Below, one piece after another: positions 1-64,000 of a stretch of DNA of 64,000 nt. The stretch comes from Patescibacteria group bacterium. GTDB taxonomy: Bacteria; Patescibacteriota; Minisyncoccia; Phycocordibacterales; UBA9973. The position numbers and the translations under genes were made by a program. A model generated the notes under the pieces. It saw only the letters and a list, made by a program, of their open reading frames with translations. It searched no databases and was not told where the DNA came from. Numbering within the stretch: position 1 is the stretch's first letter; every line of letters begins with the position of its first letter. The stretch spans positions 79,312 through 143,311 of the forward strand of contig JBBTYN010000002.1 in assembly GCA_038061755.1 (NCBI GenBank). The letters run 5' to 3'.

Positions 1-500
1 TTTTTTGTTCCCTGAAAACTCCCAACAACAATTTGACCTGAACCTGTATTATTCAATAGATTCGTTAAATCTTTTTGCCAAAATTCTGGCTCTAATGATG
101 GTACACCAAAAGAATTAGTAATAAGCTCTGGTATTCCTTCAATGTTTTCATTTACAATTACCCCTTCTTTCATTTTTTGCAAAGTCAAATCTCCATCTAT
201 CTTTATAGATAAAACATTTGGCCAAGGATGGCAAGGATATTTTTCACTGCGAACTGTTTTGTAAGTAACAATGTCAAAACCTTTATTCAAAGCCGCCTGC
301 ACAAATTTTCCATTAATAAGTGGCCCCGCAGGAATACCAAAAGGTAAATTTACTTTAAAGCCCAGAAAATCATACTGAGTCTCAGCAAGAACCCTCTTTG
401 CTGGATTTTCTACTTTACTATCTGCAAAAGCTCCAAAGGGTCCCTTTTCATAATTTTCTTCATAAGATTTTTTAGGATCATAAAATGGCTCAAAAAGCAT
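1..500 (-). CDS. Dihydroorotate-dehydrogenase-family (PyrD/DHOD-like) oxidoreductase, N-terminal part; the gene runs off the window start
   Basis: Hand translation of the minus strand from 500 downward gives [104 protein letters not shown]... with no stop before position 1. The block [10 protein letters not shown]...G(F)-x-KTVT, 'pr-pGNP-P'-like, resembles the DHOD/DHPD family N-terminus. It is absent from the ORF track because it is truncated. Confidence 0.4.
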
Positions 501-538
501 ATCTTGATTCTAATATAAAACAGGTGTATTATCAAAGA

Positions 539-1147
539 ATGTTAATACCAACAGTTATAGAAAAATCACAATTTGGAGAAAGAGCTTATGATATTTATTC
601 TCGCCTTTTACGTGAAAGAATTGTTTTTTTAGCAGGACCCATTGATGATAATGTAGCAAACATTGTGATTGCCCAGCTTCTTTTTCTTGAATCTGAAGAC
701 GCAAAAAAAGATATTTTTCTATACATAAATTCTCCAGGCGGATCTGTAACTTCCACTATGGCTATCGTAGATACGATGAATCACGTTCGTCCAGATATTT
801 CCACTTTTTGTGTAGGACTCGCAGCTTCAGGCGCAGCCATAGTGCTATCAGCAGGTAAAAAAGGCAAGCGTTTTATTTTACCAAATGCCGAAGTTATGAT
901 TCATCAACCAATGGGCGGAGTAGAAGGCCAAGCGACAGATATAGCCATTACTGCTAAACACATTTTGAAAACTAGAGATAATTTAAATAAATTACTAGCA
1001 AAAAATACCGGTAAGTCTCTTCCTGAAATAGAAAAAGACGTGGAAAGAGACTTTTTTATGGATGCTGAAGAAGCGAAAAAATACGGAATTATAGATGACA
1101 TAGTCACTAAATCAAAAATCCCTACCTCTAAGCAAAACAACGACTAG
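539..1147 (+). CDS. clpP: ATP-dependent Clp protease proteolytic subunit
   Basis: ORF 485..1147 contains IPTVIE...[12 protein letters not shown]...[11 protein letters not shown]...MIHQPMGG, a classic ClpP. The likely start is the internal Met at 539 (MLIPTVIE), which avoids overlap with the upstream minus-strand gene. Confidence 0.9.
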
Positions 1148-1348
1148 ACACAATTCTATTTATTTGTTATACTAACAATGTTGAATTTTAAAAATTTATT
1201 TTGTTTAATTTATAGTTGGTTCGCAGGAATATCCCATATATTATGAAGTTTTTAAAGAAAAATTTGTCTATCTTTAGTAAAGTTTTTTTCGGCAAGGAAA
1301 CAAAACTAAAAATATAGTGGTTTGTTCTTGTAAGCTCGCTCAAAGCTT

Positions 1349-2878
1349 ATGAGTATAACAATAATAATTCTACTTGGAGTCATAGCGCTTTTTTTTGGTA
1401 TTGGTATAGGGTATTATCTTCGTCTAATCATTGCCTTAGGAAAAAGAAAATCTATTGAAATAGATATCAAGCAGATGATGGTCGGCGCAAAAGAAGAAGC
1501 GCAGAAAATCAGCGAAGAAGCAAAAAAGAAGTCTGAGGAACAGTTAGTATATTTAAAAGAAGAAGAAAAAAAGAAAGAACTTGAATTCAAGGAAACAGAA
1601 AAAAGACTCATCAAAAAAGACGAGTTTTTGGATGCGCGACAAGTTGAAGTAAATAAAGAAGTGGAAGAAATAAAAGTTAAAGAGGAAGAAATAAAAAAAA
1701 TCCAAGAAAAAGTATCAAAACTAGAAGCAGAAAAAATAATAGAATTAGAAAGAGTAGCAAAATTAACTGAGATTGAAGCTAAAGATGAACTTTTAAAAGA
1801 TGTTGAGAAAAAATATGAAGAAGATATTTTAATTAGAATACAAAAGCTAGAAAATACTAATGAAGAAAAGCTAGACCGAAGAGCAAAAGATATTTTAGCA
1901 ATCTCTATTCAGCGTCTATCTTCTAGCACTGCGTCTGAATTAATGACTACAGTTGTCTCTATTCCAAACAACGAAATCAAAGGTAAAATAATTGGAAAAG
2001 AAGGGCGAAACATTCGAGCATTTGAGCGAGCCTCTGGAGTTGAGCTTATTGTAGATGATACACCAGGCTCAATAGTCATTTCTTCATTTGACCCTATTAG
2101 AAGACAAGTCGCACGGTTAGCATTGGAAAATCTAATATTAGATGGACGTATTCAACCAGCTAAAATCGAAGAGTTAATAGAAAAAGCAAAAGAAGAAATA
2201 AATAAAATTATAAAAGAAAAAGGAGAACAAGCGGTCTATGAATGTGGAATATTTAATTTTGATCCACGCATTATCGCAATCCTCGGACGATTATATTTTC
2301 GCACAAGTTACGGACAGAATGTTCTCCAACATTCTATTGAAATGGCGCACATCGCAGGCATGCTCGCAGAAGAATTGGGTGCAGATGTGGCAATAGCGAA
2401 AGCTGGAGCTTTGGTGCATGACATTGGTAAAGCATTAGATCATGAAGTGCAAGGCACGCATGTTGAAATAGGAATGCGAATATTGCAGAAATTTGGTGCT
2501 GATGAACGTATTATTACTGCAATGAAAAGTCACCACGAAGATTATCCTTATGAAACTATTGAATCAATCATTGTTCAAACAGCAGACTCAATTTCTGGTG
2601 GACGCCCTGGAGCACGCCGTGATTCAGTAGAAAATTATTTAAAAAGACTTCAAGAACTCGAAGCGCTAGTAAACGCTTTTCCAGCTGTTGAAAAATCATA
2701 TGCATTACAAGCCGGACGTGAAATCCGTATCTTTGTAACCCCAGAAAAAATATCTGATGCCGAAGCAAAGCTTATGGCTAGAGATATTGCTATTAAAATA
2801 GAACAAGAGCTCAAATATCCGGGAGAAATTAAAGTCACAATGATTCGTGAAACACGAATCATTGAATATGCAAGATAA
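1349..2878 (+). CDS. rny: Ribonuclease Y (N-terminal TM segment, coiled coil, KH and HD domains)
   Basis: N-terminal hydrophobic segment, long E/K-rich coiled coil, KH motif IGKEGRNIRAFERASGVELIVDD, and HD motif HSIEMAHIAGMLAEELGAD...LVHDIGKA. Confidence 0.9.
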   Translation: MSITIIILLGVIALFFGIGIGYYLRLIIALGKRKSIEIDIKQMMVGAKEEAQKISEEAKKKSEEQLVYLKEEEKKKELEFKETEKRLIKKDEFLDARQVEVNKEVEEIKVKEEEIKKIQEKVSKLEAEKIIELERVAKLTEIEAKDELLKDVEKKYEEDILIRIQKLENTNEEKLDRRAKDILAISIQRLSSSTASELMTTVVSIPNNEIKGKIIGKEGRNIRAFERASGVELIVDDTPGSIVISSFDPIRRQVARLALENLILDGRIQPAKIEELIEKAKEEINKIIKEKGEQAVYECGIFNFDPRIIAILGRLYFRTSYGQNVLQHSIEMAHIAGMLAEELGADVAIAKAGALVHDIGKALDHEVQGTHVEIGMRILQKFGADERIITAMKSHHEDYPYETIESIIVQTADSISGGRPGARRDSVENYLKRLQELEALVNAFPAVEKSYALQAGREIRIFVTPEKISDAEAKLMARDIAIKIEQELKYPGEIKVTMIRETRIIEYAR

Positions 2879-2883
2879 AAAAG

Positions 2884-2926
2884 GCGCCTTGCCCCCACAC
2901 CTTTTAAAAAAAGGTGTGGGGGTTGC
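2884..2926. repeat. GC-rich palindrome (CCCCCACACCTTTT / AAAAGGTGTGGGGG stem) downstream of rny; a member of a 3-copy family and probably a terminator hairpin
   Basis: The sequence gccttgCCCCCACACCTTTTaaaaaaaGGTGTGGGGGttgccc is a perfect 13-14 bp stem flanked by the direct pentamer TTGCC. Related copies lie at 21001-21055 and 49521-49575. Confidence 0.6.
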
Positions 2927-3034
2927 CCTTAAAAAACCCTTGATATATAATAGATGGGTAGTAAATATAAAGGTCAAATGGCCCTCCATAGGCGGGCAAG
3001 GTCGAAATATTACAAATATTATCTTTAAATAAAT

Positions 3035-3307
3035 ATGAATAAACAAGCATTAGCCGAATTAGTACATGGAAAGCTCGGTGGTACAAAGGTACAAGCTGAA
3101 GAAATCGTTGACTCTTTATTTGAGGCTATCATCTCAACTTTGAAAAAAGGTGGTGAGGTTTCAATCGCTGGATTCGGAATCTTTTCTGTAAAACAAAGAG
3201 CTGCAAGAATGGCTCGCAATCCAAAGACTGGAGAGCAAGTCAAAGTAGCAGCTAAGAGAGTTCCAAAATTCCGACCTGCAAAAGGTTTGAAAGATACGAT
3301 TGCATAA
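3035..3307 (+). CDS. hup: HU-family DNA-binding protein
   Basis: 90 aa with MNKQ...ELV...GFGIFSVKQRAARMARNPKTGEQVKVAAKRVPKFRPAKGLKD, the HU/IHF signature arm. Confidence 0.9.
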   Translation: MNKQALAELVHGKLGGTKVQAEEIVDSLFEAIISTLKKGGEVSIAGFGIFSVKQRAARMARNPKTGEQVKVAAKRVPKFRPAKGLKDTIA

Positions 3308-3310
3308 ATT

Positions 3311-3375
3311 TTACCTGTCTGCGCAGGCAGGTCTCAAGATAAAATTAAAAACCACCCAATTAGGTGGTTTTTAAT
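3311..3375. terminator. Bidirectional terminator region between hup (+) and lexA (-)
   Basis: A GC-rich near-palindrome cctgtctgcgcaggcagg is followed by the hairpin aaaaaccacccaattaggtggtttttaattttt with T/A runs on both sides. Confidence 0.5.
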
Positions 3376-3377
3376 TT

Positions 3378-3956
3378 TTAGTATTTTCTAATCACCGCCT
3401 TCAAAACTGCATTAATATTTAAACTGTGTTTTGGATATATTGATTTATAATTTTTATTCGCAGGTTCGAGCCAGACCTTAGTACCAGCTTTTTTAAAATA
3501 TTTCATTGTGAATTCTCCATCCACTTCAGCTATAACAATCTGCCCGTCTTTGGCTTGATTTGTTTTTTCTACTAGCACCATATCCCCTTTTTCTATGTGC
3601 GCATCAATCATAGAATCCCCGTCAACTTCTAACATATACGTCAAAGGTTTATTTTTAATAAGAAGGTCATCTAAATTTACAGTGTCAGTTAATTCTTCTT
3701 CCACAGTTGCAGGAAATCCAGCAGTGACAAAGCCGAGCATCGGCACACTGGTAATATTTTCTGTAAAAGTTTCAAATGGAATTAATCTGCCAATATGGTC
3801 TTTTGAAACTACACCCGCGTTAATCAACTTCTCCACCACTCGAAACACTGCATTCTTGGATTTAAAACCGAATAACTTCATCATTTCTGAATACGAAGGC
3901 ATTCTTTTATTCTCTTTAAAAAAAAATTCTATCTTTTCCTGATACAAATTACGCAT
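3378..3956 (-). CDS. lexA: LexA repressor (S24 peptidase)
   Basis: N-terminal wHTH, a C-terminal domain with VDGDSM (the Ser nucleophile) and a downstream KYFKK (Lys). The size, 192 aa, is typical. Confidence 0.85.
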   Translation of the reverse strand: MRNLYQEKIEFFFKENKRMPSYSEMMKLFGFKSKNAVFRVVEKLINAGVVSKDHIGRLIPFETFTENITSVPMLGFVTAGFPATVEEELTDTVNLDDLLIKNKPLTYMLEVDGDSMIDAHIEKGDMVLVEKTNQAKDGQIVIAEVDGEFTMKYFKKAGTKVWLEPANKNYKSIYPKHSLNINAVLKAVIRKY

Positions 3957-4155
3957 AGATGTTGGTTCTAAAAAATAGAATAACCAATTTATTCATCAAG
4001 CTTACCCTAGAATTATAACGAACTTTCTTCAAAAGTAATTTATGATCCCTCGCTTCTCTCTTATAGTCTTGTCCTTGGAGAATTTTAAAATCAATTTTTT
4101 TATTAATCTTCTGAATTTCTCTCTCTAACATTTTTAAATATTGTGTTTGACTCAT
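3949..4155 (-). CDS. Small hypothetical protein encoded immediately upstream of lexA, likely co-transcribed
   Basis: Read from the internal Met (MSQTQYLKMLEREIQKINKK..., 68 aa); the stop overlaps the lexA start by 8 nt. The SOS box lies upstream. No recognisable family. Confidence 0.4.
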   Translation of the reverse strand: MSQTQYLKMLEREIQKINKKIDFKILQGQDYKREARDHKLLLKKVRYNSRVSLMNKLVILFFRTNIYA

Positions 4156-4226
4156 ATATTTATTTATTATTTTTACTAATTTCGACTTGCTTCCGCCATA
4201 GGCAGACAGGCATGTAAATAGTATAA

Positions 4227-4242
4227 GTGAACGAGCGTTCAC
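4227..4242. promoter_or_regulatory. SOS (Cheo-type) box GAAC-N4-GTTC upstream of the small-ORF-lexA operon
   Basis: gtGAACgagcGTTCac is a perfect palindrome matching the Gram-positive LexA operator consensus CGAACRNRYGTTYC. It sits about 70-85 nt upstream of the ATG at 4155 on the coding side. Confidence 0.55.
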
Positions 4243-4267
4243 TTGTCAATAAGTCCCTTGTGGATAA

Positions 4268-5818
4268 CTAATTATTAACTTTTGGCCTATATTGTATCGC
4301 CTCCAAGATATGATTCTCTTCTACGTTTTCTGAATTTTCTAAATCCGCAATCGTACGGGCAATTTTGATAACTCGATGATACGCTCGAGCAGATAGCGCT
4401 AACCTTTCGGCGCTGTCATCAAGCATGTCTCGCACCTTACCGCTTAGGTTTACCATACTGGACAAATCTTTTACATTCATTTCGCTATTAGTTGTGATTT
4501 TTTTCCCAAATTTTTTAAACCTATTTTTTTGAATTTCGCGCGCTTTAATTACTCTCTCTTTTATCTTCTCGCTTTTCTCACCATTCCCCTCTCCACCCAA
4601 TTTTTTATAATCAACATTCCCAACTGAAACCCACAAATCAATTCGATCAATAATCGGTCCAGATAATTTTCTTTTATATCTGTCCAAATCAGATGGTTTA
4701 CAAATGCACGCTTTTTGTTTAGAGGTGGCATTTCCACAAGGACAAGGGTTCATGGCCGCCACTAAAATAAAATTGGATGGAAAAATTGCCGAGCCTTTGG
4801 CGCGTGAAATTGAAACAATGTTGTCTTCCAGTGGCTGACGCAAAGATTCTATCACCCTTTTTTCAAATTCCGGAAATTCATCTAGAAATAAAACTCCTCT
4901 GTGGGCTAATGTTACTTCTCCCGGCTTGGGATATGTTCCTCCACCAATAATAGAAACATAAGATGACGTATGATGTGGAGCACGAAATGGCGGAAAGCAA
5001 ACGAGTTCCCCATTTGTATTTCCTGCGACAGAATGAATGCCTGTAATTTCTAAAACTTCGTCAATATCTAAATCAGGTAATAGCTGAGAGAACGCCCGAG
5101 CGAGCATTGTCTTGCCAGTGCCTGGCGGACCATACATAGCAATATTGTGCCCACCTGCAGCTGCAATTTCCAAGCCCCGCTTGGCACCTTCTTGTCCTCG
5201 AATGTCCGAAAAATCAGTCCGTGATAATTCTTTTTTATAATTTACTTTAGTTTGGACTTGAATAGGAATTTTTTTTAATAATTTTTGAACAACTTTTTTT
5301 CTTTCATCAATGTGTTCCACCACTTCTGCAAGACTGCTGGCTCCAAAAATATTTATGCCTTCTACTAGAGCTGCTTCCGTTGCATTTTCTTTTGGTAAAT
5401 ATATTTCTTCAAAACCAAGCCTCCGTGCTTCTTGAGCAAGTGGCAATGCGCCACGAATCTTGCGCAGAGTTCCATCGAGCCCGAGCTCTCCTAAGAAAAT
5501 CTTTTTCTCTGAATTAAACTTCACATCCCCCGCAGCGAGCATATAAGAAATGGCAATTCCAAGATCAAAAAACGGCCCTTCTTTTTTTAAATCCGCTGGT
5601 GAAAGGGAAACTATTATTTTTTGATTTTTTGCTTTCGGAGATTTAAAACCAGAATTCTTTATCGCTCCACTTACTCTATCTTTGGATTCATCTACCGCTT
5701 TATCCGGAAGCCCAACCAAACTGAAAGAATGTAGACCTCGCGAGAGGTCCACTTCAATTGTCACGATAGAACCCTTCAGTAAATTAACTTGTGCAGAGTA
5801 GACTTTGGCGAAAGCCAT
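4268..5818 (-). CDS. comM: YifB/ComM-family Mg-chelatase-like AAA+ ATPase
   Basis: N-terminal Lon-like domain (MAFAKVYSAQVNLLKGSIVTIEVDLSRGL), Walker A GPPGTGKT, and the C-terminal ChlI/MCM-like region. Confidence 0.85.
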   Translation of the reverse strand: MAFAKVYSAQVNLLKGSIVTIEVDLSRGLHSFSLVGLPDKAVDESKDRVSGAIKNSGFKSPKAKNQKIIVSLSPADLKKEGPFFDLGIAISYMLAAGDVKFNSEKKIFLGELGLDGTLRKIRGALPLAQEARRLGFEEIYLPKENATEAALVEGINIFGASSLAEVVEHIDERKKVVQKLLKKIPIQVQTKVNYKKELSRTDFSDIRGQEGAKRGLEIAAAGGHNIAMYGPPGTGKTMLARAFSQLLPDLDIDEVLEITGIHSVAGNTNGELVCFPPFRAPHHTSSYVSIIGGGTYPKPGEVTLAHRGVLFLDEFPEFEKRVIESLRQPLEDNIVSISRAKGSAIFPSNFILVAAMNPCPCGNATSKQKACICKPSDLDRYKRKLSGPIIDRIDLWVSVGNVDYKKLGGEGNGEKSEKIKERVIKAREIQKNRFKKFGKKITTNSEMNVKDLSSMVNLSGKVRDMLDDSAERLALSARAYHRVIKIARTIADLENSENVEENHILEAIQYRPKVNN

Positions 5819-5844
5819 AATAGATTTGAATTTTTGTAATTATG

Positions 5845-6201
5845 TTAACTTTCTAAATGTTTTTTACAGGTTCGGGCAGCTGGATTTGCTTCCAAGCGGG
5901 TCATCTCAATATCTTTTTTACAAACTTCACACTTACCGAATGATTCTCTGTTTATTCCTTTCAAAGCTCTCAAAATATTATTAAGTCTTGGCTCTAATGT
6001 TCTCATTGTAGAAGTTCTCGCTTCGAAATCTTCAAACCTGTCAGCCTTATCATTTTCATCAGTTTCTGGAAACTCCAATTCTTCAGGGACCGTTTCCCAT
6101 TCTCCTGTTTCTGTGTTCATCTTCCCCATGCCTTTCATTTGCTCGATTAGAACATCCCTCTCTTTTTCTAATTTCTCTTTAATTTTTTTCTTATCTAACA
6201 T
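5845..6201 (-). CDS. DksA/TraR-family C4-type zinc-finger protein (YteA-like)
   Basis: Coiled-coil N-terminus and a C-terminal CEVCKKDIEMTRLEANPAARTCKKH zinc-finger motif. The start is taken at the internal Met (MLDKKKIKEK) to avoid overlap with the Nudix gene. Confidence 0.55.
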   Translation of the reverse strand: MLDKKKIKEKLEKERDVLIEQMKGMGKMNTETGEWETVPEELEFPETDENDKADRFEDFEARTSTMRTLEPRLNNILRALKGINRESFGKCEVCKKDIEMTRLEANPAARTCKKHLES

Positions 6202-6226
6202 AGACAAATAATAGCATGTTAATTTT

Positions 6227-6646
6227 TCATAGCAAGTCTTTAAAAATAAATCCTTCTTCATATGAATCAATCCCTAATTTTGTAGCCAAAAACAAGGGAG
6301 CGGGTAAATTATCCAAATCATACCAACCCCAGCCATCACATTTGTTCGGTTCCATTATTTCTGGTTCTCCGCTTTTCCAATCTGCAATTACAGCAACCTG
6401 TATAAAATGCTTTGGGGAATAATCTTTTAAATTTGCTAAATATTGAAATTTAATATTTTCTATTTCAATTCCAGCTTCTTCTTTTGTTTCTCTTTTGGCA
6501 CATTCTAAAAAGGATTCCATATACTCAAGATGCCCACCAGGGAAAGCGTATTCCCCCGCACCAAAACTACCATTACGTTTACCTAATAAAATTTTCCCAT
6601 CTTTTAAAATCATAACCCCTATTCCAACGAATGGTCTTTGTTCCAT
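6227..6646 (-). CDS. NUDIX hydrolase
   Basis: Nudix box GGHLEYMESFLECAKRETKEEAGI (GX5EX7REUXEEXGU). Confidence 0.8.
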   Translation of the reverse strand: MEQRPFVGIGVMILKDGKILLGKRNGSFGAGEYAFPGGHLEYMESFLECAKRETKEEAGIEIENIKFQYLANLKDYSPKHFIQVAVIADWKSGEPEIMEPNKCDGWGWYDLDNLPAPLFLATKLGIDSYEEGFIFKDLL

Positions 6647-6653
6647 AAACCAA

Positions 6654-7150
6654 TTATATCAGTTTAGCTAATAATTCCTCCGCCCTTCTTATAATCCGTT
6701 CTCCAATTTCTCCCCAATCAAAATATTGCTTGTAGTCCTTTGGATCTATCAACTTAATTTCTGTAACATGCTCTGCTGGATCTGAACTAAATTCTCCATA
6801 TGGCCTTGCTGTGCAAACATAACGAAGCTGATATACAAAACTATTATCTCTGGTATCAATAACTTTTTGATATCCAACAGGCAAGAATGAAAGGACTTCC
6901 ATATTTGATTCTTCTTGTATTTCTCTTTTTAAAGTTTCTTCGAAACTCTCTCCTTTTTCAATAGTTCCTCCGATAAGTCCCATGTTTTACTATGCCCATT
7001 AAGAACTATCACCATTTTCCCATTACAAAAACACACTGCATACGTTTGAGTGCATTTTGTTTTATCTAGATCATCGAAAGAATTCATATCAGAATATTCA
7101 AAAATATAATCCACCCCACTTTTTCCTTTGTATTTTTCTGTTATGTTCAT
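6654..7150 (-). pseudogene. Second NUDIX hydrolase gene interrupted by a -1 frameshift (two overlapping ORFs, 6929..7150 and 6654..6983)
   Basis: The upstream ORF ends ...VLNGHSKTWDL. The downstream ORF in another frame begins GLIGGTIEKGESFEETLKREIQEESN, which is the Nudix box. Restoring one G in the run 'tggg' near 6984 yields the continuous ...KTWGLIGGTIEKGES... Confidence 0.6.
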
Positions 7151-7158
7151 AAAATTAT

Positions 7159-7719
7159 TTATAAGTTAAATGTTTCTTTAATTTTTTGAGCAACAACTTC
7201 GGGAGATAAATTTGTATTATTTATCCTAATATAATTTTTTTCTTTTATTTCGCCTTCTTTTGAATTTAATCGGTGCTCCAATTCACTTTTTTTAAGATTA
7301 TTCTCAGACCATTCGATATTTCTTTTTGTTGGTTTGTGTTCCAGCCTATGTTCTGTTTTATTCCTCCTTATTCTTTCTTCGGTGTCTGCTTCAAGTTCCA
7401 CATAATATATTTCTGCTCCTTTGTCTTTAAATAAATTTACTAAATTTTCTAAATAATCCCAATCTTTTTTTTCATCAAAATACCATAAATATGTAAAAAC
7501 TAACCCTTCTAAATCACTAGATGCTACCTCTTTAAATATTTCTTCACGAATAAGTTTTACAAGTTTTTTACCTGTTTCAGTGCTATAACTAAAAAATGGA
7601 GAAACTAATTCAATTGGCATATGATTATGAAACAATTTTAAACTAGTTATTTTTTCAAGTTCATGCCCAATGGTCATTTTACCAACAGCTTGTGGTCCAA
7701 ATATAATAATCAATTTCAT
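7159..7719 (-). CDS. P-loop NTPase (AAA_33 / small-kinase-like), function unknown
   Basis: Walker A GPQAVGKMT at the N-terminus; 186 aa with a charged C-terminus. Confidence 0.5.
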   Translation of the reverse strand: MKLIIIFGPQAVGKMTIGHELEKITSLKLFHNHMPIELVSPFFSYSTETGKKLVKLIREEIFKEVASSDLEGLVFTYLWYFDEKKDWDYLENLVNLFKDKGAEIYYVELEADTEERIRRNKTEHRLEHKPTKRNIEWSENNLKKSELEHRLNSKEGEIKEKNYIRINNTNLSPEVVAQKIKETFNL

Positions 7720-7794
7720 AATCTAATTATATCATTTTCAACTACGTTCCCAATGCTGGGAAAAATCTCGATCTAATGGTAAACTCAATTTATT

Positions 7795-10161
7795 ATGTTT
7801 TACAAACACAACGATAACTACACAGTCGAGAGCGTCACTTCTGGCCATCCGGACAAAATCTGTGACCAGATATCAGATGCTATTTTAGATGCATATTTAA
7901 CTTTGGACCCAAAGAGTCGTGTCGCCGTGGAGACCTTTGGCGGTCATGGCAAGCTTGTAATTGGTGGAGAAGTCACCTCGACAGGAAAAGTGGACTACAT
8001 AAAAATCGCCCGTGATGTTTATCGCAAAATTGGTTACACAGATGAGCTCGAAATCTCTGCACACATCGTCACTCAATCCCCCGACATCGCTCAGGGAGTA
8101 GATACAGGCGGAGCTGGAGACCAAGGATGCCTCAAAAAAGGTACCCTTGTAAGAACTAAAAGAGGGTTAATCGCAATACAAGAAATTGTAAAGGGAGATT
8201 ATGTTGCTACCCCATACGGTTGGCGTAAAGTACTCAGAGCTATGATGACCGGTAGAAAAAAAATTGTAGAAGTAGTTTCCGCCGACGGAATGGCATTAGA
8301 ATGCACACCAGATCACAGAATATTGTGCTACGACCGCGAAGGAGCCACGTATTGGAAAGAAGCAGCTTCATTAGAAAAAGGTGATTTTATGTGTACGCTT
8401 AAACCGCAGGAAATTGATGCTGATTTTTTTGTGCAGTCACAAATCCCTCGTGAAAAATTTTTTAGCAAATACAACCATAAAATTTTCGGGCCAGAAGAAT
8501 TGATTTTTAATCATGACGTCGCCTACATTGCGGGAGAATTAATAGGAGATGGATATGTTGCGAGTCCTTATTTAATGGATTTAGCGTTTGGTAATAATCG
8601 TGAGCACGCCGTTATGGTACAAGATGTTTGTAATAAATTTATGCCAGAACAATGGAGGCTAATCGATAATGGTAGTAATGTATGTCTAAAAATTGATTCC
8701 GTTTTGGTTAGAAAACATTTCGAAAATTTTGGTATTACATATGCGAAAGCGCCCGAAAAAGAAACCCCACGAGCTGTCTTCGTTTCCCCGCCAGAAGTTA
8801 TAAAAGGTTATTTAAGAGGACTTTTTGATAGCGATGGAACTATTATTATAAATACGGGGAGAAAAAAAGAAAACATCAGGATTCGTCTTGGTTCTTCATC
8901 TCTTCGACTATTGCGCGAAACCCAATTATTGTTGCATGATTTTGGAATAAAATCTACAATCATTCTTAACACAGCCAAGGGAATGCCAGTTGGAAAAAAG
9001 GGGAAGTTTGGGAAAATATATTATTCACAGCACCAACACTACGTGCTTTCCTTGGTAGGTTTTGAAAGTTATCAAAAATTCTGCAAAGAAATCAGTTTTA
9101 GTGATAAGAAAAAACAGGAACGTGCCAAGATGTATTTAGAAAAATGTAAAACACAGCCAAAAAATTCACGTGGCGTATACTTAATACCTCACCCCAAAAA
9201 AGACGAACTTATAGAAGAATCAAGACTTGGCTGTGAATTCCCCTTTGCAGTTAGCGTGTTTAAAAACATAGTAGACAGAAAAGAAATTACAGAAGTTTAC
9301 GATCTTGAAATAGAAGGAATACATATGTTTTCAGCAAATGGAATTATAGTTCATAATTCCATGTACGGATTCGCTACGGATGAGACACCTGAATTTTTAC
9401 CCAAGGGCGTAGTCCTCGCACATAAACTCGCAAAACGTTTAGAAGAATTAAGGAACAATGGAGAAATCAAATGGTTACGCCCCGATGGCAAAACACAAGT
9501 CACTTATACGAATGGTGAACTGAATACCGTATTAGTAAGTACGCAACATACACCAGAAGTCACACCAGAAGAAATTAAAAAAGAAATTACTGAAAAAATT
9601 ATTCTGCCTTTACTCACCGACAAGGAAAAAAGTTTGGCCTGTCCCGTTAGAGATCGCGAGGGCTCGCAGCGTGTTCCCAGCTCTAATGGGATAAAGATTC
9701 TGGTAAACCCCACGGGAAAATTTATCCAAGGTGGTTTCGAAGCAGATACAGGATTAACTGGCCGCAAAATAATGGTAGATACTTATGGTGGACTCATCCC
9801 CCACGGCGGTGGATGTTTCTCAGGAAAAGATGCCACAAAGGTGGACCGCTCAGGCGCATATATGGCTCGCTACGTGGCGAAAAGCCTCGTTGCAGGTGGT
9901 TATGGTAAAGAAGTGCTCGTATCTGTAGCCTATGCTATCGGTATGGCTGAACCACTGATGATAGAAGCGATTAACGAAAAAGGGAAAGATTTATCAAAAA
10001 TCGTCCGCCAAAATTTTGATTTTAAACCGCTTGCAATAATAAAAAAACTGAAACTTCAAAAGCCAATCTACGAGCAAACTGCCACCTATGGTCATTTCGG
10101 CAAAAAAAATCTGCCGTGGGAAAAAATTGAAAAGATAAAAACTACTGCTTTTTTTGGCTAG
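7795..10161 (+). CDS. metK: S-adenosylmethionine synthetase interrupted by an intein
   Basis: Exteins have GHPDKICDQISDAILDA, GGAGDQG | SMYGFATDETPE, NPTGKFIQGG, GLTGRKIMVDTYGG and GAYMARYVAKS. A 410-aa insertion separates GDQG from MYGF. Confidence 0.9.
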   Translation: MFYKHNDNYTVESVTSGHPDKICDQISDAILDAYLTLDPKSRVAVETFGGHGKLVIGGEVTSTGKVDYIKIARDVYRKIGYTDELEISAHIVTQSPDIAQGVDTGGAGDQGCLKKGTLVRTKRGLIAIQEIVKGDYVATPYGWRKVLRAMMTGRKKIVEVVSADGMALECTPDHRILCYDREGATYWKEAASLEKGDFMCTLKPQEIDADFFVQSQIPREKFFSKYNHKIFGPEELIFNHDVAYIAGELIGDGYVASPYLMDLAFGNNREHAVMVQDVCNKFMPEQWRLIDNGSNVCLKIDSVLVRKHFENFGITYAKAPEKETPRAVFVSPPEVIKGYLRGLFDSDGTIIINTGRKKENIRIRLGSSSLRLLRETQLLLHDFGIKSTIILNTAKGMPVGKKGKFGKIYYSQHQHYVLSLVGFESYQKFCKEISFSDKKKQERAKMYLEKCKTQPKNSRGVYLIPHPKKDELIEESRLGCEFPFAVSVFKNIVDRKEITEVYDLEIEGIHMFSANGIIVHNSMYGFATDETPEFLPKGVVLAHKLAKRLEELRNNGEIKWLRPDGKTQVTYTNGELNTVLVSTQHTPEVTPEEIKKEITEKIILPLLTDKEKSLACPVRDREGSQRVPSSNGIKILVNPTGKFIQGGFEADTGLTGRKIMVDTYGGLIPHGGGCFSGKDATKVDRSGAYMARYVAKSLVAGGYGKEVLVSVAYAIGMAEPLMIEAINEKGKDLSKIVRQNFDFKPLAIIKKLKLQKPIYEQTATYGHFGKKNLPWEKIEKIKTTAFFG
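8128..9357 (+). mobile_element. Intein with LAGLIDADG homing-endonuclease domain, inserted in metK after the GAGDQG motif
   Basis: It begins with Cys (CLKKGTLV...) and ends ...GIIVHN, followed by Ser. The two LAGLIDADG motifs are YIAGELIGDGYV and LRGLFDSDGTII. Length is 1230 nt (410 aa), and the flanking extein sequence is contiguous MetK. Confidence 0.8.
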
Positions 10162-10996
10162 AAGAAAGGCGTAAGATAATTTCATGTGCAGCGTTTTGTG
10201 AATTGGTAATAACAATAGAATTATCATCTGCAAAGATATACATCATTACTATATTCCCATTTTTATCATAAAGAATACGAGCATTTTTGTTTTCAATAAA
10301 ACCATCTTGAAAATCTTTTGTTAAGAGAAAATTAGTATCAGCTGAAATATTTATTCCAAAAAATCCACTTAAGTCAGAAAACATTTTTCCTTCCCATACA
10401 GAAAGAGCACTAAAAATATCAGTAGCTGAACGCACCTTAAGCAAAATAAACAAGTTCTTAGATTCAGTGTTATTCACAAATCCAAGTAAAAAATTATCCT
10501 GAACAAAAAGTGTATTATCACCTGGAATAAAATTACTCTTAATTAAAGAAATAAATCGTCTAAGTCCTATAATTTGTTTATTTTCTATAAGATAAATTCC
10601 TTCTACGCCTCCCACTTTTACCTTAGTAGTATTAATTTCATTTAAAACAGTCTGTATTATTTCTTCTTTCTTTAGTCCAAAAATTTCTAAAAAGATGCTT
10701 TGATCGTTAAGAATTAACGGAATAAACTGATTTTCAACTAGCGTGATATTATTTTCTTTTTTAAGAAGGAAAAAAAATAAAATTATTGAGGCAAAAAATA
10801 TTAGTAAAAAACTGGCAAATATAAAAAGTTTATTTTTTTTTGAATCAAAGGACAAATTTTCCTTCTCCTCTTCATGTTTTTCTTCCCCATGAATTATTTT
10901 TTTAATTAAACCCGCTTTATCATTTTCAAGTACCTCAGCCATATCCCTAGCATAAGTTTCCACAATTTTATGTTCTATTTTTTTATCTTTTTCCAT
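10142..10996 (-). CDS. Hypothetical single-pass membrane protein
   Basis: TM segment LFIFASFLLIFFASIILFFFLL. The start is taken at the internal Met (MEKDKKIEHK) to abut the pnp stop. No family recognised. Confidence 0.5.
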   Translation of the reverse strand: MEKDKKIEHKIVETYARDMAEVLENDKAGLIKKIIHGEEKHEEEKENLSFDSKKNKLFIFASFLLIFFASIILFFFLLKKENNITLVENQFIPLILNDQSIFLEIFGLKKEEIIQTVLNEINTTKVKVGGVEGIYLIENKQIIGLRRFISLIKSNFIPGDNTLFVQDNFLLGFVNNTESKNLFILLKVRSATDIFSALSVWEGKMFSDLSGFFGINISADTNFLLTKDFQDGFIENKNARILYDKNGNIVMMYIFADDNSIVITNSQNAAHEIILRLSSSQKKQ

Positions 10997-13100
10997 TGAA
11001 AAAATCTTTATCTGCTTCTTTGATAGATAAACTAATTTTCCCTCTTTCTTTATCAACACTGATAACTTTGACTGGCACTATTGTGCCTTCCTTTATTATA
11101 TCTAATATTTTATCTACACGAAATGGCGCCATTTCGGAAATATGCACCATCCCATCAGTAAAAGGATTAAGAGCCACAAAAACTCCAAAATCAGCAATCT
11201 TTACAACCTCTCCTTTTAATATTTCTCCCACCTTGAATTCATGCGTCATTTCTTCGATAATCTCTTTAGCTTTTTTCGCTGACCCATCTTTTCCAGTCAG
11301 ATACACTGTCCCATCATCTTCAATGGTTATTTCTGCGCCAGATTTTTCCTTAATTTCTTTAATTGTTTTTCCTCCACCACCGATAACCATGCCAATTTTT
11401 TCAGGATTAATTTTAATAATTAAAATTTCTGGCGCATTTGGAGAAATATTTGCGCGAGGTTTTGAAATTTCTTTTTCAATTCTATCAATAATAGCTACTC
11501 GCGCATTTTTAGACTGCCTCATTGCTTCACCTAATATTTTTATCGGCACACCTTCTACTTTTACATCTAGCTGGATAGCTGTTACCCCCTCTCTTGTTCC
11601 TGCAATTTTAAAATCCATATCACCATAGTGATCTTCAGGCCCTTGAATATCTGTCAGAATTTTATACTTACTATCTGACTCATACATTAATCCCATAGCA
11701 ATGCCAGCGACTGGAGCCAAAATCGGCACTCCTCCATCCATCAATGCAAGAACTGAAGCGCAAATCGAAGCTTGAGAGGTTGAACCATTTGAGGCCATTG
11801 ATTCAGAAACTAAACGCATTGTATATGGAAATTCAGAAACTGGAGGCAATACCATTGCAAGCGCTTTTTCAGCGAGCGCTCCATGACCGATTTCTCGGCG
11901 ATTAGTAAAACCTGTTCTTCCTACCTCCCCTGAAGAGTATGGTGGAAAATTATAATGATGCATAAATCTTTTCTCTACTTTTAATTGTAAACCATCAACT
12001 AAATTTCTATCTTCTGGTCCTCCTAAAGTTAAAACAGAAAGTACATGTGTTCCCCCACGATAAAAAATTCCTGAACCATGAAGTTGTGATGAAATACCTC
12101 CCGCTTGCGCATATAAGTCACGAAGCTCATCCATCGCTCTTCCGTCTGCGCGCTTATTTTCTTCTATTGCTTTTTTATGTAAGATTTCATTTTCAGTATC
12201 ATCAAATAAATTATCTTCCAAACTAAAATCTTCTCGAAGTGGATTTTTTTCTCGTATTAAATTATTCCAAATAGTGTGCAATGCATCTATCTTTTCTTTT
12301 CCAGCTCCAGCAAATAGAGCATCTTCCATCTTAGGTAAAATATTTTCATTAAATAAAACTATTGACTCTTCTGCTATTTTTTCTTTTTCTATTATTCTCT
12401 TTTCTTTGCCAATTTCTTTAACAATATTTTTTTGAAAATTTTCCAATTTTGCTATATCAAAACTAGCTTTTTGTAAAGCAAGTTCTAATTCTTCTTCTTT
12501 ACTTTGACGCGCAGAAGCTTCAATCATATTTATATTTCCGTCTTTACCACAAACAGTTAAGTCAAATTTATATTGTGTGTCCTCATTTAGACGCAAATTT
12601 TGTGGCGGATTAATTTTAAGGTCATCGTTGTCATACTTACCAATACGTACACAACCGATAGGACCATTCCATGGAATATTTGAAACAGATAGAGCGAGCG
12701 AAGCCGCGTTCACCGCTAAAATTGTCGGATCATTATCATCTACTGAAAGCACAGTCACAATGACTTGCACTGCATGACGCATTGATTGATCAAAAAGGGG
12801 TCGAAGGGTGCGGTCTATAACTCGACAAGCCAATATCGCTTCTTCAGAGGGTTTCCCTTCTCGACGAACAAAACGAGAACCTAAGATTTTTCCAGCCGCA
12901 TAAAATTTTTCTACATAGTCAACAGTCAAATTAAAAAATCCCAAGCCTTGTTGTTTGTCATGGGACATACAAACAGTAGCGAGGACAATGGTCTCTCCAT
13001 ATTTTAATATTACTGAACCGTGCGCCTGTTCTGCTAAATCAGTAAAAATAGCAGTTAATATTTTTCCTCCAATCTCTACACTATATTCTTTTTTTTGCAT
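10983..13100 (-). CDS. pnp: Polynucleotide phosphorylase
   Basis: Two RNase PH domains and C-terminal KH and S1 domains; typical length and N-terminus (MQKKEYSVEIGGK...). Confidence 0.9.
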   Translation of the reverse strand: MQKKEYSVEIGGKILTAIFTDLAEQAHGSVILKYGETIVLATVCMSHDKQQGLGFFNLTVDYVEKFYAAGKILGSRFVRREGKPSEEAILACRVIDRTLRPLFDQSMRHAVQVIVTVLSVDDNDPTILAVNAASLALSVSNIPWNGPIGCVRIGKYDNDDLKINPPQNLRLNEDTQYKFDLTVCGKDGNINMIEASARQSKEEELELALQKASFDIAKLENFQKNIVKEIGKEKRIIEKEKIAEESIVLFNENILPKMEDALFAGAGKEKIDALHTIWNNLIREKNPLREDFSLEDNLFDDTENEILHKKAIEENKRADGRAMDELRDLYAQAGGISSQLHGSGIFYRGGTHVLSVLTLGGPEDRNLVDGLQLKVEKRFMHHYNFPPYSSGEVGRTGFTNRREIGHGALAEKALAMVLPPVSEFPYTMRLVSESMASNGSTSQASICASVLALMDGGVPILAPVAGIAMGLMYESDSKYKILTDIQGPEDHYGDMDFKIAGTREGVTAIQLDVKVEGVPIKILGEAMRQSKNARVAIIDRIEKEISKPRANISPNAPEILIIKINPEKIGMVIGGGGKTIKEIKEKSGAEITIEDDGTVYLTGKDGSAKKAKEIIEEMTHEFKVGEILKGEVVKIADFGVFVALNPFTDGMVHISEMAPFRVDKILDIIKEGTIVPVKVISVDKERGKISLSIKEADKDFFNGKR

Positions 13101-13137
13101 CTGTATAGATTAGCATTTTTATTCCAAAAAGCAAAAA

Positions 13138-13647
13138 TTATTTAGAACTCATTAAATATTTTCTTGGATTTTCAGACAAGTCCACAAAATCATCTACCAC
13201 TTCACGAAGTTTACTGGAAGTTGATTTACCAAATGAAACTACTTCCACTTGCACGCCAATAGTCTGTAGATATTCTACGAGCGGGATAAAATCTCCATCA
13301 CCAGAAATTATCACGACAGAATCAAGACGAGGTGACATTTTTATAGCATCAACAGCAAGCCCCACATCCCAATCTGCTTTCTTTGCTCCACCAGCAAATA
13401 CTTGTAAATCTTTTGTTTTGGTTTCAATGCCAAGTTTAGATAATGCTTCAAAAAAATTCTTTTCATCTCCTGCCTCTGTGGTGATAACATAAGCAACAGC
13501 CCGCACGAGCTTTCGCCCAGCTACTGCATCTTTTAAAACTGCGCCAAAATTAACTCGCGCTTGATATAAATTTCGAGCGCTATGATATAAATTTTGAGTA
13601 TCAATAAAAACCCCAACTCTCTGTTCTTTATGTTTTATAACTGTCAT
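13138..13647 (-). CDS. NYN-domain (LabA-like) protein, predicted RNase
   Basis: VGVFIDTQNLYHSAR...VVIISGDGDFIPLVEYLQTIGVQVEVVSF matches the NYN / PIN-like motifs. It sits between rpsO and pnp. Confidence 0.8.
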   Translation of the reverse strand: MTVIKHKEQRVGVFIDTQNLYHSARNLYQARVNFGAVLKDAVAGRKLVRAVAYVITTEAGDEKNFFEALSKLGIETKTKDLQVFAGGAKKADWDVGLAVDAIKMSPRLDSVVIISGDGDFIPLVEYLQTIGVQVEVVSFGKSTSSKLREVVDDFVDLSENPRKYLMSSK

Positions 13648-13674
13648 GTGTTAATTATAACAAAAATAAAAAGC

Positions 13675-13944
13675 TTACACGAGCTCCATCTTTTTCATCA
13701 AAGCAGTATAACGAGGCTTGCTTTTACGTTCCAAATATTTCAAATGAGTACGTCTGTCAGCAACCATCTTAATTAACCCTCGACGAGAATGATTGTCTTT
13801 TTTGTGCTTCTTTAAATGTTTTGCTAATTCAGAAATCTGAGTAGATAAAACAGCCACCTGCACCTCTGAAGAACCTGTATCTTTATCATGTACCTGATTT
13901 TTCTTTATAACTGCTTGCTTTTTCTTGGTAGTTAACATATTCAC
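13675..13944 (-). CDS. rpsO: 30S ribosomal protein S15
   Basis: 89 aa with [28 protein letters not shown]...RYTALMKKM, the S15 signature. Confidence 0.9.
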
Positions 13945-14019
13945 AATATTAACACAAAACTGCTATAATTGCAATATGTCATCTTTAAAACAGTTAAATA
14001 CTCAAATTTTAATACCGAA

Positions 14020-14790
14020 ATGAAAATAATTTCTTGGAATACAAATGGATTACGGGCAACGGCAAAACAAGGGTTCTTTACTCCCCTATTCCAAAAATAC
14101 AAGCCTGATATTTTATGCTTACAGGAAACAAAAGCTACCCCAGAACAGTTGCTTGAAGAAGTGCGAAATTTTTCTGGATATTACTCTTACTTTTCACATC
14201 CAAAAATCAAAAAAGGATATAGCGGTGTAGCTATTTATACTAAAGAAAAACCAAGAGAAGTTTTTTATGGTATGGGCATCAAAGCATTGGACGATGAAGG
14301 AAGATTGCTAGGCATAAAATTAAAAAATTTCACCATAATCACCGGCTACTTTCCAAATGGTGGTCAGGGACCACACCGATTAAAATACAAACTGGAATTT
14401 TACGAAGCTTTTCTGAAATTTATCCTAAAACTACGAAGAGATGACGAAAATGTAATTTTCTGCGGAGATATAAACACTGCTCACAATCCCATAGACCTCG
14501 CCAGACCAAAAGCAAATGAAGAAAATACTGGCTTCTTGCCCATAGAACGCGCCTGGATTGATAAAGTAATAAAAAATAAATTTATTGATGTGTTTAGAAA
14601 ATTCTATCCAGAAAAAACAGGTGCCTATACATATTGGGATATAAAAACTCGCGCTCGAGATCGCAATGTCGGTTGGCGCCTTGATTATTTTTTTGCCGAT
14701 GAAAAAATAGTGCCAAAAATAAAGACCACTGGAATGCTAAATGATTATCTGGGCTCAGACCATTGTCCGCTGTGGATTACTTTGAGCTAG
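14020..14790 (+). CDS. xth: Exodeoxyribonuclease III (AP endonuclease)
   Basis: MKIISWNTNGLRA...ILCLQETK...GDINTAHNPIDL...GWRLDYFF...SDHCPLWI. The likely start is the internal Met at 14020. Confidence 0.85.
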   Translation: MKIISWNTNGLRATAKQGFFTPLFQKYKPDILCLQETKATPEQLLEEVRNFSGYYSYFSHPKIKKGYSGVAIYTKEKPREVFYGMGIKALDDEGRLLGIKLKNFTIITGYFPNGGQGPHRLKYKLEFYEAFLKFILKLRRDDENVIFCGDINTAHNPIDLARPKANEENTGFLPIERAWIDKVIKNKFIDVFRKFYPEKTGAYTYWDIKTRARDRNVGWRLDYFFADEKIVPKIKTTGMLNDYLGSDHCPLWITLS

Positions 14791-14818
14791 AAATATAATT
14801 TCGTGCTATTATTTTTAT

Positions 14819-15481
14819 ATGAACCACAGTAGATTAGATCAGCTTTCCGATGGCATCTTTGCCATCGTTATGACAATTCTTGTTTTTGAAATTAAAATAC
14901 CAGCTCTCTGGGGGCCGATAGACAATTTGGGTCTTTGGCTTCAAATTGAAAAATTATTTCCATTACTCTTAAGTTATGTTTTAAGCTTTGCCCTGCTCTT
15001 TACCTATTGGCGAGCACACCATTTTTTTATTTCTATATATGCAAAAAACATAGACTCCATGCTTACCAACATTAATGCATTATTTTTTATGTTTATAAGC
15101 TTAATACCTTTCTCCGCTAGTATCCTTGGACAATATAATAAAAACGAATTAGCTGTTATTATTTTTAGTATTCACACAAGCCTAATCAGTCTCACACTAT
15201 ACTGGATGCGTAGATATGTTTTATTTTCTCCGCATATAAAAAATCCAGAAATTAGTAAAAGAGAAATTCGTGGTAGCACGATTCGCACCTTAGTGCCTGT
15301 ATTTTTTGCTCTTATTGCTATTCCGCTTTGCTTTTTCAGCATAAAGCTCGCTCTTACCCTGCTTACCCTAGTAGTTATTTTCAATCTATCTTCTTACAGT
15401 ACTGTTCTTTTTGAAAATATTCTAAAAAAACTCCATCAGCTTTTATTTGGCGCTGACACCAAGGGTCATTTTGCAGACTAA
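14819..15481 (+). CDS. DUF1211 / TMEM175-like potassium-channel-family membrane protein
   Basis: N-terminal RLDQLSDGIFAIVMTILVFEI motif and about 6 TM helices in 220 aa. Confidence 0.7.
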   Translation: MNHSRLDQLSDGIFAIVMTILVFEIKIPALWGPIDNLGLWLQIEKLFPLLLSYVLSFALLFTYWRAHHFFISIYAKNIDSMLTNINALFFMFISLIPFSASILGQYNKNELAVIIFSIHTSLISLTLYWMRRYVLFSPHIKNPEISKREIRGSTIRTLVPVFFALIAIPLCFFSIKLALTLLTLVVIFNLSSYSTVLFENILKKLHQLLFGADTKGHFAD

Positions 15482-15525
15482 AAAAGTTATGCAAAAACTT
15501 GCTACCAACAAGAAATATATTAATT

Positions 15526-16875
15526 TTATTTATGCGCATCTTGAATCTCTTCGTAAAGAGATTCATCTACCCACTTAAATTCGTGCCAACGTTGATATAC
15601 TGAATCAGCTATATATATGTATGTTCCATTTTTTTTTCTTTTTTTAACAATAGGCGCACCAGGTTTTTCTATTAAATCATATTTAATTTCCTTTAGACTT
15701 ATTCCTGATTTAACATGGGCATCACTAATAAATTTTTCAAATACACTTTCAGGACACCCGCCGTCTAGGCGCGTACGTGCAGTAATAAGTTTTACCACGT
15801 CATATTTATCATGATGCATCTCTCCTTCTTCATTTTTATTATCTAGATCCACAAGTTGAATTTCAAATTGCCCACCATGAGAAGAAGAATGTAATTTACC
15901 AATTATAAACAATGCTTCAAACTTTCCTCCAGATAAAGGATTCGGCTTTTCATTACTCAATAATGCTTTAAGGTTCTCAGAAAATTTTTTTATTTGTTGT
16001 GTTGAAAAAAAAGATTTATTTTCAATTTTTATATCCATCGCTTTCATTTTTTTAGTAAGCCATTCATATAAAATCGGTAACAATTTTATTGCTTGATTTT
16101 TATCAATAGTTATTCTAGATGCTATACCATCTTTCAAGGCAGTCTTCGCATCTGATTCTGGTCTAGAAAGAAAACGAAGTATTAATTTTTCAAAATCTTT
16201 TGGACGCGAATTAATAATACCTTCAAGGTTACTATCGTCTATAGCACGAAATCTCTTTCCCACTGCGTTATATTCACCAGAAAAAACAAAAGGGGTATCT
16301 GTTGAAGCACCATTTTCTGATGGAGAAGAAACAAGAGCCCCTTCAAAGTCTTCAGTAATTTTTTTTAGTAATTTACTATCATTCTTCAATGCTTCATAGG
16401 TTGCTATTGTTGTTTTAACTAAACGACAATATTTTATTGACTTACTCAAGCCACCCTTATCTGCAACCAACTTCACTCTTTTAAGAATATCAAAAATATC
16501 TTTTTTTGATGAGATAGATTGTACTTCTATAAACAATTCTGCTTCTGGATATTTTAATGTATCTCTCAAAAAATTCTTTGCTGCTTGATAAGCATAGTTT
16601 AAAAGATGATACTTTTTAGCTGATTCCTGTGAATTTCCGTTTTCTAAAATAATTTCAGGCTTAATTCCCATTTCTTTTTTAATCCATTGAAGAAAATCTT
16701 CCTCTGTTGAATCAGGACGAAGTCCTTGAAAATCAATAGATGTTGGCCTGTGTTCTGAGCTAACAATATCTAATTTCCCCTCCAATAAAGATTTCATCGC
16801 AGTAAATTTTTTTTCTGTAACATCTGGATCTTCGTATGGAGGGAATATTTTTTTTTCTGGAATACCTTCTTTCAT
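15526..16875 (-). CDS. Hypothetical protein (449 aa); the C-terminal third has a weak RelA/SpoT-synthetase-like nucleotidyltransferase resemblance
   Basis: No clear family. The segment GGKFEALFIIGKLHSSSHGGQFEIQLVDLD...EMHHDKYD loosely resembles the NGYQSLHT...EIQIRT...H..YK alarmone-synthetase motifs. The match is tentative. Confidence 0.45.
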   Translation of the reverse strand: MKEGIPEKKIFPPYEDPDVTEKKFTAMKSLLEGKLDIVSSEHRPTSIDFQGLRPDSTEEDFLQWIKKEMGIKPEIILENGNSQESAKKYHLLNYAYQAAKNFLRDTLKYPEAELFIEVQSISSKKDIFDILKRVKLVADKGGLSKSIKYCRLVKTTIATYEALKNDSKLLKKITEDFEGALVSSPSENGASTDTPFVFSGEYNAVGKRFRAIDDSNLEGIINSRPKDFEKLILRFLSRPESDAKTALKDGIASRITIDKNQAIKLLPILYEWLTKKMKAMDIKIENKSFFSTQQIKKFSENLKALLSNEKPNPLSGGKFEALFIIGKLHSSSHGGQFEIQLVDLDNKNEEGEMHHDKYDVVKLITARTRLDGGCPESVFEKFISDAHVKSGISLKEIKYDLIEKPGAPIVKKRKKNGTYIYIADSVYQRWHEFKWVDESLYEEIQDAHK

Positions 16876-16926
16876 ATATGTTTTATTATAATTTTAATCT
16901 TCCAAACTAACAAGTTTTTTCTTTAC

Positions 16927-18510
16927 TTACCCTACTTTATGTTTCGTGTGTAATTTTTTTACCTCTTCTTCCTCCAATTCTTCTTTTTTATCTTTCCCGC
17001 GCAAGCCAAGAATCTTAAGTTCTGCATCACCAAGCATATTTAACGATTTAATCAATTCCGATAAATGTTCCACAGTGTTTTTCTCAGGAGCATCCAGCAC
17101 TTCTTCAAGTAAAGCATGCAAAATCCATCCCATTCGTGGTCCTGGAGCAATTTTGAGTTCCTTCATCATAAATTCTCCGTTAATTTTTAGCTGTCCGACA
17201 GAAATTGGATCTCTTAAGGACTCTTCTATCATTACAAAATACTTTCGTAAACGATATGGGGCTTCTGTCTTTTTCATTCCTACTCTGTCACATTCTCTAA
17301 CTTTCATAAGATCCCAGATAGGATGATTTTCTTTCTTGCCCGCCAAAGCTTTAGCGTCGGCGGGGCCAACTTTTGCAACAATTCTTCGCACTGCTGAAAG
17401 TGTAATTAATTCTGTATCAGAAAAAAACATATGATTGCGTACAAGCTTGGATACTAATTCAATTTCTTTTTTTGGAAATTTTAATCTCTCCATTATTTTT
17501 TTTACCATTCGCGTACTGATAACTTCGTGGCCATAGAAAGTATATTTCTTTTTGGCTGAACTCTCGGTCTCTCTTCTTGCTCGTGGCTTTCCAATATCGT
17601 GAAAAAGCGCTGCAAGCCTTATTTCTAAAGACCAATTCTTGTTTGAAGCATGCATGAGCGCGTGAAGTAAGTGATTCCACACATCATAAATATGTTCCCC
17701 CGATTGCTCACAACCTATTCCCTCTTCTAACTCTGGAATTATATTTTTTAACAAATTAAATTTGTGCAACATTGCAATTCCACTCGCAGAATTTTCTGAC
17801 ATAATTATTTTTACAAACTCATCACGAATTCTTTCTTTGGATATTTTTTTTATTAAATCTGAATTTTTTAAAATACTTTCTGTTGTTTCATACGACACAA
17901 AAAAATTAAGTTGGCAAGAAAAACGTACCACGCGCAACATACGCAATGCATCTTCCTGAAATCTATTATCAGGATTACCGACAGCTTTTAAGGTCTTGTT
18001 TTTGATGTCCTTTATACCATCAAACAAATCAATTAGATGTCCTTTAGAATTTAAAGCCAGAGCATTGACTGTAAAATCACGTCTTTTAAGGTCATCTTCT
18101 ATCTTATCACTAAATTTTACCTCATCAGGATGCCTAAAATCGCTATATTTTGCTTCAGTTCTATAAGGTGTAACCTCAACGATATAATTAGGTTCTAGGT
18201 TAAAGGTTCTAGGCTCTAGTGTTTCTTGTGAAACATCAATTTTAGATGTTCCTCGTGAAACAACCACACCCACTGTTCCAAAAGTATTCTCATAAACCGT
18301 CTTTTCAAAAAGATTAATAATTTGCTCTGGTTTGGCATTTGTCGTAATATCCCAATCTTTTGGCTCTTTATCCATTAAAAGATCACGCACGCATCCTCCG
18401 ACTAGGTATGCCTCAAAACCAGCTTTTTCAAGTGTGCTAGTTACATGTGAAACTTCTTTTGGTATCTTTGATATTAAGTTTTTAGTATCTTGTTTCACAA
18501 CTTTGTGCAC
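16927..18510 (-). CDS. cca: CCA-adding tRNA nucleotidyltransferase with HD domain
   Basis: Pol-beta NT motif GGCVRDLLMDKEPKDWDITT, an RNA-binding region, and the HD motif LAALFHDIGKP. Confidence 0.8.
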   Translation of the reverse strand: MHKVVKQDTKNLISKIPKEVSHVTSTLEKAGFEAYLVGGCVRDLLMDKEPKDWDITTNAKPEQIINLFEKTVYENTFGTVGVVVSRGTSKIDVSQETLEPRTFNLEPNYIVEVTPYRTEAKYSDFRHPDEVKFSDKIEDDLKRRDFTVNALALNSKGHLIDLFDGIKDIKNKTLKAVGNPDNRFQEDALRMLRVVRFSCQLNFFVSYETTESILKNSDLIKKISKERIRDEFVKIIMSENSASGIAMLHKFNLLKNIIPELEEGIGCEQSGEHIYDVWNHLLHALMHASNKNWSLEIRLAALFHDIGKPRARRETESSAKKKYTFYGHEVISTRMVKKIMERLKFPKKEIELVSKLVRNHMFFSDTELITLSAVRRIVAKVGPADAKALAGKKENHPIWDLMKVRECDRVGMKKTEAPYRLRKYFVMIEESLRDPISVGQLKINGEFMMKELKIAPGPRMGWILHALLEEVLDAPEKNTVEHLSELIKSLNMLGDAELKILGLRGKDKKEELEEEEVKKLHTKHKVG

Positions 18511-18577
18511 TCGGGGGGATTCGAACCCTCAATAATAGTTCCGAAGACTATTGTGATATCCATTTCACTACGAGTGC
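18506..18577 (-). tRNA. tRNA-Arg (anticodon TCG), CCA not encoded
   Basis: The reverse complement folds as a cloverleaf: acceptor GCACTCG/CGAGTGC, D-stem GTGA/TCAC, anticodon stem ATAGT/ACTAT with loop CTTCGGA, and T-loop TTCGAAT. There is one A-C mismatch in the T-stem. The 3' end overlaps the cca start by about 5 nt. Confidence 0.6.
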
Positions 18578-18716
18578 AGAATTAATTTAATAATATTATA
18601 TATTTTACACTATTTAAAAAATATTGGCAAATAACGCTTGTTTTGCAGACTTATTTTCCAATTGCATTAGTTATAATAAAATACTATAATAAATTTGTTA
18701 TTTTAAAAAAGTAAAA

Positions 18717-18827
18717 GCGGTCATATTTGGTGGTCTTTAGACATAAATGATTAATGGTCATATTTGGTGGTTTTTAGACATAGATAATTTGCGGTCATAT
18801 TTGGTGGTCTTTGTACATACATAAAAA
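18717..18827 (+). repeat. Three degenerate tandem repeats of about 37 bp, each a partial copy of the 5' half of the downstream tRNA-Gly
   Basis: The units are gcggtcatatttggtggtctttagacataaatgattaat, ggtcatatttggtggtttttagacatagataattt and gcggtcatatttggtggtctttgtacatacataaaaa. Each begins with the tRNA 5' end GCGGTCAT and resembles its D-arm. Confidence 0.6.
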
Positions 18828-18898
18828 GCGGTCATGGTTTAGTGGTAGAACACGTCCTTGCCAAGGATGAGACGAGAGTTCGATTCTCTCTGGCCGCA
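18828..18898 (+). tRNA. tRNA-Gly (anticodon GCC)
   Basis: Cloverleaf with acceptor GCGGTCA/TGGCCGC (one G-U pair), D-loop AGTGGTA, anticodon loop TTGCCAA and T-loop TTCGATT. Confidence 0.8.
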
Positions 18899-19138
18899 CA
18901 AAAAAATGATGTCCATTAATTTTTGCTTATTTAATAAGGATTTTATTGTAACTGTGGATAACTATGTTAGTACTGTTCATAAAGGACATTATTAAAAACT
19001 GTCTTTTAATATCATTTTTAATTAAAATAGCTTGTAAAATAAGAATATATCAATAAAAGACATTAAAATTTAATAATAAGTTTCACGTGAAACATAAATA
19101 GACCATGTGCCATGTGAAACTATAAATTATATAGATAA

Positions 19139-19546
19139 ATGCCTAAAGTATTCACATCAAAAACACAGAAAACAGGAGAAATTGGAGAAAATATAGCTGT
19201 TAAGTTTCTCGTGAAACATAATTTTCTGGTATTAAATAGAAATTACACCAAAAAATGGGGTGAAATAGATATCATAGCTGAAAAAAATAATAAATTATAC
19301 TTTATTGAAGTAAAATCAGTTGCACGTGAAACACTTGAAAATGTTTTACATGAAACATCTGACTACAGACCTGAAGATAATATGCATCCGTGGAAATTAA
19401 AACGTTTATCACGAACAATTCAAACTTATCTTTTATCTAAAAAAATACCAGATGAAAAAGAATGGCAAATAGATTTATTAGTTGTGTTCCTTGATATGAA
19501 AAATAAAAAAGCAAAAATAAAAGTGGTCAATGATATTATTTTATGA
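19139..19546 (+). CDS. YraN-family (UPF0102) predicted endonuclease
   Basis: GEIGENIAVKFLVKHNFLVLNRNYTKKWGEIDIIAEKNNKLYFIEVKS matches the UPF0102 / restriction-endonuclease-like core. Confidence 0.7.
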   Translation: MPKVFTSKTQKTGEIGENIAVKFLVKHNFLVLNRNYTKKWGEIDIIAEKNNKLYFIEVKSVARETLENVLHETSDYRPEDNMHPWKLKRLSRTIQTYLLSKKIPDEKEWQIDLLVVFLDMKNKKAKIKVVNDIIL

Positions 19547-19603
19547 TATATTAAATTGACGTTTTGGTAAAAGCGGGCTTACCCGCCAAAGCCTTTGCAA
19601 AAC

Positions 19604-19674
19604 GGGCTGTAGTATACCGGTAGTACAAGTGCTTTGGGAGCATTTAGACTGGGTTCAATTCCCAGCAGCCCGAC
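19604..19674 (+). tRNA. tRNA-Pro (anticodon TGG)
   Basis: Acceptor CGGGCTG/CAGCCCG, anticodon stem AGTGC/GCATT with loop TTTGGGA, and T-arm CTGGGTTCAATTCCCAG. Confidence 0.8.
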
Positions 19675-19678
19675 ATTG

Positions 19679-19748
19679 CGGGATTAGTTTAGTGGTAGAA
19701 TAAGAGTTTTCCAAACTCTGGGCAGGCGTTCGATTCGCCTATCCCGCA
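19679..19748 (+). tRNA. tRNA-Gly (anticodon TCC)
   Basis: Acceptor GCGGGAT/ATCCCGC, anticodon stem AGAGT/ACTCT with loop TTTCCAA, and T-arm AGGCGTTCGATTCGCCT. Confidence 0.8.
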
Positions 19749-19770
19749 CATAATTTAAATAATTAAAGTT

Positions 19771-20757
19771 TTAGTTTACCCAAGATCCGTTTATTCCCGG
19801 ATTAAACGCGCCTTCAACTACGAAGTGAACATGCGGACCGGTGGAGCGTCCCGTAGAACCCACAAGACCAATGATGTCGTCTCGAGTGTCATCTTGAATA
19901 ACTAGGTCACCAGCACGAACAAAAATCTCAGACATATGACCATACATAGTTTTAACACCACCCGAGTGAACGATAATAACCAAACCACCAAAACCGCCAT
20001 TGTAGCCCATTCTGGCAAAAATAACTATTCCGGAAGCGGCGGCGTGTATCGGAGTGCCTTTTTTAATAGCAAAGTCCACCGCACATCCATCATGAAATTT
20101 TTGACTTAGGCGATAACCAGGAACAGGATTGACAAAATCAAATTTACGGAGACTGTAACAATATTCTGTGTTTTTGGTAGTCGTAGTGCTTTTAATAACC
20201 AGCTTAGCATTTTCTTCAACTCTCTTTCCACCAGAAATCGTAAACTCGTCACCTACTGCAAGTATAGTGTCCAATGTAATGTCATTACAAAAAATAATGT
20301 CACTTACGTTCACATTATAAAGTTTTGCTATCTTATGCAGTGTTTGTCCTTTAGTAACAGTGTGTTTAACGCCAGGAACAGAAGAAATAAAGAGTACATC
20401 ATTTTCTAAAAGATTCTTCTTCCCTTTATTTGCCACTAGAACACTGTCTTCAGAAACATCAAGCATTTTAGCTACCTTAGAAATAGAGACTCCTTTTTCA
20501 ACTACATAAACAATTGTCTCTCCACAAAAAGAATCTACGTCATCCCTTCCATTATTTTGGGGAAAAAACGCCTTTTCGTCAGGAGAGATATTATTTGTAT
20601 TCGCACTTGTATCATCAATATTATTTTTATCTTGCGAAGTAGGGGAAAAATTGGCCTGAAGGGCAAAAGCTCGATCGCCGAATATTGAAGAAAAGGAGTC
20701 TGCCCTAGCTACTTGTGTAGACACAAAAAAAGTCCCAAATAGCAAGGAAAAAATCAA
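19771..20757 (-). CDS. Secreted LysM-domain M23-family peptidoglycan endopeptidase
   Basis: Signal peptide, two LysM repeats (HTVTKGQTLHKIAKLYNV...), and an M23 domain with HxxxD...GSTGRSTGPHVHF. Confidence 0.85.
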   Translation of the reverse strand: MIFSLLFGTFFVSTQVARADSFSSIFGDRAFALQANFSPTSQDKNNIDDTSANTNNISPDEKAFFPQNNGRDDVDSFCGETIVYVVEKGVSISKVAKMLDVSEDSVLVANKGKKNLLENDVLFISSVPGVKHTVTKGQTLHKIAKLYNVNVSDIIFCNDITLDTILAVGDEFTISGGKRVEENAKLVIKSTTTTKNTEYCYSLRKFDFVNPVPGYRLSQKFHDGCAVDFAIKKGTPIHAAASGIVIFARMGYNGGFGGLVIIVHSGGVKTMYGHMSEIFVRAGDLVIQDDTRDDIIGLVGSTGRSTGPHVHFVVEGAFNPGINGSWVN

Positions 20758-21000
20758 AAAAGATCTTAATATTTTGAGTTTACGTTTTATAAAACAAACT
20801 AAATACCGCGAGATTTCCTTTTCTACCCAAAAAGACTAATAAATATAAGGGTAGAATCACAGCACGACCGAGTACTGCAAACAAAAGATTCTCACGATGA
20901 TTACTATCTTCTCTAGAATCCAGTCAACTTGTACTGTACCTCTCTTCAGAACAATATTTCTAGAATAGCTCAAAATAGATCAAAAGTCAATCTAATAAGA

Positions 21001-21055
21001 AACTGGTGTGGATAACCCCCACACCTTTCATTATAAAACAAAAGGTGTGGGGGAT
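21001..21055. repeat. GC-rich palindromic element (copy 2 of the CCCCCACACCTTT family) containing a perfect DnaA-box 9-mer
   Basis: The sequence tgtGGATAACccccacacctttcattataaaacaaaaggtgtggggGATAACt has a 13-bp stem and the direct repeat GATAAC on both flanks (TSD-like). TGTGGATAA is a perfect DnaA box. Confidence 0.6.
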
Positions 21056-21112
21056 AACTATTTCGACCTAAATTTGGTATAAAAAATTAAAAACTATATA
21101 ATACAGATACTT

Positions 21113-23248
21113 ATGGAAAAAAAAACCACACGGGTAAGAAAAATGAATCCGGGAGAAATAGACCATAATGATCCTAATATCATAGATGTTACTCCAGAAG
21201 AAGTTGAAATCGAGGAAGAAATAAAAAATCTTTCACCAGAAGAAAGGGAAAAAATTGGTTGGGGGTTGAACGTTATTGGTTTTAAGGCTGAAAAAGCAAA
21301 AAATGATATTTTTGCTTGGGTTTTTAATAAAGCACTGAAACTAAAAGATATTGACCCAAAGGGAACTACTGGAAAATTTTGCAAAGAAATGAAAGATGGT
21401 TTTGTGCGCGATGCAAAAATTGCTGTAAAAAAGGCTAAAGATACCACAAGTGGTAAAGAAAAACACAGACTTTCAAATGCCAGCCTACTATTTGGAAATG
21501 TTTTGAGATATGGAAGAATTGTTACTGATCTAACGGGAAAGTCGCTCGCTTCACCATTGCGTTATGTAATGATGGGAGGTATGGCGACTACTCGTATGGC
21601 TGAAGCAGGAAAAGAAGCTCGTTTAAAAAATGAAGAGGTGATTGAAAAAACTCGAATTCAAGATGCAAATCTTGCATACGAAGAAGCTATGAAGATATAT
21701 GAGAGAGCTAAAACAAAGGAAAAGATTGAAAATATTTCAGCTGAAACTCTTAAAAATGCTTACTTAATGGAAATACCAAAAGATTTACAAGAAAGAATAA
21801 CAAGAAATCCTTCAACAGCAAATACTCTTATTCAAAAAATAGTAAAAACAGACATTGAAGGCGCAATAACTAGATTAAATAAAAAAATAGAAAAATTAGA
21901 AAATAATAAAAAACTTACACCTGAACAAAAAAAAGCAGAAATAGAAAAACTTATAACAAAACAAAAGAAAAATTTGGAAGATTATGACCGTATCATTACG
22001 CAGTATGGCACTGTGGACGGGTTGGCTATGGCTGGTCGTTATGCACAAACAGCAGGTAAGGCTATTGTCGCAGTAGTAACAGCAGAAACATTAGTCTTGT
22101 CTGTGGAAAAATTATTTGAAACCTTGTCGCATGTATTTTCTAATTCTAATGTTTATGAAACATTACCCTCGCATGTCCCTGCACCAAAAATATCAGTAGC
22201 ACCAATTATTCCAGAAAATCCACCTGTAATTAATAATTTTACCAATGAAGGTATTAAATTTGAACATGGTAAAGGAGGAATACAGGGGATTTTAGATTTG
22301 AAAAAACAAATTGCAGAACAATATAATGGAGATTATTCTAAAGCACCAGAGAGTGTTCAGAATTTTATGAACACAGATGCGACAAAAGAAGCAATTAAAC
22401 TTGGGCTTTATGCTCCAAATAATCCTGATGAAAGCGCGTTGATTCGAGAAGGTTCAATTTTGAAATTTGACGAAAAGGGAAATATAATTTTTCATGACGC
22501 AAAAACAGGAGAAGATGTCACACACTATGCGGGAAAAATGTTTGATTCAGACAGAAGTGCTAAAATTTCAACAACAACAGAAGAATATGGAATTAAACTC
22601 CCTCAAGAGCCTATAACTGCTGAAACACACCCAATAGAAACAACTCCAAACACAGAACCTACTGCTACTGAAGCATTGCAAGAAAAAATAAAAGCGCAAA
22701 TAGATGTTGGAGCAGAAAAAACAAACATTACAAATACACAAATAAGAAGACCTGAATTGGGATATCAAACAGTGCGTGTTGGCAATACAATAGGGGTAGG
22801 TGGCGGAAATGGATCTGGATATCTAAATAATCAATTTCAAAATCTTTCATTTGAAGATAAACTTACAGTGGACAATCATCCAGGATTTTTTGCAAGCAAT
22901 CCTTATGGTTTAAATGAAGAAAAATTAATACAAGTTTATAAAATTAATAATGAAAATATAAATTATTTATTTAACAATAAAATATCTATGTCTGCATGGA
23001 ATACATCTGATTGGGACAAATTAGGCGATCTGAAAGCAGGAAAAATTTTAGAATACACTGACGGTGACCAGAAAATTAAACGTTTATCAGATTATTTAAA
23101 TTTGCTTAAAAATTTCACAAGACTTGAACCAAAATCAGGTTTTCTTGGAATGGGAGCTGAAAATAGTGAATATTATATAGCTCGTTGTTTACAAAAATTA
23201 GTAGCAGATGGAAAACTGGAACAATTTGAGGCAGATCTAAAAAAATAA
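21113..23248 (+). CDS. Large hypothetical protein (711 aa), coiled-coil rich with two hydrophobic segments
   Basis: Long ORF, no recognisable family, K/E-rich coiled coils. Confidence 0.5.
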   Translation: MEKKTTRVRKMNPGEIDHNDPNIIDVTPEEVEIEEEIKNLSPEEREKIGWGLNVIGFKAEKAKNDIFAWVFNKALKLKDIDPKGTTGKFCKEMKDGFVRDAKIAVKKAKDTTSGKEKHRLSNASLLFGNVLRYGRIVTDLTGKSLASPLRYVMMGGMATTRMAEAGKEARLKNEEVIEKTRIQDANLAYEEAMKIYERAKTKEKIENISAETLKNAYLMEIPKDLQERITRNPSTANTLIQKIVKTDIEGAITRLNKKIEKLENNKKLTPEQKKAEIEKLITKQKKNLEDYDRIITQYGTVDGLAMAGRYAQTAGKAIVAVVTAETLVLSVEKLFETLSHVFSNSNVYETLPSHVPAPKISVAPIIPENPPVINNFTNEGIKFEHGKGGIQGILDLKKQIAEQYNGDYSKAPESVQNFMNTDATKEAIKLGLYAPNNPDESALIREGSILKFDEKGNIIFHDAKTGEDVTHYAGKMFDSDRSAKISTTTEEYGIKLPQEPITAETHPIETTPNTEPTATEALQEKIKAQIDVGAEKTNITNTQIRRPELGYQTVRVGNTIGVGGGNGSGYLNNQFQNLSFEDKLTVDNHPGFFASNPYGLNEEKLIQVYKINNENINYLFNNKISMSAWNTSDWDKLGDLKAGKILEYTDGDQKIKRLSDYLNLLKNFTRLEPKSGFLGMGAENSEYYIARCLQKLVADGKLEQFEADLKK

Positions 23249-23281
23249 GTCTAAAAAAAAGATTCATGTTATATTGAATGC

Positions 23282-25465
23282 GTGGATACAAACGAACAGC
23301 ATCTAAAGGGTCTAAATAGTGAACAAAAAAGGGCGGCGCTTCATATGAAGGGACCACTTTTAATTATTGCCGGAGCAGGCGCTGGAAAAACAAAAACAAT
23401 TACGCATCGAATTGTAAATCTGATAAAACAGGGAGTGTCTCCTGATAAAATTTTGGCAGTAACATTCACCAATAAAGCTGCCAAAGAAATGCGAGAGAGA
23501 ATTATCGGTGCAATATCATTATATGATAGTAAAAATGCAGGACAAAAAATAAACAGAGAAGTGGATTTGCTTTCGCGGGGTGTCTCGCAGGCTGACGAGC
23601 CGAGAGGCAGCGCTCCATCAGCAGATGGAGACAGCGACCCCGTGAAAGTAGAATCCATTTCTCTGTCCGAAATACCTTTTGTGTCTACTTTTCACTCTCT
23701 TGGAGTTTATATAATAAAAGAAAATGCCAAACTATTAGGATTAACACGATATTTTACTATTTTAGACGAAGGAGATGCGACAACTCTTATTAAAAATATT
23801 TTAAAAGAGCTCAGCATAGATCCTAAACAATATGATCCAAAAAAAATAAAAAATATCATCTCGCGAGAAAAAGGAAAATTTATGCATTTGGCAGACTATG
23901 CAGAGAGGGAAGAAGGTGGCGCAAGTGCTATAGGGAAAATAGTAGCGCAAGTTTGGAATTTATATGAAAAACAAAAAATGAAAGAAAATTCGCTGGATTT
24001 TGATGATTTACTTTTAAAAGCAACAAAATTACTAAAAGAAAATGAGAAAATCAGAAAAATTTATCAAAACAAATGGGAATATATACACGTGGATGAATAT
24101 CAAGACACAAATGAAGTACAATATCTAATGTCAAAATTACTAACGAGTGCTGAAAGAAATATTTGCGTGGTTGGGGACGCTGACCAGAATATTTATTCTT
24201 GGCGTGGAGCCAATTTAAAAAACATTTTAAGTTTTGAAAAAGATTATCCAAATGCAAAAATAATCTTATTGGAACAAAATTACCGGTCTACAAAAAATAT
24301 TTTGGAGGCGGCAAATGAGGTAATTAAAAAGAATAAATATAGACCAGATAAAAATTTATTTACAAAAAATATAGAAGGTGAAAAAATAGGACTATATGAA
24401 TCCCTAGACGAAACTGACGAAGCTGAATTCGTCGCTACAAAAATTCTAGAAATCACGGACAATTTCGGAAAGGATGTTGTTTTGAAAAGCATTGCGCAGG
24501 CTGACGAGCCGAGCATAGCAAATTTTCAGCAGAAAATTATGTGCGGTTTTCAAAATAATATCCTTTCGGAAATTGCTATCCTTTACCGCGCGAATTTCCA
24601 ATCTCGCGCGCTTGAAGAAGCGATGCTCAGATACAATATCCCTTATCAAGTTTTAGGTATTAAATTTTTTGAAAGAAAAGAAATCAAAGACACTCTCGCA
24701 TATTTACGCGCAGCATTAAATCCTGATAGTTTGTCTGATATAAAAAGAATAATAAATTTCCCTGCCCGAGGTATCGGAAAAGTGACTTTGCTGAAAATTT
24801 TTGCTAATCAAAAAGAAACTTTACCAATAAAAATGCAAATAAAAATTAATAATTTTTATAAAACCTTAGAAGAAATAAAAGAAAAAATTACGAACACAAA
24901 AGTTTCGGAAGTAATAAAATTTGTAATAAAAAAATCTGGAATTGAAACAGAACTTTCTTCTGGCACCGAAGAAGACATAGAAAGATTAGAAAACATCAAA
25001 GAACTTGCCACCCTAGCGCTCAAATATGACAATCTAGAAAATGGAACAGGAGTAGAAAAACTTTTAGAAGACGCCTCTCTTGTCTCAGATCAAGATTCTT
25101 TAATGATAAATGTCTCGACCAAAGTCGGGACCCCGACAGGGGTCGGGGGGGTAAAATTAATGACTGTACATGCATCAAAAGGACTTGAGTTTGAATATGT
25201 TTTTATTACAGGATTAGAAGATGGACTTTTTCCACACCAAAGGCAAAATGAAAGCAAAACAAATGAAGATAGTGAGGAAGAACGAAGGCTTTTCTATGTA
25301 GCGCTTACTCGCGCTCGGAGAAAATTATTTTTATCCTTTGCAAATTTCCGCACCATTTTTGGCTCTCGTAACATAAATACACCATCAGAATTTATCAGCG
25401 ATATTCCTGCAGATTTATTAAAAAAAGAAGGTGAAATTAGCGGAATAAAGACAATTTACCTATAA
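23282..25465 (+). CDS. uvrD: ATP-dependent DNA helicase UvrD/PcrA (carrying three GC-rich in-frame insertions)
   Basis: Motifs GAGAGKTKTITHRI, TFTNKAAKEMRER, TFHS, VDEYQDTN, GDADQNIYSWRGA, QNYRST, LYRANFQSR, GIKFFERKEIKD and VHASKGLEF. Confidence 0.9.
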   Translation: MDTNEQHLKGLNSEQKRAALHMKGPLLIIAGAGAGKTKTITHRIVNLIKQGVSPDKILAVTFTNKAAKEMRERIIGAISLYDSKNAGQKINREVDLLSRGVSQADEPRGSAPSADGDSDPVKVESISLSEIPFVSTFHSLGVYIIKENAKLLGLTRYFTILDEGDATTLIKNILKELSIDPKQYDPKKIKNIISREKGKFMHLADYAEREEGGASAIGKIVAQVWNLYEKQKMKENSLDFDDLLLKATKLLKENEKIRKIYQNKWEYIHVDEYQDTNEVQYLMSKLLTSAERNICVVGDADQNIYSWRGANLKNILSFEKDYPNAKIILLEQNYRSTKNILEAANEVIKKNKYRPDKNLFTKNIEGEKIGLYESLDETDEAEFVATKILEITDNFGKDVVLKSIAQADEPSIANFQQKIMCGFQNNILSEIAILYRANFQSRALEEAMLRYNIPYQVLGIKFFERKEIKDTLAYLRAALNPDSLSDIKRIINFPARGIGKVTLLKIFANQKETLPIKMQIKINNFYKTLEEIKEKITNTKVSEVIKFVIKKSGIETELSSGTEEDIERLENIKELATLALKYDNLENGTGVEKLLEDASLVSDQDSLMINVSTKVGTPTGVGGVKLMTVHASKGLEFEYVFITGLEDGLFPHQRQNESKTNEDSEEERRLFYVALTRARRKLFLSFANFRTIFGSRNINTPSEFISDIPADLLKKEGEISGIKTIYL
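23574..23644. repeat. GC-rich palindromic insertion inside the uvrD CDS, sharing the 19-bp core CGCAGGCTGACGAGCCGAG with the 92-bp element
   Basis: cgcggggtgtctcGCAGGCTGACGAGCCGAGaggcagcgctccatcagcagatggagacagcgaccccgtg has terminal inverted repeats CGCGGGGTGTCTC / GAGACAGCGACCCCGTG. It encodes an extra ...SRGVSQADEPRGSAPSADGDSDPV... segment before the TFHS motif. Confidence 0.55.
24473..24564. repeat. 92-bp MITE-like palindromic element inserted in frame in uvrD (copy A); identical to copy B in ksgA
   Basis: gatgttgttttgaaaagcattgcgcaggctgacgagccgagcatagcaaattttcagcagaaaattatgtgcggttttcaaaataatatcct has TIRs AGGATGTTGTTTTGAAAAGC... / ...GGTTTTCAAAATAATATCCT and is flanked by the direct repeat TTCGGAAA. 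It encodes VVLKSIAQADEPSIANFQQKIMCGFQNNIL. Confidence 0.7.
25112..25150. repeat. GC-rich palindromic patch inside uvrD (ACCCCGAC...GTCGGGG)
   Basis: gtctcgaccaaagtcgggaccccgacaggggtcggggggg encodes STKVGTPTGVGG just before the conserved LMTVHASKGLEF motif. GC content is far above the local background. Confidence 0.4.
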
Positions 25466-25474
25466 TTAAGAAAA

Positions 25475-27016
25475 ATGAATATTTTTAACAAGCAAACATT
25501 ATATATATTAAGTTCATTCCTTGCTGGTTTTTCTGTAATGACCATAGAACTTATTTCAGGAAGAATAGTAGCTCCAATAATAGGGTCTTCGGTTTTTACT
25601 TGGACATCTGTAATAGGAATAACTTTATTAGGACTCTCCATCGGTAGTTATGTTGGTGGCCAAATTGCAGATAAAACTGAAGGAAATAAATCACTTCCTC
25701 TAGTGTTCCTTTTATCATCAATCTTAGTTTCATTAATTCCAGTATTGGCAGCAAATACAAATTTTATTACAGATTCTTCCGATTCAATCTTGAAATTAAA
25801 TTTATATCTATCAATTTATTTATTCTTACTTCCAACATTGGCAATAGGACTTATTCAACCAATAATTCTTAAAAAATTTGCTAATGATTTTTCAAAAATT
25901 GGCAGTGAATATGGCATATTATCGTTTGCCTGGTCATCTGGTGGCATATTCGGTGTATTTTTAACAGGATTTTTTTTCATATCAAATATTGGAAGCATGG
26001 AAACAATTTGGTTAATGTCTCTAATTCTATTCTTAGTAGGAGGAATTTTGGCAATAAAAGATAAAAAAATAATTTTACTTTTCATAATAACAATGCTTGT
26101 TGTGCCAAATTTTCTTTATTTTACACAACAAAAAATACTAAATCCAAAAATAATATTTCAAAAAGAAACTGATTACTATAATGCTAGAGTTATTGATGCA
26201 TATCTTCCCGGATATGGAGATTCCCGAATACTCAATTTAGATTTTGATTTTCATAGTATAGAAACCAAAAAAGTGGTTGAGTATTACCCAGAGATATATC
26301 CAATTTTTGCTAATTTAAAAACAAATATAAAAAATATTTTAGTAATAGGTGCTGGGGCATATACTCTACCAAAACATTTTAAAAATTATTATAAAGATGC
26401 AGATGTTTCTGTCGTTGAGCTAGATCCAGAAATAATTAATATAGGTAACGATTTTTTTGATCTTAAAAAATATAATATAAAAACAATAGTTGGAGACGCA
26501 AAAATTGTAATAAATAAAAATAAAGAAAAATATGATGTAATTTTTGGTGATGCTTATAATTCTTTTATATCTGTGCCTTGGTATCTCTTAACAGAAGAAT
26601 GGAACAACGAGATTAAAGAAAAATTAAATGAAAATGGAATTTATGCTATAAATTTTATAGGCTCGTTGTCTGGATCAAAATCAGAATTCACAAATAGTGT
26701 ATTGAGCACATTTAAAATAAGTTTCCCCAATTTTTATATTTTTGCATTTGGAAAAAATCCTGAATATACACAAAGCATAACATTGGTAGGTGTTAATGGA
26801 AGACTCCCAATAAGCGAAGGAGAGCTTTCCAAAAAATTATTGATAGGAGAAAATAGTTTTTTAGCAAATAAAATTATTCCTGTTATGTATTTTAAAGATT
26901 CAACTTCAATAATTTTAACAGATAATTTTTCACCAGTAGAAAAATTGATGGAATCAACAATAAAAAGTTATTTCCCAAAAAATTTATTCGAGTTTAAGAG
27001 TATTTTGTCAATATGA
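25475..27016 (+). CDS. Polytopic membrane protein fused to a spermidine-synthase-like (aminopropyltransferase-fold) domain
   Basis: About 7 N-terminal TM helices, then ILVIGAGAYTLPKHF...VSVVELDPEII...YDVIFGDAY (SAM-dependent spermidine-synthase-like motifs). Confidence 0.7.
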   Translation: MNIFNKQTLYILSSFLAGFSVMTIELISGRIVAPIIGSSVFTWTSVIGITLLGLSIGSYVGGQIADKTEGNKSLPLVFLLSSILVSLIPVLAANTNFITDSSDSILKLNLYLSIYLFLLPTLAIGLIQPIILKKFANDFSKIGSEYGILSFAWSSGGIFGVFLTGFFFISNIGSMETIWLMSLILFLVGGILAIKDKKIILLFIITMLVVPNFLYFTQQKILNPKIIFQKETDYYNARVIDAYLPGYGDSRILNLDFDFHSIETKKVVEYYPEIYPIFANLKTNIKNILVIGAGAYTLPKHFKNYYKDADVSVVELDPEIINIGNDFFDLKKYNIKTIVGDAKIVINKNKEKYDVIFGDAYNSFISVPWYLLTEEWNNEIKEKLNENGIYAINFIGSLSGSKSEFTNSVLSTFKISFPNFYIFAFGKNPEYTQSITLVGVNGRLPISEGELSKKLLIGENSFLANKIIPVMYFKDSTSIILTDNFSPVEKLMESTIKSYFPKNLFEFKSILSI

Positions 27017-27897
27017 AGGCAAAAAAATCTCTCGGACAAAATTTCTTAAAGTCAGAAATAGCTCTTCGTAAAATTATTGAAGCGGGAGAAATAAAATCTA
27101 CTGATGTAATTTTAGAAATAGGGCCAGGCAAGGGAGCGTTAACCTCTAAGCTTCTAGAAAAATCTGGAATAGTTATCGCTGTTGAAAAAGATCGTGAACT
27201 TTTTGAATTTTTAAAAATAAAATTTGCAGAAGCAATTACAGAAAAAAAATTAATTTTAATAAATGATGATATTCTAAAATTTATAGAGGATGTTGTTTTG
27301 AAAAGCATTGCGCAGGCTGACGAGCCGAGCATAGCAAATTTTCAGCAGAAAATTATGTGCGGTTTTCAAAATAATATCCTCAATAAATTTAACTACAAAA
27401 TCATTGCCAATATTCCTTACAACATTACCGGCGCAATTTTAAAAAAGTTTTTAACAGCAGAAAATCAACCCGAAAGTATGATATTAATGGTTCAGCATGA
27501 AGTAGCCAAAAGAATCATAGGAAGGGGAAGCAACCCTTCGACTCCGCTCAGGGTAAAGGAAAGTATTCTCTCTATTTCAGTCAAGGCTTACGGGGAGGCA
27601 AAGATGATAATGAAGGTTGATAAAAGATATTTCTCACCAAGTCCTAAAGTTGATTCGGCTATTATCGCCATAAAAAATATTTCTAGGAAGAATTTTGAAG
27701 GTGTCAAACACCCGATGTTTGACAATTTTGAAGAGAAATTCTGGGAAATAGTAAAAACTGGCTTTGCACATAAGAGAAAAAAGCTTTCTTCAAACTTAAA
27801 AGTTTTAAAATTAGAAAAAACCGACCTCCTAGAAAAGTTGGGAAACAAAAGAGCGGAAGATTTAACTCTTTCGGACTGGCTTGCATTAACTAAATAG
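27013..27897 (+). CDS. ksgA: 16S rRNA (adenine1518/1519-N6)-dimethyltransferase KsgA/RsmA (carrying an in-frame 92-bp element)
   Basis: LGQNFL, EIGPGKGALT, NIPYNITGAIL and F.P.PKVDSAII motifs. There is an extra 30-aa block between DILKFIE and NKFNYKIIANIPYN. Confidence 0.85.
   Translation: MKAKKSLGQNFLKSEIALRKIIEAGEIKSTDVILEIGPGKGALTSKLLEKSGIVIAVEKDRELFEFLKIKFAEAITEKKLILINDDILKFIEDVVLKSIAQADEPSIANFQQKIMCGFQNNILNKFNYKIIANIPYNITGAILKKFLTAENQPESMILMVQHEVAKRIIGRGSNPSTPLRVKESILSISVKAYGEAKMIMKVDKRYFSPSPKVDSAIIAIKNISRKNFEGVKHPMFDNFEEKFWEIVKTGFAHKRKKLSSNLKVLKLEKTDLLEKLGNKRAEDLTLSDWLALTK
27289..27380. repeat. 92-bp MITE-like palindromic element inserted in frame in ksgA (copy B)
   Basis: Identical over 92 bp to 24473-24564. 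The terminal inverted repeats extend to GAGGAT...ATCCTC. The reverse-frame ORFs 24280..24516 and 26994..27332 both start MLGSSACAMLFKTT because of this repeat. Confidence 0.7.
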
Positions 27898-27959
27898 TTT
27901 ATAATTAACCCATAATTAAAAATATTTGGAAAAAACACAAAAGGATAATTTTTATCGTC

Positions 27960-28874
27960 TTGGCGGTGCTTTTTTTGGTTGTACTTTTTCTTTTTAAAAA
28001 AACATCTATATTTCAAAATACGGAAACATTTAAACAAGAAACGGCTCCAAACAATGGACTAACTGTGGACAACACTGACTTAACCATAGAAGATTTAGTG
28101 GACAAAGACACTGATGGAGACGGAATACCAGATTGGCAAGAAAGTTTATATGGACTTGATCCTACAAAAAAAGAAACAACTCCTGGAACACCTGACAGCT
28201 CAGCCTTAAGCAAATTAAGAACTACACAAGAAAATACTGGAAAAACAACAATTCAAGGCGGAGGCAACGCCTCCGCCACAAATACAGAAACTTTAACCCA
28301 AACTGAGAAATTTTCCAGAGAACTTTTTGCTATTGTAGTTGCCTCCAGCCAAAATGGGGCTATGGATCAAGCTACCATAGATGCGCTAAGCGCTTCCTTA
28401 GCAGAAAAAATGCAAAATCCTAATCCTAGAAAAATATATACAATTTCTGATATTAAAATCATAAATGATGATAATTTTAAAGCTTTTATGAATTATATAA
28501 ATGCTTCAGATAGCATTCATAAAAAAAGTCCAACAATAAAATATACTGCATTTGATGTGCTACAAGAATTTTCAAAAGATGAAAACAATCCAGACACTAG
28601 CGTGCTAGTAAAACTTGACCCAATCATAACACAAACAAATGCCATAAAAGACGCAATGATAAAAACAAATGTGCCAAAATCTCTATCAACCCTGCATCTA
28701 AATGTTATAAATTCACTCGAAAGGTTATCAGAAAACTTAAATGATATCAAGCTCTTTGACACTGATCCTGTCGTATCTCTTGGTGGCATTAGTCAATATA
28801 GTCAAAACACAAATACATTGTTATCAGATATTGCCAATCTTCAAAATATAATTCAACAAAAATTGAACAACTAG
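27960..28874 (+). CDS. Hypothetical membrane-anchored/secreted protein with a DTDGDGIPDWQE calcium-binding-like motif
   Basis: N-terminal TM segment, a DxDxDG motif and a T/S/N-rich low-complexity region. Confidence 0.5.
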   Translation: MAVLFLVVLFLFKKTSIFQNTETFKQETAPNNGLTVDNTDLTIEDLVDKDTDGDGIPDWQESLYGLDPTKKETTPGTPDSSALSKLRTTQENTGKTTIQGGGNASATNTETLTQTEKFSRELFAIVVASSQNGAMDQATIDALSASLAEKMQNPNPRKIYTISDIKIINDDNFKAFMNYINASDSIHKKSPTIKYTAFDVLQEFSKDENNPDTSVLVKLDPIITQTNAIKDAMIKTNVPKSLSTLHLNVINSLERLSENLNDIKLFDTDPVVSLGGISQYSQNTNTLLSDIANLQNIIQQKLNN

Positions 28875-28903
28875 GTAAAAAATTATATAATATAAATAAT
28901 AAA

Positions 28904-31162
28904 ATGACTGGTAAAAATAAAATAATAAAATTCATCTCTGTTATTCTAATTATTTCAATAATAATGCCTGTTGTTTTATTTTCTAGTCCCCAAAAAGCGC
29001 GAGCAACTGTACCGACTGCAGAGGTAGGCGCATTCGGATGGATTTCTAAATATTTTCAAGAATCAACCGCAGCATCTTCTTGGACAACAGCTTTAACAAC
29101 TGTTAAAGATTGGGCGGCCAAGATAGCTAAAGAGGTAATGAAAGCAATCGCAAAAAAAATCTTAGCGAAAATGACTCAAGCTACCATAAATTGGATTAAT
29201 TCTGATTTTCATGGACAGCCGCTTTTTTTAACGCATCCTGACTCTTTCTTTAGAGACATAGCAAAATCAGGACTAAAAGATATGGTAAATATATTCGGCT
29301 ATAACAACCTCCTATATCCTTTTGGTAGGCAATTTGCTTTAAATGCAATAAATAGTTACAAAAGCAAACTCGCTCAAAATGCCGAATATAGTTTAGGTAA
29401 AGTCTTGGATGGAGCGCAACTTAGGCTGTATCTAGGTAATTTTAATTATGGTGGATGGAATGGATTTTTAAATAATACGCAATACCCTCAAAATAATTAT
29501 CTAGGATTTAATATGATAGCAACCGAAGAGCTTGCCAGAAGAATTAAGGGTACAGTTCAATCTGCTGCTGATAAAGTACAATCCACTCTCCAGCAAGGAA
29601 TGGGTTTCCTCTCTCCAGAAAAATGTACAACTAACCCTAAATACAATAATGGAACAAATGAATTCCAAAAACCAAGTCTTGATACGGCTAAATGGGAGGC
29701 TGATTACAAAAACAGCCATCCTATTCCTTCTGGTCCTTCTGGTTCCAGTATGGATGCTATGGACAAATGGGATACAGATTTTAAAGCTGCTGAAGAAAAG
29801 GCTATAGATGATTTCTATACTAATAATACTTGCCCAAAAAAAGCAGACGGAACAAGTGGTTTTGAAAAAACTACTCCAGGCTTTGTGGCAGCTACCCAAG
29901 TAACAAATGCGCTTAATATGCCAGGCTTGACGACCGCGCTTGATGGAGCATTAGGCAATAGCTTAGCTGCTATTTTTGACGCCCTTTTAAATCACTTTTT
30001 AGACAAAGGCTTAAATGCGATGGCAAATAAAATTAACCCCGCACCCTCAATAGACAACTGGAGTTATAGTGGCAATACATTAACTGGAGGCACTGCTACA
30101 ACAACTGCTACAACAGTTGAAACTTTAAATATCCCACAAAACGTTTCAGTTACTGTCGGACAAACAACCAGCACCACAATCTCAGGCGGTTCAGGGACTT
30201 ATAGTATTCAACCTCAATCAAACGCGTCGCTGACAATAGCGATTGCCACGGTTGATATTTCTGGCTCTCTTCCAAAACTCAAAGTTACTGGTGTCGCGAA
30301 GGGTACAACCTCAGTCATAGCGCAAGATTCGTCTAGCCCAATACAAACTATAACGGTTACCATCACCGTAAGTAATATGGGGGATATAGTGGTTACTCCA
30401 GCAAATATTTCAACCGATGTTGGCGCGCAAGTCACCGCCACTATGTCTGGTGGCACAGAACCTTATTCTATTCAGACGAGCCCCAATGAAACAAATGCGA
30501 TAGCAACGTTTTCTGGCAATAACTTAATCGTATTTGGTATGGCAAATGGTACTACTTTTGTTGATATAAAAGATTCTTCAGCGCCAGCAAAAACTGTTCG
30601 CGTCAAGATATTAGTTGGTCCTAATATTTTAATCGTCGATCCATCAAGTGTTTCAGTTTATACTGGTGAAGTAGTTAGTGTGCCAATCTCAAATGGCACA
30701 GCACCGTATTTCGTCACAAATCAACAAAATATTAATGTGGCAACTGGTGAAATTTTATCCGCTACTCCTAATATCCTCACTGTTACCGGTCGCGCAGAAG
30801 GGACAAGCGTGGTGACAATCACAGATTCATCAACTCCAGCAAAAACAACTATCGTCAAAATTACGGTTTCTCTTAACTTAACCATTACACCGTCAAATGT
30901 TACACTTTATCTTAATAGTTGTTTTCTTGGTAGGTGTAGTAATACAGCCAACCTTACCATCTCAAATGGCACAGCGCCGTATTTCGTCACAAATCAACAA
31001 GACCCCACAGTGGCAACTGCTCAGGTTCTGTCAGCTTCTTATGGTGATTCAATTCTCACTGTTACTGGCCTCAAGGCAGGAACAAGCGTAGTTACTGTAG
31101 AAGATTCATCAGCTGAAGCAATCAAGCATGCCACCGTAAATATTACAGTAGTTAATAATTAG
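28904..31162 (+). CDS. Large cell-surface protein with four or five tandem Ig-like (Big-like) repeats
   Basis: N-terminal TM/signal segment. The C-terminal half has repeating roughly 90-aa units (ISGGSGTYSIQP..., MSGGTEPYSIQT..., ISNGTAPYFVTNQQ... twice) ending ...TVTG.AEGTSVVT..DSS.PAKT..V.I.V. Confidence 0.6.
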   Translation: MTGKNKIIKFISVILIISIIMPVVLFSSPQKARATVPTAEVGAFGWISKYFQESTAASSWTTALTTVKDWAAKIAKEVMKAIAKKILAKMTQATINWINSDFHGQPLFLTHPDSFFRDIAKSGLKDMVNIFGYNNLLYPFGRQFALNAINSYKSKLAQNAEYSLGKVLDGAQLRLYLGNFNYGGWNGFLNNTQYPQNNYLGFNMIATEELARRIKGTVQSAADKVQSTLQQGMGFLSPEKCTTNPKYNNGTNEFQKPSLDTAKWEADYKNSHPIPSGPSGSSMDAMDKWDTDFKAAEEKAIDDFYTNNTCPKKADGTSGFEKTTPGFVAATQVTNALNMPGLTTALDGALGNSLAAIFDALLNHFLDKGLNAMANKINPAPSIDNWSYSGNTLTGGTATTTATTVETLNIPQNVSVTVGQTTSTTISGGSGTYSIQPQSNASLTIAIATVDISGSLPKLKVTGVAKGTTSVIAQDSSSPIQTITVTITVSNMGDIVVTPANISTDVGAQVTATMSGGTEPYSIQTSPNETNAIATFSGNNLIVFGMANGTTFVDIKDSSAPAKTVRVKILVGPNILIVDPSSVSVYTGEVVSVPISNGTAPYFVTNQQNINVATGEILSATPNILTVTGRAEGTSVVTITDSSTPAKTTIVKITVSLNLTITPSNVTLYLNSCFLGRCSNTANLTISNGTAPYFVTNQQDPTVATAQVLSASYGDSILTVTGLKAGTSVVTVEDSSAEAIKHATVNITVVNN

Positions 31163-31198
31163 GTCATTCCGTAAGAAATATGCCATTTGAAATAATAA

Positions 31199-33238
31199 AT
31201 GTCAAAAGATTTAACAAAAAAAAAATCTGCTATTGAAAAAAATAAGTTCATTCTAGCGAGGACTGTCCTAGCTAGTGTGTTTGTTTTGTTCGTCTTGATA
31301 GGAATTTTTAGTCCGCTGACGAAAGTAAATGCTGCTGCTGACCCAAAACAATTAAATTTTCAAACCGCAATAGATGAACAAATATGTCTTTCTTGGGATG
31401 GTGGTCTTTCTCCTGGTGCATGTCTAGTGCAATTTTCATATTACCTGCTATATGTAATTCCGGCTTTTTTGCTGACAATGGCTGCTATATTTTTCAATAT
31501 CCTAATATCTATTACTTTAGGCAGTACGCTTCTTAAGTCAACCTTTATTTCTGACGCATGGGCAGTAGTTCGCGACCTTTCTAATATGTTCTTCATACTT
31601 ATTTTACTTTATATAGCCATTAAAGTTATTTTGGGAATGAGCGGATCTGAAGTTAAAAAAATGATAGGAAATGTCGTGATAATGGCGCTTCTTATAAATT
31701 TTTCTATGTTTTTTACTCAAGTGATTATTGATTCTTCAAATATATTGGCTTTAATTTTTTACAATAAGTTAAGCCCAACGTCTCAATACACCACAATAAC
31801 TGGAGAAAAAGATATTGCGGGTGGCTTAGTTCAAGCCTTTAACCCCACAGCCTCTTTGAGTCCAAATTTTTTTATAGCAGCTAAGGCAACACAAATACCA
31901 GACCCAGACGATCCTACCAAAACCATAACAAAAAAAGAAGACAAAGTGCCACTCGGAATGATGGTAGGAATTATTCTTGTTACTGGATTAGTTTTACTTT
32001 TTGCCACATATGCATTATTTGTGTCAGGACTATACTTCGTGGGCAGATTAATTGAGCTTTTTGTCTTAATTGTTTTCTCTCCTTTTGCTTTTATGTCTTG
32101 GACAATACCAAAATTCGCAGGTATAGACTACATAGGATGGGACGCTTGGCTTAAACGCCTTATCACGGCATCATTTATGGCGCCGATTTTTATGTTCTTT
32201 TTATATTTTATATTTATGGTAGTGAAAGCAAATATATTCAGTGATTCTGTATTAACAGGTCAAGGTATAATAATAATGTTATTACGTATGGCAATCCCAG
32301 CATTGGTAATTTTGGTTTTGCTTCTTCAAGCAGTCAAATTTGCCAAGAAAGGCTCCGGAATGTTTGGGGAAATGGTAATGAAAGGCGCAAAGATGGTAGG
32401 CGGGGTGGCCTTGGGGGCAACAGTAGGTGGGTTAGCAGTCGCTGGACGAGCAAGTGTTGGTAGAGCAGGGGCAGCTATGGCAAATTCAGAATGGACAAGG
32501 AAACGAGAAGCTGCAGGAAAATTTGGTTCTGGGGTATTTAGAGATGTAACAAAAAAAATGGGTACAGGTAGCTTTGATATTAGGGGAGCAAAAATTGGTG
32601 GTCAAACCTTAGCTTCTGCTACGGGTATGAAAGTTGGTGAAGCGCAAAAAGGTGGTTTTGCAGAGAAAAGAGAAAAGGATGTAAAGAAGAGAGTGGAAAG
32701 AGCTAAAGAAATTGAAGTTGGAGAGGATGAACATTTGAAACAAGCATTAAATACAACAGAAGCAAATCTACAGGGACTTCTAAGTGCAAATGCAAAAGAA
32801 ATTGAGACACTTGATAAAACAATTGAAAAGAAAAGACAAGAAGCAATTGACGCAGAAAGAGACTTTAAGGCTGGAACAATCACACAAACAGATTTACAAA
32901 CAAAAACAAATGAACTGAAGAATGCAAAAGATAATAAAAAGGATTTTGTAAAGGGAAATGAATATATGACCACAGATAGTGCTGGTATAGCCTCAATCAA
33001 AAAAGGAACTGGGGTAAATATTGATGCCTTAGAAAAACTTAAAAAAGATCAAGTTCAAGATATAAAAACAGAAAATGTAATAAGAAGACAGGCTTATGCT
33101 ACTAAATTAGAAGGTGGTGGAAATAGAGCTTTAAATTTTGTATTCAGTGGAGGTCAGTATGCCTTAAAGCGTGGTGCTAATGAGGCTGCACATAAAATAA
33201 GAACTGAAGTTAAATTAGACAGTGGAACAAAGGCATAA
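31199..33238 (+). CDS. Polytopic membrane protein, VirB6/TrbL-like candidate of a T4SS-like cluster, with a C-terminal charged coiled-coil tail
   Basis: At least 8 predicted TM helices over about 400 aa, then a K/E-rich tail. It lies in a cluster with VirB4 and PrgI-like genes; the assignment is by architecture and context only. Confidence 0.45.
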   Translation: MSKDLTKKKSAIEKNKFILARTVLASVFVLFVLIGIFSPLTKVNAAADPKQLNFQTAIDEQICLSWDGGLSPGACLVQFSYYLLYVIPAFLLTMAAIFFNILISITLGSTLLKSTFISDAWAVVRDLSNMFFILILLYIAIKVILGMSGSEVKKMIGNVVIMALLINFSMFFTQVIIDSSNILALIFYNKLSPTSQYTTITGEKDIAGGLVQAFNPTASLSPNFFIAAKATQIPDPDDPTKTITKKEDKVPLGMMVGIILVTGLVLLFATYALFVSGLYFVGRLIELFVLIVFSPFAFMSWTIPKFAGIDYIGWDAWLKRLITASFMAPIFMFFLYFIFMVVKANIFSDSVLTGQGIIIMLLRMAIPALVILVLLLQAVKFAKKGSGMFGEMVMKGAKMVGGVALGATVGGLAVAGRASVGRAGAAMANSEWTRKREAAGKFGSGVFRDVTKKMGTGSFDIRGAKIGGQTLASATGMKVGEAQKGGFAEKREKDVKKRVERAKEIEVGEDEHLKQALNTTEANLQGLLSANAKEIETLDKTIEKKRQEAIDAERDFKAGTITQTDLQTKTNELKNAKDNKKDFVKGNEYMTTDSAGIASIKKGTGVNIDALEKLKKDQVQDIKTENVIRRQAYATKLEGGGNRALNFVFSGGQYALKRGANEAAHKIRTEVKLDSGTKA

Positions 33239-33242
33239 AAAT

Positions 33243-33716
33243 ATGACGGACAAATTAAAACAAACAATTAAAGACGAAGTGGAAAAATTACCAAAAGAAA
33301 ATCAAGAAGTGATTAATAATTTTGGTTGGGAAAAAATTACGGAAGAAGTTGGAAAGAAGTTTTTACTTTCGGATAATGAAATAAATGATTTTCAAGTAGA
33401 AACTTTAATTATTTTAGTTGGATTAGAAGATATTGATTTTTACGCGAGTAATATAGAAAACAATGTCGGCACCAGCAAGGATGAAGCGAAAAAAATTACT
33501 GATGAAGTAATTCAAAAAATATTTACCCCAATTAATGACATCCTAGTAGAAAACATTAAAAAAAGCGACAAGCTAAAAAATACAAACGTAGAACAAAATC
33601 TTAATTTTATTCTTTCCGGTGGAGATTATACGGCCTTTTTGGATGTCCCACGCCTTATTGATGAGGGAGCAGGAGAAAATGAAACAGTTTTACCGGTCTT
33701 TTTTATTAAAAAATAA
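33243..33716 (+). CDS. Hypothetical acidic protein (paralog of the next gene)
   Basis: Shares with 33731..34306 an N-terminal LPxExQxxIN motif and a similar layout. The start is taken at the internal Met (MTDKLKQ). Confidence 0.45.
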   Translation: MTDKLKQTIKDEVEKLPKENQEVINNFGWEKITEEVGKKFLLSDNEINDFQVETLIILVGLEDIDFYASNIENNVGTSKDEAKKITDEVIQKIFTPINDILVENIKKSDKLKNTNVEQNLNFILSGGDYTAFLDVPRLIDEGAGENETVLPVFFIKK

Positions 33717-33730
33717 TATATAATAACAAC

Positions 33731-34306
33731 ATGGAAGACACAACAGATTTATTACAAATAAAAATTGAGAAGGCAAAAATGCAATTGCCAGAAGAAACCC
33801 AAAACGCAATCAATGCTGTTGATTATAAAGCGGTTATTTTAGAAATGAGAAAAAAAAAAGGATATAGTTTTGAACAATTAGGAGACCTAGAAACTGAAAC
33901 AGAATTATTGCTTTGCGGGCTTCTTAGTCCAGAAAATTATCCAAAAGAATTAGGAAACAGGATGCATCTTTCAGGTAATGAAGTTAATGAATTAGTAAAA
34001 GAAATGAATAATCGTGTTTTTGCAAAAATAAAAGAAAACTTGGTAAAAAGGACAGAAGAAAAAAAAGAAGAAAATGATGATATGCAAATATTACATTCTG
34101 CTGGAATTGAGATTATTCCTGAAAAAAAAGAATTAACAACACCCACGCCTCCAATCTTGGCACAAAAATTATCCGGTTATGTTAAAAATGAAGTAGTGGA
34201 AACAGAACATTCTCTAGAAAATATCACAAAAATAAGTATGCCAACTCCACCAATTACTAAAACAAGCAAAATAACTATAGATCCATATAGAGAAATTCCT
34301 GAATAA
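33731..34306 (+). CDS. Hypothetical acidic protein (paralog of the previous gene)
   Basis: MEDTTDLLQIKIEKAKMQLPEETQNAINAV... No recognisable family. Confidence 0.45.
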   Translation: MEDTTDLLQIKIEKAKMQLPEETQNAINAVDYKAVILEMRKKKGYSFEQLGDLETETELLLCGLLSPENYPKELGNRMHLSGNEVNELVKEMNNRVFAKIKENLVKRTEEKKEENDDMQILHSAGIEIIPEKKELTTPTPPILAQKLSGYVKNEVVETEHSLENITKISMPTPPITKTSKITIDPYREIPE

Positions 34307-34312
34307 CAAAGC

Positions 34313-34391
34313 AATTACGAATTATCAATTACGAATTACGAATTAAAAAAACAAAAAAATTAAAAATCAGTAATTACGAATTACGAATTTG
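34313..34391 (+). repeat. Array of AATTACG heptamer repeats (direct orientation) upstream of the four-helix-bundle gene
   Basis: The array reads aattacgaattatcaattacgaattacgaattaaaaaa...agtaattacgaattacgaattt. Confidence 0.7.
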
Positions 34392-34751
34392 AAAGAAAAT
34401 ATTATACAACAAAAAAGTTATGTATTTGCAATAAAAATTATTGAATTATATAAATACTTAATTGGAACAAAAAAAGAATTTATTTTATCAAAACAACTTT
34501 TGAGAAGTGGAACGTCAATAGGAGCAAACATAGAAGAAGCATTAGGTGGTCAATCAAGAAAAGATTTTATCTCAAAATTATCTATAGCCTATAAAGAAGC
34601 TCGAGAAACAAAATACTGGCTCTCTTTATTAAGGGAAGCAAAATATATGACTCAAGAAGAATTGAATCCTGTTTTTGATAATTGTGAGGAAATATTAAAA
34701 ATAATAGGTAAAATTCAAAAAACATCAAAAGAAAATGGGGTTAATTCGTAA
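34389..34751 (+). CDS. Four-helix-bundle protein (TIGR02436 / 23S rRNA IVS protein / DGR Avd-like family)
   Basis: 120 aa with ...SKQLLRSGTSIGANIEEALGGQSRKDFISKLSIAYKEARETKYWLSLL..., matching the sQl.RsatSI.aNIaEG...s.kdF...l.iA..e..Et..wl.l motif. TTG start. The gene lies inside heptamer-repeat arms. Confidence 0.75.
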   Translation: MKENIIQQKSYVFAIKIIELYKYLIGTKKEFILSKQLLRSGTSIGANIEEALGGQSRKDFISKLSIAYKEARETKYWLSLLREAKYMTQEELNPVFDNCEEILKIIGKIQKTSKENGVNS

Positions 34752-34790
34752 TTGATTATATAATGTTCTATAATGTAGTAGTGGGTTGCT

Positions 34791-34826
34791 AATTCGTAAT
34801 TCGTAATTCGTAATTTATAATTGATT
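34791..34826 (+). repeat. Inverted-orientation heptamer array (AATTCGT x3) plus conserved leader aatttataattgattcatATG
   Basis: Reverse complement of the upstream AATTACG array. Together the arrays form the arms of a hairpin whose loop is the 4HB gene. A second partial copy (aattcgtaattgat) overlaps the 4HB stop codon at 34743-34756. Confidence 0.7.
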
Positions 34827-34829
34827 CAT

Positions 34830-35273
34830 ATGCAGTTTAAAGTTCCACAATTTTTAGACATAGAAGACAAAATATTCGGCCCTTTCACTTTTAGGGAATT
34901 TGTTTATTTGGCTGGTGGAGCAGGCTTGTGTTTTATTCTTTATAAATTGCTAGGTCTTATTTTAGGAGCCATACCAATTTTAATTGTGGCAGGATTTTCG
35001 CTCGCTCTTACTTTTTATAAACCAAACAATAAACCATTCCTTAACATAATTGAATCTAGTTTTAAATACTTTACCAAAAACAAACTTTATATTTGGAAAA
35101 AAGGCAAAAGCCACGCTTCAATGGACGGTGTGCGACATGATTTCACTAAATCAGATATAAACAAAGTTCAAATAATACATTCTAGTAATTTACAATTAAA
35201 TGGAAGCAAGTTACGGGACTTAGCTTGGAGTTTGGATGTATTAGATTTAAGTAAACAACAGGGAAAAAATTAA
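34830..35273 (+). CDS. PrgI/VirB3-like small membrane protein
   Basis: MQFKVPQFLDIEDKIFGPFTFREFVYLAGGAGLCFILYKLL..., a two-TM hairpin architecture typical of the PrgI family, immediately upstream of the VirB4 genes. The ATG start is at 34830. Confidence 0.5.
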   Translation: MQFKVPQFLDIEDKIFGPFTFREFVYLAGGAGLCFILYKLLGLILGAIPILIVAGFSLALTFYKPNNKPFLNIIESSFKYFTKNKLYIWKKGKSHASMDGVRHDFTKSDINKVQIIHSSNLQLNGSKLRDLAWSLDVLDLSKQQGKN

Positions 35274-35282
35274 GAATTAGCA

Positions 35283-35378
35283 ATTACGAATTACGAATGA
35301 AAAATACAGATTACAAATTAAAAGATTATGAGTTGCGAATTAAATTCGTAATTCGCAATTCGTAATTTAAAATTGATT
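35283..35378 (+). repeat. Intergenic hairpin made of heptamer repeats (direct AATTACG arm, 43-nt loop, inverted AATTCGT arm) plus the conserved leader before the next ATG
   Basis: aattacgaattacgaatg...(loop)...aattcgtaattcgcaattcgtaatttaaaattgattcaaATG. This is the same architecture as the arms flanking the 4HB gene, but with an empty loop. Confidence 0.7.
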
Positions 35379-35381
35379 CAA

Positions 35382-36020
35382 ATGGCCTTAAAAGCAAAAG
35401 CAACTCAAGAATTTGTGCCAATCAAGGAAGTTCGCGATGGAATAGTCGTGCTAAAAAACGACGAATTACGGGCTATCGTGCTGGCTAATTCTGTAAATCT
35501 ATCTCTAAAATCTTCTGATGAACAACAAGCAACAATAATGCAATTTCAAAATTTTCTTAATACCTTAGATTTTTCTGTGCAAATATCAATCCAATCAAGA
35601 AGGCTAAACATTAGGCCTTATCTTTTGCTTTTGGAAGACAGAATAAAGGTTCAAAATGAACCCCTTTTAAAATTACAAACTAGAGAATATATAGAATTTA
35701 TTAAAAATTTTACTGATTCAGTGGCAATAATGACAAAAAACTTTTTTGTAGTAGTTCCATACACCCATACTACTTTAAAATCAGACTCTGGAATACTGGA
35801 TAAAATATTTTCAAGAAAAAATAAAGAGGAGATAAAAGTTGCAAAACAAATAGATTTTGAAGAAAAAAGGTCTCAATTGGAAGAAAGAGTAGCTGTTATT
35901 CAGCAAGGACTCTCCCGTTGTGGTATAAATTCAGCTCAACTTGGTACTGAAGAAGTAGTGGAAGTATTTTATAAAGTTTTCAACCCGGGGGAAATAGAAG
36001 GAAAAATTAAATTAGAATAA
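35382..36020 (+). CDS. VirB4/TrbE N-terminal-domain protein (split from the ATPase)
   Basis: EFVPIKEVRDGIVVLKNDELRAIVLANSVNLSLKSSDEQQATIMQFQNFLNTLDFSVQI resembles the VirB4 N-domain. The ORF ends 28 nt before the ATPase ORF. Confidence 0.5.
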   Translation: MALKAKATQEFVPIKEVRDGIVVLKNDELRAIVLANSVNLSLKSSDEQQATIMQFQNFLNTLDFSVQISIQSRRLNIRPYLLLLEDRIKVQNEPLLKLQTREYIEFIKNFTDSVAIMTKNFFVVVPYTHTTLKSDSGILDKIFSRKNKEEIKVAKQIDFEEKRSQLEERVAVIQQGLSRCGINSAQLGTEEVVEVFYKVFNPGEIEGKIKLE

Positions 36021-36048
36021 TCTACGAGCTTAACGCCACAAAAATTAT

Positions 36049-37899
36049 ATGGATTTTTTTAAAAAATTATTTGGAAAAGAAAAAAAGACTGAAAGTGAAG
36101 AAATACGAACTTCTGTTTTGGCTGTCTTGCCAGAAAAAATTTACGAATCTGCAAATTTGGAACTTCAAGATATCATTGCCCCATCAGCCTTAAAAATCGA
36201 CCCGAAATCTATAAACCTAGGTAGCAAAATAGCCCGCACTTTTTTTATAATATCTTATCCAAGGTTTTTAACAGATAATTGGTTTTCTCCAATAATTAAT
36301 TTAGATAAAATTTTTGATATTTCAATATTCGTTCACCCCATAGACACTTCTCTTGTTCTGCGACAATTTCAAAAAAAAGTTGCCGAAGTCCAAAGTCAAA
36401 TAAGTGTTCGAGAATCAAAAGGAATGGTGCGTGACCCAATGTTGGACACTGCCTATGAAGACTTAGAAGGGCTTCGTAATAATTTAATTCAAGCACAAGA
36501 AAAAATGTTTGATGTCGGTATTTATATCACAATTTATGCAGATAATGAATTGGAATTATATAAAATAGAAAATGAAATAAAATCAATGCTTGAATCAAAG
36601 CTAATATATATCAAACCGGCTCTTTTTCAGCAAGAAGAAGGTTTTAAAAGTGTCATTCCAATAGAAACAGACCTATTAAACATCCACCAAAAATTAAATT
36701 CTGAGCCCCTTTCTAGCGTTTTTCCATTTATTTCTTCTGATCTTACTTCAGACAAAGGAATACTTTATGGCATTAATAGACATAACTCGTCCCTCGTTAT
36801 CTTCGATAGATTCAGCTTGGAAAATTATAACTCAGTAACATTTGCTAAATCAGGTTCTGGAAAATCTTATGCGACAAAATTAGAAATTCTAAGATCCTTA
36901 ATGTTTGATACTGATGTTATCGTAATAGATCCAGAAAGAGAATATGAATTCTTGGCTGAAGCTGTCGGTGGACGATATTTTAACATTTCGCTCTCTTCCG
37001 ATCATCACTTGAATCCTTTTGACTTGCCGATACCTCGCGAAGACGAAACAGCTGAAGATGTTTTACGTTCAAATATCATTAATTTAGTAGGGCTTTTTAG
37101 ACTAATGCTAGGTGGGCTCACTCCAGAAGAAGATTCGATGGTAGACCGAGCTATTTCAGAAACTTATGCAATGAAAGATATAACGCCAGAATCAGATTTT
37201 TCAAATATTGAACCACCTCTTCTTTCAGATTTTGAAATGGTGCTCGGAGGAATGGAAGGAAGTGATTCAGTCATTGCTAGATTAGCAAAATACACCAGAG
37301 GTTCTTGGGCAACTTTTTTAAACAGACCGTCTAACGTGGATATTAATAAAAAATTCGTGGTATTTTCTGTTCGTGATATGGAAGACGAATTAAAACCAGT
37401 AGCAATGTATATTATTATGCATTATATTTGGAATGCAATAAGAAAGAATCTTAAAAAAAGACTTCTAGTGGTGGATGAAGCTTGGTGGATGATGAAATCA
37501 GAAGATACAGCCTCGTTCTTATACTCTATTGCAAAAAGAGGCAGAAAATATTACTTAGGTCTTTCCACTATCACTCAAGATGCGGCAGACTTTATGAAAT
37601 CTCCCTATGGAGTGCCAATAATTACCAATTCCTCCATTCAACTTCTTTTAAAACAATCACCTACCACAATTGATATTTTGCAAAAAACTTTTAATCTTAC
37701 TGATGAAGAAAAGTATTTACTTTTGGAGTCTGGATTAGGAGAGGGTATATTTTTCGCCGGATTAAAACATGTTGCTATAAAAATAGTTTCTTCTTATACG
37801 GAAGACCAAATCATTACCTCTGATCCTTCACAACTATTATTAAACAAAAAGGCCAAAGAGGAACAAGAAGCAAAAGCGACAGCGACAGCAGGGAAGTAG
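36049..37899 (+). CDS. VirB4/TraC/TrbE-family type IV secretion ATPase (ATPase domain)
   Basis: Walker A AKSGSGKSYATK, Walker B LLVVDEAWWMM and GRKYYLGLSTITQ. The size and motifs match the VirB4 C-terminal two thirds. Confidence 0.8.
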   Translation: MDFFKKLFGKEKKTESEEIRTSVLAVLPEKIYESANLELQDIIAPSALKIDPKSINLGSKIARTFFIISYPRFLTDNWFSPIINLDKIFDISIFVHPIDTSLVLRQFQKKVAEVQSQISVRESKGMVRDPMLDTAYEDLEGLRNNLIQAQEKMFDVGIYITIYADNELELYKIENEIKSMLESKLIYIKPALFQQEEGFKSVIPIETDLLNIHQKLNSEPLSSVFPFISSDLTSDKGILYGINRHNSSLVIFDRFSLENYNSVTFAKSGSGKSYATKLEILRSLMFDTDVIVIDPEREYEFLAEAVGGRYFNISLSSDHHLNPFDLPIPREDETAEDVLRSNIINLVGLFRLMLGGLTPEEDSMVDRAISETYAMKDITPESDFSNIEPPLLSDFEMVLGGMEGSDSVIARLAKYTRGSWATFLNRPSNVDINKKFVVFSVRDMEDELKPVAMYIIMHYIWNAIRKNLKKRLLVVDEAWWMMKSEDTASFLYSIAKRGRKYYLGLSTITQDAADFMKSPYGVPIITNSSIQLLLKQSPTTIDILQKTFNLTDEEKYLLLESGLGEGIFFAGLKHVAIKIVSSYTEDQIITSDPSQLLLNKKAKEEQEAKATATAGK

Positions 37900-37917
37900 G
37901 TATGATATAATTAGGTC

Positions 37918-38898
37918 ATGAAATTAAGATTTTTATTATTAAGTTTTATTACACTAATAATATTAGGAACTTTTTTGCCACTAAAAGTAAGGGCTACCTC
38001 TATTGATATCTTTGTTAATATAACTCCAGAAAACCCAGATCCTGGTGAAAACGTAAATATTACTTTGAAAAGCTATGTTAACAACTTAGATATTGTTTTA
38101 ATCTCTTGGTCTGTGAATGGTAAAAAAGTTTCTTCTGGAATTGGTCAGAAATCTTTTTCTATTACTGCTCCAAGGGCTGGAGAGGAGACAAATGTTATAG
38201 CCACCACCTCTCTGCCAGATGGAACAGTAGATACAAAAATAATAATAAGACCTTTAGTAATGATATTGCTCTACCAAGCAATGGATTCTTATGTTCCTCC
38301 TTTTTACAAAGGTAAAGCATTGCCATCCCCTGATAGTAAAGTAAAAATTGTAGCTCTACCAGAAATAAAGTCGGGCTCTAATTTGGTAGATCCTAAAAAT
38401 TTAACTTACACGTGGACAAAAGATTATAACAATAATCAAGATGATTCAGGTTATGGAAAAAATTCTCTTACTTATATAAACGACTATCTTGATAATTCAA
38501 ACAATATTGGGGTAACAGCTGGAACAACGGATCAAAAATATTCATCAACAGGAAGTATCAATGTAGGAATGACAGAACCAAAAATTATATTTTATAAAAA
38601 TGATGCAAAACTAGGAACAATTTGGGAACAGGCGCTTTCTGATGGGTATAAAATAATAGGTGATGAAATTATAGAAGCGGCACCATATTTTATATCACCA
38701 AGCGATATAAGAATTCCAACGCTTACTTGGGATTGGTTTATAAATGACGAAACAGTCAATGCGCCAATTTATAGAAAAAACACTCTGCCACTCAAAGCAC
38801 AAGCTGGAACCTCAGGAACATCTAAAATAAGATTGGAAATTAATAATAAATACAAAATTTTTCAAAATACAGTTAAAGAAATTAATGTGGACTTTTAG
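37918..38898 (+). CDS. Secreted hypothetical protein of the T4SS-like cluster
   Basis: Signal peptide MKLRFLLLSFITLIILGTFLPLKVRA. No family recognised. Confidence 0.5.
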   Translation: MKLRFLLLSFITLIILGTFLPLKVRATSIDIFVNITPENPDPGENVNITLKSYVNNLDIVLISWSVNGKKVSSGIGQKSFSITAPRAGEETNVIATTSLPDGTVDTKIIIRPLVMILLYQAMDSYVPPFYKGKALPSPDSKVKIVALPEIKSGSNLVDPKNLTYTWTKDYNNNQDDSGYGKNSLTYINDYLDNSNNIGVTAGTTDQKYSSTGSINVGMTEPKIIFYKNDAKLGTIWEQALSDGYKIIGDEIIEAAPYFISPSDIRIPTLTWDWFINDETVNAPIYRKNTLPLKAQAGTSGTSKIRLEINNKYKIFQNTVKEINVDF

Positions 38899-38899
38899 T

Positions 38900-39355
38900 A
38901 TGAAAAAATATTTATCTTACATTTTAATACTAATCGTTCTAATTGGTTTTATGACTCCTATTTATTTTAGTTTGGCTGAAAACTATAATCTTTTAGCTCC
39001 TTTGCCTAAAACTGATGGAACAACAATGAGTAGTTATCCTACGCAGGATGGAAACTTGAGCGTTTATTTAAACTTAATGATAAAACTCTTCATCGGCATC
39101 TGCGCTGTTTTAGCTGTGATAATGATTGTAATGGGTGGAATTGAATATATGACAAGCGAATTACCTGGAATGAAAAGCGAAGGCAAGGAAAGAATTAGAA
39201 ATGCGATTTTTGGGCTTCTTTTAGCTCTTGGTGCTTGGACGCTTCTTAATACAATCAATCCAAACCTACTCAAGACTAATATTGTGCCACCTGTAAAAAC
39301 TATTGTATGTACCCCTCCAGCAGTTTTAAAGAATGGTCAATGTGTTAATCCATAA
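38900..39355 (+). CDS. VirB2/TrbC-like pilin candidate
   Basis: Signal peptide, then two hydrophobic helices (LFIGICAVLAVIMIVMGGIEYM and AIFGLLLALGAWTLLNTI), which is the VirB2-type pilin architecture. The start is taken at MKKYLSYIL. Confidence 0.4.
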   Translation: MKKYLSYILILIVLIGFMTPIYFSLAENYNLLAPLPKTDGTTMSSYPTQDGNLSVYLNLMIKLFIGICAVLAVIMIVMGGIEYMTSELPGMKSEGKERIRNAIFGLLLALGAWTLLNTINPNLLKTNIVPPVKTIVCTPPAVLKNGQCVNP

Positions 39356-39365
39356 TAAATAATAT

Positions 39366-40712
39366 ATGTCAAAAAGAAACTTTATACTTTTAATAATAAT
39401 CATAGTTATCGCATTAATTGCAATTTTTGGATATTTTTATTTTAACCAAGGAACAAATACACCAGGAGGAGATGACACAGGTACAAACTTTATTTCACAA
39501 TTTTATCCATTTAGAAATAACAACAATGCAACAAAACCTACCACCACAACGCCTCCCATTGATGTCTCAGACTACCAGCCACCAATGGATGTAGTAACTG
39601 TAAAATTAAAAAAAGTTTCAAGCATGCCTATTGCAGGCTTTACTGTATTTTCTAAAGAAAGGTTAAAAGATGTGCCCATAGTAACACCGGTCTTAGAAAC
39701 CGATGCCACTACCGAAAATCCTGCTCCTAAGATAACCAAGCCGACTCCACCACTAACCGAATTTATGCCAGCCTTGAGGTATGTGGAAAGAACTACGGGA
39801 AATATTTACCAGACTTTTGCAGATAAAATAGAAGAAAGAAAATTTTCCACGACTATTATTCCTATGGTTTATGAAGCATTTTTTGGAAACAAGGGAAATT
39901 CTGTAGTTATGAGATATTTAAAGGGAGATGCTAAAACTATTATAACTTTTGTTGGGACTCTACCAAAAGAATTTCTTGGCGCAGACACCACTGACAATAA
40001 TGAAATAAAAGGAACGTTCCTTCCAGAAGACACAGAAGATGTAAGCCTATCAAGCGATAATCTTACTCTATTTTATCTTTTCAACTCTGGAGACAATATA
40101 ATTGGCACAACTTTAAATTTAGTAAATAATAAAAAAGTTCAAGTTTTTGATTCACCATTTACTGAGTGGTTATCATTATTCCCAAATAATAAAATGATTA
40201 CTTTTACCACCAAACCTTCGTTTCTAATACCTGGATATATGTATGCGCTAAATCCTACTAATAAAAATTACAATTTCCATGAAATCTTAGGCAATATAAA
40301 CGGGCTTACCACTCTCACCAGCTCTGATGGAAAATTAGTTCTTTATAGTAATGATAATTTATCACTCAACATTTATCACATAAATACAAAAGTTTCTGAT
40401 GCCCTAGTTGTAAAAACATTAGCAGAAAAATGTGTTTGGAATAAAAATAGTGATGCTATTTATTGCGGAGTACCAAAATCTATATCTGGCACTCAATATC
40501 CAGATAGTTGGTATCAAGGAGAAGTTTCTTTTTCAGACCAAATTTGGAAAATAGATATTAAAACTAAAAATGCAACAATGATTGCAGATCCAGCCACTAT
40601 GGTTGGCGGGGAAGATATCGATAGCATAAAACTTGCGCTAGATGATGGAGAAAACTATTTATTTTTTGTAAATAAAAAAGATTCTTTCCTTTGGGAACTT
40701 GAGCTTAAATAA
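39366..40712 (+). CDS. Hypothetical membrane-anchored secreted protein (448 aa)
   Basis: N-terminal TM LLIIIIVIALIAIFGYFYF followed by a T/P-rich linker. It is the last gene of the cluster. Confidence 0.5.
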   Translation: MSKRNFILLIIIIVIALIAIFGYFYFNQGTNTPGGDDTGTNFISQFYPFRNNNNATKPTTTTPPIDVSDYQPPMDVVTVKLKKVSSMPIAGFTVFSKERLKDVPIVTPVLETDATTENPAPKITKPTPPLTEFMPALRYVERTTGNIYQTFADKIEERKFSTTIIPMVYEAFFGNKGNSVVMRYLKGDAKTIITFVGTLPKEFLGADTTDNNEIKGTFLPEDTEDVSLSSDNLTLFYLFNSGDNIIGTTLNLVNNKKVQVFDSPFTEWLSLFPNNKMITFTTKPSFLIPGYMYALNPTNKNYNFHEILGNINGLTTLTSSDGKLVLYSNDNLSLNIYHINTKVSDALVVKTLAEKCVWNKNSDAIYCGVPKSISGTQYPDSWYQGEVSFSDQIWKIDIKTKNATMIADPATMVGGEDIDSIKLALDDGENYLFFVNKKDSFLWELELK

Positions 40713-41199
40713 CTCCCACGTATTTAATAACAACTCGACGATCACGCCCGATGCCTACAGATTCAGTCTTTAGGTCACTTGATTCAGACAAAAATTCATG
40801 AATAATTCTTCGCTCAAAAGAGGACATTGGATCAACTTCTATATTAGACTTAAAATACCTAGCTCTTTCTGACATCATATGAGCTACTGCGCGAATATTT
40901 TCAACATGTTTTTTTTGAAAACCATTTATATCAATAATAATTGCTGTCCCAAAGCAAGGCTTAGGGGATTCCCCTAAGCCTTGCTTTGGGGTTGTTTTTG
41001 ATTCTATAATCCTATGAGCAAGGTAGTTTAATGCGTGCAAGCCATCACCATCGTGTCCAATAAAAAAATGCGGCTCACTAACTTCCACAGAAACCCATAT
41101 ATTTTTAGGTTCATCATCAATAATTGAAATTTTATTTAATTTTACTGTAGTTTTTTCAATTAATTCTTTTATTAAATTTTGAATTTCTTCTTTTTCCAT
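40705..41199 (-). CDS. jag: Jag/KhpB (KH + R3H domain RNA-binding protein), with an in-frame palindromic insertion in the linker
   Basis: Jag_N-like start, KH segment (FFIGHDGDGLHALNYLAHRI) and an R3H C-terminus (SSFERRIIHEFL...GIGRDRRVVI). Confidence 0.8.
   Translation of the reverse strand: MEKEEIQNLIKELIEKTTVKLNKISIIDDEPKNIWVSVEVSEPHFFIGHDGDGLHALNYLAHRIIESKTTPKQGLGESPKPCFGTAIIIDINGFQKKHVENIRAVAHMMSERARYFKSNIEVDPMSSFERRIIHEFLSESSDLKTESVGIGRDRRVVIKYVGVI
40948..40990. repeat. Perfect 20-bp-stem, 3-nt-loop GC-rich hairpin inside the jag CDS
   Basis: CCCAAAGCAAGGCTTAGGGG-att-CCCCTAAGCCTTGCTTTGGG encodes ...TPKQGLGESPKPCFGT... on the minus strand, in frame. Confidence 0.65.
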
Positions 41200-41200
41200 A

Positions 41201-41929
41201 TTATTTAATTACAATCTTGAAATTTTTTTCTCTTTTAACATAAATCTGTTGCACAACCATAAAAAGATTACTGGTAATCCAGTAAAGTGCTACTGCTCCA
41301 GAAATACTATAAGCGATAAAAGCAATAACAAATGGAAAAACATATTTCATTTGCGTACTCATACTTTTAGTAAAAGATTCTTGAAAAGAGCCCTTGTTAC
41401 TTGAAGTAGAAATGGACGGTTGTGGCATATAATAAGCCTGCAAATATTGGGAAACGCCAGCTAAGACCGCTAAAAGCCAACTTTTTTGTGTTATATCAAG
41501 AACTCCCAAGAAAATCATATTTATCTTCTCAGGAATATTAACAAAAGAATATAACAACCCGCTTTCAAAATTTAAACCTTTAAAAAATACATAATATAAA
41601 GCAAAAATAACCGGAATCTGAATTAAAACCAAAAGACATCCTGAAAAAGGATTAGTGTTATGTTTTTTATATAATTCAAATGTTTGTTTGGCTTGTTCTT
41701 CTTTCGAAGCTCCACTTGCTTTTATTTTGTTAATCTCAGGATTTAAAATATTCATCTCTACCTGACTTTCAATTGATTTTTGAGACAAAGGAAAAAGAAT
41801 AATTTTAACAAGAATAGTAAGAATAATAACTGCAACACCAACATCTCCACCAGGGACAATTGACACCAAAAAAGCTAGCGCGTTTAATAATGGCTGATAT
41901 AAAATAGTATTCCATATATTTGTAAGCAT
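41201..41929 (-). CDS. yidC: Membrane protein insertase YidC (short form)
   Basis: About 5 TM helices and the conserved FPLSQKSIESQVEMN motif, in the rnpA-yidD-yidC-jag order. Confidence 0.85.
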   Translation of the reverse strand: MLTNIWNTILYQPLLNALAFLVSIVPGGDVGVAVIILTILVKIILFPLSQKSIESQVEMNILNPEINKIKASGASKEEQAKQTFELYKKHNTNPFSGCLLVLIQIPVIFALYYVFFKGLNFESGLLYSFVNIPEKINMIFLGVLDITQKSWLLAVLAGVSQYLQAYYMPQPSISTSSNKGSFQESFTKSMSTQMKYVFPFVIAFIAYSISGAVALYWITSNLFMVVQQIYVKREKNFKIVIK

Positions 41930-41959
41930 TCTCTCATTCTATACGAAAATACTTAAAAA

Positions 41960-42181
41960 TCAAATAACTGGATCAATATGATTCTTTTGCCAAGGATGGC
42001 AACGTAAAATACGAAAAAAACCTAGGTAAATTCCTTTTAATACTCCGTACTTTTCTATGGCTTGTTTTGTGTATTCTGAACAAGTAGGATAAAAAACGCA
42101 ACTAGGTTTTGTAAAAATAGAAATATATTTTTGATAAAAATTAATTAATTTTTGAAAGTATATTTTTAATTTCATTTTCAA
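41960..42181 (-). CDS. yidD: Membrane protein insertion efficiency factor YidD
   Basis: FYPTCSEYTKQAIEKYGVLKGIYLGFFRILRCHPW. Confidence 0.85.
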   Translation of the reverse strand: MKMKLKIYFQKLINFYQKYISIFTKPSCVFYPTCSEYTKQAIEKYGVLKGIYLGFFRILRCHPWQKNHIDPVI

Positions 42182-42464
42182 TTATTGAAATATCTTCCTG
42201 ATATTTTTTAAAAACAAAAACACCTACAAGTCCAGAAGGGAATTGCTCTATATATTTCTTCAAAGCAGAATACCCACGTCTTCTGAGTAAATTTCTCTTT
42301 ACTACAAGCTTAACTACACCCTTAGGAGCTATAAAAGAAATTTTTACTATTTTAGTGTGATTTTTAAAATATTTAAAAGTAAAATTAGAAGAAATAATAA
42401 CTTTCCCTTGTTTAAAGATCAAATCTACTTCTTTTTTACTAGCTCTATTCTTTTTAGGTAGCAT
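42141..42464 (-). CDS. rnpA: RNase P protein component
   Basis: 107 aa and basic, with LPKKNRASKKEVDLIFKQGK...KRNLLRRRGYSALK, following rpmH. Confidence 0.8.
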   Translation of the reverse strand: MLPKKNRASKKEVDLIFKQGKVIISSNFTFKYFKNHTKIVKISFIAPKGVVKLVVKRNLLRRRGYSALKKYIEQFPSGLVGVFVFKKYQEDISIIENEIKNILSKIN

Positions 42465-42469
42465 GATAG

Positions 42470-42604
42470 CTATACAGACAATTTTTTTCTGCCTTTTTGA
42501 CGCCTTCTTTTTAGAACTTCCTTTCCAGTTTTTATTCTAGATCTAACTAAAAATCCATGGGCTCTTGCTCTTTTTCTCTTTTTGGGTTGATATGTAACTG
42601 ACAT
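42470..42604 (-). CDS. rpmH: 50S ribosomal protein L34
   Basis: Hand translation gives [44 protein letters not shown] (44 aa). It is below the ORF-track size cutoff. Confidence 0.85.
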
Positions 42605-42724
42605 AATTAGAGTTTACAATATTATTAAGAATAAATCAAATTTAATTTTTATCCACAGCTTATCAACAGAGTTAATAAGCTTTTTAAAGTATCTTCTAAT
42701 TTATAAATAGTATAATATGAGATC
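42605..42724. promoter_or_regulatory. dnaA upstream region with DnaA boxes (part of oriC / dnaA promoter)
   Basis: A perfect TTATCCACA at 42650-42658 is immediately followed by the variant TTATCAACA. The region lies between rpmH and dnaA, the canonical oriC location. Confidence 0.5.
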
Positions 42725-44068
42725 ATGGATATAAATACAAAACAGTTGTGGAAAAATTGTTTGCTAAAAATTGAATCTGGTATGTCTAAGGCAAATTTTA
42801 GCACATGGTTTAGAAACACGTCTATTGCAAAAGAAGAAAATGGGGTTATTTATATAGGGGTGCCAAATGAATTTGTCCGTGATTGGCTTATAAATAAATA
42901 TCATAAACTTATAACTAAAACCATAGCAGAAAATTATGAAAATATGCGCGCTGTAGAATATATAATTATAAAAATAGAAAACCCTAAACAAGAAATAATA
43001 ATAAACGAAACCATAGAAAAAGAGCTACCCTTAAGAGATTTATACATAAACCCGGAAAACAATTTGAACCCACGTTACCATTTTAATTCTTTTATTGTTG
43101 GAACTTTTAATGAACTCGCATACGCAGCATCACAGGCAATAATAGAATCACCAGGAACAAAATATAATCCATTTTTTATTTATGGAGGTACCGGTCTTGG
43201 AAAGACTCATCTAATTCAAGCTGTAGGAAATTCAATAAAAGATAAGTATCCTGATAAAAAAGTGCATTATATGACTTTAGAAAAGTTCGCAACAGATTTT
43301 ATAAACTCTCTTCAAGGGAATAAAGCAAATTCTTTTAAAGAAAAATATCGCAAATATGATCTTTTAATTATAGATGATATTCAATTTATTGGTAAAATGG
43401 AAAAAATTCAAGAAGAACTTTTTCATACATTTAATACTTTTTATGAAAATAATAAACAAATTATTTTTTCTTCCGACAAACACCCTAATTATATTCCAGA
43501 ATTAGCAGATCGTTTAAAATCCCGCTTTGCCGCAGGAATGATTGTGGATGTTACTGAACCAGAATATGAATCTCGTCTCGCAATTATAAAAGTAAGGCTT
43601 CGTGAACTTAATATTGTTTTAGAAGAGGATTTAATTGAATATGTTGCAACATCTATACAAGGAAATATTCGTGAACTTGAAGGAAGTTTAAATCTTATTA
43701 TTTGCCAATATCGCCTTAAAAACAAAGCCCCAACACTCACAGAAGTTAAAAACCTACTAAAAAACAGTATGAAACCAAAAAAGAATATGGCAATAAAAGA
43801 TGTTGTAAAAATTGTGGCCGAATATTATAAATTAGAAGAAATGTCTATTTATGAAAAAACTAGAAAAAAAGAAATAGTTAAAACTAGACAAATTATAATG
43901 TATCTGCTTCGTGAAGATTTTAGTGTCTCTTATCCATTAATAGGACAAAAATTAGGTGGAAAAGACCATACAACAGTGATGCATTCATGTGTAAAAATTA
44001 AAGAAGATTTAAAAAATGACCCACAATTAATACAGGAATTAGAACAAATAAGAATTATGTTTAAATAA
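42725..44068 (+). CDS. dnaA: Chromosomal replication initiator DnaA
   Basis: N-terminal LWKNCL..., AAA+ motifs NPFFIYGGTGLGKTHL and LLIIDDIQF, and a C-terminal DNA-binding domain (KTRKKEIVKTRQIIMYL...LIGQKLGGKDHTTVMHS). Confidence 0.95.
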   Translation: MDINTKQLWKNCLLKIESGMSKANFSTWFRNTSIAKEENGVIYIGVPNEFVRDWLINKYHKLITKTIAENYENMRAVEYIIIKIENPKQEIIINETIEKELPLRDLYINPENNLNPRYHFNSFIVGTFNELAYAASQAIIESPGTKYNPFFIYGGTGLGKTHLIQAVGNSIKDKYPDKKVHYMTLEKFATDFINSLQGNKANSFKEKYRKYDLLIIDDIQFIGKMEKIQEELFHTFNTFYENNKQIIFSSDKHPNYIPELADRLKSRFAAGMIVDVTEPEYESRLAIIKVRLRELNIVLEEDLIEYVATSIQGNIRELEGSLNLIICQYRLKNKAPTLTEVKNLLKNSMKPKKNMAIKDVVKIVAEYYKLEEMSIYEKTRKKEIVKTRQIIMYLLREDFSVSYPLIGQKLGGKDHTTVMHSCVKIKEDLKNDPQLIQELEQIRIMFK

Positions 44069-44213
44069 TTACAAATAATTATTAGATAGTTGTTAGACTT
44101 AAATTAAAAAATAAATTTAATAAAATACTAATATAAAACAACATAAAATGTATTTATACACTTATTAACACAACTAATATTATTAATAAATTAAATATAT
44201 AATATATAAACAT
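44069..44213. other. Extremely AT-rich dnaA-dnaN spacer, candidate DNA-unwinding element of oriC
   Basis: 145 bp of well over 85% A+T with box-like 9-mers (ttatacact). Its position between dnaA and dnaN is typical for a bipartite origin. Confidence 0.4.
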
Positions 44214-45311
44214 ATGAAACTAGAATGCTCTGTGGAAAAAATTAAAAACGCTGTTTCTCAAGTGGAAAGAATTACTGGTAAAAATTTAACTTTGCCAATA
44301 TTGAATTCAATTTTATTAATTGCTTCTGGTAATTCATTAAAACTTCGATCTACAAATTTAAATCTTGGTATTGAAATTGAAATTCCAGTAAAAATGGAAA
44401 AAGAAGGAACTCTTGCTATTTCTGGTTCTATATTAAATGCTGTTTTTTTAAATATTTCTCAAAATGAGAATGTATTTTTTGAAAATATAGATGAGAATTT
44501 ATTAATTAAGACAAAAAAAAGTAAAATAAAACTAAAAAGCCAACCTTATGAAGATTTTCCAACAATACCAAAAGTTATTGGAAAAAGTTTTGAAATAGAA
44601 TCAACTAAATTAATTGATGGTATAAAAGCGGTTTATTATAGTTCTTCTGTTTCAGACATAAAACCTGAAATTTCAAGTGTTTTTATGTATACCAATGAGG
44701 ATAATCTAATTTTTGTTTCTACGGACTCTTTTAGATTGGCTGAAAAAAAGGTTAAAGTAAAGGGATTGGAGGAAATTTCAGGAATTCTTTTACCATATAA
44801 AAATATAGGAGAAATATTAAAAGTTTTTGGGGAGTTTAAGGGTATTATAAAAGTGTGTTTTAATAAAAATCAAATTTCCTTTTCTTCTGATAATGTTTAT
44901 TTAACTTCACGAATTATTGATGGAATTTTTCCAGATTATAGGCAAATTATTCCAAAAGATTTTTTGACTGATGTGGTGGTACTTAAGCAAGATTTATTAA
45001 ATGCATTAAAATTATCAAATGTTTTTTCAGATAAATTTAATCAAGTTAATTTAAAAATTTCACCAAAAGAAAAAGTCTTTGAACTTTCTTCTTCAAACAA
45101 TGATATTGGAGAAAATAAAACATATCTAGATGCTGTCCTTAAAGGAGAAATTATTGAATTAAGTTTTAATTATAAATATTTTTTAGATTGTTTTCAATCA
45201 ATCAACACTGACAGTGTTTCTATAAAACTGTCTGGAGTTTCTCGTCCAATAGTTATTTCTGCTGTTTCTGATTCATCTTTTACTTATCTTATAATGCCGA
45301 TGAATAGGTAG
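44214..45311 (+). CDS. dnaN: DNA polymerase III beta sliding clamp
   Basis: 365 aa with a three-domain clamp pattern (MKLECSVEKIKNAVSQVERI...), immediately after dnaA. Confidence 0.9.
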   Translation: MKLECSVEKIKNAVSQVERITGKNLTLPILNSILLIASGNSLKLRSTNLNLGIEIEIPVKMEKEGTLAISGSILNAVFLNISQNENVFFENIDENLLIKTKKSKIKLKSQPYEDFPTIPKVIGKSFEIESTKLIDGIKAVYYSSSVSDIKPEISSVFMYTNEDNLIFVSTDSFRLAEKKVKVKGLEEISGILLPYKNIGEILKVFGEFKGIIKVCFNKNQISFSSDNVYLTSRIIDGIFPDYRQIIPKDFLTDVVVLKQDLLNALKLSNVFSDKFNQVNLKISPKEKVFELSSSNNDIGENKTYLDAVLKGEIIELSFNYKYFLDCFQSINTDSVSIKLSGVSRPIVISAVSDSSFTYLIMPMNR

Positions 45312-45313
45312 TT

Positions 45314-45571
45314 ATGATTGAGATTAAAGATTTACTAGCTAGATTTAACAATATTCTTCTTTCTGAAGAAGGGAAAAAAGAAGTTATTAGAAAAACTATT
45401 TCCGAGATTATTAAAACAGAGATAAAATCTCAAGATTTTCAAATAAAAAATAATATAATTTATTTAAATATTAAACCAATTTATAAAAACGAAATTTTTA
45501 TAAAACAAGGTCAGATTCTTTTAAAGCTTGAGGAATCTTTTGGCAAAAGAACTCCTACTAGTTTATTTTAA
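45314..45571 (+). CDS. Small hypothetical protein downstream of dnaN
   Basis: 85 aa, start 3 nt after the dnaN stop. No family recognised. Confidence 0.4.
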   Translation: MIEIKDLLARFNNILLSEEGKKEVIRKTISEIIKTEIKSQDFQIKNNIIYLNIKPIYKNEIFIKQGQILLKLEESFGKRTPTSLF

Positions 45572-48086
45572 AAATTAAATCAGTTTCACTACTATTATAA
45601 ACTGTGTCGTAGGAAATTAATTTTAGCTCATTTTCGTTTTGTATGGTTTCTAATTCTTTTGGTATAAAAGAAAAACTAAAAGGAGATTTTATTGTTTCTA
45701 AATATATCCCATTTATAAAAATATCTATTTTTTGCAAAGGAAAAACACCAGAACTTAAAATTTTTAAGTTTATTTTTTGGTCAGGCAAATAAGTTGTTGT
45801 ATTATTTGGTTCAATAATAGAAACCCTTGGTTGGTTTAAGGAAGTGTGTACATCATCTAAGGCAGTTGGTTTTTCACTCAATGTTGTTGTGGAATATTTG
45901 TTTTTATTTTGTGCCCACCAGTTTTGCACTGGGATCTCCCAGTGATTAAATTGAGTACTATTATCTCCTTCTCCCAAAGGAGCTGGTCCTAAAATATTAT
46001 TCCGATCTACCCAATATAAAATTGAGTGCACATTTGTGATAACTTTTTCTTGCAAGGCTTCCTTGGGTGTATTAGGAGTGGATAATTTAAGAGAGATTTT
46101 ATCTATAAAAAAGTTTTCATTTCCTTGCCAAAATCCACGAAGAGCCGGTTTTATTTTAGTCGGATCAGTTTCTAAATCTGGTTTTTCGAAACTTTCAGAA
46201 GGGATTGTTTTTAATGCTTCAGTTATAAATTTATTCCAAATCGGTCCCGCTACCGCCGCCCCTCCTTTTTTCATTGGTTTATTGTCATTATTGCCAGCCC
46301 AGACACCTACGACGAGAGAGGGAGAATACCCAATAGTCCAAGCATCCTTATTATTATTTGTGGTTCCTGTCTTTACTGCGACATCTTTATTTGGGATATA
46401 AAGAACTGAATGCGATCCAAAAGTTGGCACCCGAGCTTTTTCGTCGGAGAGAATGTCTGAAATAGTTAAGGCTGTATTTTTAGGTAAAACTTTCTGCGAA
46501 TTAGGTTGATATTGTTCTAAAATTTTTCCAGTTAAATCTTGCACTTCTAAAATTCCAGTATATGAATTTTTTATGCCATTGTTTGCAAAAACTCCATAAG
46601 CTGACGTTATATCTAAAAGTGAAACTTCTCCACCTCCAATAACAAGAGTAAGCCCATAACGAGCAATATCTTTTAAGGTGCTAATTCCAACATCCTCGGC
46701 TGTTTTTAATGAGTCGGGAAGTCCCGCTAGGTAAAAAAGTTTTACCGCTATAATGTTGATTGATTGGGCTAAAGCATCCCGAAGACTTATTGGTCCACGA
46801 AATTTTCCATCATAATTGTCCGGCATATAACAATCTTCTTGATTATGTCCAGAGAGAGCCTTTCCGTAAGGGTCGCAGGTTGTCTGGAATTCTGTAGGTA
46901 GGTCAAAGAGCACAGTGTCTGGAGTAAAGCCCTTATTGAAGGCTGTAGCGTAAATAAAAGGCTTAAAAGATGACCCTGGTTGCCGAGTGGCCGTCGTTAT
47001 ATTGAAATTACCGTCAATTGTTTTATCAAAATAATCCCTTGATCCTACCATTGTTAAAATTTGTCCTGTTTTTGGATCTATGGCTACCAATCCTGCATTG
47101 CTTCCATCCCAATCTTTTTCATTTTTAAGTGCACCATCTTTTACAATTTGTTCTGCTTTATCTTGCAGGTCTGTATCTAAGGTAGTGGTAACTTTTAACC
47201 CACCAATTTTTACCATTTCATTTCCATATTTTTGTTCCAGATAATCTTTAATCCAAAAAACAAAATGTGGCGCCCTAATCCCGAGGATTGCTTGTGGGAC
47301 AAAAACAACTACTTCACTTTTAGCTTTATCATATTCTTCTTTAGTAATAAATTTAAGTTGGAGCATTCTTGAAAGCACTAAATTTTTTCTAGCCTCCAAC
47401 TTATCTTTGTTTTTACCATAAGGCGAAAGAGTCGTTGGAGATTGTGGAATAGATGCCAAGTATGCGGCCTCCGCTAATGTTAAATCAATCGCATCTTTAT
47501 TAAAATAAGTTTTACTTGCAGTTTCTATGCCGTAAACATTCCCCCCATAGGGAATTTCATTTAAATAAGCTTCCAGAATCTTATCTTTTGGCATAGAATT
47601 GTCTATCTTAATTGCCAAAACCCACTCTTTTATTTTTCTAATATAACTTCTATTTGTCGTTAAGAGAGTATTTTTAACCAATTGCTGAGTTATAGTTGAT
47701 CCGCCACCCCCTATTCCAATGTGAAATATATTAGAGAAAAGAGCCCGAATTGTGGAAGTTACCTTAACTCCACTATGAGTGTAAAATTCAGCGTCTTCAA
47801 TAGCAACTGTCGCATTTTTTATGTTTGAACTCATCTGTTCAAATGATACATTGGTTCTTTTTATATCTTGATGGATATCATAAAGTAAAATTTTCCCTGT
47901 GCGGTCATATATCTGAGTAGAGTTCGAAACTTTTCTATCTTCAAATGAATGAAAATCCGGAATTTTTAAAGAAGATAGTAGAATAACAAGGATACTGGTC
48001 GCAAAAATAAAAAGACTAGCACTAAGTAGCAAAATATTTTTAAATAATTTATTTTTTGTGTTGGATTTTTTCATTACTTTAATCAT
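45558..48086 (-). CDS. Bifunctional class A penicillin-binding protein (glycosyltransferase + transpeptidase)
   Basis: GT51 motifs EDAEFYTHSGV and GGSTITQQLVKN, and transpeptidase motifs SGSSFKPF...KTG. The start is taken at the internal MIKVMKK just before the TM anchor; the ORF-track N-terminal extension is unlikely to be real. Confidence 0.85.
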   Translation of the reverse strand: MIKVMKKSNTKNKLFKNILLLSASLFIFATSILVILLSSLKIPDFHSFEDRKVSNSTQIYDRTGKILLYDIHQDIKRTNVSFEQMSSNIKNATVAIEDAEFYTHSGVKVTSTIRALFSNIFHIGIGGGGSTITQQLVKNTLLTTNRSYIRKIKEWVLAIKIDNSMPKDKILEAYLNEIPYGGNVYGIETASKTYFNKDAIDLTLAEAAYLASIPQSPTTLSPYGKNKDKLEARKNLVLSRMLQLKFITKEEYDKAKSEVVVFVPQAILGIRAPHFVFWIKDYLEQKYGNEMVKIGGLKVTTTLDTDLQDKAEQIVKDGALKNEKDWDGSNAGLVAIDPKTGQILTMVGSRDYFDKTIDGNFNITTATRQPGSSFKPFIYATAFNKGFTPDTVLFDLPTEFQTTCDPYGKALSGHNQEDCYMPDNYDGKFRGPISLRDALAQSINIIAVKLFYLAGLPDSLKTAEDVGISTLKDIARYGLTLVIGGGEVSLLDITSAYGVFANNGIKNSYTGILEVQDLTGKILEQYQPNSQKVLPKNTALTISDILSDEKARVPTFGSHSVLYIPNKDVAVKTGTTNNNKDAWTIGYSPSLVVGVWAGNNDNKPMKKGGAAVAGPIWNKFITEALKTIPSESFEKPDLETDPTKIKPALRGFWQGNENFFIDKISLKLSTPNTPKEALQEKVITNVHSILYWVDRNNILGPAPLGEGDNSTQFNHWEIPVQNWWAQNKNKYSTTTLSEKPTALDDVHTSLNQPRVSIIEPNNTTTYLPDQKINLKILSSGVFPLQKIDIFINGIYLETIKSPFSFSFIPKELETIQNENELKLISYDTVYNSSETDLIFKIN

Positions 48087-48114
48087 AGCAGAAAATGTGG
48101 TAGAATCCAGAAAT

Positions 48115-49287
48115 ATGAAGATTATTACCGATGAGAAGAAAATAGACGATATCTTAAACATCGGAACAGAAGATGTTTTTGTAAAAGAAAATTTAAAAAA
48201 GAAATTACTCTCTGGCAAAGTTCTTCGTGTTAAGTTTGGTATTGATCCTACTGGTCCTAAAATACACTTAGGAAGAGCGATACCGCTTCGAAAATTGCGC
48301 CAATTCCAAGACTTAGGGCATAAGGTTGTTTTAATTGTTGGTGATTTTACTGCAACTATTGGTGATCCATCAGACAAACTAGAAAAACGCCCGATGCTTA
48401 CAACTAAAGATATAAAGAAAAATATGAAAGATTACAAGAACCAAATTAGTAAGTTAATTGATTTAAAAAAAGCAGAATTTGTTTATAATAGTAAATGGCT
48501 GGAAAAATTGAATGCCAGAAAAATTTCTGAATTAGCTGAGAGTTTTTCTGTTCAACAAATGTCTAATAGGAGAAATTTTAAAGATAGAATAGAAAAAGAA
48601 GAAGAAGTGTCTCTGCGAGAGTTTCTATATCCTCTTTTTCAGGGATATGATAGCGTGGCAGTAAAAGCAGATGTTGAGATAGGAGGTTTCGACCAATTAT
48701 TTAACTTAAAAGCAGGTAGAATCATTCAGAAACATTATAAAATGCCTGAGCAGGAAGTTTTAACAGTGCAGATGCTTGAGGGAACAGATGGTAGAAAAAT
48801 GTCTACTTCTTGGGGAAATGTGATTACTATTGTAGATGAGCCTAATGATATGTTTGGTAAGATTATGTCTATTAAAGATGAATTAATTACAAAATATTTT
48901 TTACTTTGTACTAATGTTAAAGAAGAAATTTTTAAAGCAGAAAATCCAAAGGACGCTAAAATGCGTCTAGCGCATGAAATTGTGAGAATTTATCATGGTG
49001 ATAAAAAAGCCAAAGAAGCTGAGGAGAATTTCATAAATACTTTTTCAAAAAAAGAAATTCCAGAAGAGATGACAGAAATAAAAGGGAATTTAGGAGAATT
49101 ATTAAGTGAGGTTTTAGTGAAAAATAAAATTTTAACTTCAAAGGGAGAATGGAGACGACTTGTAGAGGGAAACGCAATCCACGATTTAGATAAACATAAG
49201 AACATAATAGATCAAAATATAAAAATCTTAGAAAACTTAACACTTAAAATTGGGAAGAAAAGATTTGTTAAAATAATCATAAAATAA
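48115..49287 (+). CDS. tyrS: Tyrosyl-tRNA synthetase (class I, short form)
   Basis: HLGR (HIGH-like) motif in GPKIHLGRAIP, GGFDQ, KMSTS (KMSKS) and a C-terminal S4-like region. The start is taken at MKIITDEKK, which places it divergent from the PBP gene. Confidence 0.75.
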   Translation: MKIITDEKKIDDILNIGTEDVFVKENLKKKLLSGKVLRVKFGIDPTGPKIHLGRAIPLRKLRQFQDLGHKVVLIVGDFTATIGDPSDKLEKRPMLTTKDIKKNMKDYKNQISKLIDLKKAEFVYNSKWLEKLNARKISELAESFSVQQMSNRRNFKDRIEKEEEVSLREFLYPLFQGYDSVAVKADVEIGGFDQLFNLKAGRIIQKHYKMPEQEVLTVQMLEGTDGRKMSTSWGNVITIVDEPNDMFGKIMSIKDELITKYFLLCTNVKEEIFKAENPKDAKMRLAHEIVRIYHGDKKAKEAEENFINTFSKKEIPEEMTEIKGNLGELLSEVLVKNKILTSKGEWRRLVEGNAIHDLDKHKNIIDQNIKILENLTLKIGKKRFVKIIIK

Positions 49288-49320
49288 AAACACACAGGGT
49301 TCCCTTGTGTGTTTTTATTT
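49288..49320 (+). terminator. Rho-independent terminator after tyrS
   Basis: aaacacacagggttcccttgtgtgtttttatttt. Confidence 0.6.
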
Positions 49321-49520
49321 TAGCTGTCCCTGTCTGGGTCTTCTTCGTCTAAATTAAAGTCATTTATCTCATCTAGCATATCTAACGGTTCATCTTCATC
49401 AACTCCCATTTTAAAACTATCTTTTGTTTCTTCATCTTCATCGTACATAAAAATTTATTTTTTTATTAAATAAACTACTAATGCCTACTTTGTATCAAAA
49501 TATAAAAAACTTGGCAATAG

Positions 49521-49575
49521 CAAGTGTGGATAACCCCCACACCTTTCGACAATACAAAGAAAGGTGTGGGAAATA
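49521..49575. repeat. GC-rich palindromic element (copy 3 of the CCCCCACACCTTT family) with a perfect DnaA-box 9-mer
   Basis: gtgtggataacccccacacctttcgacaatacaaagaaaggtgtgggaaataag shares a 23-bp 5' arm with copy 2. Confidence 0.6.
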
Positions 49576-49578
49576 AGT

Positions 49579-50076
49579 CTAAAATCTCATATGCGCAAAG
49601 GCTGTCAGGGCTATAGCGATAGCGTCTAATTCATCATCGGATTTTTTAGAATTATCTATATCCACTAAAATTTTCACCATTTTTATAATTTGTTCTTTGT
49701 TAGCTTTTCCATAGCCAGTGGTGGCTATTTTAATTTGAGGAGGAGAAGCTTCAAATATCTTCAGTTCTGCGCATGAGGCTTCATAGATCACTACTCCGCG
49801 CACTTCAGCCACATTCATTACTGTTTTGTGATTAGTATTTAAAAATAAAGTTTCAATAGCTAAAATTTCTGGCTTATATTTTTTTATTATTTTTTTAACC
49901 TTTTCACCAATTAATTTTAATCTTTCACTAAATTCTAATTTAGTAGAAGTTTTAAAACATTCAGAAAAAATTACTTTTTCCTTCCTCGACACACCATAGC
50001 CTTTAGTGAAGGCGGTTCTCTCCAATATTGCAATTCCTAACCGCTCATATCCCGGATCTATTCCTAAAATTCGCAT
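49579..50076 (-). CDS. ruvC: Holliday junction resolvase RuvC
   Basis: MRILGIDPGYERLGIAIL...ILAIETLFLNTNHKTVMNVAEVRGVV...DELDAIAIAL. Confidence 0.9.
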   Translation of the reverse strand: MRILGIDPGYERLGIAILERTAFTKGYGVSRKEKVIFSECFKTSTKLEFSERLKLIGEKVKKIIKKYKPEILAIETLFLNTNHKTVMNVAEVRGVVIYEASCAELKIFEASPPQIKIATTGYGKANKEQIIKMVKILVDIDNSKKSDDELDAIAIALTAFAHMRF

Positions 50077-50104
50077 GATTAAAGTTTAGCATAATAAAAA
50101 TTTT

Positions 50105-50641
50105 TTATTCGGTGTTTGTGTAGACATCTTGAACGTCATCATTTTCCTCAAGTTCTTCCACCAGTTTATCCAACAATTCCAAATCTGTATCTGAAACAGG
50201 TACAAGCATATTTGGTTTCCAAATTATTCCCTCTGGAGTTTTTTCTTTTTGAAATCCCCACGTTACTGAGCCGATGCCACCCAACGCAAAACCATTTTTA
50301 GTAAGAATGTGTTTTATATCTTGCGCCGTTCTGTTTTTACTATCTGTAAGAGTTTCAATAATAATACCTATTCCTCCTGGACCATGTGTTTCGTAAGTGA
50401 TTGCATCCATGTGTGAAGACGGTTCGCTTCCTTTTTTTACAGCTCTTTCTATGACATCTCTTGGCATATTTACTTTTTTTGCTTTTTCAATAGCTGCACG
50501 AAGCCCAGGAGATTCTTTTCCTCCCGAGAGTTTTGCTTCTACGGAAATAAAACGTGCTAGTTTTGAAAAGATTTTGCTTTTCTTAGCATCAGAGATATCC
50601 TTTTTATGTTTAATTTGTGACCACTTATTGTGTCCTGACAT
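50105..50641 (-). CDS. yebC: YebC/PmpR-family transcriptional regulator (shortened, 178 aa)
   Basis: MSGHNKWSQIKHKK...FSKLARFISVEAKLSGG...LRAAIEKAK..NMPRD...YETHGPGGIGIIIE...DDVQDVYTN. About 70 residues of the middle domain are missing relative to canonical YebC. Confidence 0.8.
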   Translation of the reverse strand: MSGHNKWSQIKHKKDISDAKKSKIFSKLARFISVEAKLSGGKESPGLRAAIEKAKKVNMPRDVIERAVKKGSEPSSHMDAITYETHGPGGIGIIIETLTDSKNRTAQDIKHILTKNGFALGGIGSVTWGFQKEKTPEGIIWKPNMLVPVSDTDLELLDKLVEELEENDDVQDVYTNTE

Positions 50642-50649
50642 AAATTTAT

Positions 50650-51660
50650 TTATATTAATTTATCTTGTTTGCCTTTATAGTTAAAATCCAAATGCTCATA
50701 GGCTTTTTTTGTAGCTATTCTTCCACGAGCGGTTCGTTCTAGCAAGCCTAATTGAATTAAATATGGTTCTATCACTTCTTCTATGGTCGCTTCTTCTTCA
50801 GACATTGCCGCGCCGATAGTTTTTAAACCAACTGGTCCACCATTAAATTTTTCAATTAATATTTCTAAAAATTTTCTATCAGAAGAATTTAAGCCTATGT
50901 CATCAATGGCGAGCATATTGAGTGCCTCCTTGATTGTTTTTTGATCTAAATCTTTTTTATTTACCTGAGCAAAATCTCTACAGCGTTTCAAGAAATAATT
51001 TGCTGTACGGGGAGTGAACCTACTTCTCTTGGCGATTTCTTTTAAAGCATCTTCAGCTAAAGTTATTTTTAAAAGATTACTGGATCTTTTTACTATTTCT
51101 CCTATTTCTTCATTTGAATAAAATTCTAAGCGAAAAACTCCACCAGAGAAACGAGAACGAAGTGGAGAGGAGACCATGGCGACTCGAGTAGTAGCAGCAA
51201 TTAAAGTAAAAGGTGGTAGGTCCAGTTGAATAGTACGCGCTGAAGGACCTTTTCCGATGATAATATCTAAAACTCCAGATTCCATAGCGGGGTAGAGTAT
51301 TTCTTCAACCATTTTATTAAGCCGATGAATTTCATCTATAAAAAGAATATCGCCGGCCGCTAAATTTGTCAGAACAGAAGCTAGATCACCAACTTTTTCA
51401 ATTGCTGGTCCGGAAGTTATTTTTATTTGCCTGCTTGTTTCTTTAGCAATCAAATGCGCTAATGTGGTTTTTCCCAACCCGGGTGGTCCATAAAAAAGAA
51501 TGTGTTCAGGTATGTGCCCGCGTTCTTTGGCTGCCTGTAATAATATTTTAATGTTGTCTTTTATATGTTTTTGGCCAATATATTCTTTCCACTTGGTAGG
51601 ACGGAGAGTTTGGTCTAAAAAAGAGTCATCAGCTATTTCTTTTTTTTTGTCTTTATTCAT
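50650..51660 (-). CDS. ruvB: Holliday junction branch-migration helicase RuvB
   Basis: LRPTKWKEYIGQ..., Walker A GPPGLGKTTLA, Walker B ILFIDEIHRL and sensor/arginine-finger regions. Confidence 0.9.
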   Translation of the reverse strand: MNKDKKKEIADDSFLDQTLRPTKWKEYIGQKHIKDNIKILLQAAKERGHIPEHILFYGPPGLGKTTLAHLIAKETSRQIKITSGPAIEKVGDLASVLTNLAAGDILFIDEIHRLNKMVEEILYPAMESGVLDIIIGKGPSARTIQLDLPPFTLIAATTRVAMVSSPLRSRFSGGVFRLEFYSNEEIGEIVKRSSNLLKITLAEDALKEIAKRSRFTPRTANYFLKRCRDFAQVNKKDLDQKTIKEALNMLAIDDIGLNSSDRKFLEILIEKFNGGPVGLKTIGAAMSEEEATIEEVIEPYLIQLGLLERTARGRIATKKAYEHLDFNYKGKQDKLI

Positions 51661-51757
51661 ATGGGTTTTTTGCGCCTAGCCCATAGTAAGATTTTCTAAA
51701 TCTCTACTACTGGGTTGACATTGATTTTATTATATGCTATATTGTAAGTGTAGTACA

Positions 51758-51850
51758 TTTATCAACAGGGTATCAACATAGCTATCAACATTATAGCATT
51801 TGCTTGCTTAAGCATGTAGTATAATGTTGTTTAGAAGTTTTTTGTTGATA
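51758..51850. promoter_or_regulatory. Phased DnaA-box-like iterons (TATCAACA x3 direct at about 11-12 bp spacing, plus one inverted copy)
   Basis: tttATCAACAgggTATCAACAtagcTATCAACAtta and the inverted tTGTTGATAt at 51843-51850. The same variant abuts the perfect DnaA box upstream of dnaA. Confidence 0.4.
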
Positions 51851-51860
51851 TTTAAATAAG

Positions 51861-52009
51861 GCATTAATCTCTAAGCAATCAGCCACCGGTTATATGAATT
51901 TGCATAGGACGTTTTGGTACTTTTATTAGTTTCTGGAACCATCCTATAATATTTTATTACTTTCGGAGCTCAGCCCTGAAAGGATTGTTTAGAGATTAAT
52001 GCTTTTTTT
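51861..52009 (+). ncRNA. Candidate structured RNA or MITE: a 20-bp closing helix around a 102-nt core, followed by a U-run
   Basis: gcattaatctctaagcaatc ...102 nt... gattgtttagagattaatgc ttttttt has one G-U in a 20-bp helix. It lies in a 580-bp non-coding spacer upstream of ruvB. Confidence 0.3.
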
Positions 52010-52110
52010 ATTTCTGGAAAAGTTGACGTTATTAAACAAAAAAAGTATTCTTTAAATGAATAGACTAGTTCTATATTTTTTACAAAAAAAAGAAAGGAGG
52101 TGTTTTTCAC

Positions 52111-52182
52111 ATGTGTAATGAGAAAACACCAAAGAAAAAAGAAAAAGAAAAAGGAGAAACAAAAAAAGCTAAGAGTTCGTAG
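52111..52182 (+). CDS. Candidate 23-aa lysine-rich small ORF with a strong SD, followed by a terminator
   Basis: SD aaaGGAGGTg, 9-nt spacer, then ATG: MCNEKTPKKKEKEKGETKKAKSS. The stop is embedded in the small hairpin agagttcGTAgaactct. The longer GTG-initiated track ORF 52100..52354 lacks a proper spacer. Confidence 0.25.
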   Translation: MCNEKTPKKKEKEKGETKKAKSS

Positions 52183-52200
52183 AACTCTTAGCAATCTAAA

Positions 52201-52248
52201 GCCAGCGAACACCGAAAGGAAAAATGTTCGCTGGCTTTTTTATTTTTG
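52201..52248. terminator. Rho-independent terminator (gccagcgaaca...tgttcgctggc + T-run), also at the 3' end of the minus-strand gene 52240..53040
   Basis: 11-bp GC-rich stem followed by tttttt atttttg. Confidence 0.5.
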
Positions 52249-53040
52249 TGGCAGATTTACTATCATCTTTTCCAATGCATCCCTATCATTAACTGCTACA
52301 CGAAGGAAAACTGGCAAATCATTTTTGTCTGCAAAACTTAGTTTCCGCAGATAATTCCAATCTTTAAATCCTTTTTTATTGATAGAAGTATGAGCAAGCA
52401 TAATATCAATTGCTTCATCATAAATTACAACCCACTCGATACCAACATTATTAATAGGAATTGGCGTCTTGTCTTTAGGAGAAAGTTTTTCATTAACACT
52501 GGCTATCTTAGTTACTAGGTTATCAAAAAAAGTAGACATCCACTTATGAGTTTTTCCAGCAGCTACTTTTGCTTCAGTGCTTTGCAAAACAATTAGCGAT
52601 TCAGAAGGCGCTGATAATGCAAATGCATTAATAAGCTTGCTATATTCTTTTTTAATTTCAGCTTTCATTTCTTTAGTTATTTGCAACTGCCTATCCGCAG
52701 AAGGAGCATAATTTATTGCCTTTCCCTCATTATCAATTATTCTTCCTTTAATCAGATCTTTCCACTTTGGAGCTGACTCTTTTTTAACTCCTTCTTCCTC
52801 TTTCTGTTGTTTTAAAAGCTTAGCCTTATATTCTTCGTAAGCTTCTTTATCTTTAAAATCATGTATAGTTTTAAACAAACTATCTTCATCTACAACTGGC
52901 GCTAAATGCTCTGCGGATGGTTTTTCATCAACAGCTTCTCTATGACCAAAAGGATCAATTGACATCTTTTCATGGATATCTGTATGATCATCTGCCATAG
53001 CTTTCAATATTTTTTTTTCTACTGGCGGTTCTTCTTTCAT
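52240..53040 (-). CDS. Hypothetical protein (266 aa) upstream of pilB
   Basis: Long ORF, charged N-terminal half, no recognisable family. Confidence 0.5.
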   Translation of the reverse strand: MKEEPPVEKKILKAMADDHTDIHEKMSIDPFGHREAVDEKPSAEHLAPVVDEDSLFKTIHDFKDKEAYEEYKAKLLKQQKEEEGVKKESAPKWKDLIKGRIIDNEGKAINYAPSADRQLQITKEMKAEIKKEYSKLINAFALSAPSESLIVLQSTEAKVAAGKTHKWMSTFFDNLVTKIASVNEKLSPKDKTPIPINNVGIEWVVIYDEAIDIMLAHTSINKKGFKDWNYLRKLSFADKNDLPVFLRVAVNDRDALEKMIVNLPQK

Positions 53041-53060
53041 AAGTTATATTATAGCATATT

Positions 53061-54758
53061 TTATTCTTCTTTCAAGTCTACCACGCTTTGTACTTCCTCA
53101 AACGAAGTAACACCATTTAACATTTTTACAATTCCATCTTGGCGCATAGAGAGTATCCCTTGCGCGCTAGCGACTTTTTTAATTTCACGTTCACTTGGGT
53201 TTTCGGGCATTATTTTTTCAATAGTTTCATCAGTTTTTATTGCCTCGAAAATACCTATTCGCCCTTTGTAGCCAGTCATATTGCATTTTTCACAACCTAT
53301 TATTGAAAATAATTTTATTGGCGCATCGGGATTTATATTATAGTTTGTAAGATTTTTTCCTTCATTTTTTATACTATCCATGACTAATTTTATAATTTTT
53401 AATTCTTCTTCGGTGGGAGTTTTTTCTTTTTTACAAAAAGTGCACAATTTGCGAACTAAGCGTTGAGCGATAGAAAGAGAAAGTGCTGAAACTAATATTT
53501 TTGGATTTACTCCGAGGTCAATTAGGCGAGGGATAACGCCCGCCGCGTTATTAGTGTGCAAAGTAGAGAAAACTATATGACCAGTGAGCGCTGATTGGAC
53601 TGCAGTCTCAGCGGTTTCTTTATCGCGAATTTCTCCGACCATCACGACGTCTGGATCTTGACGAAGAGCGGAACGTAAGCCTTCTGCAAAAGTATAACCT
53701 TTTTCATCATTAGTTTGGGTCTGTGTTATGCCAGTTAAATGATATTCTACTGGGTCCTCAATGGTTATTATTTTTATTTCTGGAGAATAAATTTTTCGAA
53801 GAAATGCATAAAGAGTGGTGGTTTTTCCAGAACCGGTTGGACCGGTAACTAAAATAAGGCCATTTGGTTTTGCAATTTCTTCTTGGATTATAGAAAAAAG
53901 AAAAGGTTCTATGCCTATTTCTTCAAGTTTTACTTGGATAGATTTTGGGTCTAAAATACGCATCACAATTGATTCACCATAAGCGCCAGGAATAAGAGAG
54001 GCGCGAATACTTATTTCATCTTTTCCTTCAACAATGCTAAAACGTCCATCTTGGGCTATTTTAGAAGTTAATTTCATGCCAGACAATAATTTAATACGAG
54101 AATTTAAGAGACGATACACATCTAAATCAAAGAAGTTTGTATCTTGCAATACTCCATCAAGGCGTAGTCGCAGTCTACTTCTATCTTGTTCTGGTTCAAT
54201 GTGAATATCAGAAGCCTTAATGGCGATTGCGCCAGCCAAAATTATTTCAAGTAGGTGAGAAATTTTATGAATTTTTTTCCCCTCTAACGCTTTGGTAACC
54301 ATTTTTTGAATATCTTGTATTTTTTCTATTTTTTTTGATATTTCTCTTAAAACTTCTCCAGAAATATCTATTCCTCCAACTATAGAATTTTCTGCCATTG
54401 AAAGTTCCTTATATCTTTCCCAGACTTTATTTATACTGGCCGTAGATGCCATATAAAAAGTTGGCACTAAGTTTTTTCTTTCTAAGTCGTCTTTTAATCT
54501 TTTTATAAGATCGTCAGTGGGGGAATGCAATACCACAAAAATATTTTTTCCGAAAAGTTTAAAAGGCGCTATATTTAATTCTCTGGAATCTTTTTCAGAG
54601 ATAATCCGAAGGGCTTCATTGTCTATACCTAAACGAGAAAGATCAATATAAGGAAGACCGTACTTTGATTCCGCTAAAGTGGCCACCAACTGTTCCTCTT
54701 CTTTTTTATGCAATTCATCTAATTGTTTATTTTGTTTTTCTTCATCAAATAAAGCCAT
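53061..54758 (-). CDS. pilB: Type IV pilus assembly ATPase PilB (GspE family)
   Basis: T2SSE_N-like N-terminus, Walker A LVTGPTGSGKTTTLYA, Asp/His boxes (VGEIRDKETAETAVQSALTGHIVFSTLHTNNA) and a tetracysteine Zn motif CTFC...CEKC. Confidence 0.85.
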   Translation of the reverse strand: MALFDEEKQNKQLDELHKKEEEQLVATLAESKYGLPYIDLSRLGIDNEALRIISEKDSRELNIAPFKLFGKNIFVVLHSPTDDLIKRLKDDLERKNLVPTFYMASTASINKVWERYKELSMAENSIVGGIDISGEVLREISKKIEKIQDIQKMVTKALEGKKIHKISHLLEIILAGAIAIKASDIHIEPEQDRSRLRLRLDGVLQDTNFFDLDVYRLLNSRIKLLSGMKLTSKIAQDGRFSIVEGKDEISIRASLIPGAYGESIVMRILDPKSIQVKLEEIGIEPFLFSIIQEEIAKPNGLILVTGPTGSGKTTTLYAFLRKIYSPEIKIITIEDPVEYHLTGITQTQTNDEKGYTFAEGLRSALRQDPDVVMVGEIRDKETAETAVQSALTGHIVFSTLHTNNAAGVIPRLIDLGVNPKILVSALSLSIAQRLVRKLCTFCKKEKTPTEEELKIIKLVMDSIKNEGKNLTNYNINPDAPIKLFSIIGCEKCNMTGYKGRIGIFEAIKTDETIEKIMPENPSEREIKKVASAQGILSMRQDGIVKMLNGVTSFEEVQSVVDLKEE

Positions 54759-54795
54759 TATATTAAAGTATATCCTAAGTGGTATAATTTATACA

Positions 54796-57279
54796 ATGCT
54801 AAAAGTTAAAATAAACAACAGTAAAACTCTAGTATTGCTAGATGCTCACGCCATAATACATCGTGCTTACCATGCTTTGCCAGAATTTTTGTCTTCAAAG
54901 GGTGAGCCTACAGGAGCACTATATGGACTTGCGAGCATGTTAATGAAGATAATTGCTGAGTTAAAGCCAGATTATATTGTGGCTTGTTATGATTTACCAC
55001 AAAAAACTTTTAGACATGAAGTTTATGATGGATACAAAGCAGGACGAGCGAAAACTGAGGATGCTCTAATAATACAATTAAAAAATTCCCGCCAGATTTT
55101 TGATGCTTTTGATATACCTATTTATGATGCGTCTGGCTTCGAGGCTGATGATGTTTTAGGAACAATTGTTGAGAAATATAAAAAAGATAAAAGTATAAAT
55201 ATAATTATTGCCTCTGGGGATATGGATACGATGCAATTAGTGGATGATAAAAAAGTACAAGTTTATACTTTAAAAAAAGGTATTAACGATACTATTTTGT
55301 ATGACGAAGATGCAGTTGTAAATAGATTTCATTTTAAACCTAAATTTTTGCCGGACTATAAAGGTCTGCGTGGAGACCCATCAGATAATATTATTGGCAT
55401 TAAGGGAATTGGTGAAAAAACAGCTGAAATTTTAATTTCAAAATTTGGAACAATTGAAGAAATTTACAAAAAAATTAAACAAGACGACAAGAAAGGCGAA
55501 GAAGCTTTCATAAAAGCAGGCATTAGTCCTAGAATGTTTGAGTTGCTAAAAAATAACGAGGAAGAAGCTATTTTTTCAAAAATTTTAGCGACGATAAGAA
55601 TTGATACACCAATAGATTTTGTTTTACCCGAAAAGACTTTCTGGGAAAATGTAGATTTAAAAAAAATTGAACAGGTTTTTTCAATTTTTGAATTTAGAAG
55701 TTTATTAACACGTTTAAGAAACTTTTTTGAGAATAATAGGAATAAGCAAGAGCCCCCTGATGATTATACTCGCCGTCATTCGCATTCCGTCTTGGAAGGG
55801 CAAGTTCTATCTGGTCGTAGCGAAGATTCCTCTGAGTATAATCATCAAGGAGCTCAGTTTATAGATCCACAAAAACTTCAGGAAGCCAGTATTGCTCTTT
55901 GGCTTATTAATTCTGATATACCAAATCCAAACCTGGAAGATATTTTATTTTTTACTCATGCCAATTCTTTTGAGAAAGCATATGAGCAGATTTTCAAAAC
56001 TCTTAAAGAAAAAAAATTGGAAAAAGTTTATGAAGAAATAGAAAAACCAATTATTCCTGTGGTGAAAGAGATGGAAAATTATGGAATTTTAATAGATAAA
56101 AAATATTTTGAAAAATTATCAGTTGAATATCATGCAGAATTAGATATTTTAACTAAAAAAATATATGCACAGGCTGGTGTAGAATTTAATATTAATTCAC
56201 CCAAGCAATTAGGAGAAGTGCTTTTTGGTAAAATGGGGATAAAATTATCAGGAAAAAATAAAATAAAGAAAAACGTGAGTGGTAGTTTTTCTACTAAAGT
56301 TTCAGTACTCGAAGAATTGGAAGAAGAAAATCCAATTATAAAAGAAATATTATTTTATCGAGAATTGCAAAAATTGCTTTCTACTTATATTGACGTTATC
56401 CCTAAAATGGTTGATATGAGTGGTCGTTTATATGCTAAATTTTTACAAAATGGCACAACAACAGGAAGATTTTCTTCTCAAGATCCTAATTTACAAAATT
56501 TACCAATTAAAACAGAACTTGGCAGGAGAATTCGAGGTGGTTTTGTGGCGCAAAAAGGTTACAAACTTGTTGCCTTTGATTATAGTCAGATTGAATTAAG
56601 AGTGGCGGCAATGCTTTCAGGAGATAAAAAAATGACACAAGTATTCCGTGCTCGAAAAGATATTCATGCTGGTGTTGCCTCGTTTGTTTTTGGTGTGCCA
56701 ATAGAAAAAGTAGATAGTGAAATGCGTAGAAAGGCTAAAGTAATAAATTTTGGTATTATTTATGGTATGGGAGTTTCTGCTTTACGAAAAAATCTTGGTG
56801 GGACACGTATTGAGGCGCAAAAGTTTTATGATAATTATTTTAATCAATTTTCTGGTGTGCGGGATTATTTAGAAGAAGTAAAAAAGTTCGTGTTAAAAAA
56901 TTCTTATACTGAAACTTTATTTGGCAGACGTAGAAATTTTCCAAATATAAACTCTAGAATTCCATTTTTAAAAAACATGGCTGAGCGTACTGCGACCAAT
57001 GCTCCACTTCAAGGAACAGCGGCTGATATTATTAAATTGGCAATAAGGTATGTGGAAGAAAATTTAAAAAAAGCTGATTTATTAGATAAAGTACATCTAA
57101 TACTTCAAATTCATGATGAATTAGTTTATGAAGTGGAAGAAAAGGTATTATTAAAAGCTGAGAAAATAATAAAGCAGACTATGGAAGGAGTACTGCAAAT
57201 GTCATATTTACATTATAAAACTGATATTCCACTTGAGGTGCATTCTGGTTTTGGAGATAACCTTAGGGAAGTAAAGTAA
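54796..57279 (+). CDS. polA: DNA polymerase I (5'-3' exonuclease + polymerase domains)
   Basis: 5'-nuclease motifs (LVLLDAHAIIHRAYHAL..., GIKGIGEKTA) and polymerase motifs A/B/C (DYSQIELRV, RRKAKVINFGIIYG, QIHDELVYEV). The start is taken at MLKVKINNS after the pilB start. Confidence 0.9.
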   Translation: MLKVKINNSKTLVLLDAHAIIHRAYHALPEFLSSKGEPTGALYGLASMLMKIIAELKPDYIVACYDLPQKTFRHEVYDGYKAGRAKTEDALIIQLKNSRQIFDAFDIPIYDASGFEADDVLGTIVEKYKKDKSINIIIASGDMDTMQLVDDKKVQVYTLKKGINDTILYDEDAVVNRFHFKPKFLPDYKGLRGDPSDNIIGIKGIGEKTAEILISKFGTIEEIYKKIKQDDKKGEEAFIKAGISPRMFELLKNNEEEAIFSKILATIRIDTPIDFVLPEKTFWENVDLKKIEQVFSIFEFRSLLTRLRNFFENNRNKQEPPDDYTRRHSHSVLEGQVLSGRSEDSSEYNHQGAQFIDPQKLQEASIALWLINSDIPNPNLEDILFFTHANSFEKAYEQIFKTLKEKKLEKVYEEIEKPIIPVVKEMENYGILIDKKYFEKLSVEYHAELDILTKKIYAQAGVEFNINSPKQLGEVLFGKMGIKLSGKNKIKKNVSGSFSTKVSVLEELEEENPIIKEILFYRELQKLLSTYIDVIPKMVDMSGRLYAKFLQNGTTTGRFSSQDPNLQNLPIKTELGRRIRGGFVAQKGYKLVAFDYSQIELRVAAMLSGDKKMTQVFRARKDIHAGVASFVFGVPIEKVDSEMRRKAKVINFGIIYGMGVSALRKNLGGTRIEAQKFYDNYFNQFSGVRDYLEEVKKFVLKNSYTETLFGRRRNFPNINSRIPFLKNMAERTATNAPLQGTAADIIKLAIRYVEENLKKADLLDKVHLILQIHDELVYEVEEKVLLKAEKIIKQTMEGVLQMSYLHYKTDIPLEVHSGFGDNLREVK

Positions 57280-57353
57280 CATATTTATGGCCCTAAAGGA
57301 CTGCAATTTTAACAGCTTTTGCTAAGCTAAAAAATCGGGAGTATAATAGAAAT

Positions 57354-57830
57354 ATGGAAATGGAAAGTAATAATAAAAATTATATCAAAAAATGGAACGT
57401 GCATACAATTTTAGCGCACTCGCACACTATGCAATTTATATTGTTTTTGTTTGGTGTTTTTCTTGATATGATCTTTAGGGTTAAAATTTTTACAAATTCT
57501 GCTTTAGCTGGAGTGGGTGTTATTCTTTTAATATTTGGTAGTGTTTTGATATTTTGGGCACAATATACTTCTCATCACTTAAGTAAAGAAAATCTAACTA
57601 AAGAATCTTTTTCTCATGGACCTTATCGTTATATTAAAAACCCTACCAATTACGGAATATTTTTTATGATATTAGGATTTGGAATTATAGCTAATTCTTT
57701 TTTTGTTATTTTATTTGCCTTTATTTCTTCTCTAATTGCGAAGTTTGTTTTTTTAAATAAAGAAAAGAAAATTTTAATTGCAAAATACGGCGCTCCTTAT
57801 TTAGAGTACAGAAAATCCGTCAAGTTTTAA
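57354..57830 (+). CDS. ICMT/PEMT-family membrane methyltransferase-like protein
   Basis: 4 TM helices and the C-terminal GPYRYIKNPTNYGIFFMILGF...E...L...FG..Y..Y motif. Confidence 0.6.
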   Translation: MEMESNNKNYIKKWNVHTILAHSHTMQFILFLFGVFLDMIFRVKIFTNSALAGVGVILLIFGSVLIFWAQYTSHHLSKENLTKESFSHGPYRYIKNPTNYGIFFMILGFGIIANSFFVILFAFISSLIAKFVFLNKEKKILIAKYGAPYLEYRKSVKF

Positions 57831-57850
57831 TTATTTTTTATTGAACATTT

Positions 57851-58522
57851 ATGTTGTACCTTTTTTCTGGAAATGATTTTAAAAATAAAATTTTAAATTA
57901 TGAAAAATTCATAAAATCTTTGTCTGCGCAAGCAGATATACCTTTCTTGGAGATTTTTTTTATAAATAGGAATGATTTTAATCCTATCCAAATTGAAAGT
58001 TTTTATTCTGGATCTAGTCTTTTTTCAGCTTTATCAGCGATAGTTTTTCAAAATATTTTTGAATATGAGGAAACTAGAGATTTTGTTTTGGACAAATTAA
58101 AACAAATGGGAGAGTCGAACAACCTTTTTATATTTTTAGAGGGAAAGCTAAATAAACCAATACTCGATGCTTTTAAAAAAGTTGAGGCAAAAAGAATGCA
58201 GATTAATATTTTTGAATTACCAAAAGAAAAGTTGGAGAAATTTGATAATTTTTTAGTGGCCAATACTTTCGCCAATAAGGATAAATTAAATACTTGGATT
58301 TATTTCAGACAGGCGATGGATGTAGGGGTAAATATTGAGGAGATTGTTGGAGTTCTCTTTTGGAAAATAAAAGATATGCTTTTGAAAAAGAATTTTAGTA
58401 AATTTTCTCCCGAGCAACTTAAAACTTTTGCTTCTCGTATTTCTTATATTTTGCCTAAAGCTCGCAAAAAAGGATGTGATGCTGAGTCTGCCTTTGAACA
58501 GTTTTTACTTGAAGCTTTTTAA
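57851..58522 (+). CDS. holA: Probable DNA polymerase III delta subunit (short form)
   Basis: N-terminal MLYLFSGNDF..., a pattern of hydrophobic blocks resembling delta domain I-II, and adjacency to polA. The assignment is tentative. Confidence 0.4.
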   Translation: MLYLFSGNDFKNKILNYEKFIKSLSAQADIPFLEIFFINRNDFNPIQIESFYSGSSLFSALSAIVFQNIFEYEETRDFVLDKLKQMGESNNLFIFLEGKLNKPILDAFKKVEAKRMQINIFELPKEKLEKFDNFLVANTFANKDKLNTWIYFRQAMDVGVNIEEIVGVLFWKIKDMLLKKNFSKFSPEQLKTFASRISYILPKARKKGCDAESAFEQFLLEAF

Positions 58523-58566
58523 TTGTCTTGATTTTTAGCCTTATTTCATATATATTTCTTTTATAT

Positions 58567-58639
58567 GCGCCCGTAGCTCAGCTGGTAGAGCAGATCCCTT
58601 TTAAGGATAAGGTCGTTGGTTCGATCCCAACCGGGCGCA
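58567..58639 (+). tRNA. tRNA-Lys (anticodon TTT)
   Basis: GCGCCCG acceptor, D-arm GCTCAGCTGGTAGAGC, anticodon loop CTTTTAA and T-arm GTTGGTTCGATCCCAAC. Confidence 0.85.
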
Positions 58640-58658
58640 CAAACAAAATAAAGAATTT

Positions 58659-59135
58659 ATGCCAGAAAATATTTTAATCCTACACAACATTAGAAGCGTG
58701 GAAAATGTCGGGGCGATGTTTCGTACGGCTGATGCGGTTGGGATAAATAAAATTTATTTGACGGGTTATACACCGACACCACTGGACAGATTTGGCAGAA
58801 AGAGGGGAGATTTGGCTAAGTCTGCCTTGGGAGCGGAGGAATTTGTTCTTTGGGAGCAAAAGAAAAATATTTTTCCACTTTTAACAAAACTTAAGGTAGA
58901 AAAATATTTAATTATTGGGATAGAGCAGGATAAAAATTCTATTGATTATAAAACTCTTCAACTTCGCTCAGGACGGGGAAATGCTTTTATTGTTGGATCA
59001 GAAGTTACAGGTATACCTAAAAATATATTAAAAAAGTGTGATCTAATTGCTGAAATTCCAATGCGAGGCAAAAAAGAGTCCCTCAATGTTTCTGTGGCTC
59101 TGGGGATAGTTTTATTTAGGATTTTTAATATATAA
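58659..59135 (+). CDS. SpoU-family RNA 2'-O-methyltransferase (TrmH/TrmL-like)
   Basis: SPOUT motifs NVGAMFRTADAVG, IVGSEVTGI and ESLNVSVALGIVLF. Confidence 0.8.
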   Translation: MPENILILHNIRSVENVGAMFRTADAVGINKIYLTGYTPTPLDRFGRKRGDLAKSALGAEEFVLWEQKKNIFPLLTKLKVEKYLIIGIEQDKNSIDYKTLQLRSGRGNAFIVGSEVTGIPKNILKKCDLIAEIPMRGKKESLNVSVALGIVLFRIFNI

Positions 59136-59138
59136 AAT

Positions 59139-59711
59139 TTATTTTCCACCTAAAATTTTCAAAGCTTCACGAATTTTAGTGTTGGTGTTTCCGTCGGGAG
59201 AAACTTTTTTTAATGCCTCACGTGCTTCGTTTTGAGAATAACCAAGAGATTTAAGCGCTTCCAAGGCATCTAATTCTCCCTGAAGAGATTTTTCCCCTAG
59301 TTCTGTTCCCATTTTATCGCGTAACTCAATTACAATTCTCTCTGCGGTTTTTTTACCAATTCCAGATATCTTTGTAAGGTAACTTGTATCGGAAGTTGCA
59401 ATAGCTTTGCGTAGTGTTTCAATTGAAGCGATTCCCAAGATGGTCAAAGCTGACCTAGGTCCAATGCCAGATATGCTTATTAACATTTCAAAAAATTCTA
59501 ATTCTGATCGTTCTAAAAATCCATACAAGTCTAAAGCATCTTCCCGCACATGGGTATGAATCCAAAAAAAGTTTATTCCCAAGGACTCATTTCGGGAAAT
59601 TTTAGACAATACATCTGACGAGACATTTATTTTATAGCCAACTCCGCTCGTTTCAACGATTAAAAATTTATCCATTTTAAATTTAATTTTTCCTTTAATA
59701 CTTCCAATCAT
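59139..59711 (-). CDS. ruvA: Holliday junction DNA helicase RuvA
   Basis: MIGSIKGKI..., an OB fold, and two HhH motifs (ISGIGPRSALTIL, ISGIGKKTAERIV). Confidence 0.9.
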   Translation of the reverse strand: MIGSIKGKIKFKMDKFLIVETSGVGYKINVSSDVLSKISRNESLGINFFWIHTHVREDALDLYGFLERSELEFFEMLISISGIGPRSALTILGIASIETLRKAIATSDTSYLTKISGIGKKTAERIVIELRDKMGTELGEKSLQGELDALEALKSLGYSQNEAREALKKVSPDGNTNTKIREALKILGGK

Positions 59712-59764
59712 AAATTAATGATAGCATAATTGCATTTTTTTGGTTTTTTTGTTATATTATATGC

Positions 59765-60016
59765 ATGCCAATAACACAATCAGCCAAAAAAGCAATTCGT
59801 GGTTCTCTTCGAAAGAAGGCTTTTAATGACCAACGCAAGAAGGTAATGAAAGAAATAATAAAGAAAATAGAGAAAGTTGTAAAAACAAACAAAACAGAAG
59901 CTGCAAAAATGCTTTCTGGTGCTTTTCAAGCTATAGACAAGGCTGCACAAAAAGGAGTGATTAAAAAAAACAATGCTGCTCGTAAGAAATCTCGCTTATC
60001 AAAATTAGTGAAATAA
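59765..60016 (+). CDS. rpsT: 30S ribosomal protein S20
   Basis: MPITQSAKKAIRGSLRKKAFNDQRK...AAQKGVIKKNNAARKKSRL. Confidence 0.9.
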   Translation: MPITQSAKKAIRGSLRKKAFNDQRKKVMKEIIKKIEKVVKTNKTEAAKMLSGAFQAIDKAAQKGVIKKNNAARKKSRLSKLVK

Positions 60017-60020
60017 AAAT

Positions 60021-60299
60021 ATGAACCATTTGCTTGAATTTTATGGAACAGAGTGTCCACATTGTGTTAGTATGCATGAACTTGTGGAGCGTTTAGAAAA
60101 AGAAGAGAGGATAAAAGTTGAAAGTTTAGAAGTTTGGCACAATAAAGAAAATGAAAAGCGTTTGCTTGAGATCGACAATGGAGAATTATGCGGTGGAGTT
60201 CCTTTTTTCTACAATACTCAAACAAAGAAATTTATTTGTGGAGATGAAAGTTATGATACATTAAAAAAATGGGCTAAAGGAGAAGAGTTTATACAATAA
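60021..60299 (+). CDS. Thioredoxin/glutaredoxin-like small redox protein
   Basis: CPHC active-site motif near the N-terminus; 92 aa. Confidence 0.6.
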   Translation: MNHLLEFYGTECPHCVSMHELVERLEKEERIKVESLEVWHNKENEKRLLEIDNGELCGGVPFFYNTQTKKFICGDESYDTLKKWAKGEEFIQ

Positions 60300-60309
60300 A
60301 ATACAAATA

Positions 60310-60346
60310 AAAAAATCACTCCGACATAAGTCGGAGTGATTTTTTT
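60310..60346. terminator. Bidirectional rho-independent terminator between the thioredoxin-like gene (+) and csp (-)
   Basis: aaaaatcactccgac ataa gtcggagtgattttttt. Confidence 0.6.
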
Positions 60347-60355
60347 AAGAGAATA

Positions 60356-60556
60356 TTACGCGCGTTGTACGTTTGTAGCATTCAATCCTTTTGGTGATTC
60401 CTCTGTTTCAAAAGAAACTGAATCACCTTCTTTAAGTTCATCAAAAGTAACGCCAACAAGAGAATTACTGTGGAAGAATAAATCCTTCTGTAGTCCTTCT
60501 GCTGTTATAAAGCCGAAACCTTTTTCACTTACCATCTTTTTTATTGTACCGGTCAT
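60356..60556 (-). CDS. Cold-shock protein (CspA family)
   Basis: MTGTIKKMVSEKGFGFI...DLFFHSNSL...EGDSVSFE..ESPKGLNATNV. The start is taken at the internal Met (66 aa). Confidence 0.85.
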   Translation of the reverse strand: MTGTIKKMVSEKGFGFITAEGLQKDLFFHSNSLVGVTFDELKEGDSVSFETEESPKGLNATNVQRA

Positions 60557-60715
60557 TGATTTTTTAGTTAAAGTTATTAAATACAAATAGATATATACTT
60601 AAGAAATCGACTCTTTAAAACTCTTTTCTCACCTACTTTGTCCATATAATATATCATAAAACAACCTAATTTGTCAAGCTTTCTCGCTATTTTGTATAAA
60701 ATAGGCTAATCTACG

Positions 60716-62215
60716 TTGATGTCTAAAGAATCGAAGGATAACCAAAAAACTCAAGAAACAATAGTTAGATTTGATAAAGTTTCATTTGAGTGGGGAGTAA
60801 ATAAGCCTATTTTAGAGGAGGTGTCTTTTACTTTGCGACGTGGATCAAAATTCGCATTGATGGGGCAAAATGGTGCTGGTAAGAGCACTATTTTTCGGCT
60901 TATTTTTGGAAAAAATATTCCAGAATTTGGAATTATTAATGTTGTGAATGGAGTTACTATTGCTTTATCCAGGCAAGTTATTCCAAAAGAAGAGTTGGAT
61001 TTGACTGTGAGAGAATTTTTTGAGAAATGTTTTAAAATTAAGGTGTATGATATTGATCCTAAGATTGACGACGTGTTGGAGGTAGTAAATTTAAAAGGAC
61101 ATACAAAAGTTCACAATAAAATAATAAAAACATTTTCTGGTGGACAACAGGCTCGTTTACTTTTAGCTTCTGCGCTTATTAAAAATCCTGATTTGCTTCT
61201 TTTAGACGAACCGACGAATAATTTAGATAAAGCTGGGATAGTACATTTAACAAAATTTTTAGTTAATTATAAAAAAACAGTTCTAGTTATTTCCCATGAC
61301 GCAGATTTTTTAAATGCTTTTACGCAAGGGGTGCTTTATTTAGATATTTACACAAAAAAGATTGAGCAATATGTCGGCAATTATTTTAACGTAGTAAAAG
61401 ACATTACTGCTCGGGTAGAAAAAGAAAATATGAAAAATGCTCAGTTGCAAAAAGAAATTCAGGCTAAAAAAGATCAAGCAAATGTGTTTGCTTATAAAGG
61501 AGGAAGATTACGATTGGTGGCCAAGCGAATGCGTGAAAAAGCTGAAGAATTAGAAGAAGAGATGGTGGATGTGCGAAAAGAAGATAAAGCTATAAGGCCT
61601 TTTATTATCCCTTCTCAGTCTGATTTAATTGGTGAAATTTTAAATATTTCTTCTTTTACAACGATGAAAAATGGAAAAATTGTAAAACATAAAACTAAAA
61701 TATCTTTAAATAAAAATAATCACTTGCTTTTACAGGGACCGAATGGCATAGGAAAGACGACTCTTTTAGAAAGATTGGCTAGCGGGCATGCAGACGGCGA
61801 AAAGGTAAAAGAAGGAATACGGATCGGTTATTACAGACAAGATTTTTTTACTCTTAATTTTGAAGATACAGTTTATCAATCTTTAGCAGATGCCATAAGA
61901 GAAGGTGGAGAAAGATTGGATGAAGAACGCATGCGTTCTGTGGCAGCTGGGTTTTTAATTACTGGAGAATTTATTCGTACAAAAATAGGGGATCTTTCAG
62001 AAGGGCAGAAAGGGCTCGTCGCTTTTGCTAGGTTGGTTCTCCAAAAACCTGGACTTTTAATCTTGGACGAACCAACAAACCATATAAATTTTCGTCATTT
62101 GCCAATTATTGCCAAAGCACTAGACGAATATAAAGGCGCAATGATTCTCGTTTCTCATGTGCCTGAATTTGTAAAACAAATTAGGATTGACGAAGTACTT
62201 GATTTAGAAAAATAG
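60716..62215 (+). CDS. ABC-F family ATPase (tandem ABC domains, no TMD)
   Basis: GQNGAGKST / LSGGQQARLLLA / LLLLDEPTN, then GPNGIGKTT / LSEGQKGLVAFA / LLILDEPTN, with a charged inter-domain linker. Confidence 0.85.
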   Translation: MMSKESKDNQKTQETIVRFDKVSFEWGVNKPILEEVSFTLRRGSKFALMGQNGAGKSTIFRLIFGKNIPEFGIINVVNGVTIALSRQVIPKEELDLTVREFFEKCFKIKVYDIDPKIDDVLEVVNLKGHTKVHNKIIKTFSGGQQARLLLASALIKNPDLLLLDEPTNNLDKAGIVHLTKFLVNYKKTVLVISHDADFLNAFTQGVLYLDIYTKKIEQYVGNYFNVVKDITARVEKENMKNAQLQKEIQAKKDQANVFAYKGGRLRLVAKRMREKAEELEEEMVDVRKEDKAIRPFIIPSQSDLIGEILNISSFTTMKNGKIVKHKTKISLNKNNHLLLQGPNGIGKTTLLERLASGHADGEKVKEGIRIGYYRQDFFTLNFEDTVYQSLADAIREGGERLDEERMRSVAAGFLITGEFIRTKIGDLSEGQKGLVAFARLVLQKPGLLILDEPTNHINFRHLPIIAKALDEYKGAMILVSHVPEFVKQIRIDEVLDLEK

Positions 62216-62831
62216 CTAACTCTTCGCTTTTTATTTCTTTTAAAGTGTTTGGTTTTAGATTTCCTAACTTTATGTTCATTATTCTTTCACGCTTCAAATC
62301 AGCGACTTCTTGGAAGAGGTTTGCGCACATTCTGCGGATTTGATGTTTTTTTCCTTCGGTTAAAATTACCTTAAAAGTGTTTTCACTCATGATTTTTATT
62401 TTACATGGTTTGGTAACATATCCTTCAATATTTACTCCTGCTTCCATTTTTTGTTTAAAATTTGAGCGGAGTTTTTCTTTCGTACGGACAACGTATTCTT
62501 TTTCATGAGAATATTTTGGGTTTAGAAGTTGGTCAGTGATACGTCCATCGTTGGTTAATATCATTAGTCCATGACTAGCCTTATCTAGTCTCCCCAAAGG
62601 AAACAAACATTCTTGTGGGGAATTGGTTTCAATACCGATTGGTTTATTGTAAGTAAAATATTTGTATGCTGTGGGTTTTGCGTCTTTTACTTCTACAACA
62701 TCAGTTTCATTTACTTGACTGCCGAGGACTGCTAATTTTTTATTAATAAATACTTTTTTATCTTGTATTAAAAGATCAGCTCCTCGTCTGGTAGAGATTT
62801 TTTTTAAAGCAAGATATTTATTTATTCGCAT
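62181..62831 (-). CDS. Pseudouridine synthase (RsuA/RluB family) with N-terminal S4 domain
   Basis: S4 motif MRINKYLALKKISTRRGADLLI and catalytic PLGRLDKASHGLMILTNDG. Confidence 0.8.
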   Translation of the reverse strand: MRINKYLALKKISTRRGADLLIQDKKVFINKKLAVLGSQVNETDVVEVKDAKPTAYKYFTYNKPIGIETNSPQECLFPLGRLDKASHGLMILTNDGRITDQLLNPKYSHEKEYVVRTKEKLRSNFKQKMEAGVNIEGYVTKPCKIKIMSENTFKVILTEGKKHQIRRMCANLFQEVADLKRERIMNIKLGNLKPNTLKEIKSEELAIFLNQVLRQS

Positions 62832-62850
62832 TGGGTATTCTTTTGTTGTT

Positions 62851-64000
62851 TTATTGTAATGTAGTAGTTGTGGTCTTTTTACCAGATGGTTGATCAGTAA
62901 TAACTGTAGTTTTTTTACTGAAAGATTGGTTAAAAAGGTATTTGGCTAGAAATACTAGGACGAGTATAAGGATAAGTAGAAAGAGCCAGCCAAATAGATT
63001 TGTTGGAAGAAAACCAGTTCCGAAGACATTTGCTCCGAGTGGTATGGTAATTACATTTGATGTTTCACTCAAAACTTGTGCGGAAACATTTGCATTTACT
63101 GATTGGTTTTGACCTCCTGGATCAGTGTAACTTAAGGTTGCAGGGAAATTTAAGTTTGTCCCAGCTGGAATATTATCTCGTACTCGAGTTCTTATAGTTA
63201 CTATTCCTTGTCCATTTGCTTTAAGTGTTCCTAGGTTGAAAATTAAAGTATTACCAGAAATATTTGGATTGCTTGGATTAGAGGATAGATAATCTACTTC
63301 AAAAGGAAGATTTATTTGCAAATTAAGATTAGTAATTGATCCTGTGCCAATATTTTGATAACTTACAGTGTAATTAATTTCATCTCCTGGACGTGGTTTA
63401 GTGTTGTCTATTGTAGGAACGATTGGTTGGTTGCGATCAACAGAAGAGGTGATAAGCACGAGGGAAGTCGGAGCGGGTTTTGGACTAACAACTGTGGCAA
63501 CTGCCTGAACCCGAACAGTTATTGTTTCTGAATTACTAGCAGATCCAAAATTATTACTACAAGTAAGCGTATATGTGTTGGTGTTTGTTAATGATCCGGT
63601 ATAGAAGCTTCCAGGGCCAATACTTTTTACTCCTGCCCAGCCGACAGACCCTCCACTTGCATAACAAGAAGAAGCATTAGTTGTAATCCAGCGAACGGTA
63701 GCAGTTCCATTGTAAGGAACGTTTACTTGGTCCGAGTAAACTGTTACCGTTGGTTGACTATTGACTTGCATATAATAAGTACAAGGTAATACTCCTCTAT
63801 AATTATTAGCATTTATATCTTGGCATGTTTGTATTGTGTAATTATTGTACATACAAGGATACATTGCTCCATAATTATTAGCAGTTGTATCTCGGCAAGT
63901 TGACTGAGTTTGATTTACATAAATTTGATTTACATACACAGTAGTAGAATCACTTACTTGCTGTCCGTTTGTGCCATAGCAGGTGATTGTGTAAGTAGTC
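62851..64000 (-). CDS. Cell-surface protein with a DUF11-like repeat domain and C-terminal TM anchor; the 5' end runs off the window
   Basis: The reading frame stays open upstream of the GTG at 63939 to position 64000. It has a C-terminal hydrophobic anchor LFGWLFLLILILVLVFLAKYLF, T/N/S-rich regions and a DUF11-type 'conserved repeat domain' (DNTKPRPGDEINYTVSYQNIGTG...). Confidence 0.6.
   Translation of the reverse strand, partial: TTYTITCYGTNGQQVSDSTTVYVNQIYVNQTQSTCRDTTANNYGAMYPCMYNNYTIQTCQDINANNYRGVLPCTYYMQVNSQPTVTVYSDQVNVPYNGTATVRWITTNASSCYASGGSVGWAGVKSIGPGSFYTGSLTNTNTYTLTCSNNFGSASNSETITVRVQAVATVVSPKPAPTSLVLITSSVDRNQPIVPTIDNTKPRPGDEINYTVSYQNIGTGSITNLNLQINLPFEVDYLSSNPSNPNISGNTLIFNLGTLKANGQGIVTIRTRVRDNIPAGTNLNFPATLSYTDPGGQNQSVNANVSAQVLSETSNVITIPLGANVFGTGFLPTNLFGWLFLLILILVLVFLAKYLFNQSFSKKTTVITDQPSGKKTTTTTLQ

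Follow-up and report, generated by a model that had tools for sequence, protein, structure and literature searches.

Does the 410-residue segment that interrupts metK in this Patescibacteria (CPR) genome have the makings of a working intein, and if so, can it move and where did it come from? We analysed the 64-kb stretch of DNA around the gene (hereafter, the window), in which all coordinates below are on the plus strand. Sequence comparison and structure modelling together indicate that the segment is very probably an intact class 1 intein that contains a LAGLIDADG homing endonuclease of the two-motif type, lodged in the single metK of a CPR bacterium, and that it would splice and home as proposed below.

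The interrupted metK gene

The metK precursor is encoded by one ORF (7795-10161; 788 aa plus stop) in which N-extein, intein and C-extein share a single frame. The S-AdoMet_synt N, M and C profiles flank the intein on both sides. The N-extein (7795-8127; 111 aa), which matches PF00438 and aligns with MetK of the PDB up to GAGDQG, has this motif at its end, and the C-extein (9358-10161; 267 aa plus stop) contains the central and C-terminal MetK domains (PF02772 and PF02773), the PF02772 match beginning directly after the intein at profile position 9. The TIGR01034 score for metK (406 bits, cut-off 309) identifies a methionine adenosyltransferase of the bacterial-eukaryotic type.

When the intein was deleted, the remaining product aligned end to end with solved MetK structures in the PDB (E 5e-102) and without a gap at the junction, GAGDQG/SMYGF lying opposite GAGDQGLMFGY (the slash marks the insertion point). 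The exteins also aligned gaplessly, at 78-86% identity, with the best 120 intein-less Patescibacteria MetK matches, and the C-extein is 90% identical to that of P0012. The insertion thus falls between GAGDQG and (I→S)MYGF, two residues past the conserved Asp of GAGDQG. The +1 position is Ile in all intein-less CPR MetK of an aligned subset (n=11) and Ser here; accordingly, the empty-site DNA of L004 and L006 carries ATC/ATA (Ile) at this codon. L006 represents a syntenic empty site, with the order ComM ... metK, hypothetical, PNPase. The original prediction had placed a 410-aa insertion at 8128-9357, right after GAGDQG, starting with Cys and ending with His-Asn followed by Ser; all of this is exact by translation, and the alignment with intein-less MetK that it recommended confirms both the insertion point and the contiguity of the exteins.

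The window contains one metK and one intein, a search across its 64 kb for a second copy of either giving none. The identical 788-aa protein is present on 13 contigs (of up to 220 kb) from several groundwater samples and different assemblers, with constant neighbours. Since the same protein was assembled on 13 contigs, an assembly artefact is excluded. The specific idea of a chimera between a CPR metK and a foreign intein-bearing fragment could draw on the fact that the nearest relatives of the intein are mostly in archaeal bins, but we regard it as negligible in view of these independently assembled contigs, the two in-frame junctions, and the same arrangement on a second CPR contig, L008, which is syntenic and bears an intein 75% identical to that of the window. 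A 54-nt palindromic insert had no match in Rfam.

Splicing and endonuclease domains

The intein itself (8128-9357; 410 aa, from Cys1 to His409-Asn410) is supported by profiles, an AF2 model and Foldseek. Block A starts with the candidate N-terminal splicing nucleophile Cys1 (TGC, 8128-8130), kept in all relatives with a complete N-terminus. Block B (ECTPDHRIL, 8299-8325) provides Thr60 and His63 of the TxxH motif, both invariant in the family alignment. Block F (VYDLEIEGIHMFSANG, 9295-9342) follows the motif VYDLEIE..H.F.ANG, with V390, Y391, D392, L393, E394, F401, S402, N404 and G405 invariant in the same alignment. Block G (IIVHN) plus Ser+1 forms the C-terminal splice junction (9343-9360), with the His-Asn codons at 9352-9357 and Ser+1 (TCC) at 9358-9360.

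Comparison with intein HMMs had been suggested as a check, and it gave matches above cut-off to PF14890 Intein_splicing (E 4.8e-16; 59 bits against 35.8), TIGR01443 intein_Cterm (27.5 bits against 15.6) and, for the endonuclease, PF14528; TIGR01445 intein_Nterm scored slightly below its cut-off (23.2 bits against 24.5). These profile matches exclude a chance resemblance to inteins. The GC content of the intein is lower than that of the exteins in every host; lower GC is often seen in mobile inserts. The in-frame insertion, contiguous flanks, Cys1, TxxH, HN end, Ser+1 and profile matches are those of a class 1 intein.

Three other types of element were considered. Class 3 inteins lack a nucleophile at position 1 and use a Trp-Cys-Thr triad in blocks B, F and G; here this assignment is ruled out by Cys1, by a block G VHN devoid of Thr, and by the Asp at the block F position. 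A naturally split intein, with N- and C-intein in separate genes, is ruled out by the single continuous ORF. BIL domains are Hint domains of non-conserved proteins, where they occupy variable regions and usually lack a +1 nucleophile or an endonuclease; they are ruled out by the site in the most conserved motif of MetK, by Ser+1, and by the endonuclease domain.

An AF2 model of the intein, the only confident one of five, reached a mean pLDDT of 81.5 (the other four 48-62) and a pTM of 0.84. Its top Foldseek matches were the inteins TliVMA (7qss, E 8e-22), PI-PfuI (1dq3) and PI-SceI (1vde). The N- and C-terminal parts are accordingly predicted to build together a Hint fold matching these solved inteins.

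Between them lies a LAGLIDADG homing endonuclease domain (8488-9162, approximately intein residues 121-345), recognized by PF14528 LAGLIDADG_3 (E 3.5e-14), by the alpha/beta pattern of the model, and by Foldseek matches of this part to I-DmoI and I-Tsp061I (TM(target) ~0.7). Motif 1 (YIAGELIGDGYV, 8524-8559) carries the acidic residue Asp141 (8548-8550) in GELIGD141G, and motif 2 (LRGLFDSDGTII, 8812-8847) carries Asp236 (8833-8835) in GLFDSD236G, D236 being invariant in the family. Both helices therefore end in a conserved acidic residue, as in monomeric two-motif LAGLIDADG enzymes, and the predicted secondary structure of the AF2 model agrees with the pseudo-dimeric alpha-beta-beta-alpha-beta-beta-alpha fold. 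Together with the Hint profiles, these features bear out the expectation of two LAGLIDADG blocks in a full-size intein with a homing endonuclease.

From this anatomy, we propose that the 788-aa precursor is made as one chain and would have no SAM synthetase activity, since the intein splits its active-site loop. The Hint domain would then excise itself by an N-S acyl shift at Cys1, trans-esterification to Ser+1, and cyclisation of Asn410 aided by His409, followed by an O-N shift. The products would be a ligated 378-aa MetK, with Ser replacing the Ile of its relatives, and a free 410-aa intein. The endonuclease of the latter would cut intein-less metK at GGnGCnGGnGAyCArGGn/ATnATGTAyGG, and repair of the cut allele would copy the intein in, that is, homing.

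The intein is, on these grounds, most likely splicing-competent. A degenerate insertion that no longer splices, with metK reduced to a pseudogene or its enzyme interrupted for good, would agree with the marginal TIGR01445 score, but is very improbable: every catalytic splicing residue is present and conserved family-wide, the ORF stays open across 2.4 kb, the exteins are strongly conserved (as in the C-extein identity with P0012), and the intein evolves under purifying selection (see below). The two observations named in advance as arguments against an intein, loss of splicing residues and discontiguous exteins, were not made.

Relatives, and possible homing and transfer

Searches among billions of sequences recovered approximately 25 metagenomic relatives with an intein at the same metK site. 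Their hosts are two or three CPR bacteria, the remainder being bacterial-type MetK of DPANN archaea; the CPR copies are those of the window, L008 and L011. C1 (where the N-terminus is complete), T60, H63, D392, H409, N410 and S/C at +1 are kept throughout. The DPANN inteins at this site (Aenigmarchaeota and Micrarchaeota MAGs; e.g. P0001-P0006, L001, L002 and L003) have the same insertion point, GAGDQG followed by S/C-M, and share the endonuclease and the block residues. Their length is ~405-412 aa and their identity to the window intein 50-63%, whereas their host exteins show only 46-54% identity and form a clade apart from CPR MetK. Exact peptides of the window occurred at one locus only in GTDB genomes, in an Aenigmatarchaeota genome.

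Judging from substitution rates, the intein is under purifying selection. Against the L008 intein, dN/dS is ~0.08 for the whole intein and likewise for the endonuclease domain, where it is not above that of the splicing domain; these values are rough, with dS saturated at 1.6-1.9, and were obtained for this pair only, dS being saturated against the DPANN or L011 inteins. The insertion target is itself well conserved, 18 of its 20 non-wobble positions being shared among CPR and DPANN alleles. Homing gains indirect support from this conservation and from the patchy occurrence of the intein.

Is the intein then still mobile? None of the best 120 MetK matches was an allele from the same species that lacked the intein (extein identity >90% over the full length), and the intein may for this reason be fixed. 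If so, its endonuclease would have no present target and could be inactive even with intact motifs. The element would then splice but be inherited vertically at a late stage of the homing cycle, as the intein in syntenic L008 could also suggest; in addition, the replacement of Asp by Asn in LAGLIDADG motif 1 of P0130 indicates that endonuclease decay does occur in the family. We nevertheless consider an immobile intein possible but unlikely. The window copy retains both of its acidic residues, and the low dN/dS of its endonuclease domain points the same way. Moreover, the exteins of the window group with those of intein-less P0012 and P0038 and not with L008, although the inteins of the window and L008 are sisters (100% bootstrap), a mismatch that needs repeated loss or homing.

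The same element is present in two domains of life. In neighbour-joining (NJ) trees, the CPR inteins branch from within the DPANN-hosted inteins (bootstrap 79-84%), and 97% of CPR-DPANN pairs show a higher identity between the inteins than between the C-exteins, which is not so within either group. These two patterns suggest intein transfer across domains. Cross-domain movement is further supported by the conserved target and by L017, a double-intein metK of DPANN type recovered from the aquifer series ('Hain') to which the window contigs also belong. The CPR copies may derive from DPANN copies by homing into the shared bacterial-type metK in a common groundwater habitat, possibly with large phages bearing an intein-containing MetK-like gene as vectors; the direction of transfer is tentative because the trees are NJ only. 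A representative search yielded a single phage-like contig, with a divergent MetK intein (P0168/L007), and a scan of viral contigs with the family alignment detected distant inteins only (≤28% identity), none of them in a GAGDQG context. This small MetK intein family shared by CPR and DPANN offers a specific case in which the exchange of inteins between two groups of ultra-small organisms in the same aquifers can be tested.

MetK among intein hosts

The inteins of V-ATPase A subunits (TliVMA, 7qss; PhoVMA, 7qst; yeast PI-SceI, 1vde) are the best structural matches to the metK intein. They share with it the plan of a Hint domain and a two-motif LAGLIDADG endonuclease, Cys1, the terminal HN, and insertion at the site where an ATP-using enzyme binds its nucleotide, but their host protein is different and their sequence identity to it is 13-19%. 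PI-SceI has an additional DNA-recognition region that is not evident in the metK intein. PI-PfuI (1dq3), a full-length archaeal intein-endonuclease from the ribonucleotide reductase of Pyrococcus furiosus, was the third-ranking fold match (E 6e-17); with 454 aa it exceeds the metK intein in size, is 14% identical to it, and interrupts another host gene.

Inteins are a known kind of element, also with a homing endonuclease, and their general understanding is not changed by the new LAGLIDADG specificity that this endonuclease would bring, or by the new splicing module with a Gly-1/Ser+1 junction that the intein would constitute. The host is another matter. A survey of ATPases (DnaB, MCM, RFC, RecA) whose conserved ATP-binding motifs harbour inteins reports that inteins are biased towards proteins that bind ATP, presents the 'panic button' hypothesis, and does not mention MetK in its main text (Novikova et al., 2016; PMC4760082). 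The metK intein resembles those surveyed there in that an ATP-binding protein is interrupted at its most conserved substrate-binding motif, but MetK, unlike these hosts, belongs to metabolism and has a fold of its own, not that of a P-loop ATPase. Full-text literature searches found no published description of a MetK intein, and MetK thus appears to be so far undescribed as an intein host gene. The insertion had been expected to be of a less commonly described kind; the literature bears this out, yet some 25 unannotated relatives are present in public metagenomes. S-adenosylmethionine synthetase, a central metabolic enzyme, joins the list of intein hosts. It has two intein sites, since some DPANN metK genes contain a second intein at GGGAF/SGKD. 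GAGDQG and GGGAFSGKD are both among the most conserved motifs of MetK, fitting the preference of inteins for conserved ATP- or substrate-binding motifs and stretching it past replication proteins.

The same location raises the question of whether the intein might be kept as a post-translational switch, its conditional splicing, e.g. redox-controlled through Cys1, Cys59, Cys67 and Cys89, gating SAM synthesis under stress. Such a role would match the interruption of an ATP-consuming enzyme at its active site, in line with the bias and the 'panic button' idea of the survey's main text (PMC4760082), as well as the persistence of the intein under purifying selection and the invariance of the three internal cysteines in the close family. 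However, these cysteines are not kept in the distant MetK inteins P0132, P0168 and P0212, and a patchy presence, set against thousands of CPR MetK genes that lack an intein, suits a selfish element better; we therefore find a switch improbable.

For annotation, the plain database name 'methionine adenosyltransferase', the only one that GenBank gives to the DPANN genes, covers these inteins, and several gene calls set their start codon inside the intein. Four NCBI DPANN proteins beginning at intein residues 17-26 had suggested a split intein; this idea was dropped because the DNA upstream of these starts encodes an unbroken N-extein in the frame of the intein in L002, and contains a frameshift in L001, making the short proteins gene-call artefacts.

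The interrupted metK gene and its empty counterparts

A single long ORF on the forward strand (7795-10161, 788 aa) encodes MetK interrupted by an intein. The insertion covers 410 aa (nt 8128 to 9357), begins with Cys and ends with His-Asn followed by Ser, the two junctions (slashes) being translated as ...VDTGGAGDQG / CLKKGTLVRT...ANGIIVHN / SMYGFATDETPE..., and it contains two LAGLIDADG-type motifs on the same strand, YIAGELIGDGYV (8524-8559) and LRGLFDSDGTII (8812-8847). Boundaries, terminal residues and motif positions are exactly those of the original prediction. Pfam profiles matched S-AdoMet_synt_N (ORF residues 9-88), Intein_splicing (E 4.8e-16, 59 bits vs a cut-off of 35.8), LAGLIDADG_3 (E 3.5e-14), S-AdoMet_synt_M, whose match begins at profile position 9 with the first residue past the intein, and then S-AdoMet_synt_C. 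NCBIfam profiles scored over the cut-off for the metK equivalog (406 bits, cut-off 309) and intein_Cterm (27.5 bits, cut-off 15.6), and slightly under it for intein_Nterm (23.2 bits, cut-off 24.5). Since translation, Pfam and NCBIfam results agree, the presence of a 410-aa intein in metK is confirmed in all details.

Deletion of the 410 residues leaves a 378-aa product, which can be aligned from end to end with MetK proteins of known structure (E 5e-102 to 1e-98). The junction is ungapped (GAGDQG-SMYGFATDETPE vs GAGDQG-LMFGYACDETPE), so that the exteins, the MetK parts on either side, are contiguous and the insertion point is fixed after GAGDQG. The best 120 database matches to the spliced MetK are all intein-less (353-400 aa, 78-86% identity), those with a name coming from Paceibacterota, Nomurabacteria, Minisyncoccia or Patescibacteria, and the residue after GAGDQG is Ile in 11/11 of the subset that was aligned. 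One intein-less copy (P0009, locus L006) shares its gene order with the window (ComM-like Mg-chelatase ... metK, conserved hypothetical, PNPase), and therefore represents a syntenic empty site. Empty-site DNA reads GGnGCnGGnGAyCAAGGn / ATC or ATA-ATGTAyGG, and the +1 codon (first of the C-extein) is TCC in the window vs ATC/ATA at empty sites. Because the Asp of GAGDQG, presumably residue 119 of E. coli MetK (Met1 counted), is what we take to be the catalytic Asp118 of the literature, the active-site loop is split by the intein, two residues past this Asp.

The gene content of the window is bacterial (RNase Y, PNPase, a class A penicillin-binding protein, UvrD, CCA-adding enzyme), with 33% GC. 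No second intein or second metK was found within it. In GenBank, the exact 788-aa protein belongs to a Patescibacteria MAG and is labelled only 'methionine adenosyltransferase domain-containing protein'. The possibility of an assembly chimera is contradicted by the data, because the identical protein was recovered on 13 contigs, assembled from several samples within a single groundwater series.

Conservation, predicted fold and proposed activity

In the family alignment, Cys1, block B Thr60 and His63 (TPDH), block F VYDLE..H.F.ANG and block G VHN are kept in all members covering these positions, and the +1 residue is always Ser or Cys. The window intein itself retains Cys1, Thr60, His63, VHN and the +1 Ser, and the reading as a dead insertion is contradicted by the data. 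The terminal acidic residue is kept in both LAGLIDADG helices (Asp141, Asp236), the exception being P0130, a distant member with Asn in motif 1. An AlphaFold2 model built from nine sequences reached a pLDDT of 81.5 and a pTM of 0.84 (only one of the five models was so confident), and its best PDB structural matches are full-length, endonuclease-bearing inteins: TliVMA (7qss, E 8e-22, TM 0.70), followed by PI-PfuI (1dq3), PhoVMA and PI-SceI. Next come free-standing LAGLIDADG enzymes such as I-DmoI, which resemble the middle domain. A PDB sequence search matched the gp41-1, TliVMA, RecA and DnaB inteins at the intein termini. On every feature testable in silico, the element belongs to the class 1 intein and LAGLIDADG endonuclease families. 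The defining features of class 3 inteins, split inteins and BIL domains were not found in it.

Textbook splicing combined with a homing endonuclease is the best-supported reading: the data establish its anatomy, conservation, predicted fold and distribution, and splicing chemistry and cleavage are what we infer. The precursor would be translated as a single chain, and the Hint domain would carry out four-step class 1 splicing through Cys1, Thr60/His63, Asp392, His409/Asn410 and Ser+1, releasing a 378-aa MetK with an Ile-to-Ser scar. The free intein would then act as a site-specific endonuclease against empty metK alleles. An intein that is fixed, with a dead endonuclease, is also plausible, since the best 120 matches to the spliced MetK include no empty allele from the same species. 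More speculatively, the intein may be a conditional-splicing switch on SAM synthesis, with which three clade-invariant cysteines and the bias of inteins to ATP enzymes discussed in PMC4760082 would be consistent.

Literature searches returned no paper mentioning an intein in MetK, SAM synthetase or methionine adenosyltransferase, and none on CPR-bacterial inteins beyond passing mentions. MetK is not listed in the main text of the large intein survey of Novikova et al. (PMC4760082). What appears to be new is the host protein, the kind of intein being already known; to an intein specialist this is a mild surprise that opens no new question. Added interest comes from a small intein family common to CPR and DPANN, from two insertion sites, one in each of MetK's two signature motifs, and from double-intein metK alleles.

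Relatives of the intein and their history

When the intein alone was searched against 5.8 billion proteins with a word index, just eight matches came back (50-58% identity); all are MetK, and those with a name belong to Aenigmarchaeota or Micrarchaeota MAGs. HMMER, run exhaustively over 1.84 billion cluster representatives, gave two strong clusters (P0129, 55% identity; P0130, 44%), after which scores fall sharply to E 1e-38, with inteins mostly in other host proteins (ribonucleotide reductase among the few checked). Three weaker matches (P0132, P0168, P0212) are MetK or MetK-like with an intein at the same site at 26-32% identity, and P0137/P0283 have a metK intein at a second site, GGGAF/SGKD. 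A metagenome scan with the family alignment gave about 20 loci (49-75% identity), all GAGDQG/C...HN/S or C, three of which (L017, L018, L024) carry inteins at both sites in one gene.

The second-site intein, found in some DPANN-type metK, is an unrelated-looking LAGLIDADG element of about 445 aa in the phosphate-binding motif; it occurs alone in P0283, and together with the first gives ORFs of about 1240 aa (L017 from nt 1494, L018, L024). P0168 (L007 8001-10196, on a 192-kb ENA contig) is a divergent MetK-like protein (GWGDQG/C...HN/CF) whose intein is 31% identical to that of the window. As its neighbours include RusA, a phage head-completion protein, Thy1, NAD-salvage genes (NAPRTase, NAD synthase) and TnpB, the contig is probably a large (jumbo) phage, a possible vector for the intein.

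The closest relative, L008 (intein 75% identity, C-extein 81%), is a second Paceibacteria-like host, since its neighbouring ComM is 93% identical to that of the window. L011 (intein 59%, extein 66%) also groups with CPR exteins; the exteins of all remaining hosts fall with DPANN sequences in a clade of their own. In the extein tree, the nearest neighbours of the window MetK are two intein-less proteins, P0012 (90% identity) and P0038, rather than L008, while in the intein tree the window and L008 are sisters (100% bootstrap). L009 and L010, whose exteins are DPANN-type, have inteins that cluster with the CPR ones (84% and 79% of NJ bootstraps). Across CPR-DPANN pairs, mean similarity is 56% for the intein vs 51% for the C-extein, the intein being higher in 97% of pairs; within CPR or within DPANN, it is equal to or below that of the C-extein. 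Nonsynonymous divergence between the window and L009 is 0.30 for the intein and 0.44 for the C-extein, and 18/20 non-wobble positions in the central 30 bp of the insertion site are identical between CPR and DPANN alleles. Together, this nesting, the higher intein similarity, the lower nonsynonymous divergence and the conserved target site suggest that the intein may have crossed between DPANN and CPR metK after gene divergence, probably from DPANN to CPR, a scenario that we hold tentatively and slightly on the doubtful side because the trees are distance-based (NJ) and the effect is of modest size. For the window-L008 pair, dN/dS comes to about 0.08 both over the whole intein and over its endonuclease domain, and to about 0.09 over the N-extein, values that are rough because dS is saturated (1.1-1.9). 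In each host examined, intein GC lies 6-17 points under that of the exteins; the window intein, at 36.6%, is near the genome average.

Gene calls and surroundings of metK

Several GenBank calls for archaeal copies begin at a Met 17-26 residues into the intein (L001 6001-7863; L002 657-2615; P0001-P0003, P0006), leaving the N-extein unannotated. Split inteins in DPANN were rejected as annotation problems: the N-extein lies in frame upstream in L002, where the ORF is continuous, and in L001 it is frameshifted near its codon 15. The DPANN MAGs (P0001-P0008, L003) encode bacterial/eukaryotic-type MetK (PF00438, PF02772, PF02773) rather than archaeal-type MAT, which fits gene sharing between DPANN and bacteria. 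Directly upstream of metK, DPANN loci have a divergently transcribed protein with HTH (Xre-type) and CBS domains (L001 4913-5437, L002 1-128 and L010 1545-2426, all on the minus strand). As CBS domains often bind adenosyl ligands, it may be a SAM-responsive metK regulator.

The C-extein of the window holds an in-frame 54-nt insert (9637-9690, +) encoding ACPVRDREGSQRVPSSNG, with 63% GC vs 33% for the genome and terminal inverted repeats CCCGTTAGAG...CTCTAATGGG. It is absent from most CPR MetK (354 aa), present at the equivalent place in P0009, P0010 and P0011, and found once in the window; P0010 has a further similar peptide at the MetK C-terminus. The copies of the window and L006 agree at 57/59 nt, and the flanking coding DNA is clearly more diverged (about 70-85%). 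An Rfam search with the insert gave no match. The insert resembles a small mobile palindrome that inserts in frame, for which Rickettsia palindromic elements offer a comparison.

Upstream of metK, the window has two adjacent NUDIX-domain ORFs of 139 and 109 aa (6227-7150, -), the latter overlapped by a 73-aa ORF, and a 186-aa ORF with no Pfam match (7159-7719), all standing between the upstream genes and metK. The same interval differs in content in L008 and L006, so this neighbourhood is variable. Further on (28904-37899, +) comes a candidate module for type IV secretion, pili or conjugation. It consists of a series of large ORFs for which Pfam matches are few or absent, together with a TraG/VirB4-like P-loop ATPase (36049-37896, +) and a protein whose N-terminal region is of the pilus-formation type (28904-31159, +).

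Follow-up and report, generated by a model that had tools for sequence, protein, structure and literature searches.

The three GC-rich hairpins that lie between genes in the 64,000-nucleotide stretch of DNA analysed here (the window) are likely to be ORF-less miniature copies, MITE-like or internally deleted, of a tiny transposable element with a wide distribution in Patescibacteria. Related genomes differ in whether they have the whole unit from one repeat to the other, and the short forms keep only its two ends, so that they read as a GC-rich hairpin. The full-length element, found in other genomes, is 313–356 bp long, and its sole ORF encodes an 84-aa GIY-YIG nuclease. The hairpins behave as MITEs, which are a known kind of element, and what is unusual is the parent (~313 bp with a lone GIY-YIG domain).

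The hairpins of the window

The window has a G+C content of ~33%, and its gene content includes rny, HU, uvrD, rnpA-yidC-jag/dnaA-dnaN, and ruvC. Among the loci fetched for comparison (denoted by L numbers), its nearest relatives are Patescibacteria of the Paceibacterota/Nomurabacteria type. The hairpin arms CCCCCACACCTTT/AAAGGTGTGGGGG are found at three loci, 2892–2922 (copy 1), 21016–21053 (copy 2), and 49534–49572 (copy 3), and the sequence bears out the three copies of a GC-rich palindrome that an earlier note on this DNA had placed there. The window has six occurrences of the 11-mer CCCACACCTTT, each of them one half of an inverted pair (three pairs), against 0.5 expected from shuffled sequences. 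Neither further copies nor single arms, even degenerate ones, are found in the rest of the 64 kb. The RNA folds of the three hairpins are stable (-33, -28, and -22 kcal/mol), with z-scores from -4.4 to -6.6. At the Rfam gathering thresholds the window matches only 5 tRNAs, and relaxed searches (E≤10 around copy 2, E≤1 on one full-length element) gave only chance microRNA/snoRNA matches.

Copy 1 is, by sequence and fold, a minimal hairpin CCCCCACACCTTTT-aaa-AAAAGGTGTGGGGG with a perfect stem of 14 bp, and its exact 13-nt arms occupy positions 2892–2904 and 2910–2922. It starts 13 nt 3' of the rny stop codon (2876–2878). The left target duplication, CTTG (2888–2891), pairs with (G)TTG at 2923–2925, with three of the four bases preserved. 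The right flank TTGCCC (2923–2928, plus strand) is the half of the target that was kept, and it doubles as the -35 hexamer in the HU promoter (TTGCCC-17-TATAAT at 2923–2951, for the HU ORF at 3035–3307).

In copy 2 a left end, CCCCCACACCTTTCATTAT, is fused directly to a right end, AAAACAAAAGGTGTGGGGG, with the ORF deleted; the exact 13-nt arms are located at 21016–21028 and 21041–21053. The duplicated ATAA is present at 21012–21015, where it forms the last 4 nt of a "DnaA box", and again at 21054–21057. The neighbours of this copy are a minus-strand M23/LysM peptidase gene (19771–20757) and a plus-strand ORF of 711 aa (starting at 21113), both with their 5' ends facing the hairpin, and a promoter-like site is found on either side (TTGACT-17-TATTCT on the minus strand, TTGGTA-17-TATAAT on the plus strand).

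Copy 3 has an exact left arm (49534–49546) and a right arm, AAAGGTGTGGGaa (49560–49572), with 2 mismatches, the terminal GG being mutated to AA. Its left ATAA (49530–49533) is again the end of a box, and the right ATAA (49573–49576) lies 2 nt from the stop codon of ruvC (49579–50076, minus strand).

Target-site duplication

The hairpins are inserted with a 4-bp duplication of an AT-rich target. Across the family, 45 of 89 copies have direct repeats of at least 5 nt at their flanks, where random re-pairing of left and right flanks predicts ~10. Of 160 non-redundant copies, 47% have a perfect direct repeat of 4 nt immediately beside the 13-nt arms (7% in shuffled pairings). The repeated 4-mers are TAAA/TTTA (29 copies), TATA (14), TTAT/ATAA (5), AAAA (4), CTTG (2), and CGTG (1). 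Six different 4-mers thus share one length, and a duplication of fixed length and variable sequence is what characterizes a MITE. The target consensus is R-TWWA-C(C), often in the form G-TTAT-CCACA. Of 15 full-length elements, 9 have a perfect 4-bp repeat and another 4 match at three of the four bases. The window copies follow the same rule, with ATAA/ATAA at copy 2, ATAA/ATAA at copy 3 when the mutated tip is allowed for, and CTTG/(G)TTG at copy 1.

The earlier note had read the repeats TTGCC, around copy 1, and GATAAC, around copy 2, as signs of insertion with target duplication. Both are present (as GGATAAC at copy 2) and the duplication stands; its length does not, as it is 4 bp. Duplications of 5–8 bp were rejected by an analysis of register, in which the extra G and C matches are independent, each extension being present in ~0.5 of the copies and the two jointly in 0.29. 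What makes the repeats look longer is the sequence of the element tips, whose C-run and G-run restore the target's G...C(C) on both sides.

The DnaA boxes have the same origin. The 9-mer TGTGGATAA occurs 5 times in the window (0.58 expected), and the sequence common to copies 2 and 3, gtgtggataaCCCCCACACCTTT, contains it in perfect form at 21007–21015 and 49525–49533, as the earlier note had recorded. Contrary to what that note had implied, the box is not cargo of the element. At both copies it consists of the ATAA duplication and 4 or 5 target bases beyond it, and it is also found alone at an empty site, 4259–4267. Among 376 distinct element ends, TTATCCACA (with at most 1 mismatch) lies exactly at the boundary in 17, representing ~8 loci, and the distribution of mismatches is bimodal. 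G-TTAT-CCACA is accordingly a target that was used repeatedly, and its sequence is similar to the tip of the element itself, namely the target duplication followed by CCCCCACAC with three C removed.

It is very improbable that the hairpins are DnaA-related elements, whose embedded boxes would bind DnaA for origin function, titration, or regulation. Such a role would agree with the enrichment of perfect 9-mers, and with the minimum of the cumulative GC skew of the window, which is located within copy 2 (at 21039), at a switch in gene orientation. However, the box is outside the element, accompanies only those 17 of 376 ends, and exists alone at the empty target, and the skew minimum is partly produced by the C-rich and then G-rich arms themselves. 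The likely origin is placed at 42.5–42.7 kb by a cluster of boxes (42649, 42660, 42747) and the gene order rnpA-yidC-jag/dnaA-dnaN. This cluster, with 3 boxes within 100 bp (42649–42755) upstream of dnaA, is the only one in the window. An oriC has several boxes within a few hundred bp beside an AT-rich unwinding region, whereas each hairpin has one box. A replication origin at copy 2 was set aside as less likely than one in the rnpA-dnaA intergenic region. The switch of gene strand at 19–21 kb also contributes to the skew minimum.

Size and distribution of the family

A scan of one genome per species (596 Gb) with the pattern CCCACACCTTT-N1-30-AAAGGTGTGGG gave 85 loci, where a calculation for the same 596 Gb predicts ~1 by chance. 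Of the 80 loci listed, ~65 carry Patescibacteria (CPR) labels from many classes, some of the matches being labelled non-CPR and the binning of metagenome-assembled genomes being imperfect; the labels among these loci include Nomura-, Campbell-, Kaiser-, Uhr-, Doudna-, Moranii-, and Saccharibacteria, and Paceibacterota. A metagenome scan for the pattern found at least 117 loci, and viral contigs gave 0 matches to it. Altogether, the fetched loci with the hairpin number more than 200, and almost all of them are from Patescibacteria. The dispersed repeat family proposed in the earlier note is therefore real. That note would have given up its reading had only three copies existed and had the flanking repeats not recurred, and the census found hundreds of copies with recurring direct repeats at their flanks. 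In the literature, as far as it was searched, the hairpin motif is not described.

Across the family the stems are constant, with loops of 2 to 30 nt, although most loci were retrieved with a pattern that requires the 11-nt arms to be perfect, so that any statement on arm conservation is biased. Three size classes (30–50, ~130, and ~315 bp) share their ends only. The sequence that the ~130-bp class has in common with the coding element is limited to the terminal 11–14 nt, as is usual for MITEs. Copies are found inside ORFs of at least 100 aa in 22% of cases, compared with 79% for random positions. In other genomes, members of the family are located within 23S rRNA (L021, L132, L233), in the V1 region of 16S rRNA (L021), and in the P3 helix of RNase P RNA (L063, L017), where the paired ends simply extend a helix. 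A reading of the motif as a DNA-uptake sequence was rejected: single arms are absent from the window, and the motif is common to the CPR classes. The kinship suggested by the earlier note with in-frame elements, or with others of the GCGCAGGC type, is not supported, as these have no sequence in common with the hairpin family.

Terminators and other host roles

It is improbable that the hairpins are host-selected RNA structures, i.e. terminators or 3'-end stabilisers that share a stem. The stems are very stable, copies 1 and 3 begin 13 nt and 2 nt past stop codons, and diverged relatives still have copies 2 and 3 at the same sites, all of which would suit such a role. On the other hand, none of the three copies has a U-tract after the stem (the tails are UUGCCCUU, AUAACUAU, and UUAUCCAC), as a Rho-independent terminator would, while the real bidirectional terminators of this genome have A/T tracts (3341–3378 and 49280–49322); another evident one is present at 60297–60358. 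A terminator scan called none of the main hairpins, and terminator-like sites in the window were no commoner than in shuffled sequences. A Rho-independent terminator also lies at a gene 3' end, in the transcribed orientation. The earlier note had put all copies at gene 3' ends and credited them with termination; copy 2, however, sits between two gene 5' ends, in a region of divergent promoters, and the family has no bias towards 3' ends. Its contexts are divergent in 26 cases, co-directional in 49, and convergent in 9, the divergent ones being at about the expected frequency and the convergent ones forming the rarest class. A terminator function would moreover leave unexplained the stem common to CPR classes, the variable 4-bp repeats, the empty sites, and the nuclease ORF.

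An antiterminator was considered for copy 2, as GGTGTGG upstream can pair with the left arm (alternative hairpin 21005–21025). It was rejected, because the pairing arm is target sequence beside the duplication and because copy 2 is upstream of both promoters. Nothing supports a dedicated host role of the window copies. They are probably inert relics, which form strong RNA or DNA hairpins between genes, and any effect as terminator or insulator is probably secondary.

Empty and filled sites in related genomes

The earlier note had asked whether copies are polymorphic between related genomes, and they are: empty sites with a single copy of the repeat, as expected for a MITE, are found at the rny-HU site of copy 1 and at window position 4259, although insertion and precise loss look identical, so that the direction of these changes cannot be assigned. 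At the rny-HU site, the element is absent in L069 (76% identical), which has a single GCTTGCC. L187 (84% identical) has the same short hairpin as the window, and L110 (88%) has a 130-bp element with perfect 21-nt ends, CCGCACACCTATTTTGGTATT, and CTTG on both sides.

The second case is an unoccupied target in the window itself. The minus strand at 4259–4267 reads AGTTATCCACAAGG, i.e. the target (G)TTATCCACA, with no element. The same site in L198 and L110 is occupied by a GIY-YIG element of 312–313 bp between TTAT repeats, with an intact ORF in the former and a frameshifted one in the latter.

At the site of copy 2, short forms are found in L057 and L058, and the full GIY-YIG element in L077, with the same ATAA duplication. 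A further locus, L224, which was chosen by its protein alone, has the full element at this very site: the M23 peptidase gene lies on one side and the downstream gene on the other, and ATAA flanks the element at both ends. At the site of copy 3, L169 (flanks ~68% identical) has a hairpin with 13-bp arms, flanked on both sides by AAAA(C) instead of ATAA(C). Copies 2 and 3 are thus retained at the same sites in genomes with flanks 68–77% identical, which could also mean that the host selects for the hairpin. Orthologous copies show inversion of the loop; template switching at hairpins can also invert loops, and this was not counted as evidence of transposition.

The full-length elements show polymorphism of their own. 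A nested short hairpin, with its own (T)CATA repeat, is present within the full element in L077, L054, L148, and L158, and absent in L110 and L198.

The full-length element and its nuclease

Full-length elements were found by searching the loci for separated arms. Elements of 313–356 bp with the 84-aa ORF are present at no fewer than 13 distinct loci, including L192, L148, L198, L054, L077, L110 (frameshifted), L203, and L213. The left end, CCCCCACACCTTT(C/T)GTTTTAT, belongs to a perfect terminal inverted repeat of ~20 nt. It is followed by a promoter-like stretch of ~25 nt ending in a TATAAT that adjoins the ATG, by the ORF, and by the right end, and the stop codon falls inside the right repeat (...TAAAACAAAAGGTGTGGGGG). 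Terminal inverted repeats and a coding parent with the same ends, both typical of MITE families, are therefore present.

The protein has the pattern MYYVYILKS..LYIGSTNDLKRRLSEHN..RRPFE(I/L)RYYEA..DAR.RE..LKKDGKALGQLKRRISESL and matches the GIY-YIG catalytic domain (Pfam PF01541, E=2e-19), which takes up almost all of the 84 aa; a DNA-binding module is not evident. The closest solved structures are the UPF0213 proteins 1ZG2 and 1YWL (function not assigned), followed by I-TevI and Slx1. Close homologues form 561 clusters at 90% identity, nearly all of exactly 84 aa, and those with a name are called "GIY-YIG nuclease family protein" and come from Patescibacteria. For a library of clusters at 50% identity, the number of matching clusters is 5,743 at E≤0.001 and 634 at E≤1e-10. 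Each exact nuclease protein leads to one locus, and no recent burst of identical copies is seen. Phage records hold only remote GIY-YIG genes (identity ≤43%), and a phage origin was dropped for this reason. The 64-kb window itself encodes no GIY-YIG nuclease gene.

As the arms had been used to find these elements, their association with the nuclease was also assessed free of the pattern, by choosing 7 nuclease proteins by sequence similarity only and then fetching their DNA. All 7 loci are bounded by CCCCCACACC...GGTGTGGGGG, with perfect 4-bp repeats at 5 of them and three of four bases matching at the other 2. The nuclease ORF is under strong purifying selection, with dN/dS values of 0.03–0.10 at dS from 0.4 to more than 1.6 (saturation). 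The outer 12 bp of the element ends are invariant. Over 20 positions the two ends co-vary, with 97.5% of the cells paired and 6 of 20 pairs compensatory, a result reached in 0 of 500 shuffles. The stop codon is coupled to the opposite end as well, TAA occurring with TTTTAT and TGA with TTTCAT.

The nuclease gene could instead be a passenger, in a parasitism of two layers, where the hairpins are moved by some other, unseen enzyme and the GIY-YIG gene colonises their loops or rides as cargo. This is rather unlikely, though several observations agree with it. More distant GIY-YIG genes sit in other palindromes: the one in L233 (52% identity) has a different 12-bp inverted repeat, which is partly the native helix-25 stem of 23S rRNA, and the one in L127 (37% identity) lies within a composite inverted repeat of ~55 nt. 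The lack of a DNA-binding domain in the nuclease points the same way, as does the small overlap, terminal only, between the ~130-bp MITEs and the nuclease element. At site 4259, however, ends and ORF come and go together and the window has no bare hairpin, so that a passenger would require two steps. Neither is the co-variation between stop codon and inner end explained by a passenger gene, the 7 loci chosen by similarity all have exactly these ends, and no other candidate enzyme is found between such ends in 1.5 Mb of loci.

Comparison with known systems

The family resembles bacterial MITEs and their parent insertion sequences (Correia/NEMIS, RUP, ERIC) in the terminal inverted repeats, the short target duplication, and the intergenic copies, and likewise in the nested insertions, the size classes that share only their ends, and a coding parent with the same ends. 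It differs in that the parent has no DDE, serine, tyrosine, or HUH transposase and encodes only the 84-aa GIY-YIG nuclease, while the parent of a MITE encodes a transposase of a recognised class, shown to move it. The shortest copies here, too, have little beyond the two ends. To our knowledge, the smallest insertion sequences are ~700 bp long, and the ~313-bp element is less than half that.

Like REP/RAYT systems, the family has GC-rich intergenic hairpins of 30–40 nt and an enzyme gene bracketed by two inverted copies. RAYT genes are flanked by two inverted REP copies, and the hairpins described here are, in the same way, short GC-rich extragenic palindromes. Nevertheless, it is barely credible that they are single-strand elements of the REP/RAYT or IS200/IS605 type, moved by a HUH tyrosine transposase. 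The associated gene has a different fold, GIY-YIG and not HUH/Y1, no conserved GTAG-like 5' tetranucleotide was seen, and target duplications are present in the hairpin family, whereas, as far as we know, REP and IS200/IS605 elements make none. The stem is also common to a whole superphylum, and REP sequences are species-specific.

With GIY-YIG homing endonucleases (I-TevI, the T4 Seg proteins) the nuclease has in common its selfish genetic context and its catalytic domain, in which the GIY and YIG motifs as well as the conserved Arg and Glu are present. Of the features of a homing endonuclease, the copies in the relatives thus have the catalytic domain, but not a DNA-binding domain or homing into a single allele. 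Inverted repeats and a 4-bp duplication enclose the gene, and the insertion sites are many and unrelated, in contrast to the one cognate allele, without duplication, of a homing endonuclease. No GIY-YIG transposon with inverted repeats and target duplication was found described in the literature.

GC-rich palindromes scattered in AT-rich genomes are also known as the mobile GC clusters of yeast mitochondria and the palindromic elements of Rickettsia, which have short AT-rich flanking repeats and tolerated insertions in RNA or protein genes. We know of no enzyme tied to the ends of those palindromes as clearly as the nuclease ORF is here, and of no sequence relationship between them and the hairpin family.

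Insertions that encode GIY-YIG proteins and are neither group I nor group II introns have been described in CPR rRNA genes (J Bacteriol 2024, PMC11270868), and that paper concluded that homing is not how they spread. They are probably the same elements in another setting. The scope of that work, in the portion of its text considered here, is rRNA genes only; the terms "inverted repeat" and "hairpin" do not appear in that portion, nor do miniature copies or an intergenic spread, which are present here.

Proposed mechanism and implications

The hairpin MITEs would be the non-autonomous offspring of the nuclease element. Copy 2 most likely arose in place through loss of the ORF, as relatives keep the ORF at the same site, and copy 1 may be either a short form that inserted independently or the outcome of a replacement at a hot spot. 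That the 84-aa GIY-YIG nuclease is itself the transposase, with the joining of the element ends assisted by the host, is a proposal to which we give slightly less than an even chance; we know of no GIY-YIG enzyme that performs strand transfer. The nuclease would act, in cis or in trans, on the paired ends, possibly recognising them when they are paired as a hairpin or cruciform, a mode of recognition that would agree with the covariation seen at inner positions and with the structure specificity of relatives such as Slx1. It would cut at the boundaries between end and duplication, and the cuts by which it opens TWWA targets would be staggered by 4 nt; ligation and fill-in by the host would then complete the insertion and create the duplication. 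Insertions in rRNA and RNase P RNA genes would be tolerated since the paired ends merely lengthen a helix.

If the nuclease is the transposase, the ~313-bp units would be the smallest known autonomous DNA transposons, and prokaryotic transposons would gain a mechanistic class that is new and based on a fold so far known for homing endonucleases, repair nucleases, and the endonucleases of retroelements, and a system of 0.3 kb would be easy to reconstitute. For annotation, the signature CCCCCACACCTTT...AAAGGTGTGGGGG between TWWA repeats avoids the miscalling of the hairpins as terminators, DnaA sites, or small ORFs such as "NPHTF...".

In general, Patescibacteria are mostly uncultured and have small genomes, and little is known of their mobile DNA. 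The family would account for the GIY-YIG "insertion sequences" reported in CPR rRNA genes, and the relatives in L127 and L233, with their different inverted repeats, are a hint that cassettes of this kind may include many small UPF0213-type GIY-YIG genes.

Family members and relatives in structural RNA genes

Members of the GC-rich hairpin family are also found within structural RNA genes, at loci fetched from other genomes and metagenomes (L-numbers, mostly Patescibacteria): L021 (3790-4080 and 6809-6858), L132, L063 (620-646), L017 (186-233), and L233 (190-500). At these loci, a 23S rRNA gene holds a decayed GIY-YIG copy, the V1 helix of 16S rRNA is replaced by a family hairpin, and the P3 stem of RNase P RNA is formed by one. 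A nuclease with 52% identity is located at the helix-25 region of 23S rRNA, bounded by a different 12-bp inverted repeat (CCGAGCACTACT).

Loop inversion among the hairpin copies

The hairpin of one orthologous locus has a 9-nt loop that is exactly inverted between genomes (TCAGAATGA versus TCATTCTGA), with the flanks unchanged (L062 1753, L134 1454, L045 630, and L082 2412). In L200, a RelE/RelB-like toxin-antitoxin pair is bracketed by two hairpins (196-260 and 976-1040), the loops of which are mutually reverse-complementary. Inverted loops of this kind could arise from hairpin template switching, from re-insertion, or as an effect of assembly.

Surroundings of the hairpin copies

Runs of a heptamer (AGTATCA/AGTACCA, e.g. 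gtatcaagtatcaagtatc) follow the hairpins of Campbellbacteria RIFOXYC2_FULL_35_25, at L005 5065-5095, L014 853-880, L030 1854-1885, and L034 5060-5085. Immediately downstream of copy 3 in the window, a 42-codon ORF on the minus strand (49320-49448) encodes a very acidic peptide (MYDEDEETKDSFKMGVDEDEPLDMLDEINDFNLDEEDPDRDS). This ORF is probably a real small gene, since similar acidic ORFs occur at the same position in L169 and L005.

Beside copy 2, a non-coding leader of ~200 nt (20760-20985, minus strand) separates the M23/LysM peptidase gene from a conserved promoter-like site (TTGACT-17-TATTCT, 20985-20957, minus strand). The nucleotide sequence of the leader is conserved in both L057 and L077 and, to a lesser degree, in L058; its covariation is weak only, and it has no match in Rfam. 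The leader may be an undescribed cis-regulatory RNA for the cell-wall hydrolase gene.

The likely origin is marked, at 42465-42760, by the gene order rnpA-yidC-jag | dnaA-dnaN and by three DnaA boxes (42649, 42660, and 42747). Yet both the minimum of the cumulative GC skew of the window (21039) and the main switch of gene orientation are found 21 kb away from this region (18500-21100), beside a tRNA cluster.

Other repeats and palindromes in the window

Within the jag/KhpB-like ORF (40705-41199, minus strand), two 21-nt arms (CCCAAAGCAAGGCTTAGGGGA/TCCCCTAAGCCTTGCTTTGGG, 40948-40990) form a perfect palindrome, which separates the KH and R3H domains and is not similar in sequence to the hairpin family. 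A ~90-nt repeat with the core GCGCAGGC is present in two identical copies (24470-24560 and 27286-27376), one within a UvrD-like ORF and the other within the 27013-27897 ORF, and a Nomurabacteria genome also carries it with 92% identity (L078 548-608). This repeat probably corresponds to the "in-frame elements", a distinct family, which the earlier note suggested might be related to the hairpins.

Nuclease ORF and a distant cassette

The start of the nuclease ORF in the GIY-YIG elements is sometimes called too early, inside the left inverted repeat. The resulting proteins (P0099, P0119, and P0120) have a spurious N-terminus such as MNPHTF..., which is AACCCCCACACCTTT translated. An N-terminus of this type is an artefact of annotation and flags these GIY-YIG elements. 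A distant GIY-YIG gene in L127 (1560-1990; 37% identity, ~100 aa) is flanked by a composite inverted repeat of ~55 nt (GTCATYCCGAGCGAAG...AGCGTGGGRATCCCGTG), and this bracketing suggests that small UPF0213-type GIY-YIG genes may generally reside in cassettes bounded by palindromes.

Follow-up and report, generated by a model that had tools for sequence, protein, structure and literature searches.

Apparently undescribed palindromic repeats lying in frame in uvrD and ksgA of Patescibacteria: probable analogs of the Rickettsia palindromic elements

Genomes of CPR/Patescibacteria are tiny and gene-dense and are usually described as poor in mobile DNA. In Rickettsia, palindromic elements designated RPE-1 to RPE-8 were reportedly described by Ogata et al. 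in 2000. In addition, REP and REPIN elements are said, in the work of Bertels and Rainey, to go together with RAYT transposases (Y1, IS200-like). GC-rich hairpin elements occur in mitochondrial genomes other than those of Nematomorpha, and the terminal hairpins of parvoviruses (AAV ITR) are T- or Y-shaped, exist in flip and flop orientations, and are recognized by HUH enzymes. The Rickettsia palindromic elements (RPEs) are discussed in a paper that also defines a REP as a hairpin of 20-40 nt, one end of which carries an unpaired GTAG or CGTC tag, and a REPIN as an inverted REP doublet with conserved arms; REPs are sometimes intragenic and in frame (PMC3733652). In the mitochondria of Nematomorpha, long inverted repeats are found in coding genes (PMC6649704).

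In this study, a 64-kb stretch of Patescibacteria DNA (the window) was analyzed, in which two genes with intact ORFs carry copies of a palindromic element. All features described below lie on the + strand. A uvrD/pcrA-like helicase gene of the UvrD/PcrA family (23282-25465, 727 aa) contains two copies, and rsmA/ksgA, encoding RsmA/KsgA (27013-27897, 294 aa), contains one. Direct comparison within the window shows that 24471-24564 and 27287-27380 are identical base for base over 94 nt, and both stretches are on the coding strand of these uninterrupted ORFs. The earlier note had recognized the identity but gave it as 92 bp, 2 nt short at the 5' end. It also took the element length to be a multiple of 3, whereas neither 92 nor 94 is divisible by 3 and the full palindromes measure 116 and 114 nt. 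The first of these type-A palindromes, at uvrD site 2 (24460-24575, 116 nt), is located directly before AILYRANFQSR and has a covariance model score of 99.4 bits; the second, in ksgA (27277-27390, 114 nt or 38 codons, 104.1 bits), is located between DILKF and YKIIANIPYNIT. Besides these two copies, the earlier note had missed a third, diverged copy of type B at uvrD site 1 (23553-23666, 114 nt, 95.4 bits), before PFVSTFHSLG. The RNA fold of the 94-nt unit reaches -36.1 kcal/mol (z = -5.25), and that of the type-B copy -68 kcal/mol (z = -8.7). The covariance model finds exactly three copies in the window, and the 18-nt core matches there three times against 0 expected by chance. Apart from types A and B, none of 16 ortholog-derived peptide families is present in the window. 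The predicted insert peptides of the window copies are VVLKSIAQADEPSIANFQQK and GVSQADEPRGSAPSADGDSDPVK.

The conserved core GCAGGCTGACGAGCCGAG (24496-24513) is repeated at 23587-23604 and 27312-27329. Hairpin 1 (24499-24510, GGCT-GACG-AGCC) lies inside this core, with unpaired GCA and GA on its sides. Hairpin 2 (24521-24538) consists of a 7-bp stem and an AGCA loop (AATTTTC-AGCA-GAAAATT); its equivalents are at 27337-27354 and, in the type-B copy, at 23613-23630 (CTCCATC-AGCA-GATGGAG). The insert peptide, internal hairpins, and GC-rich core of the earlier note are all present. The 5' arm of the outer stem P1, AGGATGTTGTTTTGAAAA (24471-24488), is paired with TTTTCAAAATAATATCCT (24547-24564), and at uvrD site 2 a locus-specific extension (24460-24470 with 24565-24575) prolongs the stem. 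These 18-bp complementary arms do correspond to the terminal inverted repeats that had been claimed, but across the family the outer arms are locus-specific and do not form conserved terminal inverted repeats. Similarly, the claimed direct repeat TTCGGAAA is present (24464-24471 and 24565-24572), but it falls within the extended palindrome CAATTTCGGAA / TTCGGAAATTG and does not qualify as a target-site duplication. Its two copies are spaced by 101 nt, so that excision of the element plus one of them would shift the reading frame of the conserved SEIAILYR. Furthermore, a flanking repeat of the TTCGGAAA type is absent at the ksgA copy and at the L114 ortholog, and no consistent target-site duplication was found in 106 copies with a mismatched-flank control. 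The proposed MITE signature is therefore not supported: the center rather than the ends is conserved, a target-site duplication is lacking, and the search for an autonomous partner found none.

The search for further copies, which had been suggested as a check, placed the family at no fewer than 117 loci in the core scan, from more than 100 independent assemblies. About 110 are in CPR MAGs, and nearly all loci come from Patescibacteria/CPR, with a distribution across the Paceibacteria/Parcubacteria branch. The covariance model recovers 111 copies in 0.7 Mb of loci, and a metagenome scan with the window's own P1 arm added one further contig only. The exact core has no match in 2.9 million viral contigs, and blastn against phage or plasmid records gave no match. 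No description of the family was found in the literature searched, which agrees with the suspected novelty for this lineage; the family is apparently undescribed.

Individual palindromes are 76-145 nt long (median 109) and are predicted to fold into a three-way junction of a short helix P2, hairpin 1 (4 bp and a GACG loop, with unpaired GCA and GA beside it), hairpin 2 (7 bp and an AGCA or AGUA loop), and a long outer stem. The center is conserved, the inner part of the outer stem is subfamily-specific, and its outer part is locus-specific but self-complementary. The invariance of the core is partly by construction, because the copy set was picked by exact core match. Over 27 pairs, 90.3% of cells pair, compared with 61% in shuffles and 35-53% with slid partners, and the covariation score is 0.745 versus 0.21, a value reached by none of 500 shuffles. 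In particular, hairpin 2 is 99.1% paired (106 copies) with 42-67 double changes per pair, and the stem of hairpin 1 covaries in diverged copies with its GACG loop kept. No copy matches an Rfam family, including ribozymes and introns, in searches at E up to 10 or in a search of 18 loci. The core contains CUGACGAG, but a hammerhead or other small ribozyme was rejected for the misfit of GAAA and stem layout and the same lack of Rfam matches; likeness to SRP, RNase P, tmRNA, or group II domain V was rejected by eye and by the Rfam search of 18 loci. Approximately 15 genomes have the flanks AAACTCGTCGCAGGCGTAC...GTATGCCAAGAAAGAGTTT in common. A conserved locus with these flanks was considered as a master gene and dismissed; since the sequence beyond the element differs in every genome, this group is a longer subfamily and not a syntenic gene. 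An autonomous version with cargo was likewise dismissed, as, of the two interrupted copies, one is truncated (L098) and the other contains a nested insertion of 55 nt (L105).

About one-third of the copies are located in ORFs, in both orientations, and copies also occur between genes. Every in-ORF copy keeps the host frame open and lacks stop codons in the frame that is read, and only three of the six frames (S1, A0, and A1) are used. Type B is stop-free in five of six frames, yet these three alone are used in ORFs. In uvrD, ksgA, tgt, tsaD, and fmt, the element recurs at the same loops. Several further families with different cores behave alike at the same hot spots, and together the palindromic families occupy loops of uvrD, uvrB, ksgA, tgt, tsaD, fmt, def, and polA. 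At a given site of uvrD, tgt, tsaD, or fmt, copies occur in either orientation and encode unrelated peptides (...SQADEPRGS... versus ...LPLGSSACETP...); therefore, conservation concerns the nucleotide sequence rather than the peptide. Inteins also occur in this genome and lineage, in MetK within the window and in the UvrD ortholog P0111.

Alignment of UvrD and KsgA orthologs, which had been suggested as a check, revealed close orthologs without the insert. Among UvrD orthologs 69-100% identical to the window protein, site 1 is empty in about 50 of 120 and site 2 in about 16; occupied orthologs carry one to three elements of several families, and KsgA orthologs exhibit the same pattern of insertion polymorphism. 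At the hot spots of close orthologs, empty sites, deletion footprints, other families, and tandem copies are observed, and the occupants differ between close lineages. Direct comparison of empty, footprint, and filled alleles at the DNA level showed that mini-palindrome footprints are left at empty sites. Moreover, nested copies lie in hairpin loops, and abutting pairs occur in opposite orientation. A replication-strand bias of the copies is only weak (33 versus 54, p = 0.03).

Based on these observations, the element is probably a non-autonomous, selfish palindromic DNA repeat similar to the RPEs, which would be read through in frame and not spliced out. The earlier note's principal claim, a repeated palindromic element in frame in essential genes, functionally analogous to RPEs, is upheld, and close orthologs lack the inserts. 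The in-ORF inserts are predicted from the sequence to be retained in mRNA and translated as a disordered loop. In the AF2 model of KsgA, the insert forms a loop of pLDDT <50, with a confident strand on either side. In this reading, copies land in either orientation and are kept both between genes and in loops at the surface of housekeeping proteins. Within an ORF, a copy persists only if the insertion as a whole preserves the reading frame and the frame used gives a stop-free, small, polar, flexible peptide, which is a by-product. The two identical window copies probably represent recent copying between the uvrD and ksgA hot spots, by new insertion or by gene conversion of an older type-A copy already present.

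The copying route is proposed more tentatively. We infer that copies may be made by a replication-associated route through single-stranded hairpin DNA, with template switching, an HUH/Y1 enzyme such as the conserved RAYT-like protein, or both as candidate agents, and we favor this route over DDE cut-and-paste transposition. Hairpin chemistry would account for the deletion footprints, the palindromic extension into host flanks, and the nested or tandem copies at hot spots. In the variable arms, G:T exceeds A:C by 80:31 (p = 3.7e-6), as counted from an energy-free arm alignment, the G:U count of the folding model being biased. This asymmetry tracks the element's own strand in sense-ORF, antisense-ORF (16:3), and intergenic copies. 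Additionally, the locus-specific arm extensions pair with conserved host codons. Collectively, the G:T asymmetry, the scarcity of G:U in the inner helices, the arm extensions, the footprints, the nested and abutting copies, and the RAYT-like gene support the single-strand inference.

Concerning this enzyme, no transposase was found within the 64-kb window, and no related autonomous IS or cargo-bearing copy was found among the family loci. A Y1_Tnp/RAYT-like gene, first found by tblastn with TnpA queries and then confirmed by Pfam, is single-copy, syntenic, and widespread in these CPR lineages. No elements flank it, and at only 3 of about 117 loci is it found 8 kb or less from an element, compared with about 1.3 expected by chance, which is not significant. 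The RAYT-like Y1 protein is regarded as a candidate lead for the mobilizing enzyme.

The identity between the uvrD and ksgA copies invites several other explanations. An ancestral UvrD/KsgA segment or domain, or an assembly or chimera artefact, the two refutations foreseen in the earlier note, has nothing in its favor beyond the identity itself and is extremely improbable. Many close orthologs are without the insert, so that the ancestral segment is refuted by ortholog comparison; the same DNA is found intergenic and reversed, encoding unrelated peptides, and the AF2 loop is unstructured. An artefact is ruled out by the KsgA protein with insert on record from 11 contigs, the same 94-nt unit in the independent assemblies L114 and L121, and the more than 100 independent assemblies of the family. 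The identity could, by contrast, stem entirely from gene conversion, in which the uvrD copy replaced an older type-A copy already resident in ksgA, or the ksgA copy one in uvrD; we place this only slightly below an even chance. Type-A inserts occupy the ksgA site in many orthologs, and the closest ksgA ortholog (L122, 74% aa identity) has one that is identical at 88 of 91 positions with other outer arms. The identity tract also stops exactly at the unit, beyond which the arms are locus-specific. However, L114 and L121, which have the identical uvrD copy, carry type D in ksgA, and outright replacement of occupants does occur. A protein-recognized DNA signal for uptake, recombination, or replication restart, spread by biased uptake and homologous recombination, would explain the invariant 18-nt core in both orientations and many genera. 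The enrichment in genome-maintenance and translation genes resembles uptake-sequence bias, and the window and L114 elements are identical (94/94) between flanks of 74-79% identity, which fits recent horizontal replacement. Nevertheless, the density of 3 per 64 kb is low compared with known uptake sequences, the unit is an insertion of ~115 nt with covarying hairpins rather than a short motif arising by point mutation, and several unrelated families with different cores act alike at the same hot spots, making such a signal improbable.

Selection at the RNA level, on a cis-acting processing, stability, or regulatory motif or on a small RNA gene, with the DNA copies kept because cells require the transcript, is likewise improbable. 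It draws on the very strong covariation in the three-way-junction fold, the better folding of the core-sense strand than of its complement in 86 of 109 copies, the enrichment of G:U-type wobble on one strand, and the retention of the core across distant CPR lineages. However, in ORFs the element is antisense to the mRNA as often as sense, and between co-directional genes the better-folding strand of intergenic copies is antisense to transcription in 22 cases and sense in 6. The wobble asymmetry remains in antisense in-ORF copies (16:3), inner helices have less than 1% G:U, which is unusual for RNA helices, no Rfam family matches, presence varies among close orthologs, and families swap at one site. 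Removal before or during expression, as a mini-intron, an intein-like peptide, or a translational-bypass element, is very improbable, despite the stable GC-rich hairpin inside essential genes and the existence of inteins in this genome and lineage. An excised element would not be constrained to open frames or to few of them, and for this reason the uniformly open frames, three of six, speak against excision. The excised intron- or intein-like alternative of the earlier note also conflicts with the few stop-free frames, the two orientations, the length of about 30-40 aa without intein motifs, and the absence of ribozyme or intron matches at E up to 10. We retain, as the most probable reading, a selfish repeat that is read through in frame. 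Even so, core conservation across host lineages spanning 31-58% GC exceeds the need of a decaying selfish repeat, and the strand-asymmetric wobble adds to this; hence, the DNA or RNA element may have a host-level function. The antisense bias of intergenic copies (22 versus 6) also weighs against the selfish reading.

A bolder extension of the selfish-repeat reading, which we regard as possible but doubtful, is an unrecognized class of single-strand-DNA mobile hairpin. Its T-shaped three-way junction would contain a central recognition module and integrate into loops of existing hairpins; the domesticated, syntenic RAYT-like Y1/HUH enzyme of Paceibacteria, acting in trans, or replication template switching would mobilize it. 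If true, this would account for the hot spots in essential genes, the orientation flips, the flank-copied arms, and the nested or tandem arrays, and the element with its sister families would be a major, ongoing source of protein-length variation in CPR. The conserved center, the one-strand asymmetry, and the RAYT-like enzyme in these lineages make mobilization testable in vitro. Several structured palindromic families turn over at core-gene loops between close relatives, which explains much unexplained length variation and many low-complexity inserts in CPR proteins. The repeats are also likely to fragment assemblies and to mislead annotation and phylogenomic alignments. Beside the RPEs, they provide a second, independent, and far more diverse natural system for the survival of selfish DNA in essential genes.

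Compared with known systems, the likeness to the AAV ITR is a structural analogy only: both comprise ~115-145 nt of single-stranded DNA with a long stem, two small internal hairpins, and both orientations, whereas the ITRs are termini of a linear replicon and the present repeats are chromosomal and interspersed. Similar to organelle coding palindromes, whose two arms are both translated, inverted repeats lie in frame in genes of AT-rich reduced genomes, with both arms predicted to be translated; in contrast, those are mostly gene-specific, and here one dispersed family has a conserved core common to hundreds of genomes. Translational bypass elements (T4 gene 60, mitochondrial 'byps') need be neither in frame nor stop-free, whereas all in-ORF copies here, as read from the sequence, are both. 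Inteins have at least ~130 aa, splicing motifs, and one orientation, compared with 30-40 aa and both orientations here, and no curated model of a self-splicing intron, ribozyme, or Rfam family is matched. Classical bacterial MITEs (Correia, ERIC, IS630-/IS200-derived) are likewise short, non-autonomous, dispersed, and inverted-repeat-bearing, with RNA/DNA hairpin potential; unlike them, the present element has neither conserved terminal inverted repeats matching an autonomous IS nor a fixed-length target-site duplication.

REP and REPIN elements also are hairpin-forming and non-autonomous without target-site duplications, and a REPIN is likewise a hairpin of ~100 nt. These CPR lineages have a RAYT-like Y1 gene that is conserved, single-copy, and syntenic, and the one-strand asymmetry of the CPR element fits single-strand recognition. 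However, the arms are variable here, GACG (read as CGTC from the opposite strand) forms the loop of hairpin 1 rather than a tag, and the CPR Y1 gene is not flanked by elements, its linkage being not significant. The closest likeness is to the RPEs. These are palindromic repeats of ~100-150 nt with a stable hairpin, found between genes and in frame in housekeeping ORFs whose orthologs without the insert exist, and the present element agrees in each respect. In both, the peptide is a by-product at the protein surface, and the host is a bacterium with a reduced genome and a host-dependent life; RPEs too are not known to have a dedicated transposase or a target-site duplication. Because the host belongs to the Patescibacteria, a phylum unrelated to that of Rickettsia, we claim analogy rather than membership. 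The two systems further differ in that the present element has a conserved center with a branched three-way junction and locus-specific arms, that its hot spots are occupied repeatedly in both orientations and by several families, and that tandem or nested copies and deletion footprints are evident.

As the earlier note had proposed, uvrD and ksgA share an exact direct repeat, which spans 94 nt (24471–24564 and 27287–27380), 2 nt longer than the 92 bp first reported. Both repeats lie on the coding strand of uninterrupted ORFs: the uvrD host ORF (23282–25465) encodes 727 aa and its homologs carry UvrD-helicase/UvrD_C domains, while the ksgA host ORF (27013–27897) encodes a 294-aa RsmA/KsgA protein (PF00398). 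The inserted peptide, the 18-bp complementary ends, the internal hairpins and the GC-rich core are likewise all present as first described. The coding-strand RNA of the repeat folds at −36.1 kcal/mol (z = −5.25), and its complement at −23.1 kcal/mol. Moreover, the 18-nt core in the centre of the element, GCAGGCTGACGAGCCGAG, occurs three times in the window versus zero expected, and a third, diverged copy, overlooked in the first reading, lies in the same uvrD at 23553–23666 (−68 kcal/mol, z = −8.7). The three copies score 95–104 bits in a covariance model; the next-best window match scores 15 bits. An assembly artefact is ruled out, since the KsgA with the insert is recorded on 11 contigs and the identical 94-nt unit is found in two independent assemblies (loci L114 and L121).

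The element family is real and widespread, and it is apparently so far undescribed. An exact-core scan of one genome per species yielded at least 117 loci, approximately 110 of them in MAGs of Patescibacteria/CPR; the matches listed include Nomurabacteria, Paceibacterota, Zambryskibacteria, Kaiserbacteria, Minisyncoccia, and others. Outside the CPR, six high-GC matches are without the surrounding structure and look like chance. The copies fall into type A, to which the two identical window copies belong, type B, represented by the third, type C, and diverged relatives; in the 0.7 Mb of loci from the core scan the covariance model detected 111 copies, with two or three in some 8-kb loci. Rfam holds no matching family, the core was not found in 2.9 million viral contigs, and phage and plasmid records gave no blastn match. 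Similarly, no description was found in the literature searched, including with the literal core and peptide strings.

The consensus of 106 aligned copies folds as a three-way junction composed of a long outer stem (P1), a short helix (P2, 99.7% paired), hairpin 1 (GGCU-GACG-AGCC, flanked by unpaired GCA and GA), and hairpin 2 (7 bp with an AGCA or AGUA loop, 99.1% paired, 42–67 double changes per pair). Across this structure, 90.3% of cells are paired, versus 61% in column shuffles and 35–53% with the partners slid, and the covariation score (0.745 versus 0.21) was reached by none of 500 shuffles. Hairpin 1 is invariant among these 106 copies, an observation to be read with their selection by core match; in diverged copies, its stem covaries (GCGC/GCGC, GGGC/GCCC, AGCT/AGCT) and the GACG loop is kept. 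The full palindrome measures 76–145 nt (median 109). Its inner P1 is subtype-specific, and its outer P1 differs at every locus yet remains self-complementary. Furthermore, the inner helices are nearly devoid of G:U, although all four Watson–Crick pairs are used.

About one third of the copies (39/123) lie inside long open frames, read in the sense frame S1 (16 copies, ...SQADEPRGS...), the antisense frame A0 (16 copies, ...LPLGSSACETP...), or the antisense frame A1. Their hosts are housekeeping genes by Pfam, namely UvrD, TGT, TsaD, formyltransferase, class-V aminotransferase, pseudouridine synthase, peptide deformylase, and UvrB. At a shared site of the same gene, the element lies in one orientation in some genomes and in the opposite one in others, and thus the nucleotide sequence is conserved and the peptide is not. 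In type B, five of the six frames are free of stops, and all type-B copies inside ORFs are read in S1 or A0, the two that encode small, polar peptides; this choice indicates that protein tolerance acts as a filter. In the AlphaFold model of the window KsgA, which is confident overall (164 residues with pLDDT ≥ 90), the insert forms a loop between two strands (residues 101–121, pLDDT < 50). Another in-frame intragenic hairpin lies in polA (54679–57279, +) at 55750–55855, with 22-nt arms 91% complementary, a 62-nt spacer, −46.9 kcal/mol, the peptide ...QEPPDDYTRRHSHSVLEGQVLSGRSEDSSEYNHQGAQ..., and a GC content of 0.49 versus 0.31 in the gene; it looks like a palindromic insert from a different family.

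In alignments of 120 orthologs each for UvrD and KsgA, three hot spots were observed: uvrD site 1 (the type-B position), uvrD site 2 (the type-A position), and the ksgA site. Many close orthologs are empty at these sites (the UvrD ones 69–100% identical), which rules out an ancestral domain, and the remaining orthologs hold one, two, or three tandem inserts of several families. At the DNA level, these other families likewise form long hairpins whose centres are branched and GC-rich, and they too occur in both orientations. The "empty" alleles often retain mini-palindromes or arm remnants exactly at the site, such as GTCGGC-TCC-GCCGAC (L118) and GGACAG-TGGC-CTGTCC (L131), which look like deletion footprints. 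The uvrD element of the window matches that of L114 at 94/94 positions, and the 300 nt on each side are 74–79% identical. In L122, the closest ksgA ortholog, the ksgA site is likewise occupied by a type-A copy, which matches at 88/91 positions and has other outer arms, whereas L114 and L121 have an occupant from a different family there; the occupants of a hot spot therefore turn over from one close lineage to another. The identity of the two window copies reflects recent copying from one hot spot to another, by gene conversion of an older resident copy or by fresh insertion.

The earlier note had also read a direct repeat around the uvrD copy as a target-site duplication (TSD). TTCGGAAA does flank this copy, but the duplication is not borne out. 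The repeats are 101 nt apart, removal of the element and one repeat would put the conserved SEIAILYR out of frame, and TTCGGAAA forms part of an extension of the palindrome, CAATTTCGGAA / TTCGGAAATTG, whose arms are complementary at 10/11 positions. No similar repeat flanks the ksgA copy or the L114 ortholog, and 106 tested copies show no consistent duplication, only a slight excess of 4–5 nt repeats, which stems from the GCGAG...CGAGCG flanks of some higher-GC genomes. In many higher-GC copies (e.g., L002, L015, L053, L090, and L093), ...GCGAG adjoins the palindrome on the left and CGAGCG... adjoins it on the right; these flanks might represent a favoured target motif or what is left of an earlier copy. 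The 3′ extension in uvrD belongs to the host's conserved coding sequence (S-E-I-A), and its inverted complement forms the 5′ extension (N-F-G). In ksgA, N-K-F on the 3′ side mirrors the K-F codons that the host has on the 5′ side, and in L114, the host codon differs and the mirrored arm differs correspondingly. From these sequences, the palindromes appear to grow into, or to be built from, one host flank.

The favoured route by which copies would arise is through single-stranded hairpin DNA rather than by DDE cut-and-paste. The lack of both a TSD and conserved termini points to this route. So does the excess of G:T over A:C on one strand, which in an energy-free comparison of the variable arms is 80 to 31 (p = 3.7e-6) and in each context (18:2, 16:3, and 46:26) tracks the strand of the element itself. 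The footprints at empty sites, the nested copies within hairpin loops, and the abutting pairs in opposite orientation point the same way. The near-absence of G:U in the inner helices also fits templating of one arm from the other. No transposase is encoded in the window. L089, one of the loci with an element, codes for a 222-aa Pfam Y1_Tnp protein that combines an HUH motif with a RAYT-like tyrosine motif and whose family has at least 2,974 homologs (the best 120 at 62–100% identity). Its synteny is conserved in Kaiserbacteria and Paceibacterota (rnr then Y1, beside smc-like, rnc, and nusB), and the RAYT-like gene lies directly downstream of RNase R at L123, L125, L126, L129, L130, and L089. 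It behaves like a domesticated, single-copy RAYT/HUH transposase. The gene is not flanked by elements and its proximity to them is not significant; as the mobilising enzyme, it is a lead, not a finding.

Several other features were observed in the window. An intein that includes a LAGLIDADG homing-endonuclease domain (PF14890, PF14528) interrupts the metK gene (S-adenosylmethionine synthetase, 7795–10158, +), and an intein is also present in the UvrD ortholog P0111 (1032 aa). Three tandem 37-nt repeats (GCGGTCATATTTGGTGGTCTTTAGACATA...) at 18717–18835, immediately upstream of a tRNA gene (18828–18898), each begin like the tRNA 5′ end (GCGGTCAT.GTTTAGTGGT), as if by partial tRNA duplication. 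The cumulative GC skew reaches its minimum near 19–21 kb (~19000–21000), where gene orientation also switches, and dnaA-dnaN lies at 42–45 kb (42725–45308) with rnpA-yidC-jag upstream; the skew-inferred origin and dnaA may be separated by about 22 kb. At 34300–35400, in a type-IV-secretion-like cluster, direct and inverted AATTACGAATTACGAATT-type repeat arrays (34309–34398, 34786–34842, 35263–35308, and 35340–35394) bracket both a "23S rRNA intervening-sequence protein" gene (34389–34748, PF05635) and a PrgI-like gene. Finally, a perfect 21-bp palindrome, CCCAAAGCAAGGCTTAGGGGA / TCCCCTAAGCCTTGCTTTGGG, at 40948–40990 marks the junction of convergent ORFs (39366–40712, +, and 40705–41199, −); its covariance-model score is weak (15 bits), and it may be a bidirectional terminator.

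Excision as an intron or an intein, which the earlier note had offered as an alternative, or as a bypassed segment, would require neither frame nor a stop-free state and would not function in both orientations; the in-frame, stop-free copies in both orientations contradict it. A functional RNA acting in host transcripts is unlikely, since in-ORF copies are antisense as often as sense and the wobble asymmetry persists in the antisense ones. Moreover, where intergenic copies (L001–L117) lie between co-directional genes, the core-sense strand, which folds better, runs antisense to those genes in 22 cases versus 6 (p = 0.004). The core-sense strand also coincides more often with the locally C-rich strand (54 versus 33).

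Compared with known systems, the element lacks the conserved terminal inverted repeats and the TSD of classical MITEs, and the MITE assignment first proposed fails on both counts; it also lacks the terminal tag and conserved arms of REP/REPINs. What sets it apart is the combination of a branched, conserved centre and locus-specific arms, along with hot-spot behaviour and breadth across the CPR. In behaviour, it is the closest analogue yet of the Rickettsia palindromic elements, a likeness suggested at the outset that held, and of the described intragenic REPs (PMC3733652), and it recalls the coding palindromes in organelle genes (PMC6649704).
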